Origin: a virus
Taxonomy: Duplodnaviria > Caudoviricetes
Direction: 5' to 3' (one strand)
Length of the DNA stretch: 64,000 bases
Virus record (IMG/VR): IMGVR_UViG_3300046467_000865
Span: 1-64,000 of that record
In this document: one piece after another, positions 1 to 64,000 of the stretch
How the letters are laid out: every line of letters begins with the position of its first letter
How positions within the stretch are numbered: position 1 is the stretch's first letter
Notes under the pieces: generated by a model
Told to the model about the DNA's origin: nothing
The model's input: the letters and a program-made list of their open reading frames with translations, nothing else
Databases searched by the model: none
Position numbers and translations under genes: made by a program

Positions 1-528
1 GTCGCTTTCTTCAATCATACTCCATTTAGCTTGTTGCGGATCGTTTTCGTCTCGAATTACTTCCCCACTTGTATCATAGTCAGGAATCTGCGGAGCTTCT
101 GGACTCAGAAAATTTATGAAACCGTCCAAAGTATGTTGAAATGCCTGTGGCCATATCTGATTTTTTAGATCAAACACAAGAATGAGATCATATGAATTAG
201 CTATTACAAACAAGTGATCTTGATATATAAATGTTTCATGTGTTCCAACTAAAAGGTTATGTCGATACTGACGCACAAGCTCGTAGTTCTTGTCGAACAC
301 AAAGATAGCTCTAGCTCCAGCAGCATATAGCTCTCCGTTGTAGAATTTTAGACCTCTTAAACCACGGTCTCCACCACCAGAATCCCAACTAATATGAGGA
401 TACTTCCAGTCTAAAACCTGTTCGTGTGTGCCTTTCTCAAGATCAACAACATATAGACCACCGTGGCTATCCCCTCTCTGAGTTGATCTGATAACGGAAG
501 ACACTAGGATTTTTGGTAGTTTACTCAT
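1..528 (-). CDS. Beta-propeller protein (DUF4915/TIGR03032-like), partial, runs off the left edge; paralog of 43788..44699
   Basis: Not in ORF track; hand translation from ATG at 528 gives MSKLPKILVSSVIRSTQRGDSHGGLYVVDLEK...GGDRGLRGLKF, open to base 1; shares the VIR..HGGLYVVD and RGLRG motifs with 43788..44699. Confidence 0.65.
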   Translation of the reverse strand, partial: MSKLPKILVSSVIRSTQRGDSHGGLYVVDLEKGTHEQVLDWKYPHISWDSGGGDRGLRGLKFYNGELYAAGARAIFVFDKNYELVRQYRHNLLVGTHETFIYQDHLFVIANSYDLILVFDLKNQIWPQAFQHTLDGFINFLSPEAPQIPDYDTSGEVIRDENDPQQAKWSMIEESD

Positions 529-1057
529 CGCTAAATACTATTCCTCTGGTTCTTAGTGCCGATATGTTATTATCGCTGCAATAGTCCAACAATGGGTCAA
601 TGTAGTCAGTATACAACTTAGATGGTGGCACGCCATTGCTAATCAGAGATGTATGTAGATCGTCGTGATCTATCATGATGATTTTTTCAGTCTTTATACC
701 AGACATTATCTCATCAATATTTTCTACCCCAGCGATACTTTCAATTTTAGGAACAAGGATTGGTCTAGCGCCAAACATCCCGTAATTTTCTAGCTGGGAA
801 GATTTTTCCACATTAGAAATAGCAAGATATCTTACGTTGGGGTGTTTCAGAAAAAGGGGGTGCAGCGCCTCCAGACTGTACTTATTGCTAGGAGGCTTTG
901 TTCTGCCAGATGGGATATCAATAAAAAAGTCATTAGTGTAGCTGTCAAGATTTTCAACAAGATCCTCAAGTGAAAATGTCCACGCAAGATTAACCCGTAT
1001 CACATAGTGATCAGGGATTTTCATATAGTTTCTAAGATTATTAGATACCAGTATCAT
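521..1057 (-). CDS. Pyruvate kinase / HpcH-HpaI aldolase-like barrel protein
   Basis: Motif LVPKIESIAGVENIDEIM...IMIDHDDL resembles the PK/aldolase KIE..GV.NIDEI...GDL segment. Confidence 0.5.
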   Translation of the reverse strand: MILVSNNLRNYMKIPDHYVIRVNLAWTFSLEDLVENLDSYTNDFFIDIPSGRTKPPSNKYSLEALHPLFLKHPNVRYLAISNVEKSSQLENYGMFGARPILVPKIESIAGVENIDEIMSGIKTEKIIMIDHDDLHTSLISNGVPPSKLYTDYIDPLLDYCSDNNISALRTRGIVFSDE

Positions 1058-1782
1058 ACTTTTATCAGAATGGCTAGAGAGTCATAAAAATGAAGAGACT
1101 CTAAGGTACTGTTGACATTTGCCATAGGCTCGGCAACTAGGGCGTCTTTATAAGCATTGTCTGAGTTTTTTAGCTCAAGATACTCTACATAGTCATCGTC
1201 CCACTGGGCCTGTCTGGTTGTGTGGATGGCGTTTAGGTTGTCCACCAAACACTTAAGAAGGTCTATGGTTGTGGGGTTGGTGTTCGGGTTGGGAGAAACC
1301 AGCTTCATGTTTGCCCCGTGAAGACTGCCTCCAAAACCATCCCAATACGATGTGTGTAGATCTTCAACTACATATTGACCTTCTGGATTGAGGGAGTTCC
1401 AGAGCAGAATGAGCGAGTTCATCTGCTGGTACATTTGATGACCGCCGTCGTCAATGATTAAATCAAACTTTCCGCCGGTTTTGGTGACAAGCTCTTGGAC
1501 GAATTCCTCGTCTGCCTGATCTCCAATATGTATCTCCACGCCGGGTTCTTCAAGCTCCTTGCATTCTGGACGAATATCTACGATGAAGATTTCGGCGTTA
1601 GGAAAGTACTCTCTCCACACTTTTATGCAGCCGCCCTTGCCAGCGCCTATCAATAGAAATCTAAACTTCTCGTTTCTAAACTCTTTAAAAAACTTTTCGT
1701 ACACTTCTGTGAAATGCATAACATGTGGTGAAAGTAGGCTATGCTCAGAAACGTCCAAGGCGATCTCTTTTAAAGTCTTCAT
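1054..1782 (-). CDS. Class I SAM-dependent methyltransferase (sugar O-methyltransferase-like)
   Basis: LLIGAGKGG SAM motif; GDQAD; FDLIIDDGGH; YVVEDLHTSYW. Confidence 0.75.
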   Translation of the reverse strand: MKTLKEIALDVSEHSLLSPHVMHFTEVYEKFFKEFRNEKFRFLLIGAGKGGCIKVWREYFPNAEIFIVDIRPECKELEEPGVEIHIGDQADEEFVQELVTKTGGKFDLIIDDGGHQMYQQMNSLILLWNSLNPEGQYVVEDLHTSYWDGFGGSLHGANMKLVSPNPNTNPTTIDLLKCLVDNLNAIHTTRQAQWDDDYVEYLELKNSDNAYKDALVAEPMANVNSTLESLHFYDSLAILIKV

Positions 1783-1796
1783 CCGTCTTCCTTTTG

Positions 1797-2756
1797 TTAA
1801 TGTGTTTGACTTTTGATTGATTGGTAAATATGGTTTTCCATCTCTAATCTATCTTCATGACCAGTTGATACATATCCATAAAGTGTGTGTAGCGCTAGAC
1901 CATTTCTCATAAACCCAAAGCGTAGATCTTTTGACCTTCTGTAGGCGTTCATTGGTATTTCATCATATGGTAAAAACTCACTAAATTCATTTATATCGCG
2001 GTATACATCAGTTCTCATCATACAGGCGTCATTGCATAGATAAGGTCTATGAGTAGTATCAATACTGTATTCTCTTTTTTCAAGAAACGAAGGAACGTCA
2101 TTTACCACGGCTTCCGCTAAATAGCTTTGAGCTTCAAAGTCTACGCGAACAGGGTGGATACCCTTGAGTTCTGCCGACATCCCATCTACAGTTTTCCAGT
2201 ACTCGTCTGGACACCATTCATCGGCTTCTATCGTGTGGGCATTTAGGTTGTTGAATTCCTTGTTTTCAATAGCCCATGTTTCCCCAGCGGTTTTTTGCAT
2301 GTCCTGTTTTAAAAACATAGAGTTTAGTTTTTGTTTCTGTCCATCTGAACAAAAATCTTCGATAAACATGTCGCACGTCGGCACACCTATGTTGACTACA
2401 GGTGTTAGCAAAAGAGTTTTTGGGTCTTCGTATAATACTTCTCTATTTTCAATCATGTAATCCCAAACATGATTGCTCATAATTATATCTTCATCAAACT
2501 TAACTGTGTATTTAGAGTCTTCCTCAAGCATCGCCCACATTTTAGATTTGTAATTGTTAGTAGGTCTTCTTCCACTAAAATACATGAGCTTATATGGAAC
2601 ATCCGTGTCTAGATCACACAGATCTAAATTGTCCGTCAACATAAAATTAATACTGAGAAGTTTTCTGTTCTCTGGTTTAATCTTGTTGATAAAGTGGATA
2701 AATAGATCTATAAAGTTACGCCTGTGTTGTAAAAAAGTTATACTAATTTCACTCAT
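1797..2756 (-). CDS. Putative GT-A fold glycosyltransferase-like protein
   Basis: VKFDEDI DxD-like motif; lies within the glycosylation cluster. Confidence 0.45.
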   Translation of the reverse strand: MSEISITFLQHRRNFIDLFIHFINKIKPENRKLLSINFMLTDNLDLCDLDTDVPYKLMYFSGRRPTNNYKSKMWAMLEEDSKYTVKFDEDIIMSNHVWDYMIENREVLYEDPKTLLLTPVVNIGVPTCDMFIEDFCSDGQKQKLNSMFLKQDMQKTAGETWAIENKEFNNLNAHTIEADEWCPDEYWKTVDGMSAELKGIHPVRVDFEAQSYLAEAVVNDVPSFLEKREYSIDTTHRPYLCNDACMMRTDVYRDINEFSEFLPYDEIPMNAYRRSKDLRFGFMRNGLALHTLYGYVSTGHEDRLEMENHIYQSIKSQTH

Positions 2757-2886
2757 TATTAGGCACTCCAGAACCCTTCACATGTTCCTGTTCTGTATCG
2801 CGTAGAAATATTTTGACCTGCTTGTTCTCCTGAGAGATGTGAGGTAGAGGCCACATTCTTTCTATGTATTTTTTTATGTCAGACAT
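2749..2886 (-). CDS. Small hypothetical protein (45 aa)
   Basis: Hand translation MSDIKKYIERMWPLPH...; fills the gap and overlaps both neighbours. Confidence 0.35.
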   Translation of the reverse strand: MSDIKKYIERMWPLPHISQENKQVKIFLRDTEQEHVKGSGVPNNE

Positions 2887-3320
2887 GACCCCCACTTTTG
2901 AATATAATCAGAGCATATGCCGTGGCAATTACGAGTTGAGTCCAAAGAAGCCAGTTCCGGCTTCATGCAAATAGTTCTTGAGGTTGTTTCATAGCCGGGA
3001 TAGCTAACTATATACCCACCACTGGTGATGCTGTAGTGGTCTTCTTGATGCCAGAAACAATGTATATTTGTATGGACGAGCATTTTGTCTAGAGCGGTTA
3101 AATTTTTAGCATGACAGAGAAGCTTCTCATTCATCAAAAACTTGATATCCGCTAGCTCGTAACTTGGGTCGTCATGGCCTAAGAACCAAGTTCCGTTTAG
3201 GTTCCATACGTCAATTTCAACGTCGTATCCCAATTTAAGCGCGCTCTTAATGTAAGATGGACGGTTCTCTTTTCCGGGGTCTGCGCCGATCAGATTTCCG
3301 CGATGTGATATAAGTTTCAT
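2874..3320 (-). CDS. Glycerophosphodiester phosphodiesterase-like (PLC-like) protein
   Basis: ISHRGN...EN...GYDVEIDVW...GHD signature. Confidence 0.72.
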   Translation of the reverse strand: MKLISHRGNLIGADPGKENRPSYIKSALKLGYDVEIDVWNLNGTWFLGHDDPSYELADIKFLMNEKLLCHAKNLTALDKMLVHTNIHCFWHQEDHYSITSGGYIVSYPGYETTSRTICMKPELASLDSTRNCHGICSDYIQKWGSCLT

Positions 3321-3321
3321 G

Positions 3322-4701
3322 TTACTTCTTTATAAAAATGTCCAGATCTTCCGGGGTTCCCAATCCCCACATTTTTTCTATCGGGAATATTCTTACCTTC
3401 TTGTCGTCCTCTATGGCTTCATTAAAAACTGGGCAGACATAGAACTCGTTATTCACACGCCTGTCCGCTTTGATCATCTGCTCTGCATATTTAACATAGT
3501 CACTACCCTTGGCCCAATAATATATACCAACTGTTGCATTATTGCTGATGGGCTTCTTCTCTGCCACTTCTGTCACGAATCCACTGTCGTCAACCTTCGC
3601 AAAGCTCCACTTAGGATGAACGGAGTCAAACGTAAGTATCCCGCCGTCCACGCCATCCGCCTGCATGGCGTACAGAAATTCGTTACTGTCCCAATCGACA
3701 TACTGATCAGAGTTGGCCGTAAGGAGAGGCTCATCATTGTCAATAAATTCCTTGGCGAGCAACGTAGTACACGCTGCCCCTTCTGTTATACCATCCACCT
3801 GCACGATTTTGCAATTTGGAGATATCAAATGTAGCAGGTATTGCAGGTTGTATTTCTCGTAGTGCTCTTTCTGCACTATAAAAATATGTTCAGCATCAAC
3901 ATTAATGTTCTCTACCACAAGCTGGATCATTGGCTTTCCGCCCACCTCTATGAGTGGTTTTGGAAAAGTGTATCCGGCCTGTTCAAATCTCGAACCAGCC
4001 CCAGCCATTGGAATTAGAACCTTCATATTTCCGCCCTGCCACTTAGGTTTTAAGAATCTAGATTTGTTTGTTTTGGTTGCTCTGTCTATGCTAGTGTCAA
4101 TGTTCTCTTGGGTTATATCTTCTAAACCTTTTACCCCCATTACATGGGCGCCAGACTCACTGGCTGCTTTTCTCCCAACGTGAGAATCCTCGACAATCAA
4201 ACATTCTTTTGGATTGACTCCCGCCTTAACCATACAGCGCAAGTAAATCTCTGCGTGAGGCTTGGGAGATTCAACATCTTCGTTTGAGAAATACTCGTCG
4301 ATATGCTCCATATATCCAGCACATAGAAGCATGAGCTTTACACTATGTCTGATAGAATTAGAGGCACAGTATACTTGATAGCCACTGTGTTTTAAAACCT
4401 CTAGTACTTTAGCAATGTGTTTGTGGTCGTTTATATTAACTTTATCTTTTATAACATCAGCGGTGCATTCTTGTTTTCTTTTCCACACCTCATTATAACT
4501 CTCTTTTGGTAACCCCTTTTCTTTAGTCAGTATTTCCAGCTTTTTTTTCGTGGGGAGGCCATCGTAAGTAGAGAGATGCTCTTCTCTGCTGATAATATAT
4601 TGATCGTTAACGGAGGCTAGCGCCCTGTTGAAAGCGTGATAGTGTATATCTCTAGCTTCTACTAGGACGCCATCTAGATCAAAGATAACTAGTTTAATCA
4701 T
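3322..4701 (-). CDS. HAD phosphatase fused to sugar-phosphate nucleotidyltransferase
   Basis: N-terminal FDLDGVL, KPHAEIY, VEDS (HAD); C-terminal IPMAGAGSRF..PKPLI, EGAACT, EKKPIS, GLGTPEDL. Confidence 0.87.
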   Translation of the reverse strand: MIKLVIFDLDGVLVEARDIHYHAFNRALASVNDQYIISREEHLSTYDGLPTKKKLEILTKEKGLPKESYNEVWKRKQECTADVIKDKVNINDHKHIAKVLEVLKHSGYQVYCASNSIRHSVKLMLLCAGYMEHIDEYFSNEDVESPKPHAEIYLRCMVKAGVNPKECLIVEDSHVGRKAASESGAHVMGVKGLEDITQENIDTSIDRATKTNKSRFLKPKWQGGNMKVLIPMAGAGSRFEQAGYTFPKPLIEVGGKPMIQLVVENINVDAEHIFIVQKEHYEKYNLQYLLHLISPNCKIVQVDGITEGAACTTLLAKEFIDNDEPLLTANSDQYVDWDSNEFLYAMQADGVDGGILTFDSVHPKWSFAKVDDSGFVTEVAEKKPISNNATVGIYYWAKGSDYVKYAEQMIKADRRVNNEFYVCPVFNEAIEDDKKVRIFPIEKMWGLGTPEDLDIFIKK

Positions 4702-5441
4702 ACCAACAAATCTCTTCTAATATAACTGTTAGACATCAAATAATGATCAGACACAGGAAGAATAGGGTCTTTGTAATGGTCGAGTTGCACAGCAGAGTGG
4801 GTGTTCATTACGTACTTGTACTTATCTCGAACCCTGTCTGACCACTCCACGTCTTCGCCTTGCCCCCAAACAATATCTTCGTTTAGAGGCTCTTCTTCCA
4901 TGACCTTCTTTTTAGCTACCCAATACCCACCAGAAATATACATATATTGTGTGTCTTTGTAACCATACGATGGAAAGAATGATTTTCCCTCTCTTATTTT
5001 TCCTCCCGGTGGACACCACGGTTCTTTTTGAATCCATCCGGGCTTAACCCTTGGGTCGTCTAGCACCACCCAGTCTCTGTATCTAGCCCCATTGTAATTT
5101 TTAACAACATTCATAGCAATGTCCCAGTCGTCGCCAAATTTCAGCCAGCCCCTATAAAACCCTCTTACCGGTTTGATATAGTCGTGAGTGTATACGATTA
5201 TATCGTGCTTAGCTTCTTCTGTGATTATATTTTTCTTGCGCGTGATCCATCCCTTTTTAACAGTCTCGTCAAATTTTATAACCCGTGTGTTTTTTCTATC
5301 CCCCGCAAAATCCCCGACGACGACGATTTCATACTCTGGTATATTTTCTTGCTCAACAGCGTCAATAATCTGATTTACCTTCGGGGCATTATCTTTCCCG
5401 TCATGGCCACTGTATGTGACTATGCCAAAAGTAAACTTCAT
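4698..5441 (-). CDS. GT2-like glycosyltransferase
   Basis: FTFGIVT start, WITRKKN, YTHDY, GGYWVAK, GEDVEWS. Confidence 0.62.
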   Translation of the reverse strand: MKFTFGIVTYSGHDGKDNAPKVNQIIDAVEQENIPEYEIVVVGDFAGDRKNTRVIKFDETVKKGWITRKKNIITEEAKHDIIVYTHDYIKPVRGFYRGWLKFGDDWDIAMNVVKNYNGARYRDWVVLDDPRVKPGWIQKEPWCPPGGKIREGKSFFPSYGYKDTQYMYISGGYWVAKKKVMEEEPLNEDIVWGQGEDVEWSDRVRDKYKYVMNTHSAVQLDHYKDPILPVSDHYLMSNSYIRRDLLV

Positions 5442-6502
5442 GCGCTGATCTCCAGATCGGATTTTAGTTGTTCGTACACTTTAAGACATCTGATAGATTC
5501 ATCCGTGTCCCCAAACTCTTCAAACATTTTGGACACTCTGTGAAAATATGTATGATTCTGCATGACGGTCTTATATCCACGGTTAATATAAGCTTGTCTC
5601 TCTTTCGGATATTTTACAAAATGCTCAACTAGTTCCTGAAACTCTTGTGGGCTGTTTGCAAACACCACTTCGTCATTTGTAAACACGTCGTTCACCATCG
5701 AATCCACTTTGTCGGATATACAAAAGCCCTTACTGGCTAGTACTTTAAATGTCCTCTCATTTATATCAAAGCCAAAATCTGTCGCGTGTGGCTCGCTGAT
5801 ATTTGGACAGATGGTGGATGAGGCAATCAAGTTCTTGACCTCTTCATCTTCTATCCAACCCATGTAGTGGGTTCCGGGCCACCCTTGGTTCCCAAAGAAT
5901 TTTACATTGTATTTTCCTACAGGGAAGGTGAGGGGCATTAAATACTTATCCATATTTATTGCTTTATAAGGCCAGTAACCACCAACGAACGCAACGTCAC
6001 AACGGTATTCTGGATTAAATTTTCCTCTTGCGTACATAAAAGTGTCTGCCCCATTCATGATGGAGGCGGTTCGACACCCAATGTTTTCCCAATGATTGTG
6101 GGTCTTCCCAACCCAATTGTCGTGATAATAGATATGGAGAAAATCTGGCTTGCCCGTTTCAGACTTTAATTTTTCAACCAATCTCTTTTCTTCGTCGTTT
6201 GCAAACAGAACCCCGTATTTATCGGGATCTATTTCTTTTTGCATATCGCCCCAGTCAGAACCCTTCATCATCACCTTTAGATGAGGTCTTTCTTGTATGC
6301 ATTTGTAGAGTGAGTCATTTAGGTTGTATGTTTGTCCAAAAAAATAGTCTGGTTCAAATTCGTCGAATGCGTCAAAAGGGGTCTTAGCTTGTATGTCCCA
6401 CAAAACGACATCATACCCCATAGCAGACAGCACTCTGCCCCACCCCATCCTTATGTGGTAATGAGCGTGTGGTCCGTCGCTTGAAATCATTATTTTCTTC
6501 AT
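5438..6502 (-). CDS. GT-B glycosyltransferase (CgeB / Glyco_trans_1_2-like)
   Basis: DVAFVGG, INERTFKVLA..GFCISD, FTNDEVVFA C-terminal pattern. Confidence 0.72.
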   Translation of the reverse strand: MKKIMISSDGPHAHYHIRMGWGRVLSAMGYDVVLWDIQAKTPFDAFDEFEPDYFFGQTYNLNDSLYKCIQERPHLKVMMKGSDWGDMQKEIDPDKYGVLFANDEEKRLVEKLKSETGKPDFLHIYYHDNWVGKTHNHWENIGCRTASIMNGADTFMYARGKFNPEYRCDVAFVGGYWPYKAINMDKYLMPLTFPVGKYNVKFFGNQGWPGTHYMGWIEDEEVKNLIASSTICPNISEPHATDFGFDINERTFKVLASKGFCISDKVDSMVNDVFTNDEVVFANSPQEFQELVEHFVKYPKERQAYINRGYKTVMQNHTYFHRVSKMFEEFGDTDESIRCLKVYEQLKSDLEISA

Positions 6503-6504
6503 TG

Positions 6505-7236
6505 TTATTTACCCCACTTGGGTAGGTCTTTTAGTGAATCTATTTCTATTATTTGCATACTTTTGGGTTCCTCGGCGGTGATAATTCCGCCGTTTTCTAG
6601 AACCATGTTCAAAACTTCAAAGGTGTACATTTTATTTTTTTCTCTGTCTGAACAAAATCTTCGAAACAGCCCTAATTCTTTGCCGGTAAGATATATAATC
6701 TGCGCCCATTTCGTCGGAAGACCATAAGAAAAATTAGTGATCTGACCGTCTACAACTGTGACGCCAATCTCATTTTTATCAAATCTTTCTTGAGTGTCAA
6801 CTATTGCGCATGATCCACCATTGGTAATATCCCTAATTGTATATATGTTAAAAATCAGGTCTCCATGCACTATCAAAACATCGTCATCTATAGCGTTGTT
6901 TAGTGCCAGCCTAATACTTTCAACGGTGTTTGTTGTGTCATAGATTTGATTTTCAATTATCCTTATATCTTTTGGGACTGATTCTATGATTTTATCAGCA
7001 TCAAATCCGACTACTACAATGATCTCCGCGTGAGTATACACTTTGTGTATGTTTTTTATAGCTCTGTCTAATATTGTTGAGTTTGCAGAAGTGTGGAAGA
7101 GGCATTTGGGGCCATAGGATTTCATCCTGTGGGCTATACCAGCTACAGGTATAACCACGGTCAGATTTTTATGCTGGGATTTTCCAGCATCTAGCTTTTG
7201 CGCGGGCGCTATAAATCTAGATGTATTTCTACGCAT
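6505..7236 (-). CDS. NTP transferase (LicC/MobA-like cytidylyltransferase)
   Basis: IPVAGIAHRMKSYGPKCL; IENQIYDTTNTVES; HGDLIF; EIDSLKDL. Confidence 0.75.
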   Translation of the reverse strand: MRRNTSRFIAPAQKLDAGKSQHKNLTVVIPVAGIAHRMKSYGPKCLFHTSANSTILDRAIKNIHKVYTHAEIIVVVGFDADKIIESVPKDIRIIENQIYDTTNTVESIRLALNNAIDDDVLIVHGDLIFNIYTIRDITNGGSCAIVDTQERFDKNEIGVTVVDGQITNFSYGLPTKWAQIIYLTGKELGLFRRFCSDREKNKMYTFEVLNMVLENGGIITAEEPKSMQIIEIDSLKDLPKWGK

Positions 7237-8047
7237 TCGCCCTGTTCTGCGCTTTTGTCATCATATAATGCCAGTTTTGATTAAATATTTCAGGAGTAAC
7301 ATTAGTAGTCTGGTTCATTCCGGTAATGTTTGCAATAGCCAGTGATTCTGGTATATGTATGATAATAAACCGCTCGCTAATTCTCATCCATAGATCATAA
7401 TCTTCACAGCACCCAATAAATTCTCCACCCGCAGGTCCATGCAAATTCACGTCATAAAATCCAGTTGGCTCGTTTACGGCGACCAGAGCGAGCTTGCTGA
7501 TGAGAGCGTTGCTGTGAACAATGCACTCCCGCCCTAAAACCTCTCTGTTGAATGGTTGCTTGAATTCTGCGACCATTTTTCCGCTGTCTAAATCATGTAT
7601 ATCGTAATCAGCATAAACGACCCCTATTCTGAAGGGATCTTCCACAAACTTTTTAACCATCTTACTAACCTTGTTAGGATAGTATTCGTCGTCCGCGTCA
7701 AGGATGGCGTAAGCGTGTGTTGAGTCTAGCGTGTATTCTATGCCAGTATTTCTTGCAAAACTAGCTCCACCATTATCAACATTAATAGCTATAAAGCTTT
7801 GATTAGGATGATCGCCGTTAGACTTTATTACGGTTAAATTTTTATCTTGGACTTCTTCGCCACCGATTCTTTTCTTAATAATTTCCCACGAATCGTCTGT
7901 GGAGCCATCATTTACTATGCAGATTTGTAACGGGCCGGGATAGTCTTGAGCAACGGCGCTGTTAATAGCTGTTTCTACATATTCGCCATAGTTGTAGTTG
8001 GCGATTAACACCGTTATGGTAGGTAATTCATTTTGCACGACATTCAT
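7229..8047 (-). CDS. GT2 glycosyltransferase
   Basis: ANYNYGEY, NDGSTDDS, ARNTG, LDADD, EDYDLWMR. Confidence 0.88.
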   Translation of the reverse strand: MNVVQNELPTITVLIANYNYGEYVETAINSAVAQDYPGPLQICIVNDGSTDDSWEIIKKRIGGEEVQDKNLTVIKSNGDHPNQSFIAINVDNGGASFARNTGIEYTLDSTHAYAILDADDEYYPNKVSKMVKKFVEDPFRIGVVYADYDIHDLDSGKMVAEFKQPFNREVLGRECIVHSNALISKLALVAVNEPTGFYDVNLHGPAGGEFIGCCEDYDLWMRISERFIIIHIPESLAIANITGMNQTTNVTPEIFNQNWHYMMTKAQNRANA

Positions 8048-8864
8048 CCCACGTCTTTATAAAATGTTCTCTTTTAGACATTTCGGCAAAGATGGAGAGT
8101 TTTTCTTCCACTGATTGCTCCCCGTTGCCGTGCATAAACTTATGCATAACACACTGAATTGTCAGCCCGTCTATCTCTTTCTCGTTAATTGACTTAATCA
8201 TGGCGATCTGCTTCATTTTGTCGTTCAAACATTTGTCCAGAGTTTGTATCAAATCTGTAGGCACAGAATTTCCAGAACGAAAGACAGAGTAATACCCATT
8301 TCTTACTCTGGGAAAACATTCGTTAATTAGATTTAAATCGTCCATTTCTTCAAATGGTTTAACGACGTTTATTTTAGTTATAGATTCATCGAACAACTCC
8401 TTGCATATGTGCCACATATCCCACTGTTTAACTTCAGAAGAGTTGTTGCCCACAACTATAAAGGTGGGATATATCTTTTTTTGATTTGCTATATCAGTCA
8501 GGGTTTTTGTAATGTCGTCCTTGCTATCATCCTTACCATGCAAAACCATAAACCCACAACTTATTTCAACTTCTTTTCTAACTCTTTTTTCAGGGCGCTC
8601 ATACTTTGACGCAGCCTTTGCCCAGTCGTCATCTCTGTAAAAATGACAAAAGCGCTCGACTACAAAAAATTCATTATCATCCTCGTCGGTAGCTTCTATA
8701 ACGTTTATGCCGTTGTCTTTAAATTGCCTGATCTTATTAAGGCTACAACCGACTTGTGTTTTGCCGAGATTTTCACTAAAGCAACACCCTTGACACGAGG
8801 TTCGCACTGCGTGATCTTCGTCTATCTTTGTCAACTTTTTTTCATCTGATTGTTCAGGGTTCAT
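8028..8864 (-). CDS. Hypothetical protein (Cys-rich N-terminus, possibly degenerate GT-A)
   Basis: ORF coupled to both neighbours; CQGCC...C...C N-terminus. Confidence 0.4.
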   Translation of the reverse strand: MNPEQSDEKKLTKIDEDHAVRTSCQGCCFSENLGKTQVGCSLNKIRQFKDNGINVIEATDEDDNEFFVVERFCHFYRDDDWAKAASKYERPEKRVRKEVEISCGFMVLHGKDDSKDDITKTLTDIANQKKIYPTFIVVGNNSSEVKQWDMWHICKELFDESITKINVVKPFEEMDDLNLINECFPRVRNGYYSVFRSGNSVPTDLIQTLDKCLNDKMKQIAMIKSINEKEIDGLTIQCVMHKFMHGNGEQSVEEKLSIFAEMSKREHFIKTWDECRAK

Positions 8865-9331
8865 ATTCTTTGTGCCTCTACAGACATTTTAAATCCGTTA
8901 ATACGTTTTTTGAGTATCTTTAACCCATGTTGATTGAGTACGGATTCTAGATCTTTTATCGTCATGTGACTGGCTTTAAATTCCCACGGATTGCTTTGAT
9001 GTCCGTGAGCAGAGATCAGAAATTCATCAATGCTCATCCCCTTCTGGGAAAAGATTTTGCATAGCTCCTGTATCTCTACCCCACCAATAATTATTTTGCC
9101 GCCACGTCTTAGCTTTTTTACCCAAGCTGAAATTGTTGAGCATACTATGGAGTATGGAAGATAGTCGATTATATTGATGGCTAGTATTTCTGTTGCTTCT
9201 GAATCCTCTACAAATTCATCTAGCTTTGTAATATCCCCATTAACTACTCCCTCTTTGTTGTAGCTGTGGGGATCTATGTTTGTGTATCCTGACAGTGGGT
9301 GACCTGTTCCCCACAATAGATTAAGCTTCAT
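8861..9331 (-). CDS. Short methyltransferase-like protein (degenerate SAM motif)
   Basis: KLNLLWGTG..GYTNID resembles the KLNLGCG..GYINID methyltransferase-11 family; KKLRRGGKIII. Confidence 0.5.
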   Translation of the reverse strand: MKLNLLWGTGHPLSGYTNIDPHSYNKEGVVNGDITKLDEFVEDSEATEILAINIIDYLPYSIVCSTISAWVKKLRRGGKIIIGGVEIQELCKIFSQKGMSIDEFLISAHGHQSNPWEFKASHMTIKDLESVLNQHGLKILKKRINGFKMSVEAQRI

Positions 9332-10047
9332 TGCTTTCTCCTTATAGCCGCTATCGCGTTGAACGGACTTGTTTTTCCTCTAACCCAGCTTGTCAACTCG
9401 GTCTCTTTGAAATGCTTGATTTCTTTTTTAACCGGGATGTCTATTAGCTCAAATTCATTGTTATTCAAAATATAAGTGACCGCCTCGTCAAGTCTAAAGT
9501 CCTCGTCTTCGTTGGCAAAAAGCTCGTTGTAGTCATACTCTTTGCCAATGCTAGACTTTAGATCTGGCGACACATCATGAAAGGCTACGACTGCGTCTTT
9601 CGTTAACCAAGGTTTCACTTTATTAAAATCGTTGACAACTTGTTTGAACGAGTGAAAGCCGTCTATAAAAACAAAACTTAGTGGATCTTCGCTGTAATAC
9701 TCGTCCAAATTGTTGCTGTCGCATTCTATTTTTTTTGATAGGTCGGCAAAACCACCTTTGTGGTAGACGTTGTTGTCAAACATTCCATAAGCACCAAAAT
9801 CACAATCTACAGAATAAACGCTAGGTTGATTCCCCACAAGTCTTCTTGCGGAACATAATAGCACAGCAGACCCTCCACAAAAAGAGCCTATCTCCATCCA
9901 GTTCGCACTTGAGTCTGAATTTAGGGCCAACCACAATAAACACTCCTGCTCGTTGGGCCAAAGGCCTATTGCGTTTGGCATCCAGTGTGACAATATATCA
10001 AAGGTTCTAAACTTGTAGAGCAATGAATAAATTTTATCCTCATGCAT
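9328..10047 (-). CDS. Class I SAM methyltransferase (Methyltransf_24-like)
   Basis: MEIGSFCGGS, FVFIDGFHS, DFN..KPWL...VAFHD. Confidence 0.78.
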   Translation of the reverse strand: MHEDKIYSLLYKFRTFDILSHWMPNAIGLWPNEQECLLWLALNSDSSANWMEIGSFCGGSAVLLCSARRLVGNQPSVYSVDCDFGAYGMFDNNVYHKGGFADLSKKIECDSNNLDEYYSEDPLSFVFIDGFHSFKQVVNDFNKVKPWLTKDAVVAFHDVSPDLKSSIGKEYDYNELFANEDEDFRLDEAVTYILNNNEFELIDIPVKKEIKHFKETELTSWVRGKTSPFNAIAAIRRKQ

Positions 10048-11047
10048 CTACGACACCTCTAAACACTTCATTCCAGTTGTTAACAAATCCGTCCATGCCA
10101 AATTTTGATTCAATGGTCTGTCTAGCCATTTTGCCAAGACTAGCACAAAGATCCGGGTCGTTTAGAAGATCTACAAGATATTTCCTTAGTTCATCCTCGT
10201 TATTAGAACAAAAACCATTAATGCCATTTTCTATTATTTCGGGGATGAGACAAGTAGCCGTAGAGACAACTGCGCATCCACACGCCATGGCTTCTAGCAA
10301 AGAGCATGGAATTGGCGAATAGGTAGAGGTGTTAACAAAAATCTGAGATTCGGAGTATGCTGTTCTTAGTTCTTCTAGTGATCCAGCGGGTTGAGATAAA
10401 CCCGGAGTGTCACCAATAACATGGACTGGGAGACCCTTGGTTATTCTTTCCCATATGCTATATCCACAACACCAGTCTCTGTTTTTCCAGTCGTTAACAA
10501 CAGATAGCATCTGTTGCTTTTTTGGTATATCTTCCGCTTTCCAAAAATCTGTATCTACCCCATGGTGTACTACTAAAGCATTGCTTTCATCTCGACCCCA
10601 AACTTTTCTGTTGTAGTCAGATATAAATACGTCTAGGTCACCCGAAAGAGAGCTAAAGTGATCGTATTCTTGCTGGCTCCAGTTTGTCGGTGGTAATATA
10701 TGCCAAAGGTTTACCATCGGCAGTCGAAGCATCTGGGCCATCTGCATAGAGACATCGTAGTGAGCCATCACATTCTGACACAGGATAAGATCTATATCCA
10801 GATGCAGAGGAACTTGATTTCCTTCTTCGCGTTTGTCTAAAATTATGTAGTTGTCTGGGACGGGAGCGTATTTGGTGTTCCAGTCTCTTATACCCTCTCC
10901 CGTTAAGGCGTAAAAATTATGGCCAGTTTTACATAGATTGGGTTCGTATCTTTCGTGCGTAACGAAAGTGAGTATGTTCAACGGCTCGTCTGGAGACCGT
11001 GTTGCCGCTCTTGTGATAGATGAAACAGGACTAACTGGCATTTTCAA
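10040..11047 (-). CDS. GT4 glycosyltransferase
   Basis: VHHGVDTDFW; IPCSLLEAMACGCAVVST; IIENGING. Confidence 0.83.
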   Translation of the reverse strand: MKMPVSPVSSITRAATRSPDEPLNILTFVTHERYEPNLCKTGHNFYALTGEGIRDWNTKYAPVPDNYIILDKREEGNQVPLHLDIDLILCQNVMAHYDVSMQMAQMLRLPMVNLWHILPPTNWSQQEYDHFSSLSGDLDVFISDYNRKVWGRDESNALVVHHGVDTDFWKAEDIPKKQQMLSVVNDWKNRDWCCGYSIWERITKGLPVHVIGDTPGLSQPAGSLEELRTAYSESQIFVNTSTYSPIPCSLLEAMACGCAVVSTATCLIPEIIENGINGFCSNNEDELRKYLVDLLNDPDLCASLGKMARQTIESKFGMDGFVNNWNEVFRGVVDA

Positions 11048-12173
11048 GTAGTTCCTTGATTATCTTTCCTACGGTCTCATATGAATATTTTTTCACGTCT
11101 TCTTGCCCTGCTTTTCTCATTGCTTGATATGCGTCAGGATCATTTTTCCATAATTCAAATACGTGTCTCATAGCTTTTCTTAAACCGTTTATGTCTATAG
11201 ACCACCAATTTTCATTTCCCGTGTAGATATCATTGAAGGTTTCAACCATTCCAAACACAGGTTCGGCACGCACATCAACAAGTTGTCCACCCCCTCCTAT
11301 GTATTCCAACGGACCCCCCACACTGGAGCATATTGGCGTGTTTCCAAAACCCATTGCGTCGAGTGCCGGTATACCCCAAGCTTCCCCGTAGCTAGGCATA
11401 ACAAGACAATCACAGGTACAATGCATTGAATACATTTCTTGTTCTGTGATGTGATCAGTGGCGATCAATTCATATTTATAGTCTTCTATGGATGGATAAA
11501 TTTTCAAGTTTTCTTTTATCTGACGACACATTTCTTTAACGTGCTCTAGCGTTTCTTCTGGAGTTAATCCTTCTTTTGTTGTTTTAATAAAAAGGGATGC
11601 TGGCTCATTAACACCAAATTCTAAGTGGAACGCTTTGAGCAGGGCTACCAAATTTTTCCTTCGAATCATATCTCCTATAAAATAGAAACAGAACGTTTCT
11701 TCAATGTCTGGTATAGGAAGAGTTGGTCTGGATACTTCAAATTTTTCTACATCAGTAGCGCAAGGCACTATTTTTATAGGTATGTCTACACCACTATTAA
11801 TAGATGCCTCTTTCATTTGGTTGCAACACACCCACGCTTCGTCTAAGGAGTTGATTCTTTGTGGCCATGTTGAACCACTAAATGAGTCTGTTTCAGTAAA
11901 ATACAAACCTATGTTTTTGTCAAAATGTCCATTGTAATCCATTAAGTGCGGCAAAACATTTTGGATGCAAATGTTTGCGCCTTTCAACGGCTTTTGTTCA
12001 AGCTCGATGACTCTTTCTGGAATAGGAGTTATAGCGCTGTTAAGTTTGACCGGACGACAAACCACGTCAATTCCTGCGGCGTCCATAGCCAAAATGTAAT
12101 CAACAGCGGCTTGGCCCCAGCCTGTACCATCTCTATATACGCCTATAAATAATACTTTCATGCTGGCATCCAA
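11031..12173 (-). CDS. GT4 glycosyltransferase
   Basis: TGWGQAA, RRKNL, PSYGEAWGIPALDAMGFG. Confidence 0.83.
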   Translation of the reverse strand: MDASMKVLFIGVYRDGTGWGQAAVDYILAMDAAGIDVVCRPVKLNSAITPIPERVIELEQKPLKGANICIQNVLPHLMDYNGHFDKNIGLYFTETDSFSGSTWPQRINSLDEAWVCCNQMKEASINSGVDIPIKIVPCATDVEKFEVSRPTLPIPDIEETFCFYFIGDMIRRKNLVALLKAFHLEFGVNEPASLFIKTTKEGLTPEETLEHVKEMCRQIKENLKIYPSIEDYKYELIATDHITEQEMYSMHCTCDCLVMPSYGEAWGIPALDAMGFGNTPICSSVGGPLEYIGGGGQLVDVRAEPVFGMVETFNDIYTGNENWWSIDINGLRKAMRHVFELWKNDPDAYQAMRKAGQEDVKKYSYETVGKIIKELLENAS

Positions 12174-13819
12174 GATGGCCTTGGTTCAGTTATTTGTCCA
12201 ATACGTCTTTGTTCCCAATAATTTCTTAACCCACAAAGATTTGCCATCTGGTTATAAGCTTCTTGTAGATTAAAATCTTTAAAACTGGGTCTGTTGTAAG
12301 CAAAGGAGTCTTCATTGAAGTATAGACTTCCAGTTCCTTCTATAAAGACTCCGTAATTTAAGTCTCTTATCAGCCTTGCTTCCATATATGAATTAAGCTT
12401 GTCGGGATCTCCCAAGACGTTAATTATTAGCCATTTTGCCAAGTCCCTATTGTTTAAATCTTGAGGAACCTGCTCAGACGGCTGATGTATATTTGGTGGC
12501 GTTGACTCCCAGACCCCCTCTTGGAGAGGGACGGAGTCAAAATAGTCGGCCCACTTCTTAGCTGTATCGTCGTATTGATAACTTTTTTCAAAAGCCTTCC
12601 TAGTTTCAAGCCCTTGTTTTCTTTGCTCCTCTTTAGAGAGTGCAAAAAACTCTAGAAGTTTTTCAGTAGTGTATTCGTTGTCTGGGATCGCGCGCCAACA
12701 ACCAGTTTCAAGTTCTAGATATTTGGTTTTTAGCTTAAGCGGAGTCCCCTTTAGCCTTCTAATGACGCTGTGCATCGCAGAGTAGTCTACGGACATCACG
12801 GGCACGCCACAAGCAGCAGCCTCTACCTGTGGCAACCCAAAACCCTCGCTGTTGGCATATTGCAAATACAAATCAAACGTGTTGATGATCTTGCATAGGT
12901 ACTCCGAGGAAACACCTTTGTTCACATTTGATAGACTTGCTTTATATTGTTCACATCTTGGACATTGGGTGATAGCATCATAGAAAAATGATGGAAACGG
13001 GTGTTGACACTCTTCGCATACGTATGTGAAAAGAACCCTACTACACAAACCATATTGTTTTAATAGCTTGGGTATATCCCACCCAACGTCGGGGTAGCTT
13101 GTATGACAATATAGATACGCTTTACTATTGTCGGATGCGTCTAAATAATTTCTAAAAGATTCGAACAGATCTGGGAAAAGTTTGCGCCTTTGGTTGCGCA
13201 TTACAGTTCCAATAAGATCTATATCTTTGTCTATACCCATAGATTCTCTATGAGTTTCTTTGTCTGTAATAATTTGAAATACTTCGTCAGCCGAAGGGGG
13301 CGCACTACCTAAAATATTAATAGATGAACCCGCCTCCTTTTTTAGCGTGTGGATCGCCCAATCAGAATAGGTAAACACGGCATTGGCGCTGGAATAAGTT
13401 TCCAACCACTGCTCATTTTGCCCTTCCGCATCGACCGTTGGCATAATCACCCAATTGTACAATTGTCTAAATGGGGATCTGCTTTCAAACTCTATCATCC
13501 AAAAATCACGAATATCAAAAACAATATCTGGTTTAAAGTCTAATAGAACTTCCTCAAATCTAAACTCACCAAACTGATTATTGGGATTAGAGTGATAGTC
13601 TTGCGCGGCCTCCTTGTTAGAAGGTCTCGGACTATTGGGGTACGCTTTCCACGGTATATCTTGCAACCTTGGATCTTGTGGTTGCGCATAAACCGATAGC
13701 TCCGCAAGCTCGTACTTGTCGGAGCTATATAACCTTTTCATGACCTCTCGGCCATACGTGGCGTATCCAGTATTTAAAAAAGACGCTTCGTTACAAAGCA
13801 GTATCCTTTTTTTCCTCAT
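12158..13819 (-). CDS. GT4 glycosyltransferase with internal zinc-ribbon-like insertion
   Basis: TGYATY, RNQRRK, SEGFGLPQVEAAACGVPV; insertion CEEC...CPRC. Confidence 0.82.
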   Translation of the reverse strand: MRKKRILLCNEASFLNTGYATYGREVMKRLYSSDKYELAELSVYAQPQDPRLQDIPWKAYPNSPRPSNKEAAQDYHSNPNNQFGEFRFEEVLLDFKPDIVFDIRDFWMIEFESRSPFRQLYNWVIMPTVDAEGQNEQWLETYSSANAVFTYSDWAIHTLKKEAGSSINILGSAPPSADEVFQIITDKETHRESMGIDKDIDLIGTVMRNQRRKLFPDLFESFRNYLDASDNSKAYLYCHTSYPDVGWDIPKLLKQYGLCSRVLFTYVCEECQHPFPSFFYDAITQCPRCEQYKASLSNVNKGVSSEYLCKIINTFDLYLQYANSEGFGLPQVEAAACGVPVMSVDYSAMHSVIRRLKGTPLKLKTKYLELETGCWRAIPDNEYTTEKLLEFFALSKEEQRKQGLETRKAFEKSYQYDDTAKKWADYFDSVPLQEGVWESTPPNIHQPSEQVPQDLNNRDLAKWLIINVLGDPDKLNSYMEARLIRDLNYGVFIEGTGSLYFNEDSFAYNRPSFKDFNLQEAYNQMANLCGLRNYWEQRRIGQITEPRPSWMPA

Positions 13820-14309
13820 TCTGATTGACTTTTTTTAAAATGGACAGAAGTTTTCTAACTACATTCTTTACGTGATTTTTGGTGCAAGACAATGTTTCTG
13901 CTATTTCTTTGTGTGTGTAATTTTGAGCTTTGAGATAAAGGATTAGTTTTTCTTGCTCACTTAAACTATCTGGTATTGCCTCCCAAAGCCTCTCTTTTGG
14001 TGTATAAAAGTCTGCGTTTTTTCCCACAATGCTTCTTGTTTGTACAATATACGTAAAAGATTTCTTTTTGTTCTTTCTTATGTATCTAAATATTTCATTT
14101 TTAATACATGTGGTAGCGAATGTAGAAAATTTACTCTTTTCGGGATCGTAATTTCTTATCGCTTTAACTAGACCTATCAAACCAACTTGTATATGATCGT
14201 CCAAGTCTTGTTTATTAGAAGAGAACCTGAGAGCTTGAGTAACAACTAGTCCATAATGTTTATCGACCAGTTGTCCCTCAAGCTCTTCAGGATTCTTGTT
14301 GTTTTTCAT
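13791..14309 (-). CDS. Sigma-70 family RNA polymerase sigma factor (regions 2 and 4 only)
   Basis: DDHIQVGLIGLVKAIRNYDPEKSKFSTFATTCIKNEI (region 2); LSEQEKLI..YTHKEIAETL (region 4 HTH). Confidence 0.85.
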   Translation of the reverse strand: MKNNKNPEELEGQLVDKHYGLVVTQALRFSSNKQDLDDHIQVGLIGLVKAIRNYDPEKSKFSTFATTCIKNEIFRYIRKNKKKSFTYIVQTRSIVGKNADFYTPKERLWEAIPDSLSEQEKLILYLKAQNYTHKEIAETLSCTKNHVKNVVRKLLSILKKVNQNEEKKDTAL

Positions 14310-14312
14310 TAT

Positions 14313-14723
14313 TTAAAATGGGGCTTCCGAAGAAGCAGCCGCAGCGACTACCGGGTCGGTAGAATCTTGAGACTCTTCTCTGGATTCTTCTCTATGACTA
14401 TTATTACCATTGTTAAATAGTTTGAATCTATTTACGCGAAACTTAATCTTGGAGCGCTTGTTGCCCTCTTTGTCTGTCCACTTATCTTGCCTAGCTGTAG
14501 CCAAAACCGCTAGTTCATCACCCTTCTGGCAATATCTATCAATAGTGGTAGCACCCGTGTCCCAAGCTTCAAAATCTAGGTAGTCAACCTTCTTGCTCTT
14601 TTCACCGTCTCTTGATTTTCTATATTCATTGATAGCAAGGGTAAATCTAACCACCGAAGTCTCGTTGACATCGTTAAGTTCGGGGTCAGCTACTAAACGA
14701 CCAATAAAATGACAACTATTCAT
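14313..14723 (-). CDS. ssb: Single-stranded DNA-binding protein
   Basis: IGRLVADPEL, KGDEL, C-terminal EAPF tail. Confidence 0.95.
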   Translation of the reverse strand: MNSCHFIGRLVADPELNDVNETSVVRFTLAINEYRKSRDGEKSKKVDYLDFEAWDTGATTIDRYCQKGDELAVLATARQDKWTDKEGNKRSKIKFRVNRFKLFNNGNNSHREESREESQDSTDPVVAAAASSEAPF

Positions 14724-15253
14724 TACATACCTTCCATTAGAAACGCTAGGTGAATTAACTCGTAGCCTTCGGCTACTTCTTCTTTCTTAGACAACTCTAA
14801 GAATTCTTTGGTAAAGTTTGGATACGCTGCATAAAATATTTCCGCCAGCTTTTCCTCCTTGCCTGTGTTTTTTTGATTGATACAAGGCCCAATTATGTCT
14901 ACAAAACTAACATCTTCGTTATATTCATTTCCATTTTCTCGATGGTATGTTATAAACTTGCTAGATAAGCCAAGTCTTTCTGTCTTCATCAAAATGTCTT
15001 GAAAGATTAATATCCTTGACGCATATGGTGGACATTCTACAAAACTAGTGTTATGCGTGTCATTAGAATAGTAATGTATCCCAGACTGGATTGGCCCCTC
15101 TTGTATTTGGTATACAGATATAACACCAGCAATCTCAGGGTCTGTCGCCACCTTGGACGGAAAGGTTACAGAACACCCCCTGTCCTCAGACTCGTAAACC
15201 CTGACAACGTAGTCATGGTTTTTGAAAAATTGTATAAGGTCTCTGTCTTCCAT
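14723..15253 (-). CDS. Hypothetical protein
   Basis: 176-aa ORF coupled to ssb; no motif recognised. Confidence 0.5.
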   Translation of the reverse strand: MEDRDLIQFFKNHDYVVRVYESEDRGCSVTFPSKVATDPEIAGVISVYQIQEGPIQSGIHYYSNDTHNTSFVECPPYASRILIFQDILMKTERLGLSSKFITYHRENGNEYNEDVSFVDIIGPCINQKNTGKEEKLAEIFYAAYPNFTKEFLELSKKEEVAEGYELIHLAFLMEGM

Positions 15254-15292
15254 CGTCTTATTATTTAACCAATCAGAACGGTTTTTTGCACT

Positions 15293-16972
15293 TCATATCT
15301 GGAAAACTTTTTTCACCACAAACCCATCGTAGGACTGAGAACGTCTTTTTCCTTTTGAGTCAGACCTTCCACCATGGAGTAGGACGGTGTTGCCTTCATA
15401 TAGCAAAGCCTTGTTATTTTTCCATTCGTCTGAAAAAACTGTAATATTGTCTAGAGCGCCACTACCATCTTCTACGCTTAAGAAGCCCATTTTTTGTCCC
15501 TTGGACCTACCTCTTTTAACTGTATATTCGTTTGCTCGCGCAATTTGTATGGCTAAAATTATATTACCATCCTTGCCATCAAAAAACTCTTTACATGTGC
15601 AATTGGAGGCGCTGGTGTCGCAAGCGTCTACTTCTGAATAAGTTAATGATATTCCCAGATATTCTTTTTCAGTATTAGACACCCAACTAGGACTATCGTC
15701 CAAAGAATAAGGTGGGTTTTCAATAAGAAGAACTAAGTCTGAAACGAGTTCACTTCTAGTCACGTTAAAAGTTCCACCGCCTAATTTTTTAGTAGGCGCA
15801 AGCATCTTTAAAGCACTTGATAATTCTCCCCATTGATCTCGCCTCTCTACAATCCACTCTCTCTCTTTGTCTGTAAGTTTTTGCCAAGTCTCTAGCTCAT
15901 AAAGCATCTTGTTTCTAGAGATCTTAAAATGAGACAATGCGCCAACTGATATGAGAGCCGTAATAACCCTTGCGTTAATCTTGTGAGACGCATTAACCAA
16001 AAACTCGTACCACACCCAATCTACAACAGGCTTGCCAAGCTCCACTTCTATACTATCTATAGTTTCCAACAGTTTTTCTACATGCTTGACCCCAACAGAC
16101 TTAATATCGTTGAACCCAAAATTGATTACATTATTTTTAATGCCAAACTTTGCAGACATGTTTGTCAGGGATGGTGGGGTTACATCTATTCCAGAAAGTT
16201 TGGCGTCTGTCACCAGATCACGTATTTCCGATTGTGTGTCCTGCTTCCCATCTGCAAAAAATAAATAGCTGCAATAGAAATTTACTGGAAAGTGAGCCTT
16301 TGCGTAAGCAGACCAATATCCGCATATGGCGTAAGAAACAGCATGACTTTTGTTGAAAGCGTACCTGTTGGATTTTTCGATCCACCCAAAAATTTCTTCG
16401 GCAACTTCGTCAGTAACGATTCCTTCCCTAGAAGCCCCCTCTATAAAAGACTCCTTTACTTGAGACATCAAGCCAGCTTGCTTTTTGCCGATAGCCTTTC
16501 TCAAGTTGTCTGCTTGTTGTAGATCAAACCCGGCAATAACTTGCGCTATTTGCATGCTTTGTTCTTGATACACAAGAACGCCTTGAGTAGACTTCAGAGT
16601 CGGCTCCAAAGAATCGTGTAGATAGGCAACGTCTTCCAGACCATTTTTTCTATCTACATAATGCTGGGTCATTGACTTACCGTCAATAATAGCTTTTAGA
16701 CATCCGGGTCTGATGAGAGCTATGAGAGCAGCAAGCTCTTCAATATTTCGTGGGCGTATTCTTTTGGCCCAAGATTTTCCTAAATTACTCTCTAGTTGGA
16801 ATACCCCTTTGGTTCTTCCAGCAGATATTAGATCCCAAGTCTTGTCACAATCGTATCCACATTGGTTAATGTCAAATTCCGTAGATGGTAACCCAGTTTG
16901 GGATAAAGTGACAGGGTGGTCTGGATCTAAAACCCCGAAAGAGCACCCGCAATCAAATTCGTAATTTTTCAT
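15293..16972 (-). CDS. dnaE: DNA polymerase III alpha subunit, C-terminal half (fingers, HhH, OB)
   Basis: TKGVFQLES, LIRPG, VLVYQEQ, LRKAIGKK, YAFNKSHAVSY, OB-fold MGFLSVEDGSG..VFSDEW. Confidence 0.92.
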   Translation of the reverse strand: MKNYEFDCGCSFGVLDPDHPVTLSQTGLPSTEFDINQCGYDCDKTWDLISAGRTKGVFQLESNLGKSWAKRIRPRNIEELAALIALIRPGCLKAIIDGKSMTQHYVDRKNGLEDVAYLHDSLEPTLKSTQGVLVYQEQSMQIAQVIAGFDLQQADNLRKAIGKKQAGLMSQVKESFIEGASREGIVTDEVAEEIFGWIEKSNRYAFNKSHAVSYAICGYWSAYAKAHFPVNFYCSYLFFADGKQDTQSEIRDLVTDAKLSGIDVTPPSLTNMSAKFGIKNNVINFGFNDIKSVGVKHVEKLLETIDSIEVELGKPVVDWVWYEFLVNASHKINARVITALISVGALSHFKISRNKMLYELETWQKLTDKEREWIVERRDQWGELSSALKMLAPTKKLGGGTFNVTRSELVSDLVLLIENPPYSLDDSPSWVSNTEKEYLGISLTYSEVDACDTSASNCTCKEFFDGKDGNIILAIQIARANEYTVKRGRSKGQKMGFLSVEDGSGALDNITVFSDEWKNNKALLYEGNTVLLHGGRSDSKGKRRSQSYDGFVVKKVFQI

Positions 16973-17633
16973 CGGCTAGAGCCTTTTCAAACTGAACTTT
17001 TGGGGCAAACAGTCTATACAATTTGAGAAATTTAATCAAAACGGTGGCGGTGTCTTTGACATCTTGTAGAGCGTCGTGGGCGTTGTCTTTGGGGATTCCC
17101 ATCCAATCACGAATGGAGTCCATGCTGACGCTTCTGATATCGGGATTGTTTTCGGTCCACATAAACACATTTCGCATCAAATCCATACGATGGATAGGAT
17201 GAAACAACGATTGCACGTTTCTCTTTTTATCTAATGGCCCGTGTTCTTGACATAACCTTTCTGCTATAATCATGTCAAAATTTTCTATATTATGACCGGC
17301 GGCTATGGGGGCCGTCCAGCTAGTTTTTTTGAAGTTGAATTTTTCAATATACTTGTTAAATCTATGCCAGACGGTTTTGGGGTGCGGTGCTTTTGCGAGT
17401 TCTGATCTAGTTTTTTTATTAATCGCAAGAGCCTCCTCTTCTAAGGGGTCAAGACCCGCCGCAATCGCGTCCTCATCTTTAAGTGGCTTAATTAGAGATT
17501 CAAAATAACCATTAGGTTGTACTGTTAATTTACGACCATGTATCATAACGGCAGCGATTTGTACCGGCTGCGTAGTACGCGGATTTCTACTTCCGGTTTC
17601 AAAATCAAACACGCAAATATCATTATAGTTCAT
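16953..17633 (-). CDS. DEDDh 3'-5' exonuclease (DnaQ/epsilon-like)
   Basis: VFDFETG, AGHNIENFD, HDALQDV. Confidence 0.87.
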   Translation of the reverse strand: MNYNDICVFDFETGSRNPRTTQPVQIAAVMIHGRKLTVQPNGYFESLIKPLKDEDAIAAGLDPLEEEALAINKKTRSELAKAPHPKTVWHRFNKYIEKFNFKKTSWTAPIAAGHNIENFDMIIAERLCQEHGPLDKKRNVQSLFHPIHRMDLMRNVFMWTENNPDIRSVSMDSIRDWMGIPKDNAHDALQDVKDTATVLIKFLKLYRLFAPKVQFEKALADEKLRI

Positions 17634-18717
17634 TCTTATCCTCGTTTTCGCCTACCAATATATTCATTTTTTCATTAAACTTCTCGAAGTCTATATCATG
17701 ATATCTCACACACTTTCTTTCGTCAAAATTACCCTCCGCTAACAAATAAGCGCCGCACGCTGTAGGCAAACCGGTAGATCTTTGCATGGCTGAAAATCCG
17801 CCTTGTGGCGGTATTAACAACTCCTGTATTTTGTCGTCTATGGAAATGTATATTAGTACACAATCTTCGCCATTATCAAACTTGCACTTTCTTAAGAAAA
17901 TTTCTTTCAGCAAGTCTCTATCTAGTTCAATCCCATTAATTAAGAGGTCTACAGTTTTTGCATGTCCGGGCCATCTAAGAGTGCGATACGAAACATTGAC
18001 CGCTCCAAGATCCTTCATTCTTTGAATAGTGTGCGAAGACCCCCCGCTTGTATAGAAACCCTCTAGATCCCCTAGAGATTTAGTACTTATTTTTGTATAG
18101 CCGCCCAAAGAATTGTAAGTGGTTTCTTCCCCATTTTCTAAGACAGCGCAGCTTTCTGTATATTCATTCAGAAGACCTTCTACCGACCATGTGCAATAGT
18201 AGTTGAAATGGTCATTCTTGTTGTAGAGCCTTGGTATGCCGCCAACCATAATAGATACGGTTTCAGGATTCTTGTCTTCTTGATCAGCAATTTGTTTATA
18301 AAAAGCCTCTGCTAATATGTTTGCTAAACCCGGAGCAAGCCCTATGTCAGTCATCACGGGCTTTGACGCAAACTTAGAAGCGAAGTCGTTTATCTCGTTG
18401 CTTATTTCAACGTTCCCACCAAGATCACAATATCTTATGCCGTTTTTAATACAGTGTTTTGCTAGGATTAAATTTTTGTGGTAAGGAAGAGAGGAGACAA
18501 CCACGTCTGGATACGGTCGCCCTAGACTGTTTGGAAGATCCAAACTTTCTGGGTTTGTTATAGTCCGTAGTTCTGCGTCTTGCTCAAGTATGCTATTGCA
18601 TTTTTGCAAAGACTCTGAAGAAACATCTATTAAAATTAGGTGGTCGCAACCTAGTTTCTCCACAGCCCATGCTATGGGTTTCCCCATTCTACCGCAACCG
18701 AAAATAGCCACTTTCAT
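17623..18717 (-). CDS. Saccharopine dehydrogenase family, most like lysine 6-dehydrogenase
   Basis: GCGRMG, CDLGG, DIGLAPGLANILA, VGGIP, WSVEGLLNEY, LEGFYTSGG, YRTLRWPGH. Confidence 0.82.
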   Translation of the reverse strand: MKVAIFGCGRMGKPIAWAVEKLGCDHLILIDVSSESLQKCNSILEQDAELRTITNPESLDLPNSLGRPYPDVVVSSLPYHKNLILAKHCIKNGIRYCDLGGNVEISNEINDFASKFASKPVMTDIGLAPGLANILAEAFYKQIADQEDKNPETVSIMVGGIPRLYNKNDHFNYYCTWSVEGLLNEYTESCAVLENGEETTYNSLGGYTKISTKSLGDLEGFYTSGGSSHTIQRMKDLGAVNVSYRTLRWPGHAKTVDLLINGIELDRDLLKEIFLRKCKFDNGEDCVLIYISIDDKIQELLIPPQGGFSAMQRSTGLPTACGAYLLAEGNFDERKCVRYHDIDFEKFNEKMNILVGENEDKNEL

Positions 18718-19553
18718 TGCACTGCTCTTCCTTTAAGATCTTCCCAGTCTTTTTCTGGTCTGACCACCAAGTTGGTGTCCCACGCCCCAATTAGAGTGTT
18801 GGGAGATATTCCAAAGTCTGCTGCGTGTTGTATGATAGCGTTGAGATCTTTTGGAAAACAACTTCCGCCGAACCCAAGATTTCCATCTGGGCCGGGAACT
18901 GACCAGTGAGAGTCCCCCAGTCGCTCGTCGTGTATAGCATACTCGACCACCTTGTCGTAGTCAACCCCGTTCTCCTCGCACATGGCGGCGAATTCGTTTG
19001 CTAGCGATACTTTGACAGCTAGGAAACAATTGGTAAGATATTTGACATATTCTGCGATAGTTGAATCTGTTTTTATAATAGACGCTTTAGGAAAAACATT
19101 TGCGTAGAATGATCTCAATCTTGTGGTTGCTGGCCTAGGACCGCCCAAAATAACACGAGTAGTATTACGAAAATCTTCCGCTGCGTTTCTTTCCAGTAAG
19201 AATTCTGGATTGAACACAATTTGTGAATCTGCGCACATTTCGTTTAGATATTTTGTTGTGCCGGGAGGAACAGTGGATTTGATTACTATAATGTTTCTTC
19301 TACCGGTTTTACAAGCGGATATACATACCTGCTCTACTATCGACGTGTCACAAGAACCATCTGGTTTCATCGGGGTCGGCACACACACGAAGACCACGTC
19401 GCAATCATAGGCTAGATGCTGTACAGACTTATGGGTGGATAAGTGTTTATGCGCTTTGTCATAAGTATACACTCTGTTGTAACAGGAGAAAACTTCGGTT
19501 AGCGCCGATCCTACAAAGCCCTGTCCTACTATTCCCACTGTTCTTATTTTCAT
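18714..19553 (-). CDS. UDP-glucose/GDP-mannose dehydrogenase family, lacking C-terminal domain
   Basis: GQGFVG, CVPTP, KSTVPPG, NPEFL, KYLTNCFLA, GGSCFPKD; start placed at the ATGA overlap with the lat stop. Confidence 0.82.
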   Translation of the reverse strand: MKIRTVGIVGQGFVGSALTEVFSCYNRVYTYDKAHKHLSTHKSVQHLAYDCDVVFVCVPTPMKPDGSCDTSIVEQVCISACKTGRRNIIVIKSTVPPGTTKYLNEMCADSQIVFNPEFLLERNAAEDFRNTTRVILGGPRPATTRLRSFYANVFPKASIIKTDSTIAEYVKYLTNCFLAVKVSLANEFAAMCEENGVDYDKVVEYAIHDERLGDSHWSVPGPDGNLGFGGSCFPKDLNAIIQHAADFGISPNTLIGAWDTNLVVRPEKDWEDLKGRAVQ

Positions 19554-20758
19554 AGATTTTCTATAGCCTCTTTTATATATTGACACGCTGCACTCGCATC
19601 CTCTTCAGAGAATGTAAGAGCGGGCCTAAGTCTAATTGATCTACTGCCGCACTTTAATACGAGCATATTTTCTTGTAACAACTCTACCGCTCTATCACGT
19701 AGTTCCGACGATGGCAGATCAAACGCTATCATAAGTCCCCTACCACGAACATTCTCAATTACAGAAAACGTTCTTAATTCCCATAGCAGTTGGCGACCGA
19801 CATCGTGGGCGTTTTTAACTAGATCATTGCGCTGAATGGCGTCTATTATATATTTGAATCGAACCATGTCTACAATATTGCCACCCCATGTAGAATTTAT
19901 TCTACCACTAGTATTGAAGACGTTGTGTTTGACTTCATCAATTCTCTCAGTGGAACAAAAGCCACACACTTGAGTTTTTTTACCAAAGCACATCATGTCT
20001 GGCACAACACCAAAGTGCTCATAGGACCACATTTTACCAGTCAAGCCCATGCCGGTTTGCACTTCGTCAAAGATAAGTAAACAGTCTCGTTCGTCGGCTA
20101 TGCGTCTTATATTTGTAAAAAACTCTGGCGGAAAATGGTTATCTCCACCCTCGCCCTGTATCGGCTCTATGATAATCGCAGCAACTTCTTCGTGGACACG
20201 ACGTTCGATATTTTCCCAATCAGGCTCTACGGTAGTCCAGCTAAATTTTGGAAATAAAGAGGTCTTCTCTGGAGTTGTGTTGGTCAAAGACAGGGTGTAG
20301 CCTGTTCTGCCATGGAAAGCGTTTTTAAGGTGAAATATATCTAGATTGTTGATGTCAGACGTGTGAGTATATTTTAGTTTTTGTGCCTTCCAGTCAAAAG
20401 CAGCCTTTAAAGCATTCTCTACGCCCAAGGCGCCGCCCTCAATAAAAAAGTAGTACTTAAAATCGGGGGTAATCTCAGAGAACTTTTCTACAAAATCTGC
20501 ATATTCCTCTGAGTACATGTCGCTGTTAGCCAGTTTTACCCGGCCAGCATAGCCCATTTCTGATTGGGCTTTAATCAGTGCTGAGTGCTTCCAGCCAAGA
20601 GACTGGCTTGCAAATTGTGAATAGCAGTCTAAATATTTCTTTCCCGTATTTAAGTCTACAATCCAACTGCCAAAACTTTTTTGATGATCCACAACAACAT
20701 GAAAGCCGTCTACAAGGATATATTTTTCAAGAGTTTCTATAGCCTTAGCGTTAGACAT
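19550..20758 (-). CDS. lat: L-lysine 6-transaminase (class III PLP aminotransferase)
   Basis: FHGRTGYTLSLT, EPIQGEGGD, FDEVQTG, FGKKTQVCG, RINSTWGGN. Confidence 0.83.
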   Translation of the reverse strand: MSNAKAIETLEKYILVDGFHVVVDHQKSFGSWIVDLNTGKKYLDCYSQFASQSLGWKHSALIKAQSEMGYAGRVKLANSDMYSEEYADFVEKFSEITPDFKYYFFIEGGALGVENALKAAFDWKAQKLKYTHTSDINNLDIFHLKNAFHGRTGYTLSLTNTTPEKTSLFPKFSWTTVEPDWENIERRVHEEVAAIIIEPIQGEGGDNHFPPEFFTNIRRIADERDCLLIFDEVQTGMGLTGKMWSYEHFGVVPDMMCFGKKTQVCGFCSTERIDEVKHNVFNTSGRINSTWGGNIVDMVRFKYIIDAIQRNDLVKNAHDVGRQLLWELRTFSVIENVRGRGLMIAFDLPSSELRDRAVELLQENMLVLKCGSRSIRLRPALTFSEEDASAACQYIKEAIENL

Positions 20759-21537
20759 TTAATAGCTCCTCCAGATTTCACAAATTCTGACATATCGCAT
20801 ATAGATGTTTTTTTACCAGAAAACGACAAGGAAAACATATCTGATGGGGTCACAACCGTTTCGTTGATTTCAATACTGTTACAAAGAAAATCTTGAGCTT
20901 GTTCTTCATGAATACTCAGAATGTCAAGAACTCCGATATCATGGCCGATGTCCACAAACTTATCAATCATCCAAGCTTGCGAAGAACTGGAGAAAGCGTC
21001 TTTATAATAGACAACCCTGCCGTTCATTGGAAAGAAGCATGTGTCAAGGTGGTAAAATCTTGGATCAACAAGTTCACAAGACACATAGTCAACGCCAAGA
21101 GCGCCTGCTATTATACTGTGTGCCTCTATATCCGTTCTAAAACCATACCCCATGAACAGAACGTCGTTTAGAAAAAGAGCGTCTCCCTCTCCTTCAAAAC
21201 ATATATGGTCTGGTATTTCAATGACCCTGTAGCCCCTTTTTAAAAACCAGTCTTTGAAGAACCATTTTTCATGCTGTCTTTCTTTATGTCTAAAGTTTGA
21301 CAGTATGACATTTTTCCCATATACAAGACCCGCGTTAGCCGTAAATACCATATCTGGGTATCCACGCTCGGGTTCTATATACCTGAGATTTGCACCGGCT
21401 TTGATCAACCGGTCACACATCCTGTGCCACTGATTGGCCGCAATTTCTCCTTCAACGCCTAAGTTGAGATCCATCCAAGGGTTGATTTCATAATCTATGT
21501 TAAAATGTGTTGGCTTACACACTAAAAGATCAGTCAT
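20737..21537 (-). CDS. Amidinotransferase / pentein family (arginine dihydrolase or DDAH-like)
   Basis: YEINPWM, PDMVFTANAG, FEGEGD, FYHLDTCF, GGAIKCLT catalytic Cys. Confidence 0.88.
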   Translation of the reverse strand: MTDLLVCKPTHFNIDYEINPWMDLNLGVEGEIAANQWHRMCDRLIKAGANLRYIEPERGYPDMVFTANAGLVYGKNVILSNFRHKERQHEKWFFKDWFLKRGYRVIEIPDHICFEGEGDALFLNDVLFMGYGFRTDIEAHSIIAGALGVDYVSCELVDPRFYHLDTCFFPMNGRVVYYKDAFSSSSQAWMIDKFVDIGHDIGVLDILSIHEEQAQDFLCNSIEINETVVTPSDMFSLSFSGKKTSICDMSEFVKSGGAIKCLTLRL

Positions 21538-23023
21538 CTACACCAGTCTTCATACCTTGTGGGAAACTGAGAGAGTCTCCATGATTTACAGTCCAAGCAA
21601 CCTCGTGGGTAACCGATCTAAACGTGCGAGCAGCACTAGGCTGACCATTGCCAGACTTCTTCACCCCTCCAAATCCGAGATGAGATTCAGCAGCAATGCT
21701 GCCGCCATTCCAATAACCAAGACCAAAGTCACACTCGTCGCGAATCCTTCTCGCCACCTTGAAGTTTTCTGTTACCACACCTAGAGCAAGCCCATAATCA
21801 GTGTCGTTGTAAATCCTAATAGCATCATCAACTGTATCGTAAGGAATAATTGATACATGAGGTCCAAACACCTCTTGCTTAAGATATGGAACATCTCTCC
21901 ATTCCGTTTGATATACCGTAGGTGTTAAGAGTAGACTGTCGCCGTCTCGTTTTCCCATGAGCAGAACATCTGCCTCTGGGTCTGCTTCAACCATCTCGTT
22001 GAACTCTATGACTCTTTCGAGTTGCTTTTCGTTAATAAGAGGTCCGTAAAAGGTGTTGTCGTCAAATGGGTCTCCAGTCTGTAGATCACCGCTTCTGTTA
22101 GCAAATTCGTCCGCAAATTTATTGTATAAAGAGCGGTGGACAATCAACCTGCTAGCAGACACACAGCGTTGACCAGATAGTTTGTAAGCGCTGGCCAAGC
22201 ATGCGGCCATTGCCAGATCATAATTTGCGTCTTCATGGATGATTACCGCTGATTTACTTCCCATTTCGCAAGAACAAGTTTTATGCCAGCTTTCTGCACA
22301 CACTTTGCGAACGTGCATGCCAACATCGGCGCTTCCGGTAAAACACACATGATCTATATCACCTTTGATAAGTCTATCTCCAACCTCTCCGTCTCCATGA
22401 ATCATATTGAAGACTCCGGGTGGGAATCCAGCAGCTTCATATAACTCTGCTGTTATTTGCCCAGCCCAAGATACATCTTCGCTTGGCTTTAGAACCACAG
22501 TATTGCCTTCAACCAAAGCTGGACCAGCACACCAGAAGCCACCAATAGCAAAAGGAAAGTTAAAAGGAGCAACAATAGCAATAACACCCTTTGGTTTCCT
22601 AAGCATGTACGCATCTTTTTCGGGTAACTCCGACGCAATCGCTTCTCCATAAGGCATTCTTCCTGTGCTAAAAGCGTATTGAGCCATATGCAAAGCTTCG
22701 TTGACTTCTGCAATAGACTCGTTTAATACTTTTCCAGTTTCCAAACTAATGATAGAAGCTATTCGATTAATATTTTTTTCTACTAGTTCTGCGAGCTTGA
22801 AAAAATATCCTGCACGCTGATATCTGCTAAAAGAACGCCAACCATCAAAAGCGTCACGAGCAAAAGCGCACGCAGAATCAACCGCCGCAGAAGAAGCTTG
22901 GGGAAACGCACCTAAAATTTTCCCATCGGCTGGGTTCTTGCTATCAAACAAAGAGTCGTCTGAGCCAGAGACCCATTGATTGTTAATAAAGTGCTTTCCT
23001 TCTACGATTTGATAAGTGGTCAT
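21530..23023 (-). CDS. NAD(P)-dependent aldehyde dehydrogenase (candidate aminoadipate- or glutamate-semialdehyde dehydrogenase)
   Basis: PFNFP, GNTVVLKPSE, FTGS, CEMGSK, GQRCVS, EVFGP, FGGVKKSGNG; start moved to ATG 23023 (ATGA overlap). Confidence 0.92.
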   Translation of the reverse strand: MTTYQIVEGKHFINNQWVSGSDDSLFDSKNPADGKILGAFPQASSAAVDSACAFARDAFDGWRSFSRYQRAGYFFKLAELVEKNINRIASIISLETGKVLNESIAEVNEALHMAQYAFSTGRMPYGEAIASELPEKDAYMLRKPKGVIAIVAPFNFPFAIGGFWCAGPALVEGNTVVLKPSEDVSWAGQITAELYEAAGFPPGVFNMIHGDGEVGDRLIKGDIDHVCFTGSADVGMHVRKVCAESWHKTCSCEMGSKSAVIIHEDANYDLAMAACLASAYKLSGQRCVSASRLIVHRSLYNKFADEFANRSGDLQTGDPFDDNTFYGPLINEKQLERVIEFNEMVEADPEADVLLMGKRDGDSLLLTPTVYQTEWRDVPYLKQEVFGPHVSIIPYDTVDDAIRIYNDTDYGLALGVVTENFKVARRIRDECDFGLGYWNGGSIAAESHLGFGGVKKSGNGQPSAARTFRSVTHEVAWTVNHGDSLSFPQGMKTGVDD

Positions 23024-23604
23024 TTTACTTCCTTTGTAGATTCCATTAAGTGCTTGACCGAATTTTGACAAAACCCCTTGTGTCCTCTTTCTATTAACTC
23101 TACTATAATTCCGCCCATTACATTTAGAGGCTTGGTGAATATTTGTTTTAGGTCGTCCTCTGGACAATCGATAACTTCTTCTGTTAAAAATTCTACATCA
23201 AGCTCTTTCCACTCTTTAACAATCTTGTTTATGTTCTTAACAGAATAAGCCATATGGTGAATCCCACCACCATTTCTAGCTTTCACCCAATCTCCAACTA
23301 TAGAGCCTTCACTTCCGTCGCTAATAAAGATTTCTGGAGCAAGATGATAGTTGGTGTCGTGGGAGGGGGAAAATAAAACCCATGGTGGGTCCATGTGGCT
23401 CAATCGCACCGGTCTATCTTTGGAAGGAGGACTCGGGCGCTTTCTGGTTCTTTCTGGAGGAGTCATGACTATGCACTCGGCAGTGGATCCATCGTCGAAC
23501 TTTATGTCAAATTCTGTCCCAACAACGTAACCAAACGTTTGTTTTATAAACTGGGCTGTTTCGTGTCTGCTGGATACTCTATAGGCTATATGGTCTAACC
23601 TCAT
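23020..23604 (-). CDS. VOC superfamily metalloenzyme (HPPD/HglS-like Fe dioxygenase)
   Basis: LDHIAY, GGGIHHMAY, KQIFTKP..ELIER..GF..N...LMEST; His/His/Glu metal triad. Confidence 0.68.
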   Translation of the reverse strand: MRLDHIAYRVSSRHETAQFIKQTFGYVVGTEFDIKFDDGSTAECIVMTPPERTRKRPSPPSKDRPVRLSHMDPPWVLFSPSHDTNYHLAPEIFISDGSEGSIVGDWVKARNGGGIHHMAYSVKNINKIVKEWKELDVEFLTEEVIDCPEDDLKQIFTKPLNVMGGIIVELIERGHKGFCQNSVKHLMESTKEVK

Positions 23605-23828
23605 CCGTATAATCTCTTTTTTATTTCTAAGTACTTTTTAACAGCCTTTGGTAACTCATCATTGTTATATAATTGAGAAAATCTAGCTCTATAATCACTG
23701 CAATCTACTTGAAATTTTTTGCTTTTTAGTTGTGGATAGTAATCATTCAAGCAGCATAATGAAAGTTGATTACATTCGACAGCCGACCCATCTCGCAGTG
23801 TTGATTCATAAACTAGTTGATTAGTCAT
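23601..23828 (-). CDS. Hypothetical protein (75 aa)
   Basis: ATGA overlaps at both ends. Confidence 0.55.
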   Translation of the reverse strand: MTNQLVYESTLRDGSAVECNQLSLCCLNDYYPQLKSKKFQVDCSDYRARFSQLYNNDELPKAVKKYLEIKKRLYG

Positions 23829-25744
23829 TTTATAATTCCATTTTTTAGTTGATAAGATACTCCCATAATTTTGTCCAAAAAGCTAATTCCAAGTATATCA
23901 AACTTCACATGCCCCATTGCTTCCAAATCCTCCATTTCGAGTCCAGCAATCTTGTCTGAACCTCTTTTTTCGCGCACCATGGGGCACACTTGGTTTAAGT
24001 TTTCCGAAGAAATTACAACGCCAGCAGCATGCTTGCCTTGAGATTTGTAAGTGCCTTCCAACCGAATGGCTTGTTCAAAAAGCTTACCAAGATCTCCACC
24101 AAGACTGCCGTCTTCATTCACGATACACCAATCCTTCAGATCATTTGGTTGATTAATTAGTGCCCATCTAATGATAGAAGGATCTTCCATATCCTGTAGC
24201 TGGTCAGATATTTCAGCTTCAGATGGAATATTCTTTGTTATTTCGTTCATCTCAGCATAGCTGCAAGAATCGTGAACTCTTAAAACCTCTTTCAAAGCAG
24301 TGCGCCCTTGCATTCTACCGAACGTTATCATCTGTCCGACTTGTTCTTTTCCATAAGACTCTTTCATGTAATTGATTACCGACTCTCTTTTTGCAGTCGG
24401 AACGTCAATATCAATATCAGGCAAAGAAACCCTGCCGTCTGCATTGCGCCCTGCGTTGTAGAATCTTTCAAAAATTAAATCATGCTGAATTGGGTCTACC
24501 TTTGTTATACCAATCAGATAGGAAATAAGACAACCTGCGGCAGAGCCTCTGCCCGGACCCGGAAGCCATCCATTTTTTTTCACGTTGTCAACAATGTCTT
24601 GAACTATCAAAAAATATCCTGAGAGATTAGCGCCTTGTATTACAGACAACTCCTGTTTTATTCTTTTTGCATATGTTTCATTTTTGGATGGATCTGAAAC
24701 CACTCCGGTTAGCTGTAGCTTGTGTTTCCAACCCTCCCTACACAGATGCCTAAGATATTCATCTTCAGACATTTCATTTGGGCAAGGAAATCTGGGAAGC
24801 ATTGGTTTGCCAAGAATATTGTATTCTTCGCACATATCTGCAACCAACCTTGTGTTAGCTATTTCTGACTCAGAGTTGATCGCAGAGATTTCTTCTTGGG
24901 AGGGAATATGATATCTGTTAGATTTAAAGAACACACCAAGTCCGACATCCTCGTGGTTGTCAAGTTTTCGCTGCACTTCTTTGAGCGTAGTTCGCATAGC
25001 TGAACACAGAAGGATTCTTTGGTCAGCGGCGTCTTCCATGGATGGGTAATGGGAATCCGCTGTAGCTATGCATGGTATGCCAGTTTGTTTGCTTATGTAT
25101 CTTAAAGCCTCCGCAGTTACGGTTTGTGCGGGAGACATCTCTTGATCAATTAGTTGTATCTCAAGGAAAAAGTTGTCCTTTCCAAATATCTCTCTGTATT
25201 TTTCAGCAAGCTGGGTTGTTTTGCTGACCCAATCTGGATCAACAAAAGATTTTGCTTGTTCATAGGTGTTAGACCGGTAAGCAGATTTATAGTCCGAAAA
25301 GATAATATTAGACAGTTGGCTACCTAGGTGTCCAGAAAAGCTGATCAAATCCCCGTTACAGTATTCAGCCAGAGTGTCTAAATCAAGGCGTGGTTTGTGA
25401 TAGAACACCTCCTCGTCATTACTAGCAGAGGTTGCTTCTATAAGCTTACACCAGCCATCAAAGTTTTTAGCCAGCACAACCAAGTGGCTTAGCTGTCTAT
25501 TTTCCTTGTCTTTTATACACGGGTCTTGCTCGCATAAATAGAACTCACAACCCAATATAGGTTTGATATTCTTTTTTTGCATCTCTTTGACGAATGAAAC
25601 GGCTCCAGAAATCGTGCCGTGATCGGTGATGGCGCAAGCGTCGTACCCAAGGGTCTCACAGCGCTCTGCGACTTGCGAAGGCTTTGAGAGGCCGTCTAAC
25701 AAGCTGTAGTGTGTGTGCAAGTGTAGCGGAATCCAACTCGACAT
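23825..25744 (-). CDS. dnaE: DNA polymerase III alpha subunit, N-terminal half (PHP, palm, thumb)
   Basis: HLHTHYSLLDG, ITDHG, TADSHY, GPGRGSAAG, LIFERF, SLPDIDID, GKHAAGVVI, VKFDILG then stop. Confidence 0.94.
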   Translation of the reverse strand: MSSWIPLHLHTHYSLLDGLSKPSQVAERCETLGYDACAITDHGTISGAVSFVKEMQKKNIKPILGCEFYLCEQDPCIKDKENRQLSHLVVLAKNFDGWCKLIEATSASNDEEVFYHKPRLDLDTLAEYCNGDLISFSGHLGSQLSNIIFSDYKSAYRSNTYEQAKSFVDPDWVSKTTQLAEKYREIFGKDNFFLEIQLIDQEMSPAQTVTAEALRYISKQTGIPCIATADSHYPSMEDAADQRILLCSAMRTTLKEVQRKLDNHEDVGLGVFFKSNRYHIPSQEEISAINSESEIANTRLVADMCEEYNILGKPMLPRFPCPNEMSEDEYLRHLCREGWKHKLQLTGVVSDPSKNETYAKRIKQELSVIQGANLSGYFLIVQDIVDNVKKNGWLPGPGRGSAAGCLISYLIGITKVDPIQHDLIFERFYNAGRNADGRVSLPDIDIDVPTAKRESVINYMKESYGKEQVGQMITFGRMQGRTALKEVLRVHDSCSYAEMNEITKNIPSEAEISDQLQDMEDPSIIRWALINQPNDLKDWCIVNEDGSLGGDLGKLFEQAIRLEGTYKSQGKHAAGVVISSENLNQVCPMVREKRGSDKIAGLEMEDLEAMGHVKFDILGISFLDKIMGVSYQLKNGIIK

Positions 25745-25746
25745 TT

Positions 25747-26298
25747 TCAGTGTCCTACGGGGTCAAGATCCTTGTACGGCAGATTGTGACAATCAGTAGA
25801 AACCTTCCAGCCATTAGAAGGGTCTATGTCACCCTTTGCATAGAAACGAGCCTGTTCAAAATATTCCTTTGCGTCTTTTTGTCCGCAAACCCAAGCTCTA
25901 ACAGGCTTATTTCCCTCAAACTGAATGCTTGTAAAAATATATATGTCTGGTTTTTGATGCGCACTAGTTTCCGCTACAGAGGCGTCGTAATAGTCTCTAG
26001 GAGGAACGGTCCTGCGCTTGGACTTAACCTCTATCTTTTTTTTACCTTTTATCAAATCGTGGTTGTATTTTTCTTCGCCCTCGTTGTTACTGATTATCTC
26101 GGCTTGGATATAATTGGCGACAATTTCCTCACCGAGATAACCAGCAAAATTTCCTTTGCCCTTGAGAATAGAATTATTTATCTTACCTAAATTTTTAGCC
26201 TTAGCTTGAGCGCTACTTACCATTTGTTCAGTAAATGGCACTTCTACGAGATTACTTTTTTTGGTTGAACTTTTCATAAATGTATCGCGCTGTCGCAA
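25747..26298 (-). CDS. Hypothetical, possible PD-(D/E)XK nuclease
   Basis: GEEIV...HDL...IEVKSK pattern. Confidence 0.42.
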   Translation of the reverse strand: MRQRDTFMKSSTKKSNLVEVPFTEQMVSSAQAKAKNLGKINNSILKGKGNFAGYLGEEIVANYIQAEIISNNEGEEKYNHDLIKGKKKIEVKSKRRTVPPRDYYDASVAETSAHQKPDIYIFTSIQFEGNKPVRAWVCGQKDAKEYFEQARFYAKGDIDPSNGWKVSTDCHNLPYKDLDPVGH

Positions 26299-27196
26299 CG
26301 TCCTCTATAGCTAGTCCTGTGGCATCAAATAGCGTGGTCCGACATCCGCTTGTCTCTACTCTGCCTTGAATCACTTCTGCTATCGGACACCATATCTGCG
26401 AAATCTTACTCTTCTTAGCATACTGTATCTCTCCAGAGTGGGAGCATTGGACCCACTCATCATACGCAACGAGATCTACGTTTTCAAGAACGCACTGGTG
26501 GAGTTCTCTTTTTCCTTCTGCGTCTGCTCCAACAGCATTAATATGGACTACTGGTTTTAGGTATCTGTATTTAATAAATGGTTTACGTGAAGGAGTCAAC
26601 GTTGTAACTATATCCACGTCCCACAAACAATTTTCAAGATCGTTGTGTACTTCTATTTCTATGGGACTCTCTTGTCTGACTTCTAAATAATTCAAATCAT
26701 CTTTTAACTTATTTGCTCGATCTTCACTAAGATCAAACAGCCGAATAACTTCAATGTCTCTTACAGAAAGCACCGCTTCTATTTGTCTAAGTGTTTGATT
26801 TCCACAGCCGATAAATGCCGCTTTTTTGGAGTACTTGGGAGATAGATGTTTAGTTGCGACTCCCGTCACTGCGGCGGTACGAATAGCGGTAAGAGTTTCT
26901 GCGTCTAGAATAGCTAGCAGATCTCCAGTTTCGATATCATTGATCATCACCATAGCAAAGATGTTGATCTTGCCAGCTTCCTTGATGTTGAGTCCAGCCC
27001 ATTTGATTCCTGCTGTATTGCCTACTACCGCTGGCATTGCTCGAAAGTCCCCGTTTGGGACATTCATATATACCTTTGGTGGCATTTGCGTATTGTCAAT
27101 GTTTTTAAATAGGTCTTCTACAAGTTCTATACAGGCTGGTACTGAGAGTAAATCCGCTACTTCATCATTGGTAAAATATTTAACCGGGAGCATCAT
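26252..27196 (-). CDS. Ornithine/lysine cyclodeaminase - mu-crystallin family
   Basis: GDFRAMPA, LTAIRTAA, IGCGNQ, HINAVGAD..GKREL, FDATGLAIEDVA. Confidence 0.87.
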   Translation of the reverse strand: MMLPVKYFTNDEVADLLSVPACIELVEDLFKNIDNTQMPPKVYMNVPNGDFRAMPAVVGNTAGIKWAGLNIKEAGKINIFAMVMINDIETGDLLAILDAETLTAIRTAAVTGVATKHLSPKYSKKAAFIGCGNQTLRQIEAVLSVRDIEVIRLFDLSEDRANKLKDDLNYLEVRQESPIEIEVHNDLENCLWDVDIVTTLTPSRKPFIKYRYLKPVVHINAVGADAEGKRELHQCVLENVDLVAYDEWVQCSHSGEIQYAKKSKISQIWCPIAEVIQGRVETSGCRTTLFDATGLAIEDVATARYIYEKFNQKK

Positions 27197-28202
27197 AATA
27201 CCCTATATTAAAGTCTGGTTTGGTACACTCCGATGTGGTCCTTTCGATACCGTTCTTCTTAATATGTTGCTGGACATATTTACAAATATTGGTATTCGTA
27301 CCTTCCCAGTCGTTCTTATAGTAATCGCATAGCTTAGTACACTTCCAATGCGATTGGTTCTGAGATAATAACGCAGGGGATTTGTTGTTTTTTATCTGGT
27401 TGAATCTTTTTCTTAACATATTAAGAAATAATTCTTTATCCCCCTCGTCAAAGCACAGTGAGAATGGCCCTCCATCTTTGATATAGAAAATAGTCATTAT
27501 TGCCTGATCGTAATCAGGATATAACTTAGATATGGCATAATAATAGAGAAGCAATTGTGGATCAGTCTCTAATTTATTATAGTCCTTTTCTTCGCCTGTG
27601 GCCCAATTAATTCTTCTACCAGTCTTCCAATCTACAACTTCTATAACTCCATCGTCAACCTTTGTCACTAAATCTATAGTACCCTTGACGGCTAATTTAC
27701 CTTTTAATTTAGTTCCGTCCTCAAGAGTGTAGTCGTATTCAGCCCAAGGTTCGTCTATCTCAAAGTCAAAGTGAGGTTCGGTATCTACAATATCTCTGTT
27801 TCTTGGATCAAACTGTCCATCATTATATTCGAGACCCATCCACGTCCATTTTCGACAATCTCTTTCGTCTTTATCTGTATATTCATGGACGCAATTGGAG
27901 GTGTAGTGTTCGAAACTTTTATCTACTATTTTATTGACAAACTCTTCTGAGTATAGTTTGCTACGAGTGAATGTGATCCTTCCAAGCGCGTCGTCTGTGA
28001 CACTCATAAGGCCAGACTCTGGAAGGCTCTGGAGCCTTTTCTTGCACGACGCCAGACACTCCATCACCTTGTGGACGATAGTGCCTTGCTGGGCCTTCTT
28101 GCCAGAAGTGGAGGGAAAACCCAAGACATAATTTATGTAATACTGCTGTTGGCAATAATCATAACTATTGTATGATGAGCTTCTTATATAAGCTACGAGC
28201 AT
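27180..28202 (-). CDS. Cas4/AddB-like PD-(D/E)XK exonuclease
   Basis: SSYNSYDYC, GTIVHKVME, GTIDLV, VVDWKTG; 1+3 Cys arrangement (C...CTKLC..C). Confidence 0.78.
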   Translation of the reverse strand: MLVAYIRSSSYNSYDYCQQQYYINYVLGFPSTSGKKAQQGTIVHKVMECLASCKKRLQSLPESGLMSVTDDALGRITFTRSKLYSEEFVNKIVDKSFEHYTSNCVHEYTDKDERDCRKWTWMGLEYNDGQFDPRNRDIVDTEPHFDFEIDEPWAEYDYTLEDGTKLKGKLAVKGTIDLVTKVDDGVIEVVDWKTGRRINWATGEEKDYNKLETDPQLLLYYYAISKLYPDYDQAIMTIFYIKDGGPFSLCFDEGDKELFLNMLRKRFNQIKNNKSPALLSQNQSHWKCTKLCDYYKNDWEGTNTNICKYVQQHIKKNGIERTTSECTKPDFNIGYYDAPG

Positions 28203-28846
28203 TTATTCCACTCCAAGGCGTCGGATATGATGGGAAGTTCTTCCCTAAAGATGCCCTTAATTTCATTTGCAATATCCTGATGTTCTTTCTGAGTTGATGG
28301 ATCTGTTCGCAATGTTATGTAATGAATCCAGCTTCTAACTGTTCCATTCATATACATGCGAGTCTTGGTACTCAACGGCAATAAAAATCTAGCGCTTTCT
28401 TTGGCTATCCCTCTGTCTAGTGCTTCTTCGTAAAAGCTGCTTGTTGCGTCTTGAACTTTTTTGTTGGTGTGCTCAAACCACTTTCTGTCCTCTTCTTCAA
28501 GATCGTCCCAAGAATTTTGGCGATTCTTTGTGTCTTGTCTTCTTGGCCGAACATATTCAAAACCCTGAGCCTTGGCGTATCTCTGACTAAACTCCTGAAA
28601 GGAGAAACTACGATGTCTGAGGATTTGAGCAGCTATTCCTCTGGTTGTATTGATCTCAACAACCATGTTGGCCATTTCAAAAATAGACCAGTGTCCATGC
28701 TTGATACAAAACTTTAATAACCCGGCCACGTCTGGATTGTCTTGATTTTTAGGGTTGCTTACTCTGGCACAGTAGCCAATAGTTTTTTCTGCGTTGCAAG
28801 TCAGGGAAATAAGACTAGCTGTCATATCGATGTTAACCAACCCCAT
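28193..28846 (-). CDS. thyX: Flavin-dependent thymidylate synthase
   Basis: GHWSIFE, QILRHRSFSFQEFSQRY, ESARFLLP. Confidence 0.96.
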   Translation of the reverse strand: MGLVNIDMTASLISLTCNAEKTIGYCARVSNPKNQDNPDVAGLLKFCIKHGHWSIFEMANMVVEINTTRGIAAQILRHRSFSFQEFSQRYAKAQGFEYVRPRRQDTKNRQNSWDDLEEEDRKWFEHTNKKVQDATSSFYEEALDRGIAKESARFLLPLSTKTRMYMNGTVRSWIHYITLRTDPSTQKEHQDIANEIKGIFREELPIISDALEWNKCS

Positions 28847-29571
28847 TCACTAAGTATATTAAGTAGCTCTTTTGACTGCTCGTCAACGCTTACACCTTCG
28901 TTGTCAATTACTGCATCAAAACCTTCAAAAGTGTCTAAAGCTGTCTCGCTTAAATGTGCGTCTTCGTGAGGCGTCCTAGTAAGTCGTATGACTCTGCCTC
29001 CAGCTTGCTGGATGGCCTCTACTTCATCTGGAAAACGACAATCGCCAACAAGAGCTAACTCACTCTGCTCAGACTTAATTCTGTTGATGCAAAAATCAAC
29101 CCAAACATCCTCTTTTAAATTCCGGCAAACGTCCGTGCCGAAATACTGAAGGAACTCTCTGGCTGTGAAATTTTCCGATTGTCTATAACCGAGACAATTC
29201 ATGATTGGAGAGGGTGTATTTTTTTCTTGTTCCGACCCATAACACTGTTCGTATGTCAGGCCAAAGAAGTTAATCGCTATAGATTTTAGAGAGTCGGCAA
29301 AGTTGTAGGATTTTACAAATGGCCATATAGTATTTGAGCAATACTCAATAAATGAAGGGTCTTGACTGTGTAAGTCAAGCCTCCCCATCTGCTGAACTTC
29401 CTCTCCCTTGTCGTCTATAAAGGTTGCGTTAACCAGAAGCTGTCCTCTTTTATCTAGAGAAAACTTTTGTATAACTTGGTTTCTTTGCAACTCATAACCA
29501 TGCAAGAAATTTATGCATGTGGTTTTTCCCGCTCGTTTATGACCGCTGATGGCTAGAATTTTTTGAGTCAT
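28822..29571 (-). CDS. Deoxynucleoside monophosphate kinase (phage type)
   Basis: ISGHKRAGKT, FADSLK, REFLQYFGT, DCRFPDE, HLSE. Confidence 0.8.
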   Translation of the reverse strand: MTQKILAISGHKRAGKTTCINFLHGYELQRNQVIQKFSLDKRGQLLVNATFIDDKGEEVQQMGRLDLHSQDPSFIEYCSNTIWPFVKSYNFADSLKSIAINFFGLTYEQCYGSEQEKNTPSPIMNCLGYRQSENFTAREFLQYFGTDVCRNLKEDVWVDFCINRIKSEQSELALVGDCRFPDEVEAIQQAGGRVIRLTRTPHEDAHLSETALDTFEGFDAVIDNEGVSVDEQSKELLNILSEWGWLTSI

Positions 29572-29735
29572 GCTGCTTTAACAAATATAAAGAAGTTGAT
29601 GGACACCCACAGCAAGAGTTCAGTCCAGTAAGAGGGGACAAACCCGTGCGACACAGCGGAAATAACTGCCGCAAACATAAAGACGTAGGCTCCAAGTCTG
29701 GGGCCAATTCCCAAGCCAATATCAAGTCTAGACAT
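29568..29735 (-). CDS. Small membrane protein (55 aa)
   Basis: Two hydrophobic stretches; ATG overlaps the upstream ORF stop. Confidence 0.45.
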   Translation of the reverse strand: MSRLDIGLGIGPRLGAYVFMFAAVISAVSHGFVPSYWTELLLWVSINFFIFVKAA

Positions 29736-29862
29736 ATGTTTTACTTTTTCGGGTTTCTTCTTTAAAATCTTCCAAGTCAATCAGCCGTTTCACTTCTTCA
29801 TCCAAAGCCTTGTGCATCGCGAATAGCATTGCTCTTTTCTGTTTCTTTTTTTTCGCGGACAT
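29728..29862 (-). CDS. Small basic protein (44 aa)
   Basis: Hand translation MSAKKKKQKRAMLFAMHKALDEEVKRLID...; fills the gap after primase. Confidence 0.42.
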   Translation of the reverse strand: MSAKKKKQKRAMLFAMHKALDEEVKRLIDLEDFKEETRKSKTYV

Positions 29863-29870
29863 TTCATTTT

Positions 29871-30932
29871 CTATAGCTGCGGTTTTACGTGGGTGTTTAT
29901 TTCTTCTACGCTCATGTCGCCCACGTCTTTTTGTAGAAGATCAACAAATTTAATGTTGTACATTCTTTCGCATTGCTCAGCAATTTTGTCTCTGGCTACC
30001 AAACCGGCTTCATCAGCGTCTGTCATCACTACAAGCGTCAAGGCTCCAGAGCGCTCCAATATGATTCTTTGCTGTTCTCCTAGGGAGCAACCAAACATCC
30101 CCACTACATTATATATACCAGCTTCGTCCAACCTCCACACATCTCCCTGCCCCTCTACCAAAATCGCCACCTGACTTTCTAGAATATAATTTTTCGCATG
30201 CCAATAATTATATAGAGATGCTCCAGAATTGAATCCCTTGCTATTTAACCACTTGGGATTAAACTCAGAACTAGTGGACCTACCGACGCAGCCAACCATA
30301 TGCTCGTGATTGCCGTCATAAACTGGGACCACAACCCTGTTAGACATCGGCTTTCGAGGTGTGTCACACAAACCAACATCAAACTTGTCAAGGGTGTCTG
30401 GAAGAAACCCCCTGTCTATATAATAGTCGGCTGGTATCTTAATACGTTGTCTTATTTCTGATCTAGAGATACCTTTAGAAGGGTTTATTTGTTTGTTAAA
30501 TACTTTGCTAGCTAGTTCAACAAATTGTTGTCTATCATTCTTTTCTGAAACTTGTATGTTGTCAAAAGAAGAATCGAGAAATTTGCAGGCGAACTTTAAG
30601 GTCTCGCCAAACCCAACTTCTTCACCTTCTCTAACGCTTAATAAACCTTGCAGGAAACCTAATATGTCCTGTTTATATTGAGACTCACAGTGATGAGTCC
30701 AGCATCGCCAGTTGCCCTTGGCATAATCGCCGCTTATGAAAATGTTAAGAGCCGTCGTGTTGTCTCCTTCGTGAATGGGGCACGCGAAAGAGACGCGATT
30801 ATCAAAAAACTCATGCTCTATCTCAAAGTAGTCTAGAAGCTCCGATATTCTGTCCACTAGCTGGTCTGATATTGCTTTTATTTTTGCTCTGTTGTCACTC
30901 GGATTCGAATGGTATTTTTTCGTTGTCATCAT
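29871..30932 (-). CDS. DNA primase (Zn finger + TOPRIM)
   Basis: CPIH...WRCWTHHC, LVEGQGD, MTDADEAG. Confidence 0.9.
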   Translation of the reverse strand: MMTTKKYHSNPSDNRAKIKAISDQLVDRISELLDYFEIEHEFFDNRVSFACPIHEGDNTTALNIFISGDYAKGNWRCWTHHCESQYKQDILGFLQGLLSVREGEEVGFGETLKFACKFLDSSFDNIQVSEKNDRQQFVELASKVFNKQINPSKGISRSEIRQRIKIPADYYIDRGFLPDTLDKFDVGLCDTPRKPMSNRVVVPVYDGNHEHMVGCVGRSTSSEFNPKWLNSKGFNSGASLYNYWHAKNYILESQVAILVEGQGDVWRLDEAGIYNVVGMFGCSLGEQQRIILERSGALTLVVMTDADEAGLVARDKIAEQCERMYNIKFVDLLQKDVGDMSVEEINTHVKPQL

Positions 30933-32373
30933 TTTCTACAATAAACCCTTGAGAGTCTTGTTTGCTATTTTTTCTTAATTCGTTTCTGGTGACGCCTTCT
31001 AAAATCTTTCCAACTTCACCTATCATTGACATGTTTATATAATCCCCATCGGCTAGACCAGCGCCATGTCTAGATACCAATGGGATTAGCTTACGATTGC
31101 CGTTTTCTTCCCCATCTTCCGCCACTTCTTCTTCTGACTTATTTTTGAATATGGAAAAACTTGTGCAGAGCCAGATAAGCCTATCGGACCCACTGACAAC
31201 GTCTGTAGATTCCTTGGTGATCCCGTCTCTGTTAAGCTGGACAAAAGACAGGCATGGGCAGTCATACTGGACGCAAAAATTGTGCAATGACGTAATCTGA
31301 AATCCCAACACTTGAAATTCTTGTAGGCTTGAACTTATACTGTCTGATGTCATCAGCTTTAGGTAGTCATATATTATCATACAGTCGTTAGTTCTTCCGT
31401 TTTCATCGAACCCCACTTTTTGCGTTATCCATCTGCGCATTATCGACAAAGTTTCTTCAAACGGTTTTCCAGCAATGCTAATATAGTCGTAAGGAAGATC
31501 CTTCAGTTTTTCTGTACAGTTGTAAACCTTTTCTTTTTCTATAGCGCTTTTTGAAAAAGATCCAGTTGCTATGTTGTTAATAGTGATTCCGCTAAGATTG
31601 GATATAATTCTGTTCAGGTGGTCTTCTTTTGACATCTCTGTGTCAAGCATAAGAACAGGCATGCCAAGCTCGCCAGAAATGTGCATGGCAACATTATCGC
31701 CAAACATGCTTTTACCGACTTTTGGCCGAGCGGCAACAAGGTCTACACACTTCCTTCTAAACCCCCCACCAATTGCGGTGTCATACCTAGCGAACCCACT
31801 ACTGAGTCCCATCATCTCGCTAGGATTCTCTTCTAGATATGTTAGGTATTCTTCAATATCGTTACCCAGAGAAACCGGACGACTGTCATCCCCTCTGTTT
31901 GCAGAAGAGGAAAGCTCAAATATTGGAGCTTCAGCTATTGACAATATCTCATCTATAGTCTCTTCGCCACTAACCTCTGAGAGATCTGTATACGCCTGCT
32001 TAATCTTGGATTGTATCTCTCTGCAAAACTCAAGTTTTCTTATCTTAAGTGCGTGTTTTCTGACATTTTCTAAGTGTATGGGAAAGGTGAATATAGACCT
32101 TATGTACTCTAGCTCTTTTTTGGACTGAAGCGCTTCATAGAAGTTTAACTCGGTTGCTGATGAAAGTATAGAAGATATATCTACTTGGTCTGAATTATCA
32201 AGAACTTTTTTCAAACACTTGTAAATAATTTGATTGGATTCATGAACAAATGTACCTCCAGTAATAATATCATCAACATCAACAAGGGCGGTGTGACCAT
32301 ACTGACATATGCCCGAAAGAACCGCCCTTTCCGCAGCGGGGTCTTGCAAAGACTGTTGTTTCATATTTTTCAA
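30895..32373 (-). CDS. dnaB: Replicative DNA helicase DnaB-like
   Basis: AERAVLS, AARPKVGKS, DTEMS, IIYDYLK, VQLNR. Confidence 0.93.
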   Translation of the reverse strand: MKNMKQQSLQDPAAERAVLSGICQYGHTALVDVDDIITGGTFVHESNQIIYKCLKKVLDNSDQVDISSILSSATELNFYEALQSKKELEYIRSIFTFPIHLENVRKHALKIRKLEFCREIQSKIKQAYTDLSEVSGEETIDEILSIAEAPIFELSSSANRGDDSRPVSLGNDIEEYLTYLEENPSEMMGLSSGFARYDTAIGGGFRRKCVDLVAARPKVGKSMFGDNVAMHISGELGMPVLMLDTEMSKEDHLNRIISNLSGITINNIATGSFSKSAIEKEKVYNCTEKLKDLPYDYISIAGKPFEETLSIMRRWITQKVGFDENGRTNDCMIIYDYLKLMTSDSISSSLQEFQVLGFQITSLHNFCVQYDCPCLSFVQLNRDGITKESTDVVSGSDRLIWLCTSFSIFKNKSEEEVAEDGEENGNRKLIPLVSRHGAGLADGDYINMSMIGEVGKILEGVTRNELRKNSKQDSQGFIVENDDNEKIPFESE

Positions 32374-32858
32374 TTCCTACAGCAAGCGGTGCATCTATAA
32401 AAATCTCTAACGTGAGAAGGGTGGATTAACTCTTCCTTGCCACATACGCTACATTCTATGGCGACATCGCTTTTAGCCGCTCGCCTTACTCTGGTGACAG
32501 GTTTAATAGATTTATCATCTATCAATCCACTAGTATCTTCCGCTTCTATTGAGCCATCATCTTCAAACTTGTTTCCCCTGTCTGACAAATCCAATATTTC
32601 TTTTTTGGCCGTATGTCTTCTGGCTGTTTCTTGTGTTCCGGCGGGCATTGTAAAATCATCGTCGTCTTTTTCTACTGTCTCGCTTACATCTTTTTTATTA
32701 TCAGGGACTTTTTCAATTTCTTTAACGCTCATTCCGGCCAACTTCTCCCCCATGAATTCTTCAAGACTGTCTTGGATTAGCTTTATATCGTTTGTTAGCA
32801 CTCCTGTTTCCACATTGTCTGTAAATAATTTTATGGCGTCCATCCATTTAGGTGACAT
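32370..32858 (-). CDS. Hypothetical protein with C-terminal Zn finger
   Basis: CSVC...CTACC. Confidence 0.5.
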   Translation of the reverse strand: MSPKWMDAIKLFTDNVETGVLTNDIKLIQDSLEEFMGEKLAGMSVKEIEKVPDNKKDVSETVEKDDDDFTMPAGTQETARRHTAKKEILDLSDRGNKFEDDGSIEAEDTSGLIDDKSIKPVTRVRRAAKSDVAIECSVCGKEELIHPSHVRDFYRCTACCRN

Positions 32859-33366
32859 TATCTACCCTTCGTTTGCTTCTTTGTAACTCTAATAGAGCAT
32901 TGCCAACAGCTTGTATTTTACCCGACATGAAAGCAAGCCTGTCTGCTAGTGCGGTAGCGTAGTATAATATTTCGTTGAGCTTAGTGGCTCGTTCATCAGT
33001 TGCTATAACGATTTGTTCTTTTTCTTCGTACTTAACGTATCTGTCAAATTCATTAGAACGCTCAGCGACGACTCTTTTTATGTTGCTTTTGACCCAATTA
33101 AGCCTAGTTGTATGAGCGTTTATCTCTTGCTGGATATAAAGAGCGTATTGAGACAGCACAAAAGCCATCTCTCCGCACTCTACACTTGTTAGAGATTTAA
33201 GTTCAAAGTGTGTTAAATTCAATACCTTTTCGGCTTCTTCATTAAAGGATGCTTGATGAACCCCTTGTTTAGTTAAGTATGACTGAATTACTGATTCAAA
33301 ATTAGCTAGTTGATCTTTAACTGTTGTCAAAGAGTCTGTATCTCCATTCATCATTATTTTCTCCAT
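32848..33366 (-). CDS. Helical/coiled-coil hypothetical protein
   Basis: Heptad-like helical sequence near RecA. Confidence 0.5.
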   Translation of the reverse strand: MEKIMMNGDTDSLTTVKDQLANFESVIQSYLTKQGVHQASFNEEAEKVLNLTHFELKSLTSVECGEMAFVLSQYALYIQQEINAHTTRLNWVKSNIKRVVAERSNEFDRYVKYEEKEQIVIATDERATKLNEILYYATALADRLAFMSGKIQAVGNALLELQRSKRRVDNVT

Positions 33367-33721
33367 GAGGAAATTCTATATAGACAATACCATTAAGGGA
33401 TGCCCATCTAGCCTTTTCCCTGTCTCTTGATTGAGCCTTATAAAAATCGGCCTTGCTCTTAAAGAAGAAAGAATTGTATTCATAATGTTGAGACCCATGA
33501 ACCTCAATCATTATCTTTCTTTTTGGGATATAGAAATCCGCAAACAGCCCGCACCCCGGCAGGGAGATCTCTTCCAGTATTCTATCGTAGGGGAACTCTC
33601 CAGTCAAGAGAGATCTCGCACGTATATGGTGTTGTGAGCGCGGCCTATCGTCGTCCTTATAGGGAACATGGTTAGTCAAGTTCCACGTATATGTCTTGCC
33701 GTCTAGTCCGGTTACTTTCAT
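33317..33721 (-). CDS. DUF559/Vsr-like endonuclease
   Basis: FADFY..MIEVHGSQHY...RDREK. Confidence 0.65.
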   Translation of the reverse strand: MKVTGLDGKTYTWNLTNHVPYKDDDRPRSQHHIRARSLLTGEFPYDRILEEISLPGCGLFADFYIPKRKIMIEVHGSQHYEYNSFFFKSKADFYKAQSRDREKARWASLNGIVYIEFPHGENNDEWRYRLFDNS

Positions 33722-34752
33722 AGCATGGCTTTAATATCGGACTCTAGCAATTTTAACAGATCGGGATTTTCTTGTAGGAACTTATATAGCTTCTCTTGAC
33801 CCTGAAATTTAGTAGTGGGATCAAATTCCATAGCCTTGGCTTCTTCTTCATGATTCTCCATGAAGTTGCATGTAAACCAAGCTCCAGCTTTAGAGATCAG
33901 GCCAAAATCTGCTCCTAAATTGATCCATTCACAAACACTATCAATACCCTTGCCATATCTAAGATAGCTATCTACTACTGCTCCCGGTGGACCCAAGGCA
34001 GAATGTTCTACGGTCCAAGAAATTATCTGTCCAATTGGGGTGTCGGAGTTTCCAACGCTCCATTTCTTGACACTCTTGGCTCTTAGCTTGATGTCAGACT
34101 GGTATTTGATTTTCTGTCCACCATCTTCAATATAAGCCTTTCCATATCCACTAGTGTTGGCAATTAAGTGTTGGATAATAATAATGATGGTGTTTTGTAT
34201 GGGAACCACTGTACCCATTTGTTTGCAGAAAGAGGATAATAGCTTGGGCGTCCCGGCTCTAGTCTGTCCGTTTATCTCGCTAAGCATCTCCTTCTCTGGA
34301 GATAGCGCAGAGGCAGAGTCTATTATAACTACGCAGCCCGGATGATCCTTGATGATGTTGGTTGCGATAGTCAAGAAGTCTTCTGCTGTTAAGATGTTGC
34401 CCTGAGTGGACTGTATTAGTTTTAACTTGTCAGGATTTAACCCCTCTACACCGCTTAGGTTCATTTTTTTGAATCTGCCCTCGGCGTTTAAATAGTACAC
34501 CATCCTCCCGCCAGCTTCTTCGGTTTGGCAGTTCGCAGCTATTTGCAAAGCCGTCGTAGTCTTCCCGCACTTTGGTGCGCCAGACAGAATAACCCAGCTA
34601 CCTTCTGGGATTCCTCCGTTCAACCCAATGTCTATTGCAGGACTGACAGGGATAGTGAAAATATCTTCTTCTATCACGAGATTTGAATCAATCATAATCT
34701 CGCCATATTTCTTAATGATGTCTTTTTCTACTTTGTCATAATATTCATTCAT
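33718..34752 (-). CDS. recA: RecA/UvsX-like recombinase
   Basis: AIDIGLNGGIPEG, GAPKCGKTT, IIDSASAL, GGQKIKY. Confidence 0.9.
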   Translation of the reverse strand: MNEYYDKVEKDIIKKYGEIMIDSNLVIEEDIFTIPVSPAIDIGLNGGIPEGSWVILSGAPKCGKTTTALQIAANCQTEEAGGRMVYYLNAEGRFKKMNLSGVEGLNPDKLKLIQSTQGNILTAEDFLTIATNIIKDHPGCVVIIDSASALSPEKEMLSEINGQTRAGTPKLLSSFCKQMGTVVPIQNTIIIIIQHLIANTSGYGKAYIEDGGQKIKYQSDIKLRAKSVKKWSVGNSDTPIGQIISWTVEHSALGPPGAVVDSYLRYGKGIDSVCEWINLGADFGLISKAGAWFTCNFMENHEEEAKAMEFDPTTKFQGQEKLYKFLQENPDLLKLLESDIKAML

Positions 34753-35182
34753 TGTCTAAATCTCTTAGTTTGGATAGATTGCTCTTGCTTCCAAAAGGCT
34801 TTCTGGGCTTATGACTATTGTCTACTTTCTTGATGACAGAGTCTTTATCGTCTGACCGTTTAAGAGATTCCTCTTCTTTTTTGATCAGATTTTCTAAGCC
34901 GGGAAATCTCAGAGAATAGATGTATTTCCCTCTACTGCTTTTCAGAGCCTTGATGATTGCTCTCTCGTCGTGCTTTTTGACGAGGCGGTTAGCTAAAATT
35001 ATTTGGTGGGTATAGGACTTCTTCCACTTTTCTGTGTTCCAAAATTTGTACGCGGGGGTTCCAACGTTGTCCTTCTCTGCTTGTCTTTGGCAAATTAATT
35101 CGGCTATGTATTGAGCGGCTGTGCAATATTCGCCTGTTGATGGGGATTTATACTTACTTCGATCACTTCTTTGTTTCGCCAC
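34745..35182 (-). CDS. Hypothetical basic protein
   Basis: Coupled ORF. Confidence 0.55.
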   Translation of the reverse strand: MAKQRSDRSKYKSPSTGEYCTAAQYIAELICQRQAEKDNVGTPAYKFWNTEKWKKSYTHQIILANRLVKKHDERAIIKALKSSRGKYIYSLRFPGLENLIKKEEESLKRSDDKDSVIKKVDNSHKPRKPFGSKSNLSKLRDLDNE

Positions 35183-35621
35183 TTAAAGCGCCTTTCTTGG
35201 TAATCAAACATTCTATGGGAACATCGTTTACGTCTCTGGTCTCTGCAAAGTCAGATGTTAACTGAGGGACACCCCATGATGTCACCCGTAAAACACCTTC
35301 GTTTAACACGCCAATGATATACGAATGAATTGTATCTCCTCCGTAGAGAAACCCACCCGCTGATTTGCAAAAATAATATCCATCAGCGCCTTTTTCCATC
35401 TCAATTTTATTTGTTCCATTTTGTATATACATATCTGTGATATAGCAGTCGTTTTCTTTGCAATGCTGTCCTAGTCTCAACCAAGCGCTAGGCGGCTCTG
35501 CCCCTTCTCTATCGTCGTCTTGTATGACATCTTCCCCAGTAGAAAGAGTTGCGACCCACACGCTTTGCTTTTCAAATAACTGGGCGGTATACAAATCAGG
35601 AGCGGTACAAATATTAACCAT
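35163..35621 (-). CDS. Hypothetical protein
   Basis: Coupled ORF. Confidence 0.55.
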   Translation of the reverse strand: MVNICTAPDLYTAQLFEKQSVWVATLSTGEDVIQDDDREGAEPPSAWLRLGQHCKENDCYITDMYIQNGTNKIEMEKGADGYYFCKSAGGFLYGGDTIHSYIIGVLNEGVLRVTSWGVPQLTSDFAETRDVNDVPIECLITKKGALSGETKK

Positions 35622-35622
35622 G

Positions 35623-35958
35623 TTATGTTTCCTTTTTTATCTTATGCATAACATTGGGGTTAAATGTGTTTTTTTGACTGGGGGGTGAATCATCTCCAGA
35701 CATTGACGCCTCCTGCGACATTATAGAAACTCCATACTTTTCGTTTCTAATCATCAAGTCTCCAGCATTAGGCTCTTCGCTCTTGGCTTTTGCTATATGG
35801 CTAGAAACTTCTTTTTTAGTAGAAGCCAAGTGCTTTTCTACGGCTTTGACAGACCGGCCAATATCCTTTGCTATTTCTTTTGTCGGTTGACTTGAACAAT
35901 TTTGTTCTATGTAAAACTTTTCTACTTTTGAAAGTGGTCCTTTACCTTTGGCTGTCAT
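35623..35958 (-). CDS. Putative HTH DNA-binding protein
   Basis: TKEIAKDIGRSVKAVEKHL helix-turn-helix pattern. Confidence 0.5.
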   Translation of the reverse strand: MTAKGKGPLSKVEKFYIEQNCSSQPTKEIAKDIGRSVKAVEKHLASTKKEVSSHIAKAKSEEPNAGDLMIRNEKYGVSIMSQEASMSGDDSPPSQKNTFNPNVMHKIKKET

Positions 35959-36298
35959 CTATTATCATCCTTTCAGCATGTGTTAGGTATCTAGAGTTTC
36001 TACTGGCCAGATATTTCATATATCTCGACCAAACAGAAAATGAAACTTTTTTCCAATCCCAATCTCCAGTTCTTTGTTTTCCAGCATAAGTACCCCATGG
36101 ATCAAAGATCTTCCCCCTACCAAACTTAAGATAGTATGTTGAAGACAGAGCAGTTCCTATCTCCTTATCTACTTGCTTTGCGTAACATTTCTTGTCTTCA
36201 ACATCGCACGCACGGGCTTCCATGGTGTATCCAAACCACAACCTTTTAATAGGTTCTGGCGCTTGGAAATCTAAATTTTCATTCTCATGTCTAGACAT
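35942..36298 (-). CDS. Hypothetical protein
   Basis: Coupled ORF. Confidence 0.55.
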   Translation of the reverse strand: MSRHENENLDFQAPEPIKRLWFGYTMEARACDVEDKKCYAKQVDKEIGTALSSTYYLKFGRGKIFDPWGTYAGKQRTGDWDWKKVSFSVWSRYMKYLASRNSRYLTHAERMIIDDSQR

Positions 36299-36608
36299 CG
36301 ATTTTCCTCACACGAATTAGAAATGAGTCTCCTAGATCGTCTTGATCGGCGCTAGCCAACAGAACCCCCTTGGCTGGCGCGATATAGAACTCGCCAGTCA
36401 TGGTTTTGGTAAAACTTGTATCTCCACAGAAAGGACACTCACATCGTACTTCTATTTTCTTATCGACATTGTCCTTGACTTTAACAATTCTACAAAGGTC
36501 TCTTTCGCAGTTAGAGCAAGAAAGTTCTATAGAATCGGTAATAGTCTGTGCTTTTGTTTTTTCCTCTTCGCCACCGCCACTGTTAAAGCCTTGAGAAAAA
36601 CTTGTCAT
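36291..36608 (-). CDS. Zinc-ribbon protein
   Basis: CSNC...CPFC. Confidence 0.55.
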   Translation of the reverse strand: MTSFSQGFNSGGGEEEKTKAQTITDSIELSCSNCERDLCRIVKVKDNVDKKIEVRCECPFCGDTSFTKTMTGEFYIAPAKGVLLASADQDDLGDSFLIRVRKIDV

Positions 36609-36610
36609 AT

Positions 36611-36841
36611 CTAATCTCCGTCATGAAATTCCCTGATTTTTTGATGCAATCTTCTTATACAGTCATATTTGTTTTTACCTTTTACAACAACTGGTATTAA
36701 GCTGGCCATTACGCCAAGCTCCGCAAGCTCTTCTTTACTCATTTGCCTAGGAGAACACTCTCCCGTCTTTTCAACTTCGTGTACGTTGATCATCATTGTA
36801 ACTATTGCTTGATGGGGAGCAGTCTTCTCAGTATTTGCCAT
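36611..36841 (-). CDS. Hypothetical protein (76 aa)
   Basis: Coupled ORF. Confidence 0.5.
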   Translation of the reverse strand: MANTEKTAPHQAIVTMMINVHEVEKTGECSPRQMSKEELAELGVMASLIPVVVKGKNKYDCIRRLHQKIREFHDGD

Positions 36842-37218
36842 TACTTCTGGCCTTTCTTAATGTAGCTTATCTTTTGCTCTGGGGTCATTTTTTTAATTTC
36901 CCTAGTATTAGCAGCAGCGTCTTTAACATACCAAGGCTGTTCAGTTTTCCCCTTAGCCTCTTTCGCTTTATTGTTTGCCTCTTCTTGTATTCCGCGTTTA
37001 TCGCCTAATTCGTATCTTCCCATTTTTTCTGTATTTCTTTCAGCCAAATGTCCAATTGTTTTCGCCTCCCCTTTGACAAAAACAAACGGAGTCCCAAGAA
37101 CGCGCTTTAATCTACTCTTTTTACACTCTGGACATTTTCTTTTGGCCTTGTCCTTCATAGATTGAACTATTTCAAAAGAGTGGTCGCAGTTGTTACATTT
37201 ATATTCATATGTAGGCAT
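36841..37218 (-). CDS. FmdB-family zinc-ribbon regulatory protein
   Basis: MPTYEYKCNNCDHSFEIVQSM...CPEC; start moved to ATG 37218 (TAATG overlap). Confidence 0.8.
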   Translation of the reverse strand: MPTYEYKCNNCDHSFEIVQSMKDKAKRKCPECKKSRLKRVLGTPFVFVKGEAKTIGHLAERNTEKMGRYELGDKRGIQEEANNKAKEAKGKTEQPWYVKDAAANTREIKKMTPEQKISYIKKGQK

Positions 37219-37502
37219 TACAGCATCTTTTTTATGTCTTTGATTATAGATTGAACACCGTCGTGGTCTTTGTTTTCTTGAGCTTCTACTACCTGCTCGC
37301 AAACATGTCTTAAATTGATAAGATTTTCTGACAGGAATATTAACACGTTTCCCTGTATCATATCGCTTTTCGTGCCTATATCTTTAATTCTATGCAGGTC
37401 TTCTAGCTTAAAAACTTTGAAGGGCTTGCCTTCAAAATTTTTCATACTGTATCTTTTTTCAAACTTTCTTTTTCTTTTAAATAACGAATCGAACATGCTC
37501 AT
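37218..37502 (-). CDS. Hypothetical protein
   Basis: Start at the ATGA overlap with the upstream stop. Confidence 0.5.
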   Translation of the reverse strand: MSMFDSLFKRKRKFEKRYSMKNFEGKPFKVFKLEDLHRIKDIGTKSDMIQGNVLIFLSENLINLRHVCEQVVEAQENKDHDGVQSIIKDIKKML

Positions 37503-37834
37503 TGTTGTAGGCTCCACAAAACAAACATCTGCATAAGGACTACTCCAATAATAGAGGCCCAAGCAAAGCGTTTGTTCCACTGGTATAGCATGACAAGGAT
37601 CCCAAGAGCAAGTGTCGTTCCGGCGGTTTTTATCCCCATAAACAAAGCTATATCTCCACCGTCAACCCGTATGAGCCATCTTCCTACTGGATTCATTTCA
37701 AGATCAAGTAGGTACTCTTGAGTTTTTATAGACATGTATATATCAATAGCAGACGCAAAGCCTATAAAAAGCCATAGCTCGGCGTATGTTACTGCGTAGG
37801 CGTATTTGTTAAATAGCCTTATAAGAGTTTTCAT
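37499..37834 (-). CDS. Membrane protein (DUF5658-like)
   Basis: Three hydrophobic segments; D..S.....EMNP motif. Confidence 0.5.
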   Translation of the reverse strand: MKTLIRLFNKYAYAVTYAELWLFIGFASAIDIYMSIKTQEYLLDLEMNPVGRWLIRVDGGDIALFMGIKTAGTTLALGILVMLYQWNKRFAWASIIGVVLMQMFVLWSLQQ

Positions 37835-37836
37835 GA

Positions 37837-38241
37837 TTATTCTGGATTGCCATACCTGTCTTTACCTTCTAGATTAGATACTTCCTCCCAAACATCGGAC
37901 CAGCCAGACTCATCATCTCCGCGAACCCTAGCAGCTTTATCGTCTATGTATATCACGCCAGCGGGTTTTCCCATATAAGCATGATGATATTTAACACCGC
38001 GTGCTTCTAGCCAGTCTGTCCATTCCTTATATCCACGCTCATATTGGCGATGGATATTACCCTTCTCTCTGTCTCCATATCTAGCAGTGTATAGAGTTAT
38101 AGTATATCCCATGTCATAAAGTTTATTAACTTGGTCTATGCCGTGTTGTAGTGGTCCAGCCTGACTGTAATCACCACCATGGTTCTTATCTGCTATAACG
38201 CCATCGCAGTCTACTATTAATGTTTTAACTGAATCAGCCAT
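37837..38241 (-). CDS. Small HAD-family phosphatase (capsule-locus type)
   Basis: VDCDGVI, LYTAR, MGKP...YIDDKA; strong AGGAGG SD. Confidence 0.78.
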   Translation of the reverse strand: MADSVKTLIVDCDGVIADKNHGGDYSQAGPLQHGIDQVNKLYDMGYTITLYTARYGDREKGNIHRQYERGYKEWTDWLEARGVKYHHAYMGKPAGVIYIDDKAARVRGDDESGWSDVWEEVSNLEGKDRYGNPE

Positions 38242-38257
38242 GGTCTCCTCCTCGCTT

Positions 38258-38266
38258 ATATTATAC
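38258..38266 (-). promoter_or_regulatory. Putative promoter -10 element GTATAATAT
   Basis: Between the tRNA 3' end and the HAD gene SD; same 9-mer at three other gene boundaries. Confidence 0.6.
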
Positions 38267-38289
38267 CGTCCAGATGACGTGGATGCACG

Positions 38290-38363
38290 TACCCTCGACA
38301 GGACTCGAACCTGTAACCTACGGTTTAGAAGACCGTTGCTCTATCCTGTTGAGCTACGAAGGC
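38290..38363 (-). tRNA. tRNA-Arg(UCU), CCA not encoded
   Basis: Cloverleaf GCCTTCG / GCTC-GAGC D arm / ACGGT-CTTCTAA-ACCGT anticodon arm / ACAGG-TTCGAGT-CCTGT T arm / CGAGGGT-A; 74 nt. Confidence 0.95.
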
Positions 38364-39002
38364 TTAAAGTTTAGCTAATATTGCGGATATAATCCTATTT
38401 CTAACTATATCATCGTCTGTCAATTCTACTATCCCTACTAAATTCGTTCCTTCTAGCTTATCAAGGCAATTCTCTAAGGCTCCTCTTGCCGCAGGTGGCA
38501 AGTCACTCTGGTCTATGTCTCCGTTCACGACCGCCTTAGATTTTCTACCTATACGGGTTATGAACATTTTAATTTGTTCATACGTTGTATTTTGGGCTTC
38601 GTCCAAGATCATAAAGCAGTTGTGAAAGTTTCTGCCCCTCATGTACTCCAGAGGAACAACCTCTATCGTGTCATCATCAAGAAACTTTTTTACCTGCGCT
38701 TGTGTCAGGTATAATTTCATTTCTTCTAGAATAGGTATCAGATACGGATGTATCTTCTCTTTAAAAGTCCCCGGCAAAAATCCCAACCCCGTTCTCCCAG
38801 ACTCAACAACCGGTCTAGTTATTATGATTTTTTGAACCCTTCCCTCTTTCAAATATTGACAAGCCAGCCCCACAGCTACGCTAGTTTTACCAGTCCCCGC
38901 TGGGCCTTCGCAGAATGTTATATCATTTTCAGATATAGCTCTTATGTATTCAGCTTGATTTGGGGTTTTTGGTTTTAGTGATCTCTTTGGGCCTCTTTTC
39001 AT
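38364..39002 (-). CDS. phoH: PhoH-family ATPase
   Basis: KTPNQAEY, GPAGTGKT, ITRP, LEYMRGR, LDEAQN, NGDIDQSDL. Confidence 0.94.
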   Translation of the reverse strand: MKRGPKRSLKPKTPNQAEYIRAISENDITFCEGPAGTGKTSVAVGLACQYLKEGRVQKIIITRPVVESGRTGLGFLPGTFKEKIHPYLIPILEEMKLYLTQAQVKKFLDDDTIEVVPLEYMRGRNFHNCFMILDEAQNTTYEQIKMFITRIGRKSKAVVNGDIDQSDLPPAARGALENCLDKLEGTNLVGIVELTDDDIVRNRIISAILAKL

Positions 39003-39013
39003 AGGTTTCTTTT

Positions 39014-39493
39014 CTATTTACCAGAACTACCAAAGCCTTGGTCACCACGCTCACTGTCATCCAAACTTTCCACTTCTCTAATAAAATAGTTCTCTACTTT
39101 TTGAATTAAAAGCTGAGCTATCCGGTCGCCTTCTCTGACTTCCAAGATCTCGCTATCTGAATTGTATAGACAAACCTTAACCTCTCCTCTATACCCAGAG
39201 TCAATAACTCCAGCAAAAACATCCACTCCATGCTTCACAGCAAGCCCTGACCGAGGCCAAATAAGACCAACGTGTCCCTTGGGTATAGCCATAGCAACAT
39301 CTGTGCTAATCAGTGATCTTTCCTTTGGGCGAATTAAAACGTTCTCAGAGGCGTATAAATCAAACCCAGCGTCAAAACGGTTCGCTTTGGATGGTAGCGT
39401 CCCTTTGTCCGATAGTAATTGAATCTCTAATCCCCCCACCTCGTCTGCCATAGCCATTTCGTCCTCCTCCACACATTGTTCTATAAAAAACAT
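39014..39493 (-). CDS. dut: dUTPase (trimeric)
   Basis: AGFDL, PRSGLA, GVIDSGYRGE, DRIAQL, RGDQGFGSSG. Confidence 0.96.
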   Translation of the reverse strand: MFFIEQCVEEDEMAMADEVGGLEIQLLSDKGTLPSKANRFDAGFDLYASENVLIRPKERSLISTDVAMAIPKGHVGLIWPRSGLAVKHGVDVFAGVIDSGYRGEVKVCLYNSDSEILEVREGDRIAQLLIQKVENYFIREVESLDDSERGDQGFGSSGK

Positions 39494-39508
39494 CTTATAT
39501 CCTATATC

Positions 39509-41692
39509 CTAGATAATTTCACACACGCCGCCAGCGCAGGCTAGCTCCTGCTCCGGGGTAGTGTTGTCCTGCTCTTCTATACACTTGGTGTAGTCTACAG
39601 GGGCGTAAGAGCCTTTAACGTCAACCCATTCTTTCCAGTTATAAACATCTTTCATACAGTAGGTTAACTTTTTAATATCTCCATCCATATATTTATCGGC
39701 AAACCTTTGACATCTGTCGGCCCACTCTTGTTTTCCATTGCCTTTTATTTTCTTGCCAAAACCTAACAACGAGTCACAAGCCGCCCATAAGTTATCTTCC
39801 CATAAATTTAGTGCCACTTCTATAAGTCCACTAACAAACATTGCGCCATCACCGTAGTGAGACACCATTTCACTGGGAAGATGCACTGTCGTGAAAGGAG
39901 CTTGAGGGTAATCCTTGTCGCCGCTAAGAGGAAGCAGGGAAACCCCGCAAAAATACTTTCTGTTCTTGTATATAAACTTTTCTACTGTTTCCCATTCTTC
40001 CGGTTTAACGTTGATGGTATTGGATACGTTGTGCTGTAGATAGGGTTGGGCGCAAAGGGCGTCTGTCCTCCCTATCATGACCCAGTTCTGCTGTGTACTT
40101 TTAACATATTCCAAAAGGCCAGTGGCTCCAATTTGATTCTTCAGTTTGGAGCCATCAGGGACTTCGATACAAAACGCTACAACATCGTCGCTGTCATTTG
40201 CAGACCACACAGACTCTTCACAGGCTCGTGGGTTCGTCTTCTTAAAGTGTTGATAGATATCTTCCATCTTGTTGGCCTGCACGCGCCTGATATATCTCTT
40301 GGCGTGGTGTGGGTGGATGCCCGAACTAGTTCCAAGAATACAAGAGGCTGTGCCTTCAGGCTTCACGCAGGTGGCCCTAGCGGCTTGATTGATACCAATC
40401 TTTTTGGCGATTTCTTTGTTGGCTTTCTTTACTTCTCTCGCCCCCTCTTTTTGTACATCAGGATCAAGACAAATATCGTGATTCTCCATGATTCCTGTCA
40501 TAGAAACACCCAACAAGGCTTCACGACGAAGGATCTTTTCGGTGGTTTCTCCCAGATACGCCATCTCGCTAAACCCAGCCTGTAGAGTTCCTATGATAGA
40601 CGCCGCTCTGCAAGATTCTAAGAACTCCTCTTTGGTCTTGATCTTAGCGCAATTAATTGTGCTTAGGTTGCATGCTTGCCAGCCAGTTTCACCAGTTTGA
40701 TCGTCAATGGGATAAAGCCCAATTTCAACGCAGGGGTTAACTACGAACTCTGTAGAATCCGCCCATACAAAGCCCGGTTCCCCGAACTCCTTGACCGACT
40801 CCATCAATGCCGTAAATTGTTCAGGGCTGGTCTTATCTCGGAGTAGGAGAGCAGAATTATTAGAGCGACCACGTTGAGGATTATCGTGAAACCAATTACC
40901 AGTCTTTGCCAGTGCCATCTCTTCATCATCTGGAGAGAAAAGACAAATCGTAGCACTTCTACGTACCCCACCACTAATAACAGCGTCAGCAGCATGCATA
41001 ACAACGTCGTAGACATCTATAGGTCTCAGTTTTCTAGTTGAAAATAACGCCTCCTTCAACGATCTATCTAAAACTTTCTTAATGTTTCCCAAGGCTTTCT
41101 TTAGAGGGTCAGGTCCGGGGGCTTTACCGGAGCTTGAGCTTAAATATGATCCGGCTGGTCTGATTTCTGAGAAGTCAAAGTTTACGGTCTTCCCTACATA
41201 TTCAGGAAACAGTTCGCAATCTTCAAAATAGCTGCTGACCAAAACACCAACAGCGTCAGACCATCCTTCTATTGTATCTGGGATGGTGAATTTCTTACTG
41301 CCCTCTTTCTTTTGAACCAGCTTCGGTAGCTTTTCTACATGATGCTTCTGAACAGAGAACCCTGTTCCACAACCACATAAGAGAAGATACATACACTCTT
41401 GGAAGAATCTTGGATGGTCTATGAATGAGGCGATGCAATTATAAATGCGAGCATTGTGTTTTAGAATGGGGGAGCCGCCAAACTGCAAGGCTCGCTGAGA
41501 GCCTAGGACTCTCTTCTTATGCATCATATCATAAGCCCACTCTATATCTTCTTTGGCGTCTGGATACGTCTCAAGCATCATTCCTTTTACGCGATCAACC
41601 GATTCTTTCCAAGTCTCTCTTCTTTTTTTCTCCGGTATCCATCTAGCGTATTTAGAAACAAATGTGTAGTTCTCTAATTCTTTTACAGACAT
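39509..41692 (-). CDS. nrdJ: Class II (B12-dependent) ribonucleoside-triphosphate reductase
   Basis: RRSATI, NPCVEI, CNLSTIN, CVKPEGTAS, C-terminal CAGGVCEI. Confidence 0.92.
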   Translation of the reverse strand: MSVKELENYTFVSKYARWIPEKKRRETWKESVDRVKGMMLETYPDAKEDIEWAYDMMHKKRVLGSQRALQFGGSPILKHNARIYNCIASFIDHPRFFQECMYLLLCGCGTGFSVQKHHVEKLPKLVQKKEGSKKFTIPDTIEGWSDAVGVLVSSYFEDCELFPEYVGKTVNFDFSEIRPAGSYLSSSSGKAPGPDPLKKALGNIKKVLDRSLKEALFSTRKLRPIDVYDVVMHAADAVISGGVRRSATICLFSPDDEEMALAKTGNWFHDNPQRGRSNNSALLLRDKTSPEQFTALMESVKEFGEPGFVWADSTEFVVNPCVEIGLYPIDDQTGETGWQACNLSTINCAKIKTKEEFLESCRAASIIGTLQAGFSEMAYLGETTEKILRREALLGVSMTGIMENHDICLDPDVQKEGAREVKKANKEIAKKIGINQAARATCVKPEGTASCILGTSSGIHPHHAKRYIRRVQANKMEDIYQHFKKTNPRACEESVWSANDSDDVVAFCIEVPDGSKLKNQIGATGLLEYVKSTQQNWVMIGRTDALCAQPYLQHNVSNTINVKPEEWETVEKFIYKNRKYFCGVSLLPLSGDKDYPQAPFTTVHLPSEMVSHYGDGAMFVSGLIEVALNLWEDNLWAACDSLLGFGKKIKGNGKQEWADRCQRFADKYMDGDIKKLTYCMKDVYNWKEWVDVKGSYAPVDYTKCIEEQDNTTPEQELACAGGVCEII

Positions 41693-41697
41693 TATTC

Positions 41698-41868
41698 CTA
41701 CTGTTTATCTTTGGAACCCTTGCTAGGGCGTTTCTTTTTTCTGGATTGATGAGGCCTATTCTTCATATACCATTCGTGCATTGCAGCGCCGTCTTGGAAA
41801 GATTTTTCTTTCCCGCTCGCTAGCTTAATTGTAAACGGTTTGTCCCTCTTATTTCCTCTAAGATTCAT
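41698..41868 (-). CDS. Small basic protein (56 aa)
   Basis: Hand translation MNLRGNKRDKPFTIKLASGKEK...; ATGA overlap with the nuclease stop. Confidence 0.5.
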   Translation of the reverse strand: MNLRGNKRDKPFTIKLASGKEKSFQDGAAMHEWYMKNRPHQSRKKKRPSKGSKDKQ

Positions 41869-42248
41869 TTGTCTTTAGTAGCCTTTCCAGACTCAACCAT
41901 GCGTTCAGACACGTCTTCTCCATCGACAAATAATCTGCCTAAGACCCTGCTGAAAGTAAAGTTGTCTTTAAGCTCTCCTTGTTCATCGGCTGGGATGAAG
42001 AGGGTGATCTTTTTTTGTTTTCTGGCCGCTAGGTCGTTATAAAAAACCTGCTTCAATAGATTGTTAAGGTACTTCTTAGACTCAATCCCCTTAACCTTTT
42101 CTTTAGCGTCTTTAGTGCGGGTTTCTGGCGCCCAGCAGTCAAGCAGTCTAACGCGAACCGTTCTCGTTATTGCTACGTCTACTGTGTCTCCATCAATAAC
42201 TCTTACGACTTTACAGTCGGTTGTTATCCCTCTTGGTGGTTCTTTCAT
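41865..42248 (-). CDS. Staphylococcal nuclease (thermonuclease) homolog
   Basis: RVIDGDT, VRL..CWAPET, RVLGRLFVDG. Confidence 0.82.
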   Translation of the reverse strand: MKEPPRGITTDCKVVRVIDGDTVDVAITRTVRVRLLDCWAPETRTKDAKEKVKGIESKKYLNNLLKQVFYNDLAARKQKKITLFIPADEQGELKDNFTFSRVLGRLFVDGEDVSERMVESGKATKDK

Positions 42249-42370
42249 TATAATACTTTTGTTAAATATGAGGGTTCTTTTTCTACTGTAATTGCTTCCA
42301 TTTTAATATCGCCGTTTTGTATTTCTAAATATAATTCCTCTCGCGTCTCAACCTCTTTTATTAAATCCAT
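42248..42370 (-). CDS. Small acidic protein (40 aa)
   Basis: Hand translation MDLIKEVETREELYLEIQNG...; TAATG coupling to the nuclease. Confidence 0.42.
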   Translation of the reverse strand: MDLIKEVETREELYLEIQNGDIKMEAITVEKEPSYLTKVL

Positions 42371-42393
42371 TATCCAAACCCTACAACCATAAC

Positions 42394-42402
42394 ATATTAT
42401 AC
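42394..42402 (-). promoter_or_regulatory. Putative promoter -10 element GTATAATAT
   Basis: Directly after the deaminase stop; ATG 5 nt downstream of TATAAT. Confidence 0.58.
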
Positions 42403-42403
42403 A

Positions 42404-42883
42404 CTACAAAAGACCGAAACACTCTTGAAAAAATTGTTTGTAATCGAAATCAAGATATGTGATTTCAAGGCCGTTTTCTATGAGGTGGTTGTAGACAATT
42501 TTATCTTCCTCTGTCTCCCCGTGAGCCTTAGACCCCGTTGGAACAAACCACTCCTGTATGCCGGTTTGCCAAAGCAGTTTTGCGCAATTGGCACAGGGCA
42601 GGTGAGTAATATACGTCTTGTAGGAATCAATCTGTTTTACAACTAAATTGCTTACAGCGTTAGCTTCTGCGTGTACAATGAATGGATATTTGGAAGGTCT
42701 AGTAGTGGGAAGACCGTCCTCTTTTACATTTGTACAAAACCCATTATAACCAACCCCAACAACAACGTTGGGGCTACCCACTATAACGCACCCAACCTTA
42801 GTTTGTGAGTCGTGACTTCGGATAGACACGTAATGCGCCATGCCCAAAAAATACTCATCCCAGCTTGGTCGGCTCTGCGACAC
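42404..42883 (-). CDS. dCMP deaminase family
   Basis: SWDEYF, KVGCVI, HAEANA, PCANC. Confidence 0.9.
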   Translation of the reverse strand: MSQSRPSWDEYFLGMAHYVSIRSHDSQTKVGCVIVGSPNVVVGVGYNGFCTNVKEDGLPTTRPSKYPFIVHAEANAVSNLVVKQIDSYKTYITHLPCANCAKLLWQTGIQEWFVPTGSKAHGETEEDKIVYNHLIENGLEITYLDFDYKQFFQECFGLL

Positions 42884-42962
42884 GTCTTTTTTGCCTCGCT
42901 TGTCTTCTAAGCTTCTGCTGACGCTTGTCTTTTTTGCTTTGTTTGCGGACTGTTTTACCCAT
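42855..42962 (-). CDS. Very basic peptide (35 aa)
   Basis: Hand translation MGKTVRKQSKKDKRQQKLRRQARQKRRVAEPTKLG. Confidence 0.4.
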   Translation of the reverse strand: MGKTVRKQSKKDKRQQKLRRQARQKRRVAEPTKLG

Positions 42963-42965
42963 ACT

Positions 42966-43337
42966 TTAAAACGCTCTTAAAGAGTACATAGCTCTAATAT
43001 CCTTTACTAAATCGGTGTGTCCCTGTTGTCTTATCACACACAGATCAAACTCTTCGTCTAATATTCTACCTACGTTGTCTGGCTTACACACCTTATAATT
43101 TCCTCGAAACCCCAATACTTTCGCGGCAACCGACAGCGTATTGACATCGCTTTTATTGATTTCTATGATCTTTTTAATACCATTAAAACCAAAACAGCCA
43201 TATTTATCATCAAGCTTTTTAAACAGGGCTACATCACTTAACAAAGCTTGCTTTTTTCCACCATGAAAACCAAAGTGGTTTATTATGCTATTTACTGGTT
43301 TGTCCCAGCTACCTAGCTCTACTTCTGTAGTGTGCAT
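42966..43337 (-). CDS. Hypothetical protein
   Basis: Coupled ORF. Confidence 0.5.
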   Translation of the reverse strand: MHTTEVELGSWDKPVNSIINHFGFHGGKKQALLSDVALFKKLDDKYGCFGFNGIKKIIEINKSDVNTLSVAAKVLGFRGNYKVCKPDNVGRILDEEFDLCVIRQQGHTDLVKDIRAMYSLRAF

Positions 43338-43785
43338 CTATCCTCCCAAGACCGGCGGCGTAATTAGGAATTTTAGAAGATGACATAATCGCTCCTTGAC
43401 TTTTGTCATAGATCTTAATAGTTCCATCTTCTAGTATATAAATACAATCTGCATTATGTATTGAAATCTGCTTGATATTGTCTCGATGCTGAACCAACTG
43501 ACGATACCCCTGCAAATGCCCTTGGAAGCTTAGGTTGCTTCTATAATAAACGGGCTGAGCTTGGATAGTCCATCCATGAGGAGTCCATACCCAAATCATT
43601 GGACGGGGTTGGTAAAACTGGTTGATGTATAAATGAGCAGACTGGTTGAGTCTATGTGTGTCAATGGAATGCTCAATGTTTCGGACAAAGATTTGAACAT
43701 CTGCGGCTTCTGAGCTTTCGACTCCAATAAAAGGGATGGTAGCCGCAACCAAAGCACCGATCTTTAAAAACCCTCTTCTATCCAT
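43309..43785 (-). CDS. Tat-signal secreted protein of unknown function
   Basis: MDRRGFLKIGALVAA..SEAA twin-arginine signal. Confidence 0.65.
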   Translation of the reverse strand: MDRRGFLKIGALVAATIPFIGVESSEAADVQIFVRNIEHSIDTHRLNQSAHLYINQFYQPRPMIWVWTPHGWTIQAQPVYYRSNLSFQGHLQGYRQLVQHRDNIKQISIHNADCIYILEDGTIKIYDKSQGAIMSSSKIPNYAAGLGRIDAHYRSRAR

Positions 43786-43787
43786 GA

Positions 43788-44699
43788 CTATACCTCTAAT
43801 ATTTCTAAACCGTGAACACAGTGTTTAATGTCTTCCTCTATCTGTAGATATTTAACATACTCACACTTATTCATGTCAAATACTAGCAAGCGAGCGGGAG
43901 ACGAACCTATTATAGCATAATTTCCACTTCTAGTCAACCCCCTATTCCAGTTATTTTCCGCGATCTTATCCGCTGAAAATTTAGCGAAACCCGCAGGTGG
44001 AACTGGAAAGAATGTTTGTTTCCCATCCTTGATAATTCCTATATGTTTTAAGCTCGTCATATTTATTAACAAGCAGTCGTCATACTCATAAAAATTGTGT
44101 TGAAAACTTTTTACCCCATTGATAGAGGGCATAGGTTCTACAACTTGCATAGTTTCAAAGTCATATAAATGTGTTATAAGCGCAGAAAAAACCAATCTAT
44201 CAGAAAAGGCAGAAATTGAGTTGATATGATATTTATCATCAGGTATAGCTTCTTCAGGATCTATTTGTCTTTTACCTGTGAATACCTTGTGGTCTTCTTT
44301 GCTTTCTCCTAAGATTTCCCAAAACTCAATAATGTTGAGGTCTAGGTCAAGCTTGACTATTGCGTCATACCCAGTAGACGTTACCCAGATATGACCATCA
44401 AAGTAACAAATTTCATGTATGGATTTGAAAAAATCTCTATCTTGTTTTTTGTTTATTATTTCGTAGGTTTGTTTGTCTAGCTCTATCAACCCACTGGAGT
44501 CAGCAACAAAGATTCTATCTTCCGCGACGGCAATCCCGCGCAAGCCTCTCTCACCGCCTCTCTCATTCTCGTTGTCGAACTCTCCCACATACGGGATATA
44601 TTTTATGATTTCATCGTTGTCAACGTCAACAACATATAGGCCACCATGTACGGAGCCTTTTTCAGCGGCTCGTATAACTGTCGAGCAAATTACTTTCAT
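43788..44699 (-). CDS. Beta-propeller protein (DUF4915/TIGR03032-like)
   Basis: Repeated beta-strand blades; YHINSI, QHN and WNRGL motifs; paralog of 1..528. Confidence 0.6.
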   Translation of the reverse strand: MKVICSTVIRAAEKGSVHGGLYVVDVDNDEIIKYIPYVGEFDNENERGGERGLRGIAVAEDRIFVADSSGLIELDKQTYEIINKKQDRDFFKSIHEICYFDGHIWVTSTGYDAIVKLDLDLNIIEFWEILGESKEDHKVFTGKRQIDPEEAIPDDKYHINSISAFSDRLVFSALITHLYDFETMQVVEPMPSINGVKSFQHNFYEYDDCLLINMTSLKHIGIIKDGKQTFFPVPPAGFAKFSADKIAENNWNRGLTRSGNYAIIGSSPARLLVFDMNKCEYVKYLQIEEDIKHCVHGLEILEV

Positions 44700-45633
44700 T
44701 GAACCAGCCTATTGTGTTTTCTAGACCTTCCTTCAGACCCACGACCGCTTTGAATCCAAAAGAGGATTCCGCCATACTTGTATCTAAACATCTCCTCGGC
44801 TGTCCGTCTGGTTTAGCTGAGTCAAATATGATCTCTCCTTGATAGCCAACTATTTGACCTATAAAAACGGCTAGCTCTTTGATTGTTATTTCTTTTCCGG
44901 TCCCTATATTTACGGGGTAGGGATCGTCATATTGTTCTAGAGCCATGACAATTGCATCAGCGCAATCATCTACGTATAAAAACTCCCTACTGGCGTTGCC
45001 GCTGCCCCAGACTACTACTTCTTTGTCGTTATTGGCTTTTGCCTGTTTAAACTTGAGTATCAGAGCGGGTATTACATGACTGCTGTTTGGGTCGAAGTTG
45101 TCGCCGGGGCCATACATATTAACAGGGATTAAAGTTATCCCATTTAAGCCGTATTGATTTCTGTATGCCTGAAGCATCTCCATCAGAGCTTTTTTAGCTA
45201 CTCCATACGGAGCATTCGTTTCCTCTGGATACCCATTCCATATATCAGACTCTTTAAATGGGACGGGTGTGAATTTTGGATAAGAGCAAACCGTGCTGGT
45301 AAGTAGAAACTTTTTGCAATTATGTTTTCTTGCTTCTTCTATCAGATTAAGACCCATAGCCATGTTGTCGTAAAAAAACCTTCCGGGGTTCTCTTTATTC
45401 GCTCCAATACCACCAACCCTAGCAGCTAAATGCACCACTATATCAGGTTTATGACGGTAAAATAAATTCGCTACATCTACATGCCTAGTCAGGTCAAGAG
45501 ACATTGGCGCGCGAGAACCCGGAAGGTCTATTACGTTAGCGTATCCAGAAGACTTTAGTTGATTGCAGACAACTCTTCCTAAAAAACCTTGCCCACCCGT
45601 AACAACAATCCTATCCGTCTTCTTGATTTTCAT
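44662..45633 (-). CDS. fcl: GDP-L-fucose synthase
   Basis: TGGQGFLG, LAARVGGIGAN, CSYPK, YGVAKK, NMYGPGD, HVIPALI, SREFLYVDD, DGQPRR. Confidence 0.93.
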   Translation of the reverse strand: MKIKKTDRIVVTGGQGFLGRVVCNQLKSSGYANVIDLPGSRAPMSLDLTRHVDVANLFYRHKPDIVVHLAARVGGIGANKENPGRFFYDNMAMGLNLIEEARKHNCKKFLLTSTVCSYPKFTPVPFKESDIWNGYPEETNAPYGVAKKALMEMLQAYRNQYGLNGITLIPVNMYGPGDNFDPNSSHVIPALILKFKQAKANNDKEVVVWGSGNASREFLYVDDCADAIVMALEQYDDPYPVNIGTGKEITIKELAVFIGQIVGYQGEIIFDSAKPDGQPRRCLDTSMAESSFGFKAVVGLKEGLENTIGWFNESNLLDSYTSR

Positions 45634-45642
45634 TGCTAGCCT

Positions 45643-45816
45643 TTAAGAAGATCTTAGACTGTCCCCAACAATCCAAGCGCCGCCCAGAAGAACAATATTG
45701 TTCACCTGATCTGGGTTTAGGTCAAAACCTAAGATATTGGTGGTGGTTACAACAATACCGCCAACGGCGACCCAAAATCTTCGGGATTTAAGTAGTGGTG
45801 TGATTTTCTCTAGCAT
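45643..45816 (-). CDS. Holin-like small membrane protein (57 aa)
   Basis: Not in ORF track; MLEKITPLLKSRRFWVAVGGIVV...VNNIVLLGGAWIVGDSLRSS; GGAG SD; KSR.FW motif typical of small phage holins. Confidence 0.58.
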   Translation of the reverse strand: MLEKITPLLKSRRFWVAVGGIVVTTTNILGFDLNPDQVNNIVLLGGAWIVGDSLRSS

Positions 45817-45854
45817 TCTTCTAACTCCATAAAAAAAGTAATACGAAATCCATT

Positions 45855-46199
45855 TCAGAGAGGTCCGTCCTTAGTTAGCGTATATTCCGTATTAGGTGAC
45901 CCTGCATTTGAACAAGATGGACACATGGCAATTTTTTGGGCCTTATGCATTTCAAGTTGGTGTTGAATTTTTAAAGCTTGTTGAAGTATGACGGTGTCCC
46001 TCATGACTGCTTGCCTATTAGAATTATTAATAGCGGAGGCTAAAGCCGCAGTCTCGGTAAGCGACTTGGGAGAAGCCGACACATTCGATTTTTTAGGAAG
46101 CACTTCAAAGTAGTATACGGTCAGACCTATATTGACTATTGTGCAAACTAAAAAAGCTATAAATATGCTATTTGCGCTTGATCGCATTTTTTTCACCAC
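45855..46199 (-). CDS. Single-pass membrane protein
   Basis: IFIAFLVCTIVNIGLTVYYF TM, helical region, CPSC. Confidence 0.58.
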   Translation of the reverse strand: MVKKMRSSANSIFIAFLVCTIVNIGLTVYYFEVLPKKSNVSASPKSLTETAALASAINNSNRQAVMRDTVILQQALKIQHQLEMHKAQKIAMCPSCSNAGSPNTEYTLTKDGPL

Positions 46200-47115
46200 T
46201 TCTTAGAGGAAGCACTGGGAATTTAACAGAGTCTTTAGTGACCTTAGTACCGGGCGTAGTTTTAGACCTTGGCCCTTCTGCTGATAAGGTTTGAAGCTCT
46301 TTAATAGAGGGGACTTTAACGTCTGTGTCAATAGCCCACAAAACACCCTCTGCCTTAGCGTAGGCTCTCATTCTCCTTACGGGAACGACCAGATTAAAAG
46401 TCTCACCAGCGCCTCGCACAAGCATTCCGACATACTGACCCGCCTTTTCCTTGCTACGTTCGCTAAGGAATACTCCACCACCACTGGACCCCGGAAAAGC
46501 CGTCACTGTGGTTTGATCGAAGACTACACCATCTCCAGTCCCCAAGTCAAGAACTCTTCCAACTTGAGAGCAAATCCCTCTCGTCATCGAGTTACTGCCT
46601 ACTTGGCCTAGTAAAGAGCCGACATGATATAGCTCAGTACCAATAGCTACTGGTTTACCTGCGTTCTTGTAGAAAGTGGTGCTCTTGTCAACAAAACCTT
46701 TCTTTCTAACCATCAAGAGAGCCAAGTCTTCTCCGTTTTCAGCATCGGAGTATTTAATTACTTTGGCTTCCATCTTGAACTCGCCAACACGGCGGCCATC
46801 CTCAACCAATTCTTTAACAATTTGAGCGTCCTTGAACTCAACAATTGTTTGAGGCTTTCCATCTTTGATGACAATTCTAACCGATCTAAGGCCATCAACA
46901 ACATGCGCTGCCGTCCAGACAAAATTAACCTTCTGCTTGACGTTTGGAGAAGTTTCGACCTCCCTCGTTACAATAACACCAGAGCCTTCTCCACCCGCCG
47001 CCTTTACGGTGACGGAAACGTCTTGCAGATGTTGATAGAGTACATTGTCCTGTGCATTTGTAGTTGTAACAAACATGGATACAACTAGCGTAGCTATCCA
47101 CATAACCTTCATCAT
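46168..47115 (-). CDS. Secreted trypsin-like (S1) serine protease
   Basis: Signal peptide; TAAHV (His), EDLALL (Asp), PGSSGGG (Ser). Confidence 0.87.
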   Translation of the reverse strand: MMKVMWIATLVVSMFVTTTNAQDNVLYQHLQDVSVTVKAAGGEGSGVIVTREVETSPNVKQKVNFVWTAAHVVDGLRSVRIVIKDGKPQTIVEFKDAQIVKELVEDGRRVGEFKMEAKVIKYSDAENGEDLALLMVRKKGFVDKSTTFYKNAGKPVAIGTELYHVGSLLGQVGSNSMTRGICSQVGRVLDLGTGDGVVFDQTTVTAFPGSSGGGVFLSERSKEKAGQYVGMLVRGAGETFNLVVPVRRMRAYAKAEGVLWAIDTDVKVPSIKELQTLSAEGPRSKTTPGTKVTKDSVKFPVLPLRSGEKNAIKRK

Positions 47116-47154
47116 CAGAGTCCTTCCTTTAAGTCTTAGTATATACAGCAGCAG

Positions 47155-47946
47155 TTAGTTAACTACTTCTCCACCACCCTGCATACGCCGCTCGATTTCT
47201 CTCTGCGGGGTATTGCCGTCGTTTTCCGCAACGCCGGGAGCAACAGGAACATTAACAGTGGAAATAGATCTGAGTTCATCTTCTGTAAACTCACTACCAA
47301 GAGCAGGATGCTTGATCCATTCGATAGTGGGGATATGTGATACATCATAACCACCGAAGTGTTCTGATGTCAAGAAGAACGGAGTCGTGTTATCAAAAAC
47401 GAGTTCCGCTTCGGCGTAAGGAACCCTGAAGAGTTCTACGCACATCAGACGATATGCTTCACGGAACAGCTTTTTGATTTCGATGGCAGTAGACTCACTC
47501 CAGTCGTTTGACCAAGTGTTCTCACTAAGCTGAACAACATTGCTCATGCCCTGTAAGCAAAGCTCGATCCATCGACGGCAGTAGTCATTCTTTACATCAA
47601 AATATCTAATGGGATAGACCTTGAATGCTCTACGCTCGTGCGTAATGTGATGAGCTTCAAGACGCTCCACGTTATCTCTCTTGGTGTTCACATCAATAAG
47701 ATCGTTCAGGCGAACGAACATGTTGTGATGATGCTTTACCGCACCAAGCGTCGGAGGGCCGGGAACAAAACAGTCTGTTCTAATTGAGAACGCCTGTAGA
47801 TGCTCGCCAACCTTGTCAAACAACCTGCCTAGTGCTAGGTTGTGAGTTTCTTTGTTGTCCCCTACGTTGGGGATAGCCCACTTCACTCCCTCAAACATGT
47901 AAGGAATGATTGCATCGTGGGTGGGGGTTGCTAAAGTGTCAGACAT
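47155..47946 (-). CDS. Hypothetical protein (263 aa)
   Basis: Clean ORF with AGGAG SD; no motif recognised. Confidence 0.6.
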   Translation of the reverse strand: MSDTLATPTHDAIIPYMFEGVKWAIPNVGDNKETHNLALGRLFDKVGEHLQAFSIRTDCFVPGPPTLGAVKHHHNMFVRLNDLIDVNTKRDNVERLEAHHITHERRAFKVYPIRYFDVKNDYCRRWIELCLQGMSNVVQLSENTWSNDWSESTAIEIKKLFREAYRLMCVELFRVPYAEAELVFDNTTPFFLTSEHFGGYDVSHIPTIEWIKHPALGSEFTEDELRSISTVNVPVAPGVAENDGNTPQREIERRMQGGGEVVN

Positions 47947-47958
47947 GTTATATCTCCT

Positions 47959-49950
47959 TTACTCGATATTATATTTCTTCTTAAGTCTTTGACGCAATAA
48001 AGTGTCAATTTGAAACGCGGTCATAGTGTGGTCGTCTCCGTACTCATTGACCAATTCTCCCAGAGTGGTCATAATCTGCTCTGGGGCAATAGACTTCCTT
48101 GAACCAAAGGGTACATGTGGTAATTGTGGTGCTAATCCGGGTGACGATACTGGGCTGGTAGCCTTAAATCCGTAAGGGAGAAAATCACTTGGCATTTCAT
48201 CCACGCCTCGGCCTTTAGGGAGATCTTTTCGATCCATCACATATTCATCTTGATGTTCTTGAGGTCTCACAGGTCCACAGTCTGGAATGCCATAATGCTG
48301 ATGCTCATGTACGTGTTTGTGTACACGACCTCCACACCCGTTATCTTCTATTGGGGGTGGAGCAGGGGTTTCCCTATCAATATCATACCCATCATCGTCG
48401 TTTTCGTCATCCTCTTTTTTCTTTTTTCTTCTCCTTCTTCTGTTAAGTAAAAATGGAACTCCGTATTTAAGGGCTAGCATGCCTAAGCTGGCTCCACCAA
48501 GGGTAAAACTAACGTTTTCAACTGTATTACCATTACCACCAGTAGGCCCATCTAGATAGTGAACTCCATTTTCTGCAAGATCAGAAATTTTGTTGTCTTT
48601 ATCTTTAACAACACCTAATAGCTGATCTATTCTAGATTTAAGAGAGTCTTTCTGCCCCTCAACAGTTCCTAGTAATTCTTTTAGGCCATTAATTTCATTA
48701 TTAGCGCCTGAAAGATTCCCATTAATTCCAGACAATTCTGCCTTCAGGCTTTCGGAAAGAGCTTCAAGATTGGTTAGTTTTTCTTGAAGTTCTGTAATCT
48801 TATCAAGGTACTCCTGACGTTCTTTTGTAAAATCGATAGGTGGATCAACAGGGCCACCGGGATCTGGTCTTCCGGGCCAACCATCAAAGCCACCGCCACC
48901 GTCTGGAGGGTTTGGGTTAGAAGGTGGCAATTGAGGTGGTTGATTGGGCGGGGGACATCTATCCCAAGGACACCAAGGAAACAGACCGTTTCCTTCGTAT
49001 AGCTCGCCAACTCTGATGCCACCATAATATTTTGCCGTATCTTCAACGCTGCCATCGGTCATCTTCAGTTCAGGGCAAAACATAAACTCACCCTTGATGG
49101 TTTTCCTGAGACCTCCCTTATAGGGAATAACCACATGATCTTTAATTTTATGACCACAATGCGGACAGACTTTACTTAGTCGTTCGGCTGCGGACTTAGT
49201 GTTTATAGCCTCTTCTTCTTCGTACACTAAACTGTAAGAAGTTTCAATAGGATGCCCCTGACCATTACCCTCAATGATAGCATAAATTTGCTTTAGAGAT
49301 AAGCCAGCGCCGTAGTCATCTGGGCCATCATCTGTCCAAGCCCCGTCTCCAACTCTCCAAGCCAGCAAGATACCCAGTCTAGTGTGAGTCTCTCCCTTGT
49401 CATCTTTGATAAGAATGAGAACTCCACTACCTGATTGACCGCCAATAGGAGCGGCATTAAAACTAACAACAGCCCCCGCATTTCTCAGGACTCTACCTTT
49501 CCAAGCGCAAACCCATTGAGCAGAAGGACACCCGCCAGCCATAACGAGGTCGTTCGCCCCAATTTTCGTACCCTTGGGGGCTAGGGGAATTACTCTCGGG
49601 GGATACCGGCCAAAATATTTCTTTTTTACTGAGACTATGGCTAAGTCAAGAGCAGTACCCTCTTCGTAAGCTACGTATTCGGTTTTAAAAGGAATCATTG
49701 CGGATTTGTAGCCGTCTTGGAAAAATTCCAAGTGGCCTCTTTTGGCTCTTCCAATTACGTGACCGTTGGTCAGTACGTAGTAGTTTTCTTTATCTTCTTG
49801 AAATACAGTTCCGCTGCCTCTGGCTCCGTTGGTATTCACTCTACATACTGCGTCTAATGCTTGGTCAATAGTTAGAGCTTGTGCCGAGGCTGGCTGGCTA
49901 CTTAGAATCAACGCTAAGAAAAGCGTAACTGCGCATAGAAATTTATTCAT
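47959..49950 (-). CDS. Secreted, membrane-anchored S1 serine protease with Pro-rich linker and coiled coil
   Basis: Signal MNKFLCAVTLFLALILSSQPASA; TNGHV, LDLAIV, GQSGSG triad; PPPNQPP linker; heptads; TM followed by RRRRRKKKK; start moved to ATG 49950. Confidence 0.82.
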   Translation of the reverse strand: MNKFLCAVTLFLALILSSQPASAQALTIDQALDAVCRVNTNGARGSGTVFQEDKENYYVLTNGHVIGRAKRGHLEFFQDGYKSAMIPFKTEYVAYEEGTALDLAIVSVKKKYFGRYPPRVIPLAPKGTKIGANDLVMAGGCPSAQWVCAWKGRVLRNAGAVVSFNAAPIGGQSGSGVLILIKDDKGETHTRLGILLAWRVGDGAWTDDGPDDYGAGLSLKQIYAIIEGNGQGHPIETSYSLVYEEEEAINTKSAAERLSKVCPHCGHKIKDHVVIPYKGGLRKTIKGEFMFCPELKMTDGSVEDTAKYYGGIRVGELYEGNGLFPWCPWDRCPPPNQPPQLPPSNPNPPDGGGGFDGWPGRPDPGGPVDPPIDFTKERQEYLDKITELQEKLTNLEALSESLKAELSGINGNLSGANNEINGLKELLGTVEGQKDSLKSRIDQLLGVVKDKDNKISDLAENGVHYLDGPTGGNGNTVENVSFTLGGASLGMLALKYGVPFLLNRRRRRKKKKEDDENDDDGYDIDRETPAPPPIEDNGCGGRVHKHVHEHQHYGIPDCGPVRPQEHQDEYVMDRKDLPKGRGVDEMPSDFLPYGFKATSPVSSPGLAPQLPHVPFGSRKSIAPEQIMTTLGELVNEYGDDHTMTAFQIDTLLRQRLKKKYNIE

Positions 49951-49961
49951 TGTTGCGTTCC

Positions 49962-50048
49962 TCAATCGCTCTTGACCTTCGTCATAGCGCCTAAAATTAT
50001 CAGTGAAATTGCAAATCCTAAGATAATGATTCCTAAATCCTGTAGCAT
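49962..50048 (-). CDS. 28-aa single-TM micropeptide
   Basis: ATG immediately after the TAG of the upstream gene; MLQDLGIIILGFAISLIILGAMTKVKSD. Confidence 0.5.
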   Translation of the reverse strand: MLQDLGIIILGFAISLIILGAMTKVKSD

Positions 50049-50636
50049 CTACCAATCCTTTTGGATGGTAAACTTATATTCGAAAAGACATGACCTTGCT
50101 AGGTCCGCAGGTGTTACCGCGCTGTCAGCTAGGTACGGAACAGGATCTAAATAAGCCTGCCTGTAAGCATAAACAACGGCTGTGCTGCAAACGAATACGT
50201 TTGTCGGATCGTTGTCTTTTGTATTTTGCTCTGCTAATCTGCAAAACGGCAAGTAGTGTTTTCCTATTTTCCAGAAGTTTGTCCAGCCGTATGGCAAGCC
50301 AGTAATACTCCCCATGACATCCGTTATTTCGTTGCGAACATCTTTTGTGAGTTTGTAGCCCTTGCCATCAAATTCAATGTAATCAGCCGCTTTGAATACA
50401 TCAATGTTATTAGGATGTGTTTCAACCTGAGATTTCATGGAGACGGCTCTTCCGCCTTGAAATTCTCTAAATTCCACACACTGTAGATCATTATCATCCC
50501 AATGCGCCATTCCAGCATGGCTGTGAACTCCGCTGCCATAACGTTTAATAAGCCAAGAAATTAGTCCCTCGCCGCGAAACAGTAAAACATCTGCCTCTTC
50601 GATTTGGGATACTGCTTCGCGGTAAGGGACTAACAT
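50049..50636 (-). CDS. Permuted papain-like NlpC/P60 amidase (YiiX/YebB-like)
   Basis: ADVLLFRG, HSHAGM (His) precedes FVCSTAV (Cys); VTPADL. Confidence 0.75.
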   Translation of the reverse strand: MLVPYREAVSQIEEADVLLFRGEGLISWLIKRYGSGVHSHAGMAHWDDNDLQCVEFREFQGGRAVSMKSQVETHPNNIDVFKAADYIEFDGKGYKLTKDVRNEITDVMGSITGLPYGWTNFWKIGKHYLPFCRLAEQNTKDNDPTNVFVCSTAVVYAYRQAYLDPVPYLADSAVTPADLARSCLFEYKFTIQKDW

Positions 50637-50639
50637 AAT

Positions 50640-50960
50640 TTATTCACTCTCTAATTTTTTTTCTATTCTATCTAATATATCAGCGATCCTTCTCTGATCA
50701 TTAACGATTTGTGTCATGATGTGCTGCATTTCCTTTTGGGTTTCCGCCCAACTTCTCGGGACATAAACCAAAGGAGTGCCGTCAGCATCCTGTCTAGATA
50801 TCACCTTGTAGGTGTGTTGCATCCAATTTCTTTCGTCGTCCATCAAAGCGGACTTTGTGGGAACAGACTTTAAAATGAGAACCTCAATAACCTTCCCCAA
50901 ACCCAAGACTACTGCGACGACCGCCGCCAAAGCAGGAATTGAAAAGATGTCTGATTCCAT
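50640..50960 (-). CDS. Membrane protein with C-terminal coiled coil
   Basis: IPALAAVVAVVLGLGKVIEVLIL TM; helical C-terminus; GGAGG SD. Confidence 0.58.
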   Translation of the reverse strand: MESDIFSIPALAAVVAVVLGLGKVIEVLILKSVPTKSALMDDERNWMQHTYKVISRQDADGTPLVYVPRSWAETQKEMQHIMTQIVNDQRRIADILDRIEKKLESE

Positions 50961-50974
50961 GATGCCTCCAAGAT

Positions 50975-51012
50975 AAAAAGAGGGGCCGAGGTCGATTGAC
51001 CACCGACCCCTC
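50975..51012 (-). terminator. Intrinsic terminator
   Basis: GAGGGGTCGG..CGGCCCCTC hairpin (inner GGTC/GACC stem) followed by TTTTT. Confidence 0.75.
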
Positions 51013-51033
51013 CGGTCAAATTAAAATTGTCAA

Positions 51034-51603
51034 TTAGCCACCAGTCTTGGCAGGATAATCCTTGTTGTTGTTCGTAAACGTAACAAAGTCTTCCAGAATG
51101 GTGAATTCGCCGGGAACTGCACGGGTAGGCGTGGCAGCGTGATCGGCGTTGAACGAAACATTGTCGCCAGCGTTACCGCCATCGGTTGCAATACCGGTGG
51201 CATAAGCAATACTGGTGATATGAATACGCTCGGTTTCAGATAGGTCATGAATAGCAACGCGCTCTGGCACTTCGCTTCCGGGGAAGGTCAGTAGTGTTGA
51301 AGCAACATTGTTAATCTTCGAAGCATAGCCACGAATCAAGAACTGAGGATCGTTGGCCTTGGGCTGGTAGGCTATGGCGCCGGAACCCTTGGAGGTTGTA
51401 ATACCGGGAACCCATTTACTGCCAGTAAGAGCCACTACCTTGGCTCCGTAGCCTACGTCGGGAGTCTCTGAGACCGCAAGATCGCTAACCTGAAGTGTTC
51501 TCGTTACGGCAGAACCTTTCGTGGTGGTAGTCTGAGACGTAACGCCTAGAACGGTTCCACCATTGTTCTTTGTGCCTGTACCTGATACTGTAGTTGTAGC
51601 CAT
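51034..51603 (-). CDS. Probable abundant virion/structural protein (189 aa, Thr/Gly/Ala-rich)
   Basis: Own promoter and terminator; composition; CGY Arg codons and C-ending codons. Confidence 0.5.
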   Translation of the reverse strand: MATTTVSGTGTKNNGGTVLGVTSQTTTTKGSAVTRTLQVSDLAVSETPDVGYGAKVVALTGSKWVPGITTSKGSGAIAYQPKANDPQFLIRGYASKINNVASTLLTFPGSEVPERVAIHDLSETERIHITSIAYATGIATDGGNAGDNVSFNADHAATPTRAVPGEFTILEDFVTFTNNNKDYPAKTGG

Positions 51604-51668
51604 TATAAAATACCTTTCTCATGGCCATCAATCCTATTTTTCCTATTAGTATTAGTTCCAATCCTAAT

Positions 51669-51677
51669 ATATTATAC
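51669..51677 (-). promoter_or_regulatory. Putative promoter -10 element GTATAATAT
   Basis: Intergenic, ~65 nt upstream of the 51603 ATG. Confidence 0.62.
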
Positions 51678-51693
51678 ACCAATTTCGACAATG

Positions 51694-52200
51694 TTACTTG
51701 CATATCTCCTGTAATTTCTCAATCCCCTTCTTCACATACCGTCTGGCAGTTTCTCTGCTATAGTTATTTTCTTTGCCTATCTCTTCCATGGTTAATCCAA
51801 AAAAGAATTTTTGTTTTATAACAATTTCAAGTTTTGGTGGAAGTTTTTCAACAATGTCGAAGATTTCGAAGTTGTTTTTGTCTATACATTCAGTTAGCAT
51901 ATCGTCGTATGCAACTCCCTTTCTAAACTTATTTATTAGATAAAGCTCTTTTTGACATTCCCACTTTATACTATTGTAGAGATACGACGTAAATTTTTGA
52001 CCGCCTAACGGATTGAATCTAACCATAGCTTTCCACAGAGCAACAAGTTTGCATCTGTGGATATCATCAGGCGGTATAATACGAAGATAGAAGCTACAAA
52101 CTTTACTCATTATCCTAATATTGTTAGGATTTTTAAGCTCTTTATCAAAATCTTCGTCTAGAATCATTTTTTGATACATACATTTCCTACGCCCTCTCAT
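51694..52200 (-). CDS. Second sigma-70 family sigma factor
   Basis: LWKAMVRFNP..QKFTSYLYNSIKWE (region 2); GLTMEEIGKENNYSRETAR (region 4); GGAGG SD. Confidence 0.78.
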   Translation of the reverse strand: MRGRRKCMYQKMILDEDFDKELKNPNNIRIMSKVCSFYLRIIPPDDIHRCKLVALWKAMVRFNPLGGQKFTSYLYNSIKWECQKELYLINKFRKGVAYDDMLTECIDKNNFEIFDIVEKLPPKLEIVIKQKFFFGLTMEEIGKENNYSRETARRYVKKGIEKLQEICK

Positions 52201-52213
52201 TGTCCTCCGGCTT

Positions 52214-52852
52214 TTAATTATCGTCTGAATGCAATAAAACCCCGCCAGTTATGAGTTTGGCATTTTTATATAGCAACAAAGTCTCTTTAAATAATTTATC
52301 GTTGTCGCTATCAGACGATATACAATCAAGTTCTCCATTGGGGAAAACAAAAATGGCCCAATGTTTATGAGAACATAAGTCATCTTTAAGAAGGTTTATC
52401 GCATCAGAAGTCGGCTCGTGGTCGTGGTAAGCCGGTGATGAGCAAACTTGTTTTTCTATATTTACTCGAACATCTCTGAAGCTAAATAATTTTCCTATTC
52501 CTATAAAAAATCTGTATCTAGTTAGAACCATTAGAACTTCAACGCCGGGGGTTCTTTCAATAATTTCCTGAACTTCGTAAGTGATGTCAAAATCGGTATA
52601 CCCAAGCCAGCAGTCAAACTGCTTTGTTGGACTCATCTTGTCATTTACATTGTACATACCCATTGGAGTATTGACTAATTTAGGAATACTCTCAAAAAAA
52701 CTAGCTAAGTCATACTCCGTAGGCTCTTCGGAGATTTCTTCAGCGTCTAAGTTTGGAGAAAACAGGGATTGCAGACTGTTCGGACTGCTTTCGGCCTCTG
52801 GGTCTTCCCATTTTTCCCACGCTATAGTGTTTTGTTGGGAGGTCATAGACAC
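52214..52852 (-). CDS. Hypothetical protein
   Basis: Clean ORF. Confidence 0.58.
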   Translation of the reverse strand: MSMTSQQNTIAWEKWEDPEAESSPNSLQSLFSPNLDAEEISEEPTEYDLASFFESIPKLVNTPMGMYNVNDKMSPTKQFDCWLGYTDFDITYEVQEIIERTPGVEVLMVLTRYRFFIGIGKLFSFRDVRVNIEKQVCSSPAYHDHEPTSDAINLLKDDLCSHKHWAIFVFPNGELDCISSDSDNDKLFKETLLLYKNAKLITGGVLLHSDDN

Positions 52853-52858
52853 CTCTCT

Positions 52859-53176
52859 TTAGAAGGGGTTGTCGGGAAAAACTTCTGTCGGTCTCACAAC
52901 CGGTGTGGATTGAAGTTGTTTAGCCTGTCTATCATACCTTTTTGTAAGACCCGCTACAAGGGCGGCATAGGATGCTTCGCGTCCGTTTTGGGCGCACTCT
53001 TCTTCAAAAAAACTAAGAGTGTCTGAAAGGAGTTGCCCTGAGTGTAGATCGTATAGCATATCTGTGAACAGGCTGTTATCGTCGCCCCACTCTGCGTCTA
53101 CCCATACGACGCCGTCCGTGTCGATGCTATAGATTACATACCCGAGTGAATCTTTTTTTTTACCACTTAGATTCAT
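52859..53176 (-). CDS. Hypothetical acidic protein
   Basis: Clean ORF. Confidence 0.52.
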   Translation of the reverse strand: MNLSGKKKDSLGYVIYSIDTDGVVWVDAEWGDDNSLFTDMLYDLHSGQLLSDTLSFFEEECAQNGREASYAALVAGLTKRYDRQAKQLQSTPVVRPTEVFPDNPF

Positions 53177-53574
53177 CTCATTATTATGGTTAGACTGTTT
53201 AGTAATTTGTCATATTCCTTATCTAGAGAATCTCGCTTCTTTTGACTGTATTCAGTAAGCGTTACCCAAGAGCCAGAAGTGACTTCAACATCTTCTGGTA
53301 TAAAAACTCCGTGGTTTAGATATAGCTCAAGACCATCATCAGTTTCTACATTAGCGCAACCTATAAGTTTTACATCAAGCCAATATGGGTCAACGTCCAA
53401 GTGTTTTAGACATATTTTTTTAATGACATCTTCTACAGTTTGATGGGAGCCATAGAGTAAATAATTGGGGATGGTGTTTTCTTCAGAAAGAAGAAGGCTG
53501 TAAACCACCTCTCCTTTAAGGGTTGTTGTAAATATGCCAAGGTTGACCCTAACCTTATACTTTAGAGAAGTCAT
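53173..53574 (-). CDS. Hypothetical, possibly degenerate Nudix fold
   Basis: Layout resembles Nudix/NrtR (V.L.IFT...LLL...P...TVEDV) but lacks the Nudix box. Confidence 0.35.
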   Translation of the reverse strand: MTSLKYKVRVNLGIFTTTLKGEVVYSLLLSEENTIPNYLLYGSHQTVEDVIKKICLKHLDVDPYWLDVKLIGCANVETDDGLELYLNHGVFIPEDVEVTSGSWVTLTEYSQKKRDSLDKEYDKLLNSLTIIMR

Positions 53575-53580
53575 ACCGTC

Positions 53581-53790
53581 CTAGCTTTCTTTCGATACAG
53601 CGTCCAAGATTGCCATGCAACTTATTGCGCTTTCGTAATCTCGTGTAGCCTTAACGACCTCTTCTACTACGTTAGAGTGATCTCCTACAGCCAAGGGGTT
53701 GCTACAGTAAAGATCTAGCCTAACCCTAGCTTCCGCCGCCTTTGCATGAAAATGTTCTCTGGCAGCTTTCATTGTGGGACTCATTATCAT
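53581..53790 (-). CDS. Small helical phage protein
   Basis: AAEARVRLDLY..NP..VGDH pattern; AAGGAAGG SD. Confidence 0.52.
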   Translation of the reverse strand: MIMSPTMKAAREHFHAKAAEARVRLDLYCSNPLAVGDHSNVVEEVVKATRDYESAISCMAILDAVSKES

Positions 53791-53825
53791 CCTTCCTTTA
53801 GGTTCTTACGTTAAATCGCGGCGAT

Positions 53826-54038
53826 CTACTTGGGAAGACAATTCCCACAGCTACAGCCGTTGTCGTCGCATTTGCATACGTCACAAGCGCAGTCGTCGCA
53901 AGCACAGACGGCTTTATCGCCACCGGCAACCGGACACACGCCAGCACAATTACATAGCAAGGGGCAGAAGTGCAGACAGTAACCTACTGCAATCCCAATA
54001 CCCAAGCATAAAAAGTGTTCTTTGATGAAGTCTAGCAT
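53826..54038 (-). CDS. Membrane-anchored metallothionein-like Cys-rich peptide
   Basis: 15 Cys in 70 aa; hydrophobic N-terminus; CxC clusters CACDDCACDVCKC..CSCGNC. Confidence 0.6.
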   Translation of the reverse strand: MLDFIKEHFLCLGIGIAVGYCLHFCPLLCNCAGVCPVAGGDKAVCACDDCACDVCKCDDNGCSCGNCLPK

Positions 54039-54865
54039 TTGATCTCTCCCTTAAATTGATATTGAATTTCTTGGTGACATCCTCTCACGTTTGAGAAGTC
54101 CATAGACTTAAAATCTATCGACTGTCCTTCCAAAAACATTTCATTCAGCTTTTCTAAACTAATTCCATGCTTAACGCCAGCGGCGTTAGCCGAAGATCCA
54201 ACAATATTAATGGGGGTGTTGACTACAACGCTCTCTGAGAAACACGACATAACCGGTGGCAGACTGTTTGCTTTGCCCCTGCCTTCAAAACCATTCGGTG
54301 TGTCAAAATCATAATCAATCATATCAGAGATAGTTTTAGTTTTAAATATGTGTCCGTCTACAGAAAAGGGGTATGCAAAATTAGTGTGCTCTGGAAGAGC
54401 GGTCCAATCCCACAAAAGGTAAGTGTCGTCAAATACTGCGACTTTTTGAGGAATAGGAGAGTACGTGCCTTTATATTCATTTTGTATCAAAGTGTTGGCC
54501 CCGAGTCTTAGTGATAGACAGACTACGTTGTCGTCGTGTTCAAACAATTCAGAAATAGAATTAAAATTAACATCTATTTTTCTGTAGACTATGTTGTCAT
54601 CAACAAAGAAGCAGACATATTCACCACAATTATCAATGGCGTTTAAAGTTATTTCTCTAAAGTCAGACGGAGCGTTTTCCTGTTTAATGAAATTCACATC
54701 ACTGTAATTATCCAGCAGCTTATCATAACCCTCTTGAAAAGCATCGTCAGTAGCCGTGTAGATTACTGTGCTGTCGAATAAGTCCGAACCGTTTTCATTC
54801 ATACTCTCCAGTAGAAGGTTTAACTGGTTCGCTCTGTCTTTAGAAAAAATAATTGTGGATATCAT
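54032..54865 (-). CDS. GT-A-like hypothetical protein
   Basis: IIFSKDRANQLNLLLES, FFVDDNI, YPFSVDGHI; start moved to ATG 54865. Confidence 0.55.
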   Translation of the reverse strand: MISTIIFSKDRANQLNLLLESMNENGSDLFDSTVIYTATDDAFQEGYDKLLDNYSDVNFIKQENAPSDFREITLNAIDNCGEYVCFFVDDNIVYRKIDVNFNSISELFEHDDNVVCLSLRLGANTLIQNEYKGTYSPIPQKVAVFDDTYLLWDWTALPEHTNFAYPFSVDGHIFKTKTISDMIDYDFDTPNGFEGRGKANSLPPVMSCFSESVVVNTPINIVGSSANAAGVKHGISLEKLNEMFLEGQSIDFKSMDFSNVRGCHQEIQYQFKGEIKC

Positions 54866-55368
54866 GTGTCGCTTTTCTTTTCGTCGTTTTCTGTGACTTT
54901 TTTGACCTTCTTTTCGGGCACTACCGGCTTCAGGTCTTCGGGTCTTGTTCCCGGTTCTTTTCCTTTTCCGGCTCCGTTGTGAGCGACGGCATCTTTCTTT
55001 ACGGGAACACACTTGCCGTCTTTTTCAACATACCCCTCGTTGCAGTTGGGGGGATACCCAGCCTTTTTATCGGCGTAAGACTCTGATGTTCTATTTAGAA
55101 TATGATCAGACATAGTTTCACCTCTCGTTCTTTTTTTAAATATTAAAGTTCTTCCCTTTTTTCTATACACACCCCTTCTGGAATAGTAAAAGAGTTCTCC
55201 AGTCTTGGGGTCTTCATATTCATAAGCACCCTTAGACTTATTCTCCCACTTACTGTTACAGAAAGCGACTCTTTGTTTTGAATCTGGAAAATCTCTCTTA
55301 GCTTCTTCGCTTGACATACATCGTGATATGTAGTCTTTTTTTTGTTCGCTTTTACGTGGAGACGGCAT
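54862..55368 (-). CDS. Hypothetical basic phage protein
   Basis: MPSPRKSE..YISRCM..FPD..QR.A.C...W N-terminus; CNEGYVEKDGKC. Confidence 0.55.
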   Translation of the reverse strand: MPSPRKSEQKKDYISRCMSSEEAKRDFPDSKQRVAFCNSKWENKSKGAYEYEDPKTGELFYYSRRGVYRKKGRTLIFKKRTRGETMSDHILNRTSESYADKKAGYPPNCNEGYVEKDGKCVPVKKDAVAHNGAGKGKEPGTRPEDLKPVVPEKKVKKVTENDEKKSDT

Positions 55369-56431
55369 TAATGATCTCCTTTGCTGTATTGTTCCAAGAA
55401 AATTTTTCGGCTGTTTTTATACATTCTTTGTTAGCAAGGAGGTCACCCCTTTGCTTGGCTCTGTGTATAGCATTCATGTAGAAAGCTATCTCTTTAACCT
55501 GTTTGTCTCCAACTTTAGCCCATTGTCCTTGACCAAAGAACCACTTTTCGTCAACTGCATCTTCTTTTTCATCCGTGTATATAAGCATAGAATTATCTTT
55601 GGTGCAAAATTCAGTATGGCCAGAATAGTTGGTGGCAATAACGTGTTTGCCGCAAGACATCAGTTCTAACAATTCTAGGTTCCAACCTTCTGCTCTAGAC
55701 GGAAAAACACCACAGTCTACTTGTCTCATTATATTATACACATCTTTTTGACTGCTTTGCCTAGGAATTATTCTAATCTTGTTGCCCATGGGGGAGTTTT
55801 TGTACAGATCTTCCCAATATTTATTTTCCTCGTCTGAGTAAAAAGGATTGTTGCACATCATCCACAACTCAACGTCGTCCTCAGTAGAAAAAGCCCTGTT
55901 AAAAGCTTCGACTAGAATATCGTGACCTTTTCTGACTTCCCATTTTCCACAGTTAAAAAACACGGTCTCAGATCTAGAAGACACATCCGTTCTAAATATA
56001 TCTCTATCTACGCCTAGGGGGGCTACAGAGACTGGTGGACAATTAGGCAACGAGTTTAGGCAGACTTCTTTTGCCCATTCGGAGCAGACAAGTATCTTAT
56101 CCAAGCTGCTCAGGTGGTGGGATTCTACGGTTGTGAATTTGTCTAGCTCAAAAATAGGGAACCCGATCTTTTTACCCCTGCCCACAAACTGGCTCATATC
56201 ATGTTGATGCCAGATCCGTAGACAAGGTGCGTTAAAATCAGGCAATTCAGACCTTCTGACACACTCTTTGATTTGTTCTACATGGACGTTGTCAATCTCC
56301 GGTTGTCCTATGGGCCACAGCGAAACTTCCAACAGCTTATTTAGTTCTAGAACTATATTTAGACCCGCAACGCCGTAACCCAGTTGGTTTAGAGGTGATA
56401 TTATGTTAATAGCTTTATCTTGCTTCATCAT
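55352..56431 (-). CDS. GT4 glycosyltransferase
   Basis: GYGVAG, APLGVD, GKWEVRKG, PSRAEGWNLELLELMSCG. Confidence 0.85.
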   Translation of the reverse strand: MMKQDKAINIISPLNQLGYGVAGLNIVLELNKLLEVSLWPIGQPEIDNVHVEQIKECVRRSELPDFNAPCLRIWHQHDMSQFVGRGKKIGFPIFELDKFTTVESHHLSSLDKILVCSEWAKEVCLNSLPNCPPVSVAPLGVDRDIFRTDVSSRSETVFFNCGKWEVRKGHDILVEAFNRAFSTEDDVELWMMCNNPFYSDEENKYWEDLYKNSPMGNKIRIIPRQSSQKDVYNIMRQVDCGVFPSRAEGWNLELLELMSCGKHVIATNYSGHTEFCTKDNSMLIYTDEKEDAVDEKWFFGQGQWAKVGDKQVKEIAFYMNAIHRAKQRGDLLANKECIKTAEKFSWNNTAKEIINAVST

Positions 56432-56639
56432 CCATAGACTTCCGTATAAAATCCCAATCTATATTATTAACTATGGCTTGGGTGCAAGAACCCATGAAAG
56501 GATGAGCATTTTTAGATTCTACAGCTAGTAAGCCAGCGTGTTTTTTAAGCTGTTCCAAATTGTAACTCGTATTAATTTTAGCCTCTTCGCAATAATCTTC
56601 AAATATTCGGGTGGCCATATTAGGATACGCCTTCATCAA
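56415..56639 (-). CDS. Hypothetical protein (74 aa)
   Basis: Coupled ORF. Confidence 0.48.
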   Translation of the reverse strand: MMKAYPNMATRIFEDYCEEAKINTSYNLEQLKKHAGLLAVESKNAHPFMGSCTQAIVNNIDWDFIRKSMDDEAR

Positions 56640-57582
56640 ATGACCTCCTTATTATGTTTTTCCAATAAGATAATTTAGACTTGTCAAGATTAAATTCCAA
56701 TTTTTCAAGTTCTTTATGACGTTCTTTCAGAAACTCTAGACTCAACTGACCCCAGTCTTGTATCGTCAATATCGGAAGACCTGACAAGTATTTAACCATT
56801 GGGCAATCAATAACTATGGGTATTGAACCCAAGTAAATAGATTCTAGTATTCGATAACAATCAAGACCATTTCCAAAAGGACACGCCACAAAAACGTGAC
56901 TCGCCAAGTCTTTAAAATAATCGAGTGTGTCTCTTTCAGGTTTTGTGTAATATGTAACCCAGTCAAAATCATTGCGCTCAAAGTAATTTTTTAAGTGCAT
57001 TCTTTCGTTTGTGTAGTTTTGCCAATTTATATATAGCCAATTTTTTCTATCTTCGAAAGAGACTAAGTCAGTGTTGAATATATCGTTTGTAGAAGCAGTC
57101 CCGACGCCTATCGGTATGCCCTGAATTTTATTTTGTATTACTTGAGGATTTACAACAAACCATTTAATGATATTATCTGGTATCTTGTCGAATGTGGCGT
57201 TCGTAAAAGAATACATTTTTACAGAGTAGACATCATCTATGTTGCAATTCTCTATATTACATCTTGGGCCAATCTTTAGAGATTGGTATCCAATTTTTAA
57301 TATCTCTTCTTCCAAAAACGGCAACCATTTTAGCATATCGTTCGCAACCGGGTGCTCTTTTTGGTACGCCGGTCCAGAATCACTGAAGCCGCTGACTACT
57401 ACATATTTATTATCGGTTAATTTACACTTGTCGAAAAACTTTGTTATGTGTTCTATATTACAATACACCACACCAGAAGGTGGTATTTGTCCTTCTTCTG
57501 GGTAGTCGTACTCATAATTGCAATCTCCTATACTCATCCAAGACTTACAATTAATTATGTCTAATTTATCTATCAGGGACAT
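56620..57582 (-). CDS. Exostosin/GT47-like glycosyltransferase
   Basis: LYINW..TNER, FVACPFGNGLDCYRILES.YLGSIPIV. Confidence 0.68.
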   Translation of the reverse strand: MSLIDKLDIINCKSWMSIGDCNYEYDYPEEGQIPPSGVVYCNIEHITKFFDKCKLTDNKYVVVSGFSDSGPAYQKEHPVANDMLKWLPFLEEEILKIGYQSLKIGPRCNIENCNIDDVYSVKMYSFTNATFDKIPDNIIKWFVVNPQVIQNKIQGIPIGVGTASTNDIFNTDLVSFEDRKNWLYINWQNYTNERMHLKNYFERNDFDWVTYYTKPERDTLDYFKDLASHVFVACPFGNGLDCYRILESIYLGSIPIVIDCPMVKYLSGLPILTIQDWGQLSLEFLKERHKELEKLEFNLDKSKLSYWKNIIRRSFDEGVS

Positions 57583-59086
57583 CTATTCCTACCCCTCCAA
57601 ACAGTGTCATTGTATCCATACAAAAGACAGGTCTCTCTGTTCTTTTATATATCTCGGCGGCTTGTGCGTGTTCGCTTTCTACAAAAAGGGCCGCTTCTGG
57701 ACATCGGTAATAAGCTTCCGCTTTCCATTTGCCAAAACCTTCGTTGGAGAGTCTTTCTTCTACGGAGTCGTATGGACTCATGATTAGCTGCTTATATTTA
57801 ATCTTGTGTAGAGCCAACCAGTCCTCGGTAATATCTCTATATTTTTCAAGTCTAGCGGTTACAATTTTCATCAATGGGTATTGAGGAACGTAAACCGTTG
57901 GCTCAACTGTTTTCAAATGCTCTACATAGTCTGCGCTGCCATCTACTATAGTCCCGTCAAAGTCTGGGCAGAGAACTCCGTCTAGATCGCAAAGGTATGC
58001 CCCGCACTGAGGGTCTCTCAGAAAGCTCCATTCCCACGAATGGTAGATTGTCGGCAAAATCCCGTAGAAAAAATCTACATCATCTTTTCTATCTTCGTTG
58101 ATATACATCAACCCGTAAACAAACTTTCCCTTGTTTTTGAGATATGATTTAGTTCTCTTAAGAGAGGAGCCACTCCAGCAAGTATCATCAACGACGAGTA
58201 TCGGGCCAGTGGGTTTATATATCGGTCTAGATATACTTGGCCTCCAACAGAAGTTGTTGTGTAGAATTCCGTCTACGGTGACAAGTGGTATGTTGCGATA
58301 TTCAGAAATAATAGACGCTATAAAAGATCCGCTTCGTGGTATGCCACAAACAGCACTTACTTCTGGAATATCTTTACACCAGTCTTTTATATCCTTGATC
58401 ACACCTGCATAAGACTTGTATACGAATTGATGAGTGCCATCGTCAAAAGGGGCTTTAAAATTAAGATCAATCAATTCATTGACTGGCCTTGTTTCGTCCA
58501 CAGACCTGCAAATAAATTGAGCATGATTCTCACTTGGGTATTTTGATTTTGCAAATTGATATATATTACAATCTTCCATTACTATTTCGAAGTTAGGATC
58601 ATCTTGTATTATTTTAGCAACATTTTCGTGTTCAGGACCATCAATATAACATCTAGTTGTTATATATAACGTAGAAGTAATTTTTCGCATGTCTTCAAGA
58701 AACTTCTTAACTGCTTCTGCACTGTCCATAGTCTGAAACACGAATGAAGCGATGACCATGTCGTATTTATTTTGTTGAATTGTAGACCAATCACTCGTTA
58801 ACAAATCAATGTCTTCTTTACACAATTCTTCACATCTACCCACAATGGATTCCAAGTCATAGCCATGAAGCTCTGTGCTGAATCCTTTGAAATACTTGAA
58901 GTGTCTACCAATGCCGCATCCAAAATCTAGTATTTTGTATTTTCTACCTTTGACATCGATTAAATCTAACGGGGTGTGGGGTAGAGCCTCTGCCTCTCCG
59001 TGTCCGGTCAGAATACACTCTTTTAACTCTACGTCGTTGGTGTCTAGGCCTACTTGCTCCCACCGTTCGTTATTAAGATAATCCAT
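57566..59086 (-). CDS. Methyltransferase - phosphoribosyltransferase - HAD triple fusion
   Basis: ILDFGCGIGR (MTase); GIPRSG and ILVVDDTCWSGSS (PRTase PRPP loop); LCDLDGVL and IVTAR (HAD). Confidence 0.72.
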   Translation of the reverse strand: MDYLNNERWEQVGLDTNDVELKECILTGHGEAEALPHTPLDLIDVKGRKYKILDFGCGIGRHFKYFKGFSTELHGYDLESIVGRCEELCKEDIDLLTSDWSTIQQNKYDMVIASFVFQTMDSAEAVKKFLEDMRKITSTLYITTRCYIDGPEHENVAKIIQDDPNFEIVMEDCNIYQFAKSKYPSENHAQFICRSVDETRPVNELIDLNFKAPFDDGTHQFVYKSYAGVIKDIKDWCKDIPEVSAVCGIPRSGSFIASIISEYRNIPLVTVDGILHNNFCWRPSISRPIYKPTGPILVVDDTCWSGSSLKRTKSYLKNKGKFVYGLMYINEDRKDDVDFFYGILPTIYHSWEWSFLRDPQCGAYLCDLDGVLCPDFDGTIVDGSADYVEHLKTVEPTVYVPQYPLMKIVTARLEKYRDITEDWLALHKIKYKQLIMSPYDSVEERLSNEGFGKWKAEAYYRCPEAALFVESEHAQAAEIYKRTERPVFCMDTMTLFGGVGIDVPDR

Positions 59087-59408
59087 TTTTTCTTTTCATC
59101 TCGTTTTGAACATATATACAGGGTGAACCATCACATATTTCGTGTATCTTTTCATTCAGAATATGTTTTCTCAAGTCCTTAATTCTCGCACCGTCCCATA
59201 TTTCTTCTAGATCATTATCGTGTAGGTTGCCCAAAGACCCCGTACTCCAGCAACACGGTCTCACCTCTCCGTCAGCTAGTACCTGTACGGTATGCCAAGG
59301 GTATCTGCAATCTTTATAGATTAAATCTTCCTCTACCTTATCTGATTTCACGGGTTGCGATTTGTCCAAATTCGTATCCGATGAAATCCCATTCTCTTTC
59401 TTGTGCAT
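59073..59408 (-). CDS. Stand-alone SPASM/twitch Fe-S domain
   Basis: CRYPW..V.ADGEVRPCC...GNL...LEEIWDG...C..SPC. Confidence 0.75.
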   Translation of the reverse strand: MHKKENGISSDTNLDKSQPVKSDKVEEDLIYKDCRYPWHTVQVLADGEVRPCCWSTGSLGNLHDNDLEEIWDGARIKDLRKHILNEKIHEICDGSPCIYVQNEMKRKNGLS

Positions 59409-60105
59409 ATACTTTAGCTTCTCTTATTTTTTGATTATAAGTGAACTCATAATCCCACAAACCCTGCTCTTCATAAATAAAAGTCCAATCTCCATAATCT
59501 CTGTTGTAATGCTGATTGGCTTCTCCCCAATTGTTCATGGGCCATACTTTTACTGTGTCACATCCAAGCTTCCCGATAGTCAAATCCATGAAGTCTATTA
59601 TCTGATGAATATTTTCTTTCATAAGCGTCATGTTGGTGTAGACCACTGGGTATTTTTGTTTCCTAGATTTTTTTTGATCTACGAAGTTGGCTAAATTGTT
59701 CAGGACAGTATCAAAATCATACATTCTTATCTTTTTATACGTCTCTTTGTCGGCTGCGTCTAAAGAAACATTCAATACTTTCAAGTTTGAATTCAGGAGA
59801 TCGTCAATCATCTGATCCGTTAAGATTGTTAGGTTTGTGTTGACATCGGCCCAGCAATTTTTGGGTATGTGTTGGAGAAGTTTCCAGAAAGAGGAACTTA
59901 TCAAAGGCTCTCCTATTCCATGAAGCTGGACAGCTTGCAGGGTCTTCATCATAGGAATAATTTTGTCTATTAAATCGTCTTCTAGAAACTTAGGTCTTTT
60001 TACAGCGTGTTCATTGTCGCGCGGCAAAGACTGTGGGCACATCACACATTTGAGATTGCATTTAGAAGCCGTCTCTATTATCATGTTAATGGGAAGATTA
60101 GACAT
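59338..60105 (-). CDS. Radical SAM enzyme
   Basis: CNLKCVMC, LHGIGEPL, NTN, NVSLDAA..ETYKKIR. Confidence 0.9.
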   Translation of the reverse strand: MSNLPINMIIETASKCNLKCVMCPQSLPRDNEHAVKRPKFLEDDLIDKIIPMMKTLQAVQLHGIGEPLISSSFWKLLQHIPKNCWADVNTNLTILTDQMIDDLLNSNLKVLNVSLDAADKETYKKIRMYDFDTVLNNLANFVDQKKSRKQKYPVVYTNMTLMKENIHQIIDFMDLTIGKLGCDTVKVWPMNNWGEANQHYNRDYGDWTFIYEEQGLWDYEFTYNQKIREAKVYAQEREWDFIGYEFGQIATREIR

Positions 60106-60109
60106 CGGT

Positions 60110-60991
60110 TTAAATCATAGTATAGTGAACGTTAGAATACAGGGCTATCTGGCTGGGGTTTAGATAAATATCGTCTATTCCAACATCCAACATCCTGCTG
60201 TGTAACTCTACATGGTCACAGTCTGGGCCTGAATATCTAGCGTCATGCCGAAAAGCAGAGTGCTTATACAATGCTAACCCCCCAAAGCATGACAGAACTC
60301 TAAAGGGTTCTTCACCCCTGTTGTAGGTCAAGGCGTTTATCTCAGAACTTACGTGTTGTTCGGGGTGGCCTATTCTTCTAAAGGCAAGCGAATCATAATA
60401 AACCCTAATCATGGAGGGGCTTCCATCTTCGTCTTTCAGAGATGGCGACAGTCCATATAAAAGCCCATTAGATCCCATTGCGCTCCAGTTGTCATACCCA
60501 AAGCTGTTGCATATTCCTTCGTAGCTCCACCCCCCTTTTAGATCTAAATCAGCCACTATAATATAGTCTGAGGATACAGATCTGCTAAATATTTCTGCTA
60601 AATATTTATTTCTATAGTTTGCTAGCGCAACTAACCTGTCGACATCCGTGCTTGACTTATGTTTTTTATCCCCTAGTTTTTCACTCAAGATTTTCACATT
60701 GTAATTTTTGTCTTCCCACTGTCTCAATAATATATCGGTATTATCAGTTGAATCATTCTCATATATAACAACCCTATAATCATCAAACATCTTGCCCAAA
60801 CGCTCAATTCTGGCTATGTTCGCCATAATATTTTTAGATATATCTCTAGCTATACCACAAATTACAACGGTAGACTCGCTCATCTTCTGTCTACCTAGTA
60901 TTACCTTTGCGTTGTATTCCTCTTGATTCTCCTGACTACATGGATACAGGGATTCTGGAAATTTAGATATATACCACTTAAGTGCATTCAT
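60110..60991 (-). CDS. GT-A glycosyltransferase (CAP59/GT69-like)
   Basis: CGIARD, YENDSTD, LANYRNKYL, DLD, SCFGGLALY. Confidence 0.65.
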   Translation of the reverse strand: MNALKWYISKFPESLYPCSQENQEEYNAKVILGRQKMSESTVVICGIARDISKNIMANIARIERLGKMFDDYRVVIYENDSTDNTDILLRQWEDKNYNVKILSEKLGDKKHKSSTDVDRLVALANYRNKYLAEIFSRSVSSDYIIVADLDLKGGWSYEGICNSFGYDNWSAMGSNGLLYGLSPSLKDEDGSPSMIRVYYDSLAFRRIGHPEQHVSSEINALTYNRGEEPFRVLSCFGGLALYKHSAFRHDARYSGPDCDHVELHSRMLDVGIDDIYLNPSQIALYSNVHYTMI

Positions 60992-61311
60992 ACGCTAAAG
61001 CTCGTTCCACATCCGCAACCTCCAGTTGCATTTGGGTTGTCAAACTTAAACCCCCTCTTCATAATATCTTCAATCCAGTCAACTGTGCAGCCGTCAATAA
61101 ATGGCTCACCCTTTTTATCTACGACAAACGAAACCTCTTTTTGTTTGTATTTAGAAAAAGTATCATCAACTTCTTCTTCTTCAATGAAGCCCATCTTGTA
61201 TTCAAAGCCGCTGCACCCACCACCCGCAACGCCTATACGTAAAACTGCGGTTGGATGACCTTCACCAAACTCTTGAACTTTTTCTAACGCCGCGTCTGTA
61301 AATGTTATCAT
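60988..61311 (-). CDS. HesB/IscA Fe-S cluster assembly accessory protein
   Basis: ITFTDAA, GGGCSG.EY, F.NPNA.GGCGCGTSF. Confidence 0.93.
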   Translation of the reverse strand: MITFTDAALEKVQEFGEGHPTAVLRIGVAGGGCSGFEYKMGFIEEEEVDDTFSKYKQKEVSFVVDKKGEPFIDGCTVDWIEDIMKRGFKFDNPNATGGCGCGTSFSV

Positions 61312-62549
61312 AGAATAATCCTTGCCTTCTCGTCAATGAAATATCTGGGACGACCGGCAAAGTCGGTCTTTTGAATTTGTGGATCAATACCAAAATGGTT
61401 GAATAGAGTAGCTGTTACATCCATCGGCCCGAAGGCTTCTGTCTTAGGTCTTTCGGCGTTAGGCGTTGACTCACCAATCGCCCTACCCATATCAAAATCA
61501 CCACCTGAGAGCATGAGAGGGCTTAATTGGGGCCAGTGATCTCGCCCACCATTTTTATTAATACGATAAGTACGACCAAACTCGCCGGTAACAACAAGCA
61601 ATACATCCTTCTGCATCCCCTTGGCGTGAAGGTCGTCTATAAGAGTGGACAAGGCGTGGTCAAGCGGCGGAACCTTGTTATGCAAAGACTTTGAGATGTT
61701 ACTGTGCATATCCCAACCGCCATAATGTAGCGTAACAAACTTAGTGCCGTTTTCAACCAACCTTCTGGCCAATAGCAGTTGAGAGCCTATTCCGGCCTCT
61801 CCGTAACTATTGCGAGTCGCTTCTGGTTCGTTCTTCAGGTCAAACGCTTCGCTAGCCTTTCCTAAGATTAAACTGTACGATTGCTTTCTTAGGTCTCCCC
61901 AAGTTTCAAGATCGTTTGTTAGCTTGAGCCTGTCAAAGCTACCGACTAAATCTTTACGCTCAACAAACCGGCCACCTTCGATCCGCGCCTTAAGGTTGTC
62001 AACACCTTCTCCTTTGGCCTCGTAGGGCTTGTGCTGACCTCCTAGCCACGCTGGACCGTCGAAGCTGATCCCGTTGATCCTGACGTAGCTTGGCATCCCT
62101 GAGAGGGGATGGTTTGGCCCATACAGGGAAGACAGAACAGAGCCGTAAGACGGTTCTTCCTGCATGGATTGTGGAGTGTTGTCAGTTGAATTATGCCCTG
62201 TCATAACCCAGTGCGTGCCGGTTCTATGACTAGCATTTCTGTGAGTAAACGATCTGACTACAGAAATCTTATCTGACCTAGTGGCCAACCTTAGAAAATC
62301 CCCACCTATGAGGAAGTCTCCGTTAGTCATTATAGAACCGTTTATAGCTTTGATGCCTTCTGGAGCCATAGGCTTCGGATCGAAGGTCTCAACTTGTGTT
62401 GCGCCGCCACCCAGCCAGACCCAGATGACAGACTTATCGTTAACAGGCATTGAGTCTGCGTGGGCGTCTGATAGCCCCATAGAAGAAAGCCCAGCACCCA
62501 CTGCGCCAATCTTCATGAAGTCTCTTCTATTGAATTGAACGTGTAGCAT
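61308..62549 (-). CDS. DUF1501 (sulfatase-like, Planctomycete-type) protein with Tat-like signal
   Basis: RRDFMK signal; WLGGG..QVETFDPKP; CLLARRLVE-like QLLLARRLVE; GWDMH; GEFGRT; GRDHW; start at ATG 62549 with AAGGAG SD. Confidence 0.88.
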   Translation of the reverse strand: MLHVQFNRRDFMKIGAVGAGLSSMGLSDAHADSMPVNDKSVIWVWLGGGATQVETFDPKPMAPEGIKAINGSIMTNGDFLIGGDFLRLATRSDKISVVRSFTHRNASHRTGTHWVMTGHNSTDNTPQSMQEEPSYGSVLSSLYGPNHPLSGMPSYVRINGISFDGPAWLGGQHKPYEAKGEGVDNLKARIEGGRFVERKDLVGSFDRLKLTNDLETWGDLRKQSYSLILGKASEAFDLKNEPEATRNSYGEAGIGSQLLLARRLVENGTKFVTLHYGGWDMHSNISKSLHNKVPPLDHALSTLIDDLHAKGMQKDVLLVVTGEFGRTYRINKNGGRDHWPQLSPLMLSGGDFDMGRAIGESTPNAERPKTEAFGPMDVTATLFNHFGIDPQIQKTDFAGRPRYFIDEKARIIL

Positions 62550-62629
62550 TGTTGTTCTCCTTTTCACTCGGTCTCAGAAATGATCAGACTACGAGTATTA
62601 CAAGCGGGAAAGTTTTGAAAAGACAAGTC

Positions 62630-62866
62630 TCACTTCTTGAAGAATGTTAATCTATCGCCTTTACATCTACTGGGATCTGCTAATCCTGAATCTAATCTTT
62701 TCCTGTCTGTTGTATAATACCCATGTTCGTCCTCAAGGACAACCCTTTGGCCGTCATTTAGTTCGCCTGTTTTTTCTTCGTCGATCATGGACGAGTGGCT
62801 ACCAAATCTGGTTGGGTAATCGTAGGATTCCTGTTTGATCGGAACGTGTCTTTTATATTTAGCCAT
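62630..62866 (-). CDS. Hypothetical protein (78 aa), probably leaderless
   Basis: ATG 5 nt after TATAAT, no SD. Confidence 0.55.
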   Translation of the reverse strand: MAKYKRHVPIKQESYDYPTRFGSHSSMIDEEKTGELNDGQRVVLEDEHGYYTTDRKRLDSGLADPSRCKGDRLTFFKK

Positions 62867-62869
62867 AGT

Positions 62870-62878
62870 ATATTATAC
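62870..62878 (-). promoter_or_regulatory. Putative promoter -10 element GTATAATAT
   Basis: Contains the TAA stop of the upstream gene. Confidence 0.58.
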
Positions 62879-63421
62879 TCCGTATACCTTGTTAAAGTCG
62901 AAAAATCTCCACCTATTGTAGTGTTCAACTACTGAGTTGTGATTTACATGATATAGATAGTCCATTAGCTGAAACCAGTTAGCAAATACCATCTCATGTG
63001 GAAGAACTCCGAACATCCAGTTCGGCAGTTTTTCTTTCCCCCCCACACACCTTATTAACACTGGCTTTTTCTGTCCTAGGGCTACAAACATTTCGTGGTA
63101 CGACCCACACATATGAATGTCTAAATCAAGATTGACAATAAGGAAATGCGCTATGTCAACCATTCTAAGGTCAACAGCGCATATTGGTTTCATTATATTC
63201 GATACAGAATCAAAGTTTCCCGCCTCCTTATAGGAATCAATCTTTTGTCTAGTGTTGTCGTCTTCCGTTGCATAGTTACTTGGCTTATCGCATGGGTCTA
63301 ACACCCCTACCCCAAGGTCTTTTAATTGCGGGGTTATGTCCTGCCTCCACTTAATACCACCGTCACTAACCCTGTCCATTGGGCCACACAAATAACACGT
63401 CATTCCTTTAAGCCTGTTCAT
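62873..63421 (-). CDS. Nucleoside 2-deoxyribosyltransferase-like protein
   Basis: CYLCGPM, WRQDI, VLDP, DLRMVD, GS.HEM; start moved to ATG 63421 (GGAGGTG SD) downstream of the terminator. Confidence 0.68.
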   Translation of the reverse strand: MNRLKGMTCYLCGPMDRVSDGGIKWRQDITPQLKDLGVGVLDPCDKPSNYATEDDNTRQKIDSYKEAGNFDSVSNIMKPICAVDLRMVDIAHFLIVNLDLDIHMCGSYHEMFVALGQKKPVLIRCVGGKEKLPNWMFGVLPHEMVFANWFQLMDYLYHVNHNSVVEHYNRWRFFDFNKVYGV

Positions 63422-63438
63422 AACATTCACCTCCACAT

Positions 63439-63472
63439 AAAAAGAAAGGGTGGGAGAAAACTCCCACCCTTT
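63439..63472 (-). terminator. Intrinsic terminator
   Basis: Perfect inverted repeat AAAGGGTGGGAG-TTTT-CTCCCACCCTTT followed by CTTTTAT. Confidence 0.85.
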
Positions 63473-63479
63473 CAATGTT

Positions 63480-63875
63480 TTAAGAGTGTTTTTTATATAC
63501 GTCTTTAATTAGACGTTCCACACTCTCGTATCTTTCTTTAGCAGCCAATTCTTTAACTACAGATTCAACCTCTTTCTTTGCATGTCCTAAACTTCTCAAA
63601 AGTGAGATAGCATCTTCAATTATTTCTGAAGCAGTAAGGATGAGAACTTCTGCTTCCGGTTCTGGTTCTGGTTCCGGCTTTGCTTCCGGTTTTGGTTTAG
63701 ACCTCTTTCTCTTCTTTTTCTTTTTCTTTGGTTTTAATTTAATGGAAACTGCAACAGTCTCTTGTTGCGTAGGTGATTTAAGTTTTGGAAGTATACCACA
63801 CAAACACCCAATACCAAACGCTATGTAGATTATGGCTGCTACAGTATAGGTAGAATCAGTCCATTCAAGATCCAC
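63480..63875 (-). CDS. Membrane-anchored protein with Lys/Pro-Glu linker and RuvA C-terminal-like domain
   Basis: N-terminal TM; KPKKKKKKRK; PEAKPEPEPEPEAE; EDAISLLRSLGHAKKEVESVVK. Confidence 0.6.
   Translation of the reverse strand: MDLEWTDSTYTVAAIIYIAFGIGCLCGILPKLKSPTQQETVAVSIKLKPKKKKKKRKRSKPKPEAKPEPEPEPEAEVLILTASEIIEDAISLLRSLGHAKKEVESVVKELAAKERYESVERLIKDVYKKHS
63651..63735 (+). repeat. Low-complexity coding repeat (Pro-Glu and poly-Lys codons)
   Basis: tgcttccggt twice plus (ggttct)n and ttc/ttt runs. Confidence 0.7.
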
Positions 63876-63998
63876 TTAAATATCACCATCTCCATCCAAA
63901 TAATCCTGCTCGTCCCTTTCTTCCGTGTCGGTAACACCCATAAGGTTATTCATGAATTCAGTAAACTCACCTTCAGTCCATGCTTGGCCATCTTCTCC
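63876..63998 (-). CDS. C-terminal fragment of an acidic protein (continues off the right edge)
   Basis: Open frame ...WTEGEFTEFMNNLMGVTDTEERDEQDYLDGDGDI-stop abutting the next start. Confidence 0.5.
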   Translation of the reverse strand, partial: GEDGQAWTEGEFTEFMNNLMGVTDTEERDEQDYLDGDGDI

Positions 63999-64000
63999 CT

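Follow-up and report, generated by a model that had tools for sequence, protein, structure and literature searches.

The ArgZ/AgrE pathway converts arginine to ornithine, freeing two NH3 and CO2, and continues to glutamate (PMC8262935). The viral gene cassette analyzed here contains a pentein homologous over the whole domain (ca. 1e-63) to the cyanobacterial enzymes ArgZ (Sll1336) and AgrE (Alr4995), which are followed by PutA, and the overall logic proposed for the cassette, from arginine through ornithine to glutamate, is common to both. By contrast, the phage pentein is virus-encoded, stands alone with 266 amino acids, lacks the C-terminal cyclodeaminase part and scores below the NCBIfam cut-off, and the later steps would be carried out by an aminotransferase and an aldehyde dehydrogenase (ALDH), in a RocD/RocA-like manner, instead of ornithine cyclodeaminase and PutA. 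In the Bacillus arginase pathway (RocF-RocD-RocA), ornithine undergoes omega-transamination and the semialdehyde is then oxidized to glutamate. The reactions proposed for the phage after the first step match these, but the first step would be performed by a dihydrolase and not by arginase plus urease, and the place of RocD is taken by a Lat-like enzyme that reaches 154 bits against the ornithine aminotransferase model. The same aminotransferase family is found in the bacterial lat-pcd pair, represented by Lat of Mycobacterium tuberculosis (PDB 2cin) and by a Verrucomicrobiales locus (L092, 48% identity). Likenesses to this pair include adjacency to an aldehyde dehydrogenase and a conserved catalytic set; in the phage, however, a pentein gene is intercalated, Lat does not reach the equivalog cut-off, and the ALDH and P6C dehydrogenase are of different subfamilies.

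Virus-encoded polyamine metabolism is exemplified by the ADC-AIH-NCPAH-HSS set of PBCV-1 and by HSS of phage phiRSL1 (PMC9992855). These pathways are likewise multi-step, derive from arginine or ornithine, and use pentein-fold and saccharopine-dehydrogenase-fold enzymes, but they are biosynthetic and rely on decarboxylases, whereas the cassette described here has an ALDH and an aminotransferase and no decarboxylase, and its saccharopine-dehydrogenase-fold protein is nearer L-lysine 6-dehydrogenase (LysDH) than HSS. The best match of that 364-aa protein in sequence and structure is the equally compact LysDH of Pyrococcus horikoshii (PDB 3abi), at 22–24% identity, making it a candidate for a LysDH role. 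No description of a viral module of this kind was found in the literature searched, in keeping with the first-pass annotation, which knew of no such complete set in phage auxiliary metabolism; the module itself nevertheless proved to be common in marine viral contigs.

Results

The window, that is, the whole 64,000-nucleotide stretch of DNA analyzed, carries on its minus strand a run of ten genes leading from the N-half of DNA polymerase III alpha (dnaE-N, PHP plus palm/thumb, 639 aa, 23825–25744) to the C-half (dnaE-C, fingers plus HhH and OB, 559 aa, 15293–16972). Pfam matches of dnaE-N to PF02811 (1.6e-38) and PF07733 (5.2e-72) span the whole model, and dnaE-C matches PF17657 (3.5e-46) and PF14579 (4.5e-09). 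Between the halves lie a 75-aa ORF, a VOC protein, ALDH, the ArgZ-like pentein, the Lat-family aminotransferase, a UDP-glucose-dehydrogenase (UGDH)-like protein, the LysDH-like protein and a proofreading exonuclease of the RNase T/DnaQ 3'-5' type (226 aa, 16953–17633; PF00929, 7.1e-12). All genes named previously were present in place on this strand. The UGDH-like gene (279 aa, 18714–19553) had been overlooked as a seventh one, and instead of five enzymes there are six enzyme genes plus the 75-aa ORF and the exonuclease between the polymerase halves. All junctions overlap, as claimed, by 4–22 nt; the values read from the sequence and the ORF list are 4, 4, 4, 8, 22, 4, 4, 11 and 20 nt. The 75-aa ORF (23601–23828), read from the sequence with an ATGA overlap at each end, occupies the apparent gap after dnaE-N. 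It is restricted to this lineage, where it was called independently in two other contigs (L126 and L128), and shows no similarity to the ca. 135-aa proteins found upstream of VOC in other contexts. Upstream of the run are a gene of the OCD/mu-crystallin family and one encoding a hypothetical protein of 176 aa (25747–26277 in an independent gene call, the longest ORF extending to 26298), which was called at the same length in L126, is conserved in four further contigs and has no match in Pfam, NCBIfam or PHROG.

The cassette is carried by a large, uncultured marine phage. The contig encodes DnaB, primase, dNMP kinase, ThyX, RNR, RecA, PhoH and dUTPase, and its relatives are viral contigs of IMG/VR, one of which, of 161 kb, is rated complete and contains a terminase; its phage-like nature is thereby upheld. 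An identical Lat protein and the same gene order were found in three contigs assembled independently from other samples with independent gene calls, and the order is also common to five IMG/VR contigs with Lat identities of 77–86%. Because independent assemblies reproduce it, the arrangement is not chimeric at the junctions.

Tight coupling of the genes was evident, but the proposal that overlaps leave no room for internal promoters did not hold, as promoters can sit within coding sequence. In a consensus scan, promoter-like and terminator-like sites occurred at chance level (38 versus 37.6 expected, and 12 versus 13.5 expected, respectively). Since the sites are at chance frequency and the overlaps do not exclude promoters, co-transcription is a plausible inference. 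The cassette is probably made together with the replisome in this lineage, but the view that it is wired into the replication transcript does not apply generally, the cassette lying elsewhere in related phages. The exonuclease gene is found between the dnaE halves even where the relatives' cassette sits at another site (L014, L036); the polymerase split is ancestral, and the cassette of this lineage entered the locus between dnaE-N and the exonuclease gene. As the same cassette occupies other sites in related phages, its linkage to dnaE is incidental to its function.

Gene content, conservation and mobility were observed across ca. 20 related viral contigs, in which the cassette occupies four or more insertion sites. 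ALDH, pentein and Lat are the sole genes present in every variant and constitute an invariant core, always in the order ALDH-pentein-aminotransferase with overlapping junctions. VOC and the short UGDH accompany the core in most contigs, and the LysDH-like and OCD-family genes are missing from most of them. In L014 and L036 the cassette lies within a glycosyltransferase operon and the core has no adjacent UGDH; in L039, L129 and L130 it lies between GlmS-like/cytidylyltransferase and glycosyltransferase/sulfotransferase genes. The Lats of the cassettes form a single clade (98/96), the closest pentein from a cellular source has 46% identity, and none of the cellular loci found contained the cluster. 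Judging from sequence comparison, these observations indicate selection on the cassette and its restriction to viruses.

Core gene 1 encodes an NAD(P)-dependent ALDH of 497 aa (21530–23023; PF00171, 2.7e-124), which starts at the ATG at 23023, a longer TTG-initiated ORF being an artefact. Its catalytic motifs are all invariant among 11 phage homologs. Of the NCBIfam equivalogs, KGSADH scored best (308 bits), followed by GSA-DH (276) and P6CDH (258), all below cut-off. The ALDH was ruled out as the P6C dehydrogenase partner of Lat: against a P6CDH cut-off of 730 bits, the ALDH of L092 scored 764, and the phage enzyme is only 25% identical to the true one. It is thus not the orthodox P6C dehydrogenase. 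None of the Arg_dihydro, Lat, GSA-DH and P6CDH assignments in the cassette reached the curated equivalog cut-off (450, 521, 648 and 730 bits, respectively).

Core gene 2 encodes a pentein/GME-fold protein (20737–21537) most similar to Sll1336 (PDB 6jv0/6juy, 9.6e-64) and Alr4995 (6lrf, 7.4e-62), with 254.9 bits against the Arg_dihydro model. Its catalytic Asn, Glu, His, Asp and Cys align with those of characterized ArgZ/AgrE dihydrolase domains; N68, E115, H163 and D165 are invariant among 10 phage homologs, and the Cys of the KCLTL motif is nearly so. The protein is therefore a close relative of the cyanobacterial dihydrolases and of the hydrolase type, and the label of amidinotransferase given to it earlier is not retained. 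A model of mycobacterial DDAH gave a nearly equal score (219 bits), so that a citrulline-forming reaction may be an alternative. A free omega-amine, on which the following enzyme could act, is left by a dihydrolase alone; deiminases and DDAH do not leave one. In some bacteria (four loci) a pentein gene lies beside a class-III aminotransferase or ALDH gene.

The class-III aminotransferase encoded by core gene 3 (402 aa, 19550–20758) belongs, as first proposed, to the Lat family: it scored 473.7 bits against TIGR03251 (cut-off 520.8), the next family reaching 214, and matched 2cin at 1.2e-103 versus 2.4e-45 for GABA aminotransferase. The catalytic set is kept, and a deletion of 25–30 aa relative to true Lat is specific to the clade. 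The substrate assignment is weakened because the enzyme is Lat-like and not ornithine-aminotransferase-like, and by this deletion. In a sister clade of viral Lats, genes for glutamate dehydrogenase (GDH) and a trypsin-like peptidase lie within 4 kb in 7 of 17 loci, a transdeamination arrangement that gives independent context for the reading favoured below.

The OCD-family NAD(P) enzyme (314 aa, 26252–27196; PF02423, 3.9e-70) is accessory and lies outside the invariant core; in L015 its gene directly follows the LysDH-like gene. Archaeal alanine dehydrogenase was its best NCBIfam model (214 bits, cut-off 409) and is far closer in PDB searches (1omo/1vll, 8.6e-54) than true ornithine cyclodeaminase (1x7d, 4.5e-20), as which it had been annotated, or lysine cyclodeaminase (3.8e-14); formation of proline or pipecolate therefore has no specific support. 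No curated family model matched the LysDH-like protein (17623–18717; PF03435 and PF16653). It aligned with 3abi at 2.2e-17, and its predicted structure (pLDDT 89) had 3abi as top Foldseek match (TM 0.76–0.80), ahead of AASS-SDH, carboxyspermidine dehydrogenase, saccharopine reductase and homospermidine synthase. The modelled fold, closest as anticipated to LysDH, fits omega-deamination by this accessory gene product.

The single-domain VOC metalloenzyme (194 aa, 23020–23604; PF13669), in which H5, H116/H117 and E169 are invariant, falls in virus-dominated clusters of the ESM Atlas. Residues ca. 50–88 form a Pro/Arg-rich, low-confidence insertion peculiar to this lineage. Its profile matched methylmalonyl-CoA epimerase over the full length (8.3e-10) and has an HPPD-type C-terminal tail; epimerase tied with HMS/HPPD in Foldseek comparison of the predicted structure (pLDDT 73). 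The epimerase thus fits as well as HPPD/HMS, and the designation as a dioxygenase was not sustained. The short UGDH-like protein (PF03721 and PF00984; 192.2 bits against TIGR03026, cut-off 189.8) consists solely of an NAD and a central domain; its catalytic motifs are kept and a UDP-binding domain is absent. This short form is a large family. The gene is found family-wide, without the cassette in related phages and ca. 9 kb from it in the contig of L015, and is probably one of the many genes that the phage devotes to glycan synthesis. In the window, these encode at least eight glycosyltransferases, a cytidylyltransferase, an NDP-sugar epimerase and methyltransferases.

Discussion

The explanation that we favour, to which we give an even chance of being right, is a mobile, virus-specific auxiliary metabolic cassette whose core degrades basic amino acids and releases their nitrogen. 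The pentein would hydrolyze L-arginine to L-ornithine, 2 NH3 and CO2; the Lat-like enzyme would transaminate ornithine, and probably lysine, at the omega position with 2-oxoglutarate as acceptor, giving glutamate and glutamate-5-semialdehyde (or 2-aminoadipate semialdehyde); and ALDH would oxidize the semialdehyde to glutamate (or 2-aminoadipate) with formation of NAD(P)H. For arginine, the net reaction would be Arg + 2-oxoglutarate -> 2 Glu + 2 NH4+ + CO2 + NAD(P)H. This chemistry is self-consistent. Accessory side routes in this lineage would be NAD-linked omega-deamination by the LysDH-like enzyme and an imine or alanine dehydrogenase step by the OCD-family one. From the degradation route drawn in the first-pass annotation, nitrogen release from arginine, ornithine and lysine is kept at this strength, and the P6C dehydrogenase, cyclodeaminase and dioxygenase assignments are unsupported or weakened. 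VOC and the short UGDH, for all their frequent company with the core, have no role in the scheme. Set against it are the repeated occurrence of the cassette among glycan genes and the failure to find GDH in the cassette-bearing phages, in which ProDH is sporadic only.

A route centred on lysine, as in the first-pass annotation, with arginine hydrolysis as a side branch, is unlikely. Lat and the LysDH-like enzyme would both form 2-aminoadipate semialdehyde/P6C, ALDH would yield 2-aminoadipate, and after transamination an HglS-like VOC would convert 2-oxoadipate to 2-hydroxyglutarate, or the OCD-family enzyme would produce pipecolate. The aminotransferase is indeed far nearer Lat than any ornithine or GABA aminotransferase, LysDH is structurally closest to the saccharopine-dehydrogenase-fold protein, the VOC matches HMS/HPPD catalytic domains, and the ESM Atlas hints weakly at viral HglS clusters (0.91). 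However, the ALDH is not an ALDH7-type P6C dehydrogenase, the invariant pentein would be idle, two of the enzymes invoked are missing from most cassettes, the VOC and OCD-family assignments are equivocal or point to alanine dehydrogenase, and neither a 2-aminoadipate aminotransferase nor a 2-hydroxyglutarate dehydrogenase was identified. The saccharopine-dehydrogenase fold would also serve polyamine or opine-type biosynthesis, by reductive condensation of the aminotransferase's semialdehyde with an amine as in carboxyspermidine dehydrogenase, homospermidine synthase or saccharopine reductase. All three are significant structural matches, and both homospermidine synthases and a pentein, agmatine deiminase, are known from viruses (PMC9992855), but LysDH is the better match in score, TM and length, the gene is missing from most cassettes, a decarboxylase is absent, and, as ALDH would draw on the same aldehyde, oxidation is favoured. 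This is the least probable reading.

Tailoring of glycans or other sugars is less likely than the lysine route. The short UGDH would oxidize the C6 hydroxyl of a sugar not bound to UDP, the aldehyde being aminated by the omega-aminotransferase or oxidized by ALDH, and the pentein would use arginine as amidino donor or have a guanidino sugar as substrate; what is formed would serve to decorate glycans of the phage itself. A dehydrogenase plus class-III aminotransferase logic underlies 6'-amination in aminoglycoside pathways, the UGDH-like gene overlaps the aminotransferase stop codon, and its surroundings here and in the five contigs named above are rich in glycan genes. Yet these genes are so numerous in such phages that chance adjacency is expected, UGDH and core occur apart, pentein and aminotransferase are 45–48% identical to amino-acid enzymes, and the sister viral Lats adjoin GDH and peptidases and not sugar genes. 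Less probable again is that the same chemistry serves to deplete host arginine (and lysine), shutting down host translation or growth, starving competing phages or blunting arginine- or polyamine-dependent defence. The first committed step would be an irreversible, arginine-destroying hydrolase, gene order here would place expression with early or middle replication genes, and viruses manipulate arginine- and ornithine-derived polyamines (PMC9992855); against this, one hydrolase would suffice, and the conserved aminotransferase and ALDH indicate recovery of carbon and nitrogen.

Nitrogen release from basic amino acids by the core, running in the direction proposed, would provide the phage with nitrogen, glutamate or reductant for its replication.

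Gene order around a split DNA polymerase gene

The window has a G+C content of about 40%, and nearly all of its genes lie on the minus strand. One run of genes on that strand, read from 32373 to 13791, starts with DnaB helicase, primase, dNMP kinase, ThyX and a PD-(D/E)XK nuclease, followed by an OCD/mu-crystallin-family protein (26252-27196), a 176-aa hypothetical protein and the N-terminal half of DNA polymerase III alpha (dnaE-N). The middle of the run comprises a 75-aa ORF, a VOC protein (23020-23604), an aldehyde dehydrogenase (ALDH, 21530-23023), a pentein-fold hydrolase (20737-21537) and a class-III aminotransferase (19550-20758), after which come a short UDP-glucose-dehydrogenase (UGDH)-like protein and a saccharopine-dehydrogenase-fold, LysDH-like protein (17623-18717). 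The run ends with an RNase T-type exonuclease (16953-17633), the C-terminal half of the polymerase (dnaE-C), a hypothetical protein, SSB and a sigma factor. The enzymes named in the first-pass annotation were all recovered here, whereas the UGDH-like gene at 18714-19553 had been overlooked.

The overlapping junctions described in that annotation were confirmed by reading the DNA, with overlaps of 4-22 nt at every junction from dnaE-N to dnaE-C. The ATG start of the ALDH gene overlaps the VOC stop, and an apparent 220-nt gap after dnaE-N is occupied by the 75-aa ORF, with an ATGA overlap at each end. A promoter and terminator scan of the window returned sites at chance level only. Co-transcription of the cassette of VOC, ALDH, pentein and aminotransferase genes with dnaE is plausible. 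A protein identical to the window's aminotransferase was found on three contigs from other samples, assembled independently, with matching gene order and independent gene calls, and five IMG/VR contigs with 77-86% identity carry the same arrangement. Chimerism at the junctions, which the first-pass annotation had named as a finding that would refute it, can be set aside, since this gene order is common to the three independent assemblies and the five IMG/VR contigs.

The polymerase alpha subunit is encoded by two ORFs (15293-16972 and 23825-25744). The break falls after the palm/thumb domain (PF07733) and before the fingers domain (PF17657), and no intein signature was seen. In the related loci L014 (611-4524) and L036 the RNase T-type exonuclease gene alone separates the two halves, which argues that the split with its embedded proofreader is ancestral in this phage family and that the cassette was inserted later.

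Distribution and mobility of the cassette

Of 38 viral loci that were retrieved with the aminotransferase, hereafter Lat, and then surveyed by tblastn, about 20 contained the cassette; further copies were obtained from public assemblies. At least four distinct insertion sites were found. The cassette lies between dnaE-N and the exonuclease gene in the window and its closest relatives, within a glycosyltransferase operon in L014 and L036, and beside a class-I aldolase gene in L015. In L039-L042, L129 and L130 it lies in an island beside cytidylyltransferase, dCMP-deaminase and GlmS-like genes, with DUF2784, rIIB, DUF1501 and glycosyltransferase genes following. All variants share an invariant core of ALDH, pentein and aminotransferase genes in constant order. 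The VOC gene is mostly found upstream of this trio; the genes for the LysDH-like and OCD-family proteins are accessory members, and are neighbours of each other in L015. Two other candidates were rejected as members: the downstream DUF2784 gene, absent from the window, and a protein of about 135 aa that precedes VOC elsewhere, which is HAD-like (134 aa) and has its window ortholog at 37837-38241. In the Station ALOHA contigs L039 (7637-8014) and L040-L042, a 125-aa protein with a weak SET-domain match, not found in the window, lies between the ALDH and pentein genes.

In a maximum-likelihood tree of Lat proteins all cassette copies formed one clade (98/96), sister to other viral Lats and distant from a cellular Lat. 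Copies in the dnaE context were not grouped together, and the cassette has therefore moved or recombined between sites. Pentein homologs with at most 46% identity were examined in 80 cellular genome loci, from Verrucomicrobiota, Cyanobacteria, Planctomycetota and others, and none of these loci has the cassette. Polar, Tara and subtropical (Station ALOHA) samples all contributed cassette-bearing contigs, which were numerous.

The three core enzymes

The pentein aligned end-to-end, over residues 4-266, with the dihydrolase domain of Synechocystis ArgZ (Sll1336; 6jv0) at 9.6e-64, and with Anabaena AgrE at 7.4e-62. Residues N68, E115, H163 and D165 were invariant in 10 phage homologs, and the Cys of a C-terminal KCLTL motif nearly so; the Asn of the TAN motif, the Glu, the His-x-Asp pair and the C-terminal Cys all aligned with identical residues of Sll1336. 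We take these conserved positions to correspond to the catalytic residue numbers of ArgZ. Scores were below the cut-offs of both NCBIfam NF052232 (254.9 vs 450 bits) and the DDAH-Mtb model (218.8 vs 300 bits). Independent gene calls confirmed the phage pentein as a stand-alone protein of 266 aa, in contrast to the bifunctional ArgZ/AgrE-type form, which carries a C-terminal ornithine cyclodeaminase-type domain. Enzymes of the ArgZ/AgrE type yield ornithine from arginine, releasing CO2 and ammonia (PMC8262935).

The aminotransferase could be assigned unambiguously, by its sequence, to the Lat family. Its score against TIGR03251 was 473.7 bits, below the equivalog cut-off of 520.8, compared with 214 for the next family and with 552 for the Lat of the cellular locus L092, and it matched Mycobacterium tuberculosis Lat (2cin) at 1.2e-103, the next family following at 2.4e-45. 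Motifs FHGR, EPIQGEGG, FGKK, STWGGN and VRGRG were invariant and presumably hold the PLP-lysine and the substrate-binding Arg, Glu and Thr positions of the M. tuberculosis enzyme. A deletion of 25-30 aa is specific to the cassette clade.

The ALDH matched PF00171 with 415.7 bits, and its catalytic Cys, general-base Glu, Asn and NAD-binding motifs were invariant in 11 homologs. Many subfamilies are about equally distant from it, and the cut-offs of glutamate-5-semialdehyde/P5C dehydrogenase models were not reached (PRK03137, 276 vs 648 bits; TIGR01237, 257 vs 660 bits). The first-pass annotation had an ALDH oxidize 2-aminoadipate semialdehyde/P6C; against the P6C dehydrogenase model the phage enzyme scored 258 bits (cut-off 730), and its identity to the P6C dehydrogenase of L092 was 25%. 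In that Verrucomicrobiales locus a true Lat stands beside an ALDH7-type P6C dehydrogenase, whereas the phage ALDH is clearly not of this type.

Accessory enzymes

The predicted structure of the LysDH-like protein (pLDDT 89) was closest to Pyrococcus L-lysine 6-dehydrogenase 3abi (E 5e-22, TM 0.76-0.80, similar size), with an identity of only 22-24%. Carboxyspermidine dehydrogenase and saccharopine dehydrogenase and reductase also matched strongly, and homospermidine synthase came after them; there is no curated family model for this protein. The OCD-family protein had been read as an ornithine cyclodeaminase, an identity that could not be upheld: it scored 130 bits against 350 for PRK07589 and matched 1x7d at 4.5e-20 compared with 8.6e-54 for the archaeal alanine dehydrogenase 1omo, being far nearer to the latter enzyme than to ornithine or lysine cyclodeaminases.

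The VOC protein, a metalloenzyme of one domain, has an invariant putative His/His/Glu triad and mostly viral relatives. It matched methylmalonyl-CoA epimerase over its full length and has in addition an HPPD-type C-terminal tail; in Foldseek searches methylmalonyl-CoA epimerase tied with the catalytic domains of HMS/HPPD, the two-domain HPPD architecture being absent. At residues ~50-88 (window 23337-23455) there is a Pro/Arg/Ser-rich insertion of about 30-40 residues, with pLDDT below 50, that is missing from most homologs.

The UGDH-like protein scored 192.2 bits against TIGR03026 (cut-off 189.8) and comprises the NAD and central domains, covering model positions 60-292 of 413. Motifs STVPPGT, NPEFLLE, KYLTN and GGSCFPKD are all present, and from UGDH structures we assume them to provide the catalytic Cys, Lys, Asn, Asp and Glu. 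The protein ends about 35 residues past the catalytic Cys and has no C-terminal UDP/GDP-sugar-binding domain. Short UGDHs of this kind (window 18714-19553; L043:10001-10849; L131) form more than 100 clusters at 50% identity, are about 265-310 aa long and abound in marine metagenomes. This phage family generally carries the short UGDH gene: in related Tara contigs it adjoins RecA without a cassette, and in the contig of L015 about 9 kb separate it from the cassette.

Proposed route and alternatives

From these assignments, we give about an even chance to the reading that the invariant trio would constitute a nitrogen-release route from arginine through ornithine to glutamate, which lysine would probably enter as well. 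The pentein would convert arginine to ornithine, two NH3 and CO2; the aminotransferase would transfer the omega-amino group of ornithine, and probably of lysine, to 2-oxoglutarate; and the ALDH would oxidize the resulting semialdehyde to glutamate (or 2-aminoadipate). A dihydrolase fits this trio because it alone leaves the free omega-amine needed by the next enzyme. The route may supply replication and amino-sugar synthesis with nitrogen, glutamate or reductant; alternatively, it may serve to deplete arginine. Proline dehydrogenase was discarded as a cassette partner, with one weak match in five contigs, and no glutamate dehydrogenase (GDH) was found in cassette-bearing phages.

The lysine-centred route with an HglS-like VOC enzyme that the first-pass annotation had proposed agrees with the assignments of Lat and the LysDH-like protein. 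It gives the invariant pentein no role, however, and requires a P6C dehydrogenase that the ALDH is not; we consider it unlikely. A condensation of the polyamine or opine type, carried out by the saccharopine-dehydrogenase-fold enzyme, is very unlikely, that gene being accessory only and a decarboxylase being absent. The nearest documented viral precedent is that of published viral polyamine pathways, which are biosynthetic, whereas the cassette is proposed to be catabolic (PMC9992855).

The recurrent glycan-gene neighbourhood and the overlap of the UGDH and aminotransferase genes suggest another function, sugar tailoring and not nitrogen scavenging, which would explain the repeated landing of the cassette among glycosyltransferase genes. 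The cassette and the UGDH-like oxidase lacking its UDP domain would then produce an unusual amino- or guanidino-substituted sugar or sugar acid by C6 oxidation, transamination and amidino chemistry, with which glycans made by the phage, the virion or the DNA would be decorated. We hold this to be quite improbable, given that the UGDH also occurs apart from the cassette and that the sister clade of viral Lats is linked to GDH. In that clade, GDH and a trypsin-like peptidase were encoded within 4 kb of Lat in seven of 17 loci, with the peptidase alongside in three more. Lat and GDH make up a transdeamination couple, and viral Lats in general therefore appear to serve amino-acid nitrogen metabolism, a gene context that independently supports the nitrogen-release route proposed above. 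The Lat/peptidase/GDH neighbourhood (L020, L022, L023, L025, L026, L030 and L033; for example L022:9370-14805), found on a different group of large viral contigs of up to 532 kb, appears to be a second viral module for amino-acid deamination. In L022 a LAGLIDADG endonuclease gene lies near these genes.

Viral origin and wider gene content

The first-pass annotation had allowed that the contig might be cellular, which was not borne out. The cassette is bordered on either side by viral genes, namely the dnaE halves and those for the exonuclease, SSB, primase and DnaB. Relatives occur in IMG/VR, and the window also encodes RNR, RecA, PhoH, dUTPase, a radical-SAM protein, an NDP-sugar epimerase, methyltransferases and DUF1501. 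One cassette-bearing relative, the 161-kb contig G005, is 100% complete according to CheckV and contains an ORF of 655 aa with a match to the terminase ATPase domain. On account of this viral gene content and of the complete relative with its terminase-type ORF, we accept the window as of phage origin. Models for T4-type Gp23, Terminase_6C and HK97 capsid gave no matches, a result that is uninformative since the Gp23 control was equally silent. GenBank phages included no close named relative, the nearest dnaE-N being only ~35% identical.

Glycan-synthesis genes are unusually many in the window (5438-13819, 44662-45633, 55352-57582 and 60110-60991), with at least eight glycosyltransferases (GT1, GT2, GT47/RXYLT1-like and CAP59-like), an IspD-like cytidylyltransferase, an NDP-sugar epimerase and several methyltransferases. 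Two trypsin-like (PF13365) proteins are encoded at 46168-47115 (315 aa) and 47959-50055 (698 aa); in L010-L013 and L130 an ortholog of the larger protein lies downstream of the cassette, at a distance of 8-10 kb. The radical-SAM, PhoH and dUTPase genes lie at 59338-60105 and 38364-39493. A full-length DUF1501 protein (1e-71) is encoded at 61308-62567, with orthologs near the cassette in L039 and L129. This family is expanded in Planctomycetota and Verrucomicrobiota; together with Verrucomicrobiota as the nearest cellular kin of the pentein and Lat, it is a possible hint to the host.

Significance

Known phage auxiliary metabolism includes photosynthesis, nucleotide, sulfur, phosphate and polyamine genes. 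The cassette is a phage auxiliary metabolic gene (AMG) cluster, a kind already known, which we rate as notable for its completeness, mobility, marine spread and testability. A full-text literature search for phage or AMG arginine dihydrolase, Lat or DDAH found nothing relevant, and AMGs for lysine or ornithine catabolism are absent from a global ocean AMG catalogue, whose creatine/GAMT entry is unrelated to the cassette. The first-pass impression that such a set had not been described as phage auxiliary metabolism thus agrees with both sources and, as far as we could find, there is no earlier description of a conserved multi-enzyme viral route dismantling arginine, ornithine and lysine.

The stand-alone viral ArgZ homolog, the deleted Lat variant and the compact LysDH-like enzyme are targets for biochemistry, and the cassette itself is a metabolic unit that hops between sites, one of them between the two halves of the polymerase gene. 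Arginine is the amino acid richest in nitrogen. If the proposed route is true, an infected cell would turn arginine into two glutamates and two ammonium ions as nucleotide and amino-sugar synthesis peaks, and the cassette could, because it occurs in many polar, subtropical and Tara contigs, affect nitrogen flow in infected marine bacteria.

Follow-up and report, generated by a model that had tools for sequence, protein, structure and literature searches.

Known systems for breaching the bacterial envelope

In the lysis cassette of phage lambda, which comprises the S holin, the R endolysin and the Rz/Rz1 spanin, small membrane proteins and hydrolases are encoded by co-directional genes, as they are in the phage locus described here. 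Canonical lysis cassettes also resemble this locus in occupying a fixed slot where the type of enzyme is exchanged between related phages, and in placing some enzymes without a signal peptide beside small membrane proteins. However, no muralytic enzyme, holin or spanin family match or lipoprotein partner was found in the locus, and its main enzymes are serine proteases with Sec signals of their own.

Other phages export their lytic enzymes. Lys44 of the Oenococcus phage fOg44 and the signal-anchor (SAR) endolysins of the phages P1 and 21 are Sec-exported muramidases that act on murein. The locus shares with these the use of the host Sec pathway to reach the envelope before lysis and a tether as a possible means of control, but what it exports are proteases of the trypsin fold, one of them anchored by a C-terminal transmembrane (TM) helix behind a long stalk. 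Mycobacteriophages encode, beside the endolysin LysA, the serine esterase LysB, which is directed against the mycolyl-arabinogalactan layer. LysB is thus a phage hydrolase aimed at a host-specific non-murein envelope layer, as the enzymes of the locus may be, although relatives of the locus yielded no endolysin and its chemistry would concern peptide bonds and perhaps lipids.

Two further groups of peptidases are relevant. The cellular proteases HtrA, DegP and DegS have the Trypsin_2 fold and are exported to the envelope, with membrane anchoring in DegS, like the proteases of the locus; the latter differ in lacking a detectable PDZ domain, in scoring far below the family cut-offs and, for one of them (prot663), in a C-terminal anchor with a cytoplasmic tail. 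Viral auxiliary metabolic peptidases are known from metagenome surveys, where they lie in variable islands of environmental phages. The second protease of the locus, prot315, is likewise carried in variable islands and mobile between phage lineages, whereas the block as a whole holds several peptidases in a conserved multi-gene unit together with membrane proteins and the 263-residue protein unk263.

Gene organization of the block

The window analysed is a stretch of 64,000 nucleotides from a Caudoviricetes virus record (IMGVR_UViG_3300046467_000865). A first-pass annotation had placed eight co-directional genes at 45643-50960, and from the list of open reading frames (ORFs) and their translations all eight were recovered on the minus strand at the positions below, with the hydrolase genes interleaved with those for small membrane proteins in one run. 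The features are given in the direction of transcription, followed by two that lie outside the block.

tm106, 50640..50960, minus strand: 106 aa, one N-terminal TM helix, first gene of the module
yiix195, 50049..50636, minus strand: 195 aa, YiiX/YaeF-type permuted NlpC/P60 (papain-fold) protein by predicted structure, without signal peptide
tm28, 49962..50048, minus strand: ORF for a 28-aa hydrophobic TM peptide
prot663, 47959..49950, minus strand: 663 aa from ATG, putative membrane-anchored exported serine protease
unk263, 47155..47946, minus strand: 263 aa, cytoplasmic-looking, no family assigned
prot315, 46168..47115, minus strand: 315 aa, putative secreted serine protease
tm114, 45855..46199, minus strand: 114 aa, basic N-terminus, one TM helix, CPSC motif
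tm57, 45643..45816, minus strand: 57 aa, two hydrophobic segments
up189, 51034..51603, minus strand: 189 aa, G/T/S-rich, context gene
promoter-like motif TTGGTGTATAATA, 51670..51682, minus strand: between a sigma-like gene and up189

The prot663 reading frame is open further upstream, to a TTG at 50055. The motif TTGGTGTATAATA has one mismatch to a motif from a relative and is matched five times in the window, where 1.8 matches are expected, which weakly suggests that it could possibly be the start of the transcript carrying the block. Scanning 42-54 kb for promoters and terminators gave no useful excess over shuffled sequences.

The surroundings of the slot are nucleotide-metabolism genes, with those for dCMP deaminase and ribonucleotide reductase (RNR) adjoining. 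The slot itself is a hypervariable island in which accessory genes are found, among them GDP-fucose synthase (fcl), thioredoxin and Tat-signal proteins; other exported proteins in the island include the Tat-signal protein d158, a DUF1501 protein and thioredoxins. Among the products of the phage are many exported Cys-rich proteins as well as thioredoxins. A clustering check showed no confinement of small TM ORFs to the slot.

The two serine proteases

Both proteases match the Pfam family Trypsin_2 (PF13365), prot315 with 42.4 bits and prot663 with 36.9 bits, above the gathering score of 27.6. The intact His/Asp/Ser triads noted at first reading proved invariant, H71/D130/S211 across 20 homologues of prot315 (alignment A1) and H64/D102/S173 across 21 homologues of prot663 (alignment A5). 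The triad regions of the two proteins can be aligned, with the catalytic order His, Asp, Ser, and by sequence both are Trypsin_2 (clan PA) serine peptidases. Their export, also proposed at first reading, agrees with a signal peptide on each protein and with the retention of a leader that runs from basic to hydrophobic to small-x-small in all 40 distinct prot315 homologues.

In prot315, the signal peptide is followed by the Trypsin_2 domain and then by a C-terminal extension, in which an FP-x-L motif is conserved. In prot663, a signal peptide, the Trypsin_2 domain, a Cys-rich domain, a Pro-rich linker and a coiled coil follow one another; after the coiled coil come a TM helix (about residues 481-502), a polybasic stretch, a variable His-rich linker and, at the C-terminus, a conserved stretch of ~45 aa. 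Judged from these features, the two are distantly related exported proteases, one soluble and one tethered to the cytoplasmic membrane; the tethered one has a predicted stalk of Cys-rich, Pro-rich and coiled-coil segments and a cytoplasmic tail that is conserved.

The prot315 family is large (2954 homologues at E<=0.001) and strongly conserved (mean column identity 70% in alignment A1). The gene also occurs without the block in unrelated phage contexts, in one case between the genes for the major head protein and the Gp80 head fibre (loci L074, L076 and L085, beside the head protein) and in another beside RecA and an HNH endonuclease; prot315 therefore behaves as a mobile accessory gene. NCBIfam matches of the proteases to HtrA/DegP families were weak (16-31 bits against cut-offs of 335-650), a Pfam scan at E<=0.1 detected no PDZ domain in either protein, and the prot315 profile (A1) found no relative in the PDB at E<=0.001. 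A role of prot315 as prohead protease was considered and rejected: its sole PHROG match of a prohead or protease type, to phrog_9683 ('protease'), is marginal (E 0.0098), and the signal peptide is kept in 40 homologues.

The YiiX-like protein

The YiiX/YaeF-like and LRAT-like permuted NlpC/P60 enzymes, which include the T6SS effector Tox-Act1, place the catalytic His before the Cys (PMC12994826; PMC7387801), and yiix195 shares this order and an invariant His/Cys pair. In contrast to that family, it matches no Pfam model, and its own family is specific to marine phages. No Pfam or NCBIfam family was found at E<=0.1, including the PF05708/MEROPS C92 model. The only sequence links are to PDB 3kw0, with E 0.0024 for the single sequence and 1.5e-5 for the profile; among PHROGs, phrog_1128 was matched with E 1.3e-10. 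The predicted structure, a model of moderate quality (pLDDT 69), retrieved 3kw0 in Foldseek (E 2.6e-5, probability 1.0, TM 0.57) as well as E. coli YiiX (2if6, probability 0.99). According to this model, yiix195 has a papain-like fold in permuted form, the catalytic His preceding the Cys nucleophile. Without exception, 20 sequences share H38, H40, H45 and C150; H40 aligns with the His of the SHTG motif in 3kw0, and the catalytic residues are probably His40 and Cys150. YiiX-type permuted NlpC/P60 enzymes have been tied to lipids rather than to murein (PMC12994826, PMC7387801). Of the initial description as a YiiX-like amidase, the permuted NlpC/P60 fold thus stands on the likeness to 3kw0 and 2if6; the amidase activity is at most putative.

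The conserved 263-residue protein

Among the genes of the block, unk263 is the most conserved, with 79-98% identity among relatives and 65 clusters in 1.84 billion representatives. A family of 42 members gave no match to Pfam, and its profile gave only noise against PDB sequences. AlphaFold2 yielded a confident model (pLDDT 85, pTM 0.81), for which Foldseek returned nothing at E<=0.001 from the PDB and BFVD, a wide VIA search returned generic helical bundles at best (Z 5.4) and the ESM atlas held no usable match. The first-pass annotation had left this protein without assignment, in line with the empty family and fold searches. When unk263 was paired with the conserved prot663 tail on the cytoplasmic side, complex prediction gave no verdict (score 0.00), and the unk263 family was absent from all three genome bins that carry prot315.

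Small membrane proteins

A TM helix at the N-terminus and a helical tail are common to tm106 and tm114; in tm106 the hydrophobic segment covers residues 11-29 and the C-terminal part is coiled-coil-like. The tm106 gene was found in 33 loci (57-88% identity), where it directly precedes yiix195 or, in L064 and L141, an M10 peptidase. The start of tm28 immediately follows the stop of yiix195; by tblastn it was found in the nearest clade alone, in six loci, and it is absent from the related genome G001, where the gap measures 6 nt. The tm114 gene shares 32 nt with the end of prot315 and is confined to the nearest clades (35-72% identity).

The most widespread element of the slot is tm57, which adjoins prot315 or the M19 dipeptidase in many lineages and has the invariant motifs SRRF and WIVGDS-R (alignment A4). 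Its description as holin-like is supported by membrane topology, but not by a holin family match in Pfam (including 19 homologues), PHROG or NCBIfam, although holins are too diverse for such a result to exclude the assignment. The single lead towards a holin comes from a protein atlas, which links tm57 weakly to Phage_holin_1 (score 0.86). No block protein matched a spanin or endolysin family, and no lipobox ORF was seen on reading the ORF list. Upstream of the slot, homologues of up189 (26-89% identity) occur in all lineages; up189 matched nothing in Pfam or PHROG.

Conservation and enzyme exchange in the slot

A five-gene core of tm106, yiix195, prot663, unk263 and prot315 is present in every close relative. 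It was found in about 30 loci retrieved through prot315 and also in every clade locus with RNR identity >=81% and enough flank, the latter loci being chosen through the neighbouring RNR gene and hence independently of the block. Synteny among the relatives checked thus shows that the block is kept as a unit in this clade.

More distant lineages have other genes in the slot, namely a Tat-exported M10 peptidase, an M19 dipeptidase or unassigned genes. Between tm106 and tm57, the variants comprise two S1 proteases with YiiX and unk263, Tat-M10 with M19, and M19 only; a further one holds a ~300-aa protein with 2-TM and N-terminal-TM proteins. This ~300-aa protein (L176-type slot) has no match in Pfam, PHROG or the PDB. 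Of the sister-lineage peptidases, the Tat-exported M10 matrixin was assigned with E 2e-31 and the M19 dipeptidase, which has no leader, with E 7.5e-50.

The phage group is widespread and marine, has genomes of ~150 kb and is represented by at least 580 contigs in IMG/VR. Searches for cultured relatives among 50,697 phage records with the block, prot315, yiix195 and unk263 (blastn, tblastn) gave no match. Terminase_6N had no match in the related records G001 and G003-G005, and PHROGs gave no structural names in the plus-strand giant-gene region of G001. Contigs from metatranscriptomes indicate presence only, as DNA carry-over is possible, and coverage gaps in them are uninformative.

Search for a muralytic endolysin

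The absence of a canonical endolysin, first suggested from the window, was borne out in the relatives searched, one of them 98% complete. The search covered syntenic relatives of the window. None of twelve muralytic Pfam families occurs in G001 (119 kb, 79% complete) and its partner records, with Trypsin_2 as positive control giving exactly two matches in each related record. The relatives G629 (98% complete) and G630 (90% complete) and contig C7 (152.7 kb) contain no match to PF00959, PF01510 or PF01464, a result that for the near-complete genomes concerns these three commonest muralytic families, and divergent or new lysins would be missed. Among the proteins of the block itself, Pfam, PHROG and NCBIfam revealed no muralytic enzyme.

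The host

The planctomycete host assumed at first is at most tentative. DUF1501 is its one indication: the domain was found in 176 of 301 genomes on the Planctomycetota-like side against 2 of 301 for Chloroflexota, which points towards Planctomycetota-like donors. Planctomycetes have peptidoglycan. The idea is weakened by the rarity of the prot315 family there (1 of 301 Planctomycetota genomes) and by the mismatch in G+C, 41% as opposed to 61% in the single Planctomycetia contig. In contrast, two contigs of the phage group, one of 152,655 bp and one of 64 kb, were binned in a SAR202 metagenome-assembled genome whose other contigs have the same G+C (39-42%). SAR202 bacteria lack peptidoglycan (PMC10444878) and have S-layer-type walls (PMC10444878, PMC11994032). 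Such a host would explain the missing endolysin better than a planctomycete, a link that is unproven, and the idea is in turn weakened by the near absence of DUF1501 from Chloroflexota.

Function of the block

We tentatively favour the view that the block is a phage module for proteolysis outside the cytoplasm, which would most plausibly serve to breach a protein-rich, non-murein layer at release. In such a process, the stalk of prot663 would hold the protease at the outer wall layer, which soluble prot315 would attack as well; yiix195, like other permuted NlpC/P60 enzymes, would act on membrane lipid once access is gained, and tm57, perhaps together with tm106, would form holin-like gates. 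The host wall would be mostly protein, so that the proteases could take the role of the missing endolysin; this would hold if the host is a peptidoglycan-free bacterium of the SAR202 type. By analogy, the slot between tm106 and tm57, where enzymes are swapped, resembles lysis cassettes. Endolysins with signal peptides or signal anchors set a precedent for exported lytic enzymes that can be restrained until the membrane is depolarized. The first-pass annotation had proposed protease-based lysis or envelope remodelling; aim at the envelope is supported by the signal peptides, the anchor and the small membrane proteins, but lysis as such finds no holin or spanin match. Several observations speak against lysis: Sec or Tat export offers no obvious timing control, an M19 dipeptidase without signal peptide is hard to fit to wall breaking and suits metabolism better, prot315 occurs alone elsewhere, small TM ORFs are found outside the slot too, and the slot lies amid nucleotide-metabolism and accessory genes. 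The literature searched describes no lysis by secreted proteases.

Alternatively, the exported proteases could trim surface or periplasmic proteins of the host during infection in a non-lytic remodelling of the envelope, which we consider rather doubtful. The purpose might be to destroy the phage's own receptor, excluding superinfection and sparing progeny from adsorption to debris, or to disable envelope functions of the host, with the membrane proteins and unk263 positioning or regulating the proteases. Signal peptides and a membrane tether put the enzymes at the envelope once they are made, and the island encodes further exported proteins (d158, DUF1501, thioredoxins). Moreover, prot315 is moron-like, being self-sufficient and horizontally mobile in several unrelated contexts, and its column identity of 70% suggests one conserved host target. 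However, retention of the core by all close relatives and the exchange of one enzyme class for another look essential rather than optional, the cytoplasmic YiiX-like and M19 enzymes are left unexplained, and the literature searched held no phage exclusion system that uses proteases.

The peptidases may also form an auxiliary metabolic set, to which we give similarly little credence. The S1 and M10 proteases would cut periplasmic or external protein and the cytoplasmic M19 dipeptidase of the sister lineages would finish its degradation, feeding amino-acid catabolism and nucleotide synthesis during an extended deep-ocean latent period. This agrees with slots that pair a Tat-exported M10 matrixin with a leaderless M19 dipeptidase and with a hypervariable island beside dCMP deaminase, RNR and other metabolic genes such as fcl; cell-tethered exoenzymes are also suited to dilute environments. 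For bulk digestion, however, the stalk, the cytoplasmic tail, the partner unk263 and the small membrane proteins would be superfluous, the block showed no peptide transporter, a YiiX-type enzyme fits poorly, and the core is invariant in the clade although auxiliary metabolic genes are usually sporadic.

The most specific form of the release reading, which we regard as unlikely, is that these are phages of peptidoglycan-free SAR202 (Dehalococcoidia) and that the slot is their lysis cassette. Proteases, both exported and stalk-tethered, a lipid-acting papain-fold enzyme and the holin-like tm57 would then take the place of the endolysin and break down a wall of S-layer glycoprotein, other lineages using other peptidases for the same step.

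Finally, HtrA/DegS-like housekeeping that sustains the envelope while many phage proteins are exported is very improbable: the weak NCBIfam similarity to HtrA/DegP families and the many exported Cys-rich proteins and thioredoxins would suit it, but the matches fall far under the cut-offs (31 bits against 650), neither protease has a detected PDZ domain and the prot315 profile has no PDB relative at E<=0.001.

Implications

With ~3,000 homologues of prot315 in ocean metagenomes and at least 580 contigs of the phage group, the module is common in deep-ocean viruses yet undescribed. It includes in unk263 a conserved family with a confidently predicted fold that resembles nothing known. The literature searched holds nothing on SAR202 phages, and the possible link to SAR202 deserves testing; if these bacteria are the hosts, the group would offer the first genomic handle on their phages, and if the slot is their lysis cassette, it would be the first protease-based lysis system of a tailed phage. 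Should the block serve exclusion or scavenging, it would represent a new class of extracytoplasmic protease function in phages. If it is a release system, it may be a source of proteases specific for protein walls and would show how tailed phages exit protein-walled hosts, a question that bears on wall-less bacteria and on archaea.

Organisation and expression of the block

The phage from which the window derives is large, encoding a split DnaE-type polymerase, a DnaB helicase, a ribonucleotide reductase (RNR), glycosyltransferases and a sigma-like factor, and every gene in the window lies on the minus strand. The block comprises the following eight genes, given in transcription order.

Genes of the block
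50640-50960, minus strand: tm106, first; a single TM helix at the N-terminus, with a helical tail
50049-50636, minus strand: yiix195, second; YiiX-like protein
49962-50048, minus strand: tm28, third; small TM peptide
47959-49950, minus strand: prot663, fourth; anchored protease, starting at the ATG of MNKFLC... and not at the upstream TTG
47155-47946, minus strand: unk263, fifth; 263-aa protein
46168-47115, minus strand: prot315, sixth; secreted protease
45855-46199, minus strand: tm114, seventh; membrane protein
45643-45816, minus strand: tm57, eighth and last; membrane protein

Neighbouring genes overlap or are separated by 0-40 nt, the single exception being the 98 nt between yiix195 and prot663, which are occupied by tm28. 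A TGTATAAT-type motif is found at 51670-51682, between the sigma-like gene and up189, the 189-aa gene preceding the block; with 5 matches in the window compared to 1.8 expected by chance, the motif alone is not significant. The GTGTATAATA-type motif recurs ahead of other genes on the minus strand, in further copies with two mismatches (42395-42407 and 62871-62883, both minus strand). Metatranscriptome contigs from two seawater libraries of two studies contain mismatch-free matches to pieces of the block, although these may reflect DNA carry-over and the contigs are unsuited to ranking genes by expression. One such piece of 780 nt covers tm57, tm114 and the 3' part of prot315.

The same island encodes a further exported protein of 158 aa (43309-43785, minus strand), which starts with MDRRGFLKIGALVAATIPF..., a leader of the twin-arginine (Tat) type, and belongs to no Pfam or PHROG family. 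A lone tRNA-Arg gene with anticodon TCT is located at 38289-38363 (minus strand).

Proteins of the block

Both prot315 and prot663 pass the Pfam threshold for Trypsin_2, while their mutual identity is just 22%. The first-pass annotation had described intact His/Asp/Ser triads in both proteases, and these proved invariant: H71/D130/S211 of prot315 is unchanged across 20 homologues and H64/D102/S173 of prot663 across 21. Neither protein contains a PDZ domain, which rules out membership of the HtrA family. In 40 of 40 distinct prot315 homologues the leader passes from a Lys/Arg-rich through a hydrophobic to a small-x-small segment, and it is read as a signal peptide because its sequence changes while its character stays. 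In prot663, the mature protease domain (conservation 0.8-0.95) is followed first by a domain rich in Cys, then by a Pro-rich linker and ~90 aa of coiled coil; next come a highly conserved TM helix (0.92), an Arg/Lys run, a His-rich linker that varies (0.37) and, at the C-terminus, ~45 conserved residues (0.7-0.86). From this domain order, prot663 is a type I membrane protein whose protease faces outward and whose conserved tail lies inside. At residues about 505-560 (window 48250-48560), the Arg/Lys run of the cytoplasmic tail leads into a His-rich stretch of the HxHxHxH type, which may bind metal since it persists among relatives even though its sequence varies.

The yiix195 protein matches no Pfam model, but its profile retrieves the Bacillus cereus YiiX-like protein 3kw0 (E 1.5e-5), and its AF2 model (pLDDT 69) matches the folds of 3kw0 (probability 1.0) and E. 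coli YiiX 2if6 (probability 0.99). H40 is positioned N-terminal to C150, both residues are invariant, and the protein has no signal peptide. It had been called a YiiX-like amidase; the likeness to YiiX holds, whereas the amidase assignment does not agree with the literature, in which YiiX, LRAT and the T6SS effector Tox-Act1 are permuted NlpC/P60 enzymes acting on lipids, with a fatty acid co-crystallised with YiiX (PMC12994826; PMC7387801).

The best-conserved gene of the block is unk263 (79-98% identity), which belongs to a small family (65 clusters among 1.84 billion representatives) whose members contain no Pfam domain. Its AF2 model is confident (pLDDT 85, pTM 0.81) and consists of a helical bundle plus a hairpin, for which nothing matched in the PDB and BFVD (top VIA score, Z 5.4). 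Distant relatives occur in phage contexts, one being encoded two genes after a Peptidase_MA_2 gene and another in a prophage-like locus, directly upstream of Gam-like and terminase genes.

Conservation and mosaic structure of the slot

Searches of 50,697 phage records with blastn and tblastn found no block genes in cultured phages. Public metagenomes yielded 2954 prot315 homologues at E<=0.001, many of them from Tara Oceans, the longest contigs reaching 162 kb. Conservation of the block, proposed earlier as a check, was borne out for the core: among 80 IMG/VR loci sampled via prot315, the ~30 with enough flank keep the order tm106, yiix195, prot663, unk263, prot315. To avoid circularity, a second sample of 80 loci was drawn via the RNR gene, 4 kb downstream of the block, and every locus with an RNR identity of >=81% and enough flank contains the full core. 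Clades with an RNR identity of 73-78% have the same slot, which follows the sigma-like and up189 genes and precedes those for dCMP deaminase and RNR, but with other contents.

Slot variants
RNR 73-78% clades: tm106, M10 matrixin with a Tat leader, M19 dipeptidase and tm57, with or without prot315
RNR 73-78% clades: M19 and tm57 alone
RNR 73-78% clades: M10 further upstream of tm57
RNR 73-78% clades, slots with none of those genes: a 188-194-aa protein with an N-terminal TM, a 70-88-aa two-TM protein, a ~300-aa unknown and a membrane-anchored thioredoxin

The most widespread slot element is tm57, whose neighbour is M19 or prot315. At L064 1324-3652 and L134 1680-2327, the Peptidase_M10 genes have RRK/SRRN twin-arginine-like leaders and the Peptidase_M19 dipeptidase is leaderless; in these lineages they occupy the slot where the anchored protease and unk263 are missing. 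Thioredoxin-fold genes recur in the slot (L176 8608-9342, L064 5258-5563, L141 5853-6212), one with an N-terminal membrane anchor, and may serve disulfide formation in Cys-rich exported phage proteins.

The prot315 gene is also found solitary, at 62-76% identity, in phages sharing nothing else with the window. At L085 5464-7965, and also in L074 and L076, a 62-65% homologue with a signal peptide has a major head protein gene (phrog_2522, weak) on one side and a Gp80 head-fibre gene (PF23140, E 1e-27) on the other. At L028 8884-11267, in another lineage, its neighbours on the two sides are a RecA/UvsX-like gene and an HNH homing-endonuclease-like gene, an arrangement that may explain movement of prot315 between phages. 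The 119-kb relative G001 (L007 80-11737) starts with a 3885-aa ORF and has more large plus-strand ORFs of 1246 and 585 aa; none has a PHROG match, and they presumably encode virion or tail components of a type not yet described.

Muralytic enzymes and host

Six-frame searches of G001 (79% complete) and three other relatives found no Phage_lysozyme, Amidase_2, SLT, M15_4, NLPC_P60, M23, GH25, M15_3, Amidase_3 or CHAP, while the same method recovered exactly two Trypsin_2 genes per record as a positive control. GH19 and GH108 were also unmatched but are uninformative, because both models matched 0 of 14 control genomes. Phage_lysozyme, Amidase_2 and SLT were likewise missing from a relative of 162,690 bp (98% complete, IMGVR_UViG_3300025816_000006), a 90%-complete relative and eight more records, the sole signal in these ten being one sub-threshold Amidase_2 match. 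These searches support the earlier claim that a canonical endolysin is lacking, as it applies to relatives and, for the near-complete genomes, to three muralytic families in lineages without the serine-protease core; family models would miss divergent lysins.

The proposed planctomycete host derives from a Tat-signal DUF1501 gene. DUF1501 is indeed common in Planctomycetota (176 of 301 genomes, best identity 44%) and nearly absent from Chloroflexota (2 of 301), but the prot315 family occurs in 1 of 301 Planctomycetota genomes, and two contigs belonging to the same phage group as the window fall in a SAR202 genome bin (OSU_TB57). The single planctomycete case, a 188-kb contig with 61% G+C in a soil Planctomycetia bin (L097 9917-10858), encodes a 313-aa homologue of prot315 (49% identity) that has a signal peptide; its surroundings are phage-like, with helicase-like and metallophosphoesterase-like genes on either side, and this case is probably a prophage or mis-binned phage. 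The first SAR202-bin contig (64 kb) encodes prot315 and tm57; the second (G027:C7; L180-L187) has 32 genes in common with the window and, at 152,655 bp, is as long as an entire phage genome. The remaining contigs of the bin have a G+C of 39-42%, equal to the phage, and the binning is weak evidence on the host. Peptidoglycan and LPS synthesis are missing in SAR202, whose walls are of the S-layer type (PMC10444878; PMC11994032).

G027:C7 also has three tandem DUF1501 paralogues (55826-60283) and opposite-strand ORFs of 4411, 2178 and 1674 aa. In a 5.5-kb phage fragment from a Vicinamibacteraceae bin (L095 3512-5515), the gene immediately after prot315 encodes a DUF1501 homologue with 44% identity to window 61308-62567.

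Possible functions

The first-pass annotation had proposed lysis, envelope remodelling or superinfection exclusion. A role in phage release can be put forward tentatively, as somewhat short of probable. It fits the cassette-like combination of hydrolases with small membrane proteins, the exchange of enzyme classes within one slot, the leaderless enzymes adjoining membrane proteins, the missing muralytic enzymes and the possibly wall-less host. However, no block protein has holin or spanin homology, timing control is not apparent, prot315 behaves as a mobile gene, the M19 dipeptidase is hard to reconcile with release, the surroundings are those of an accessory island, and the small TM genes are found outside the slot too. 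Non-lytic envelope proteolysis, for exclusion or remodelling, is rather unlikely, and peptide scavenging is similarly doubtful; envelope quality control is highly improbable, and the small part of the likelihood then left is given to no reading. Beneath these functional readings, the envelope-targeted module first described is secure as a conserved and widespread envelope-directed unit, centred on exported proteases and housed in a mosaic slot.
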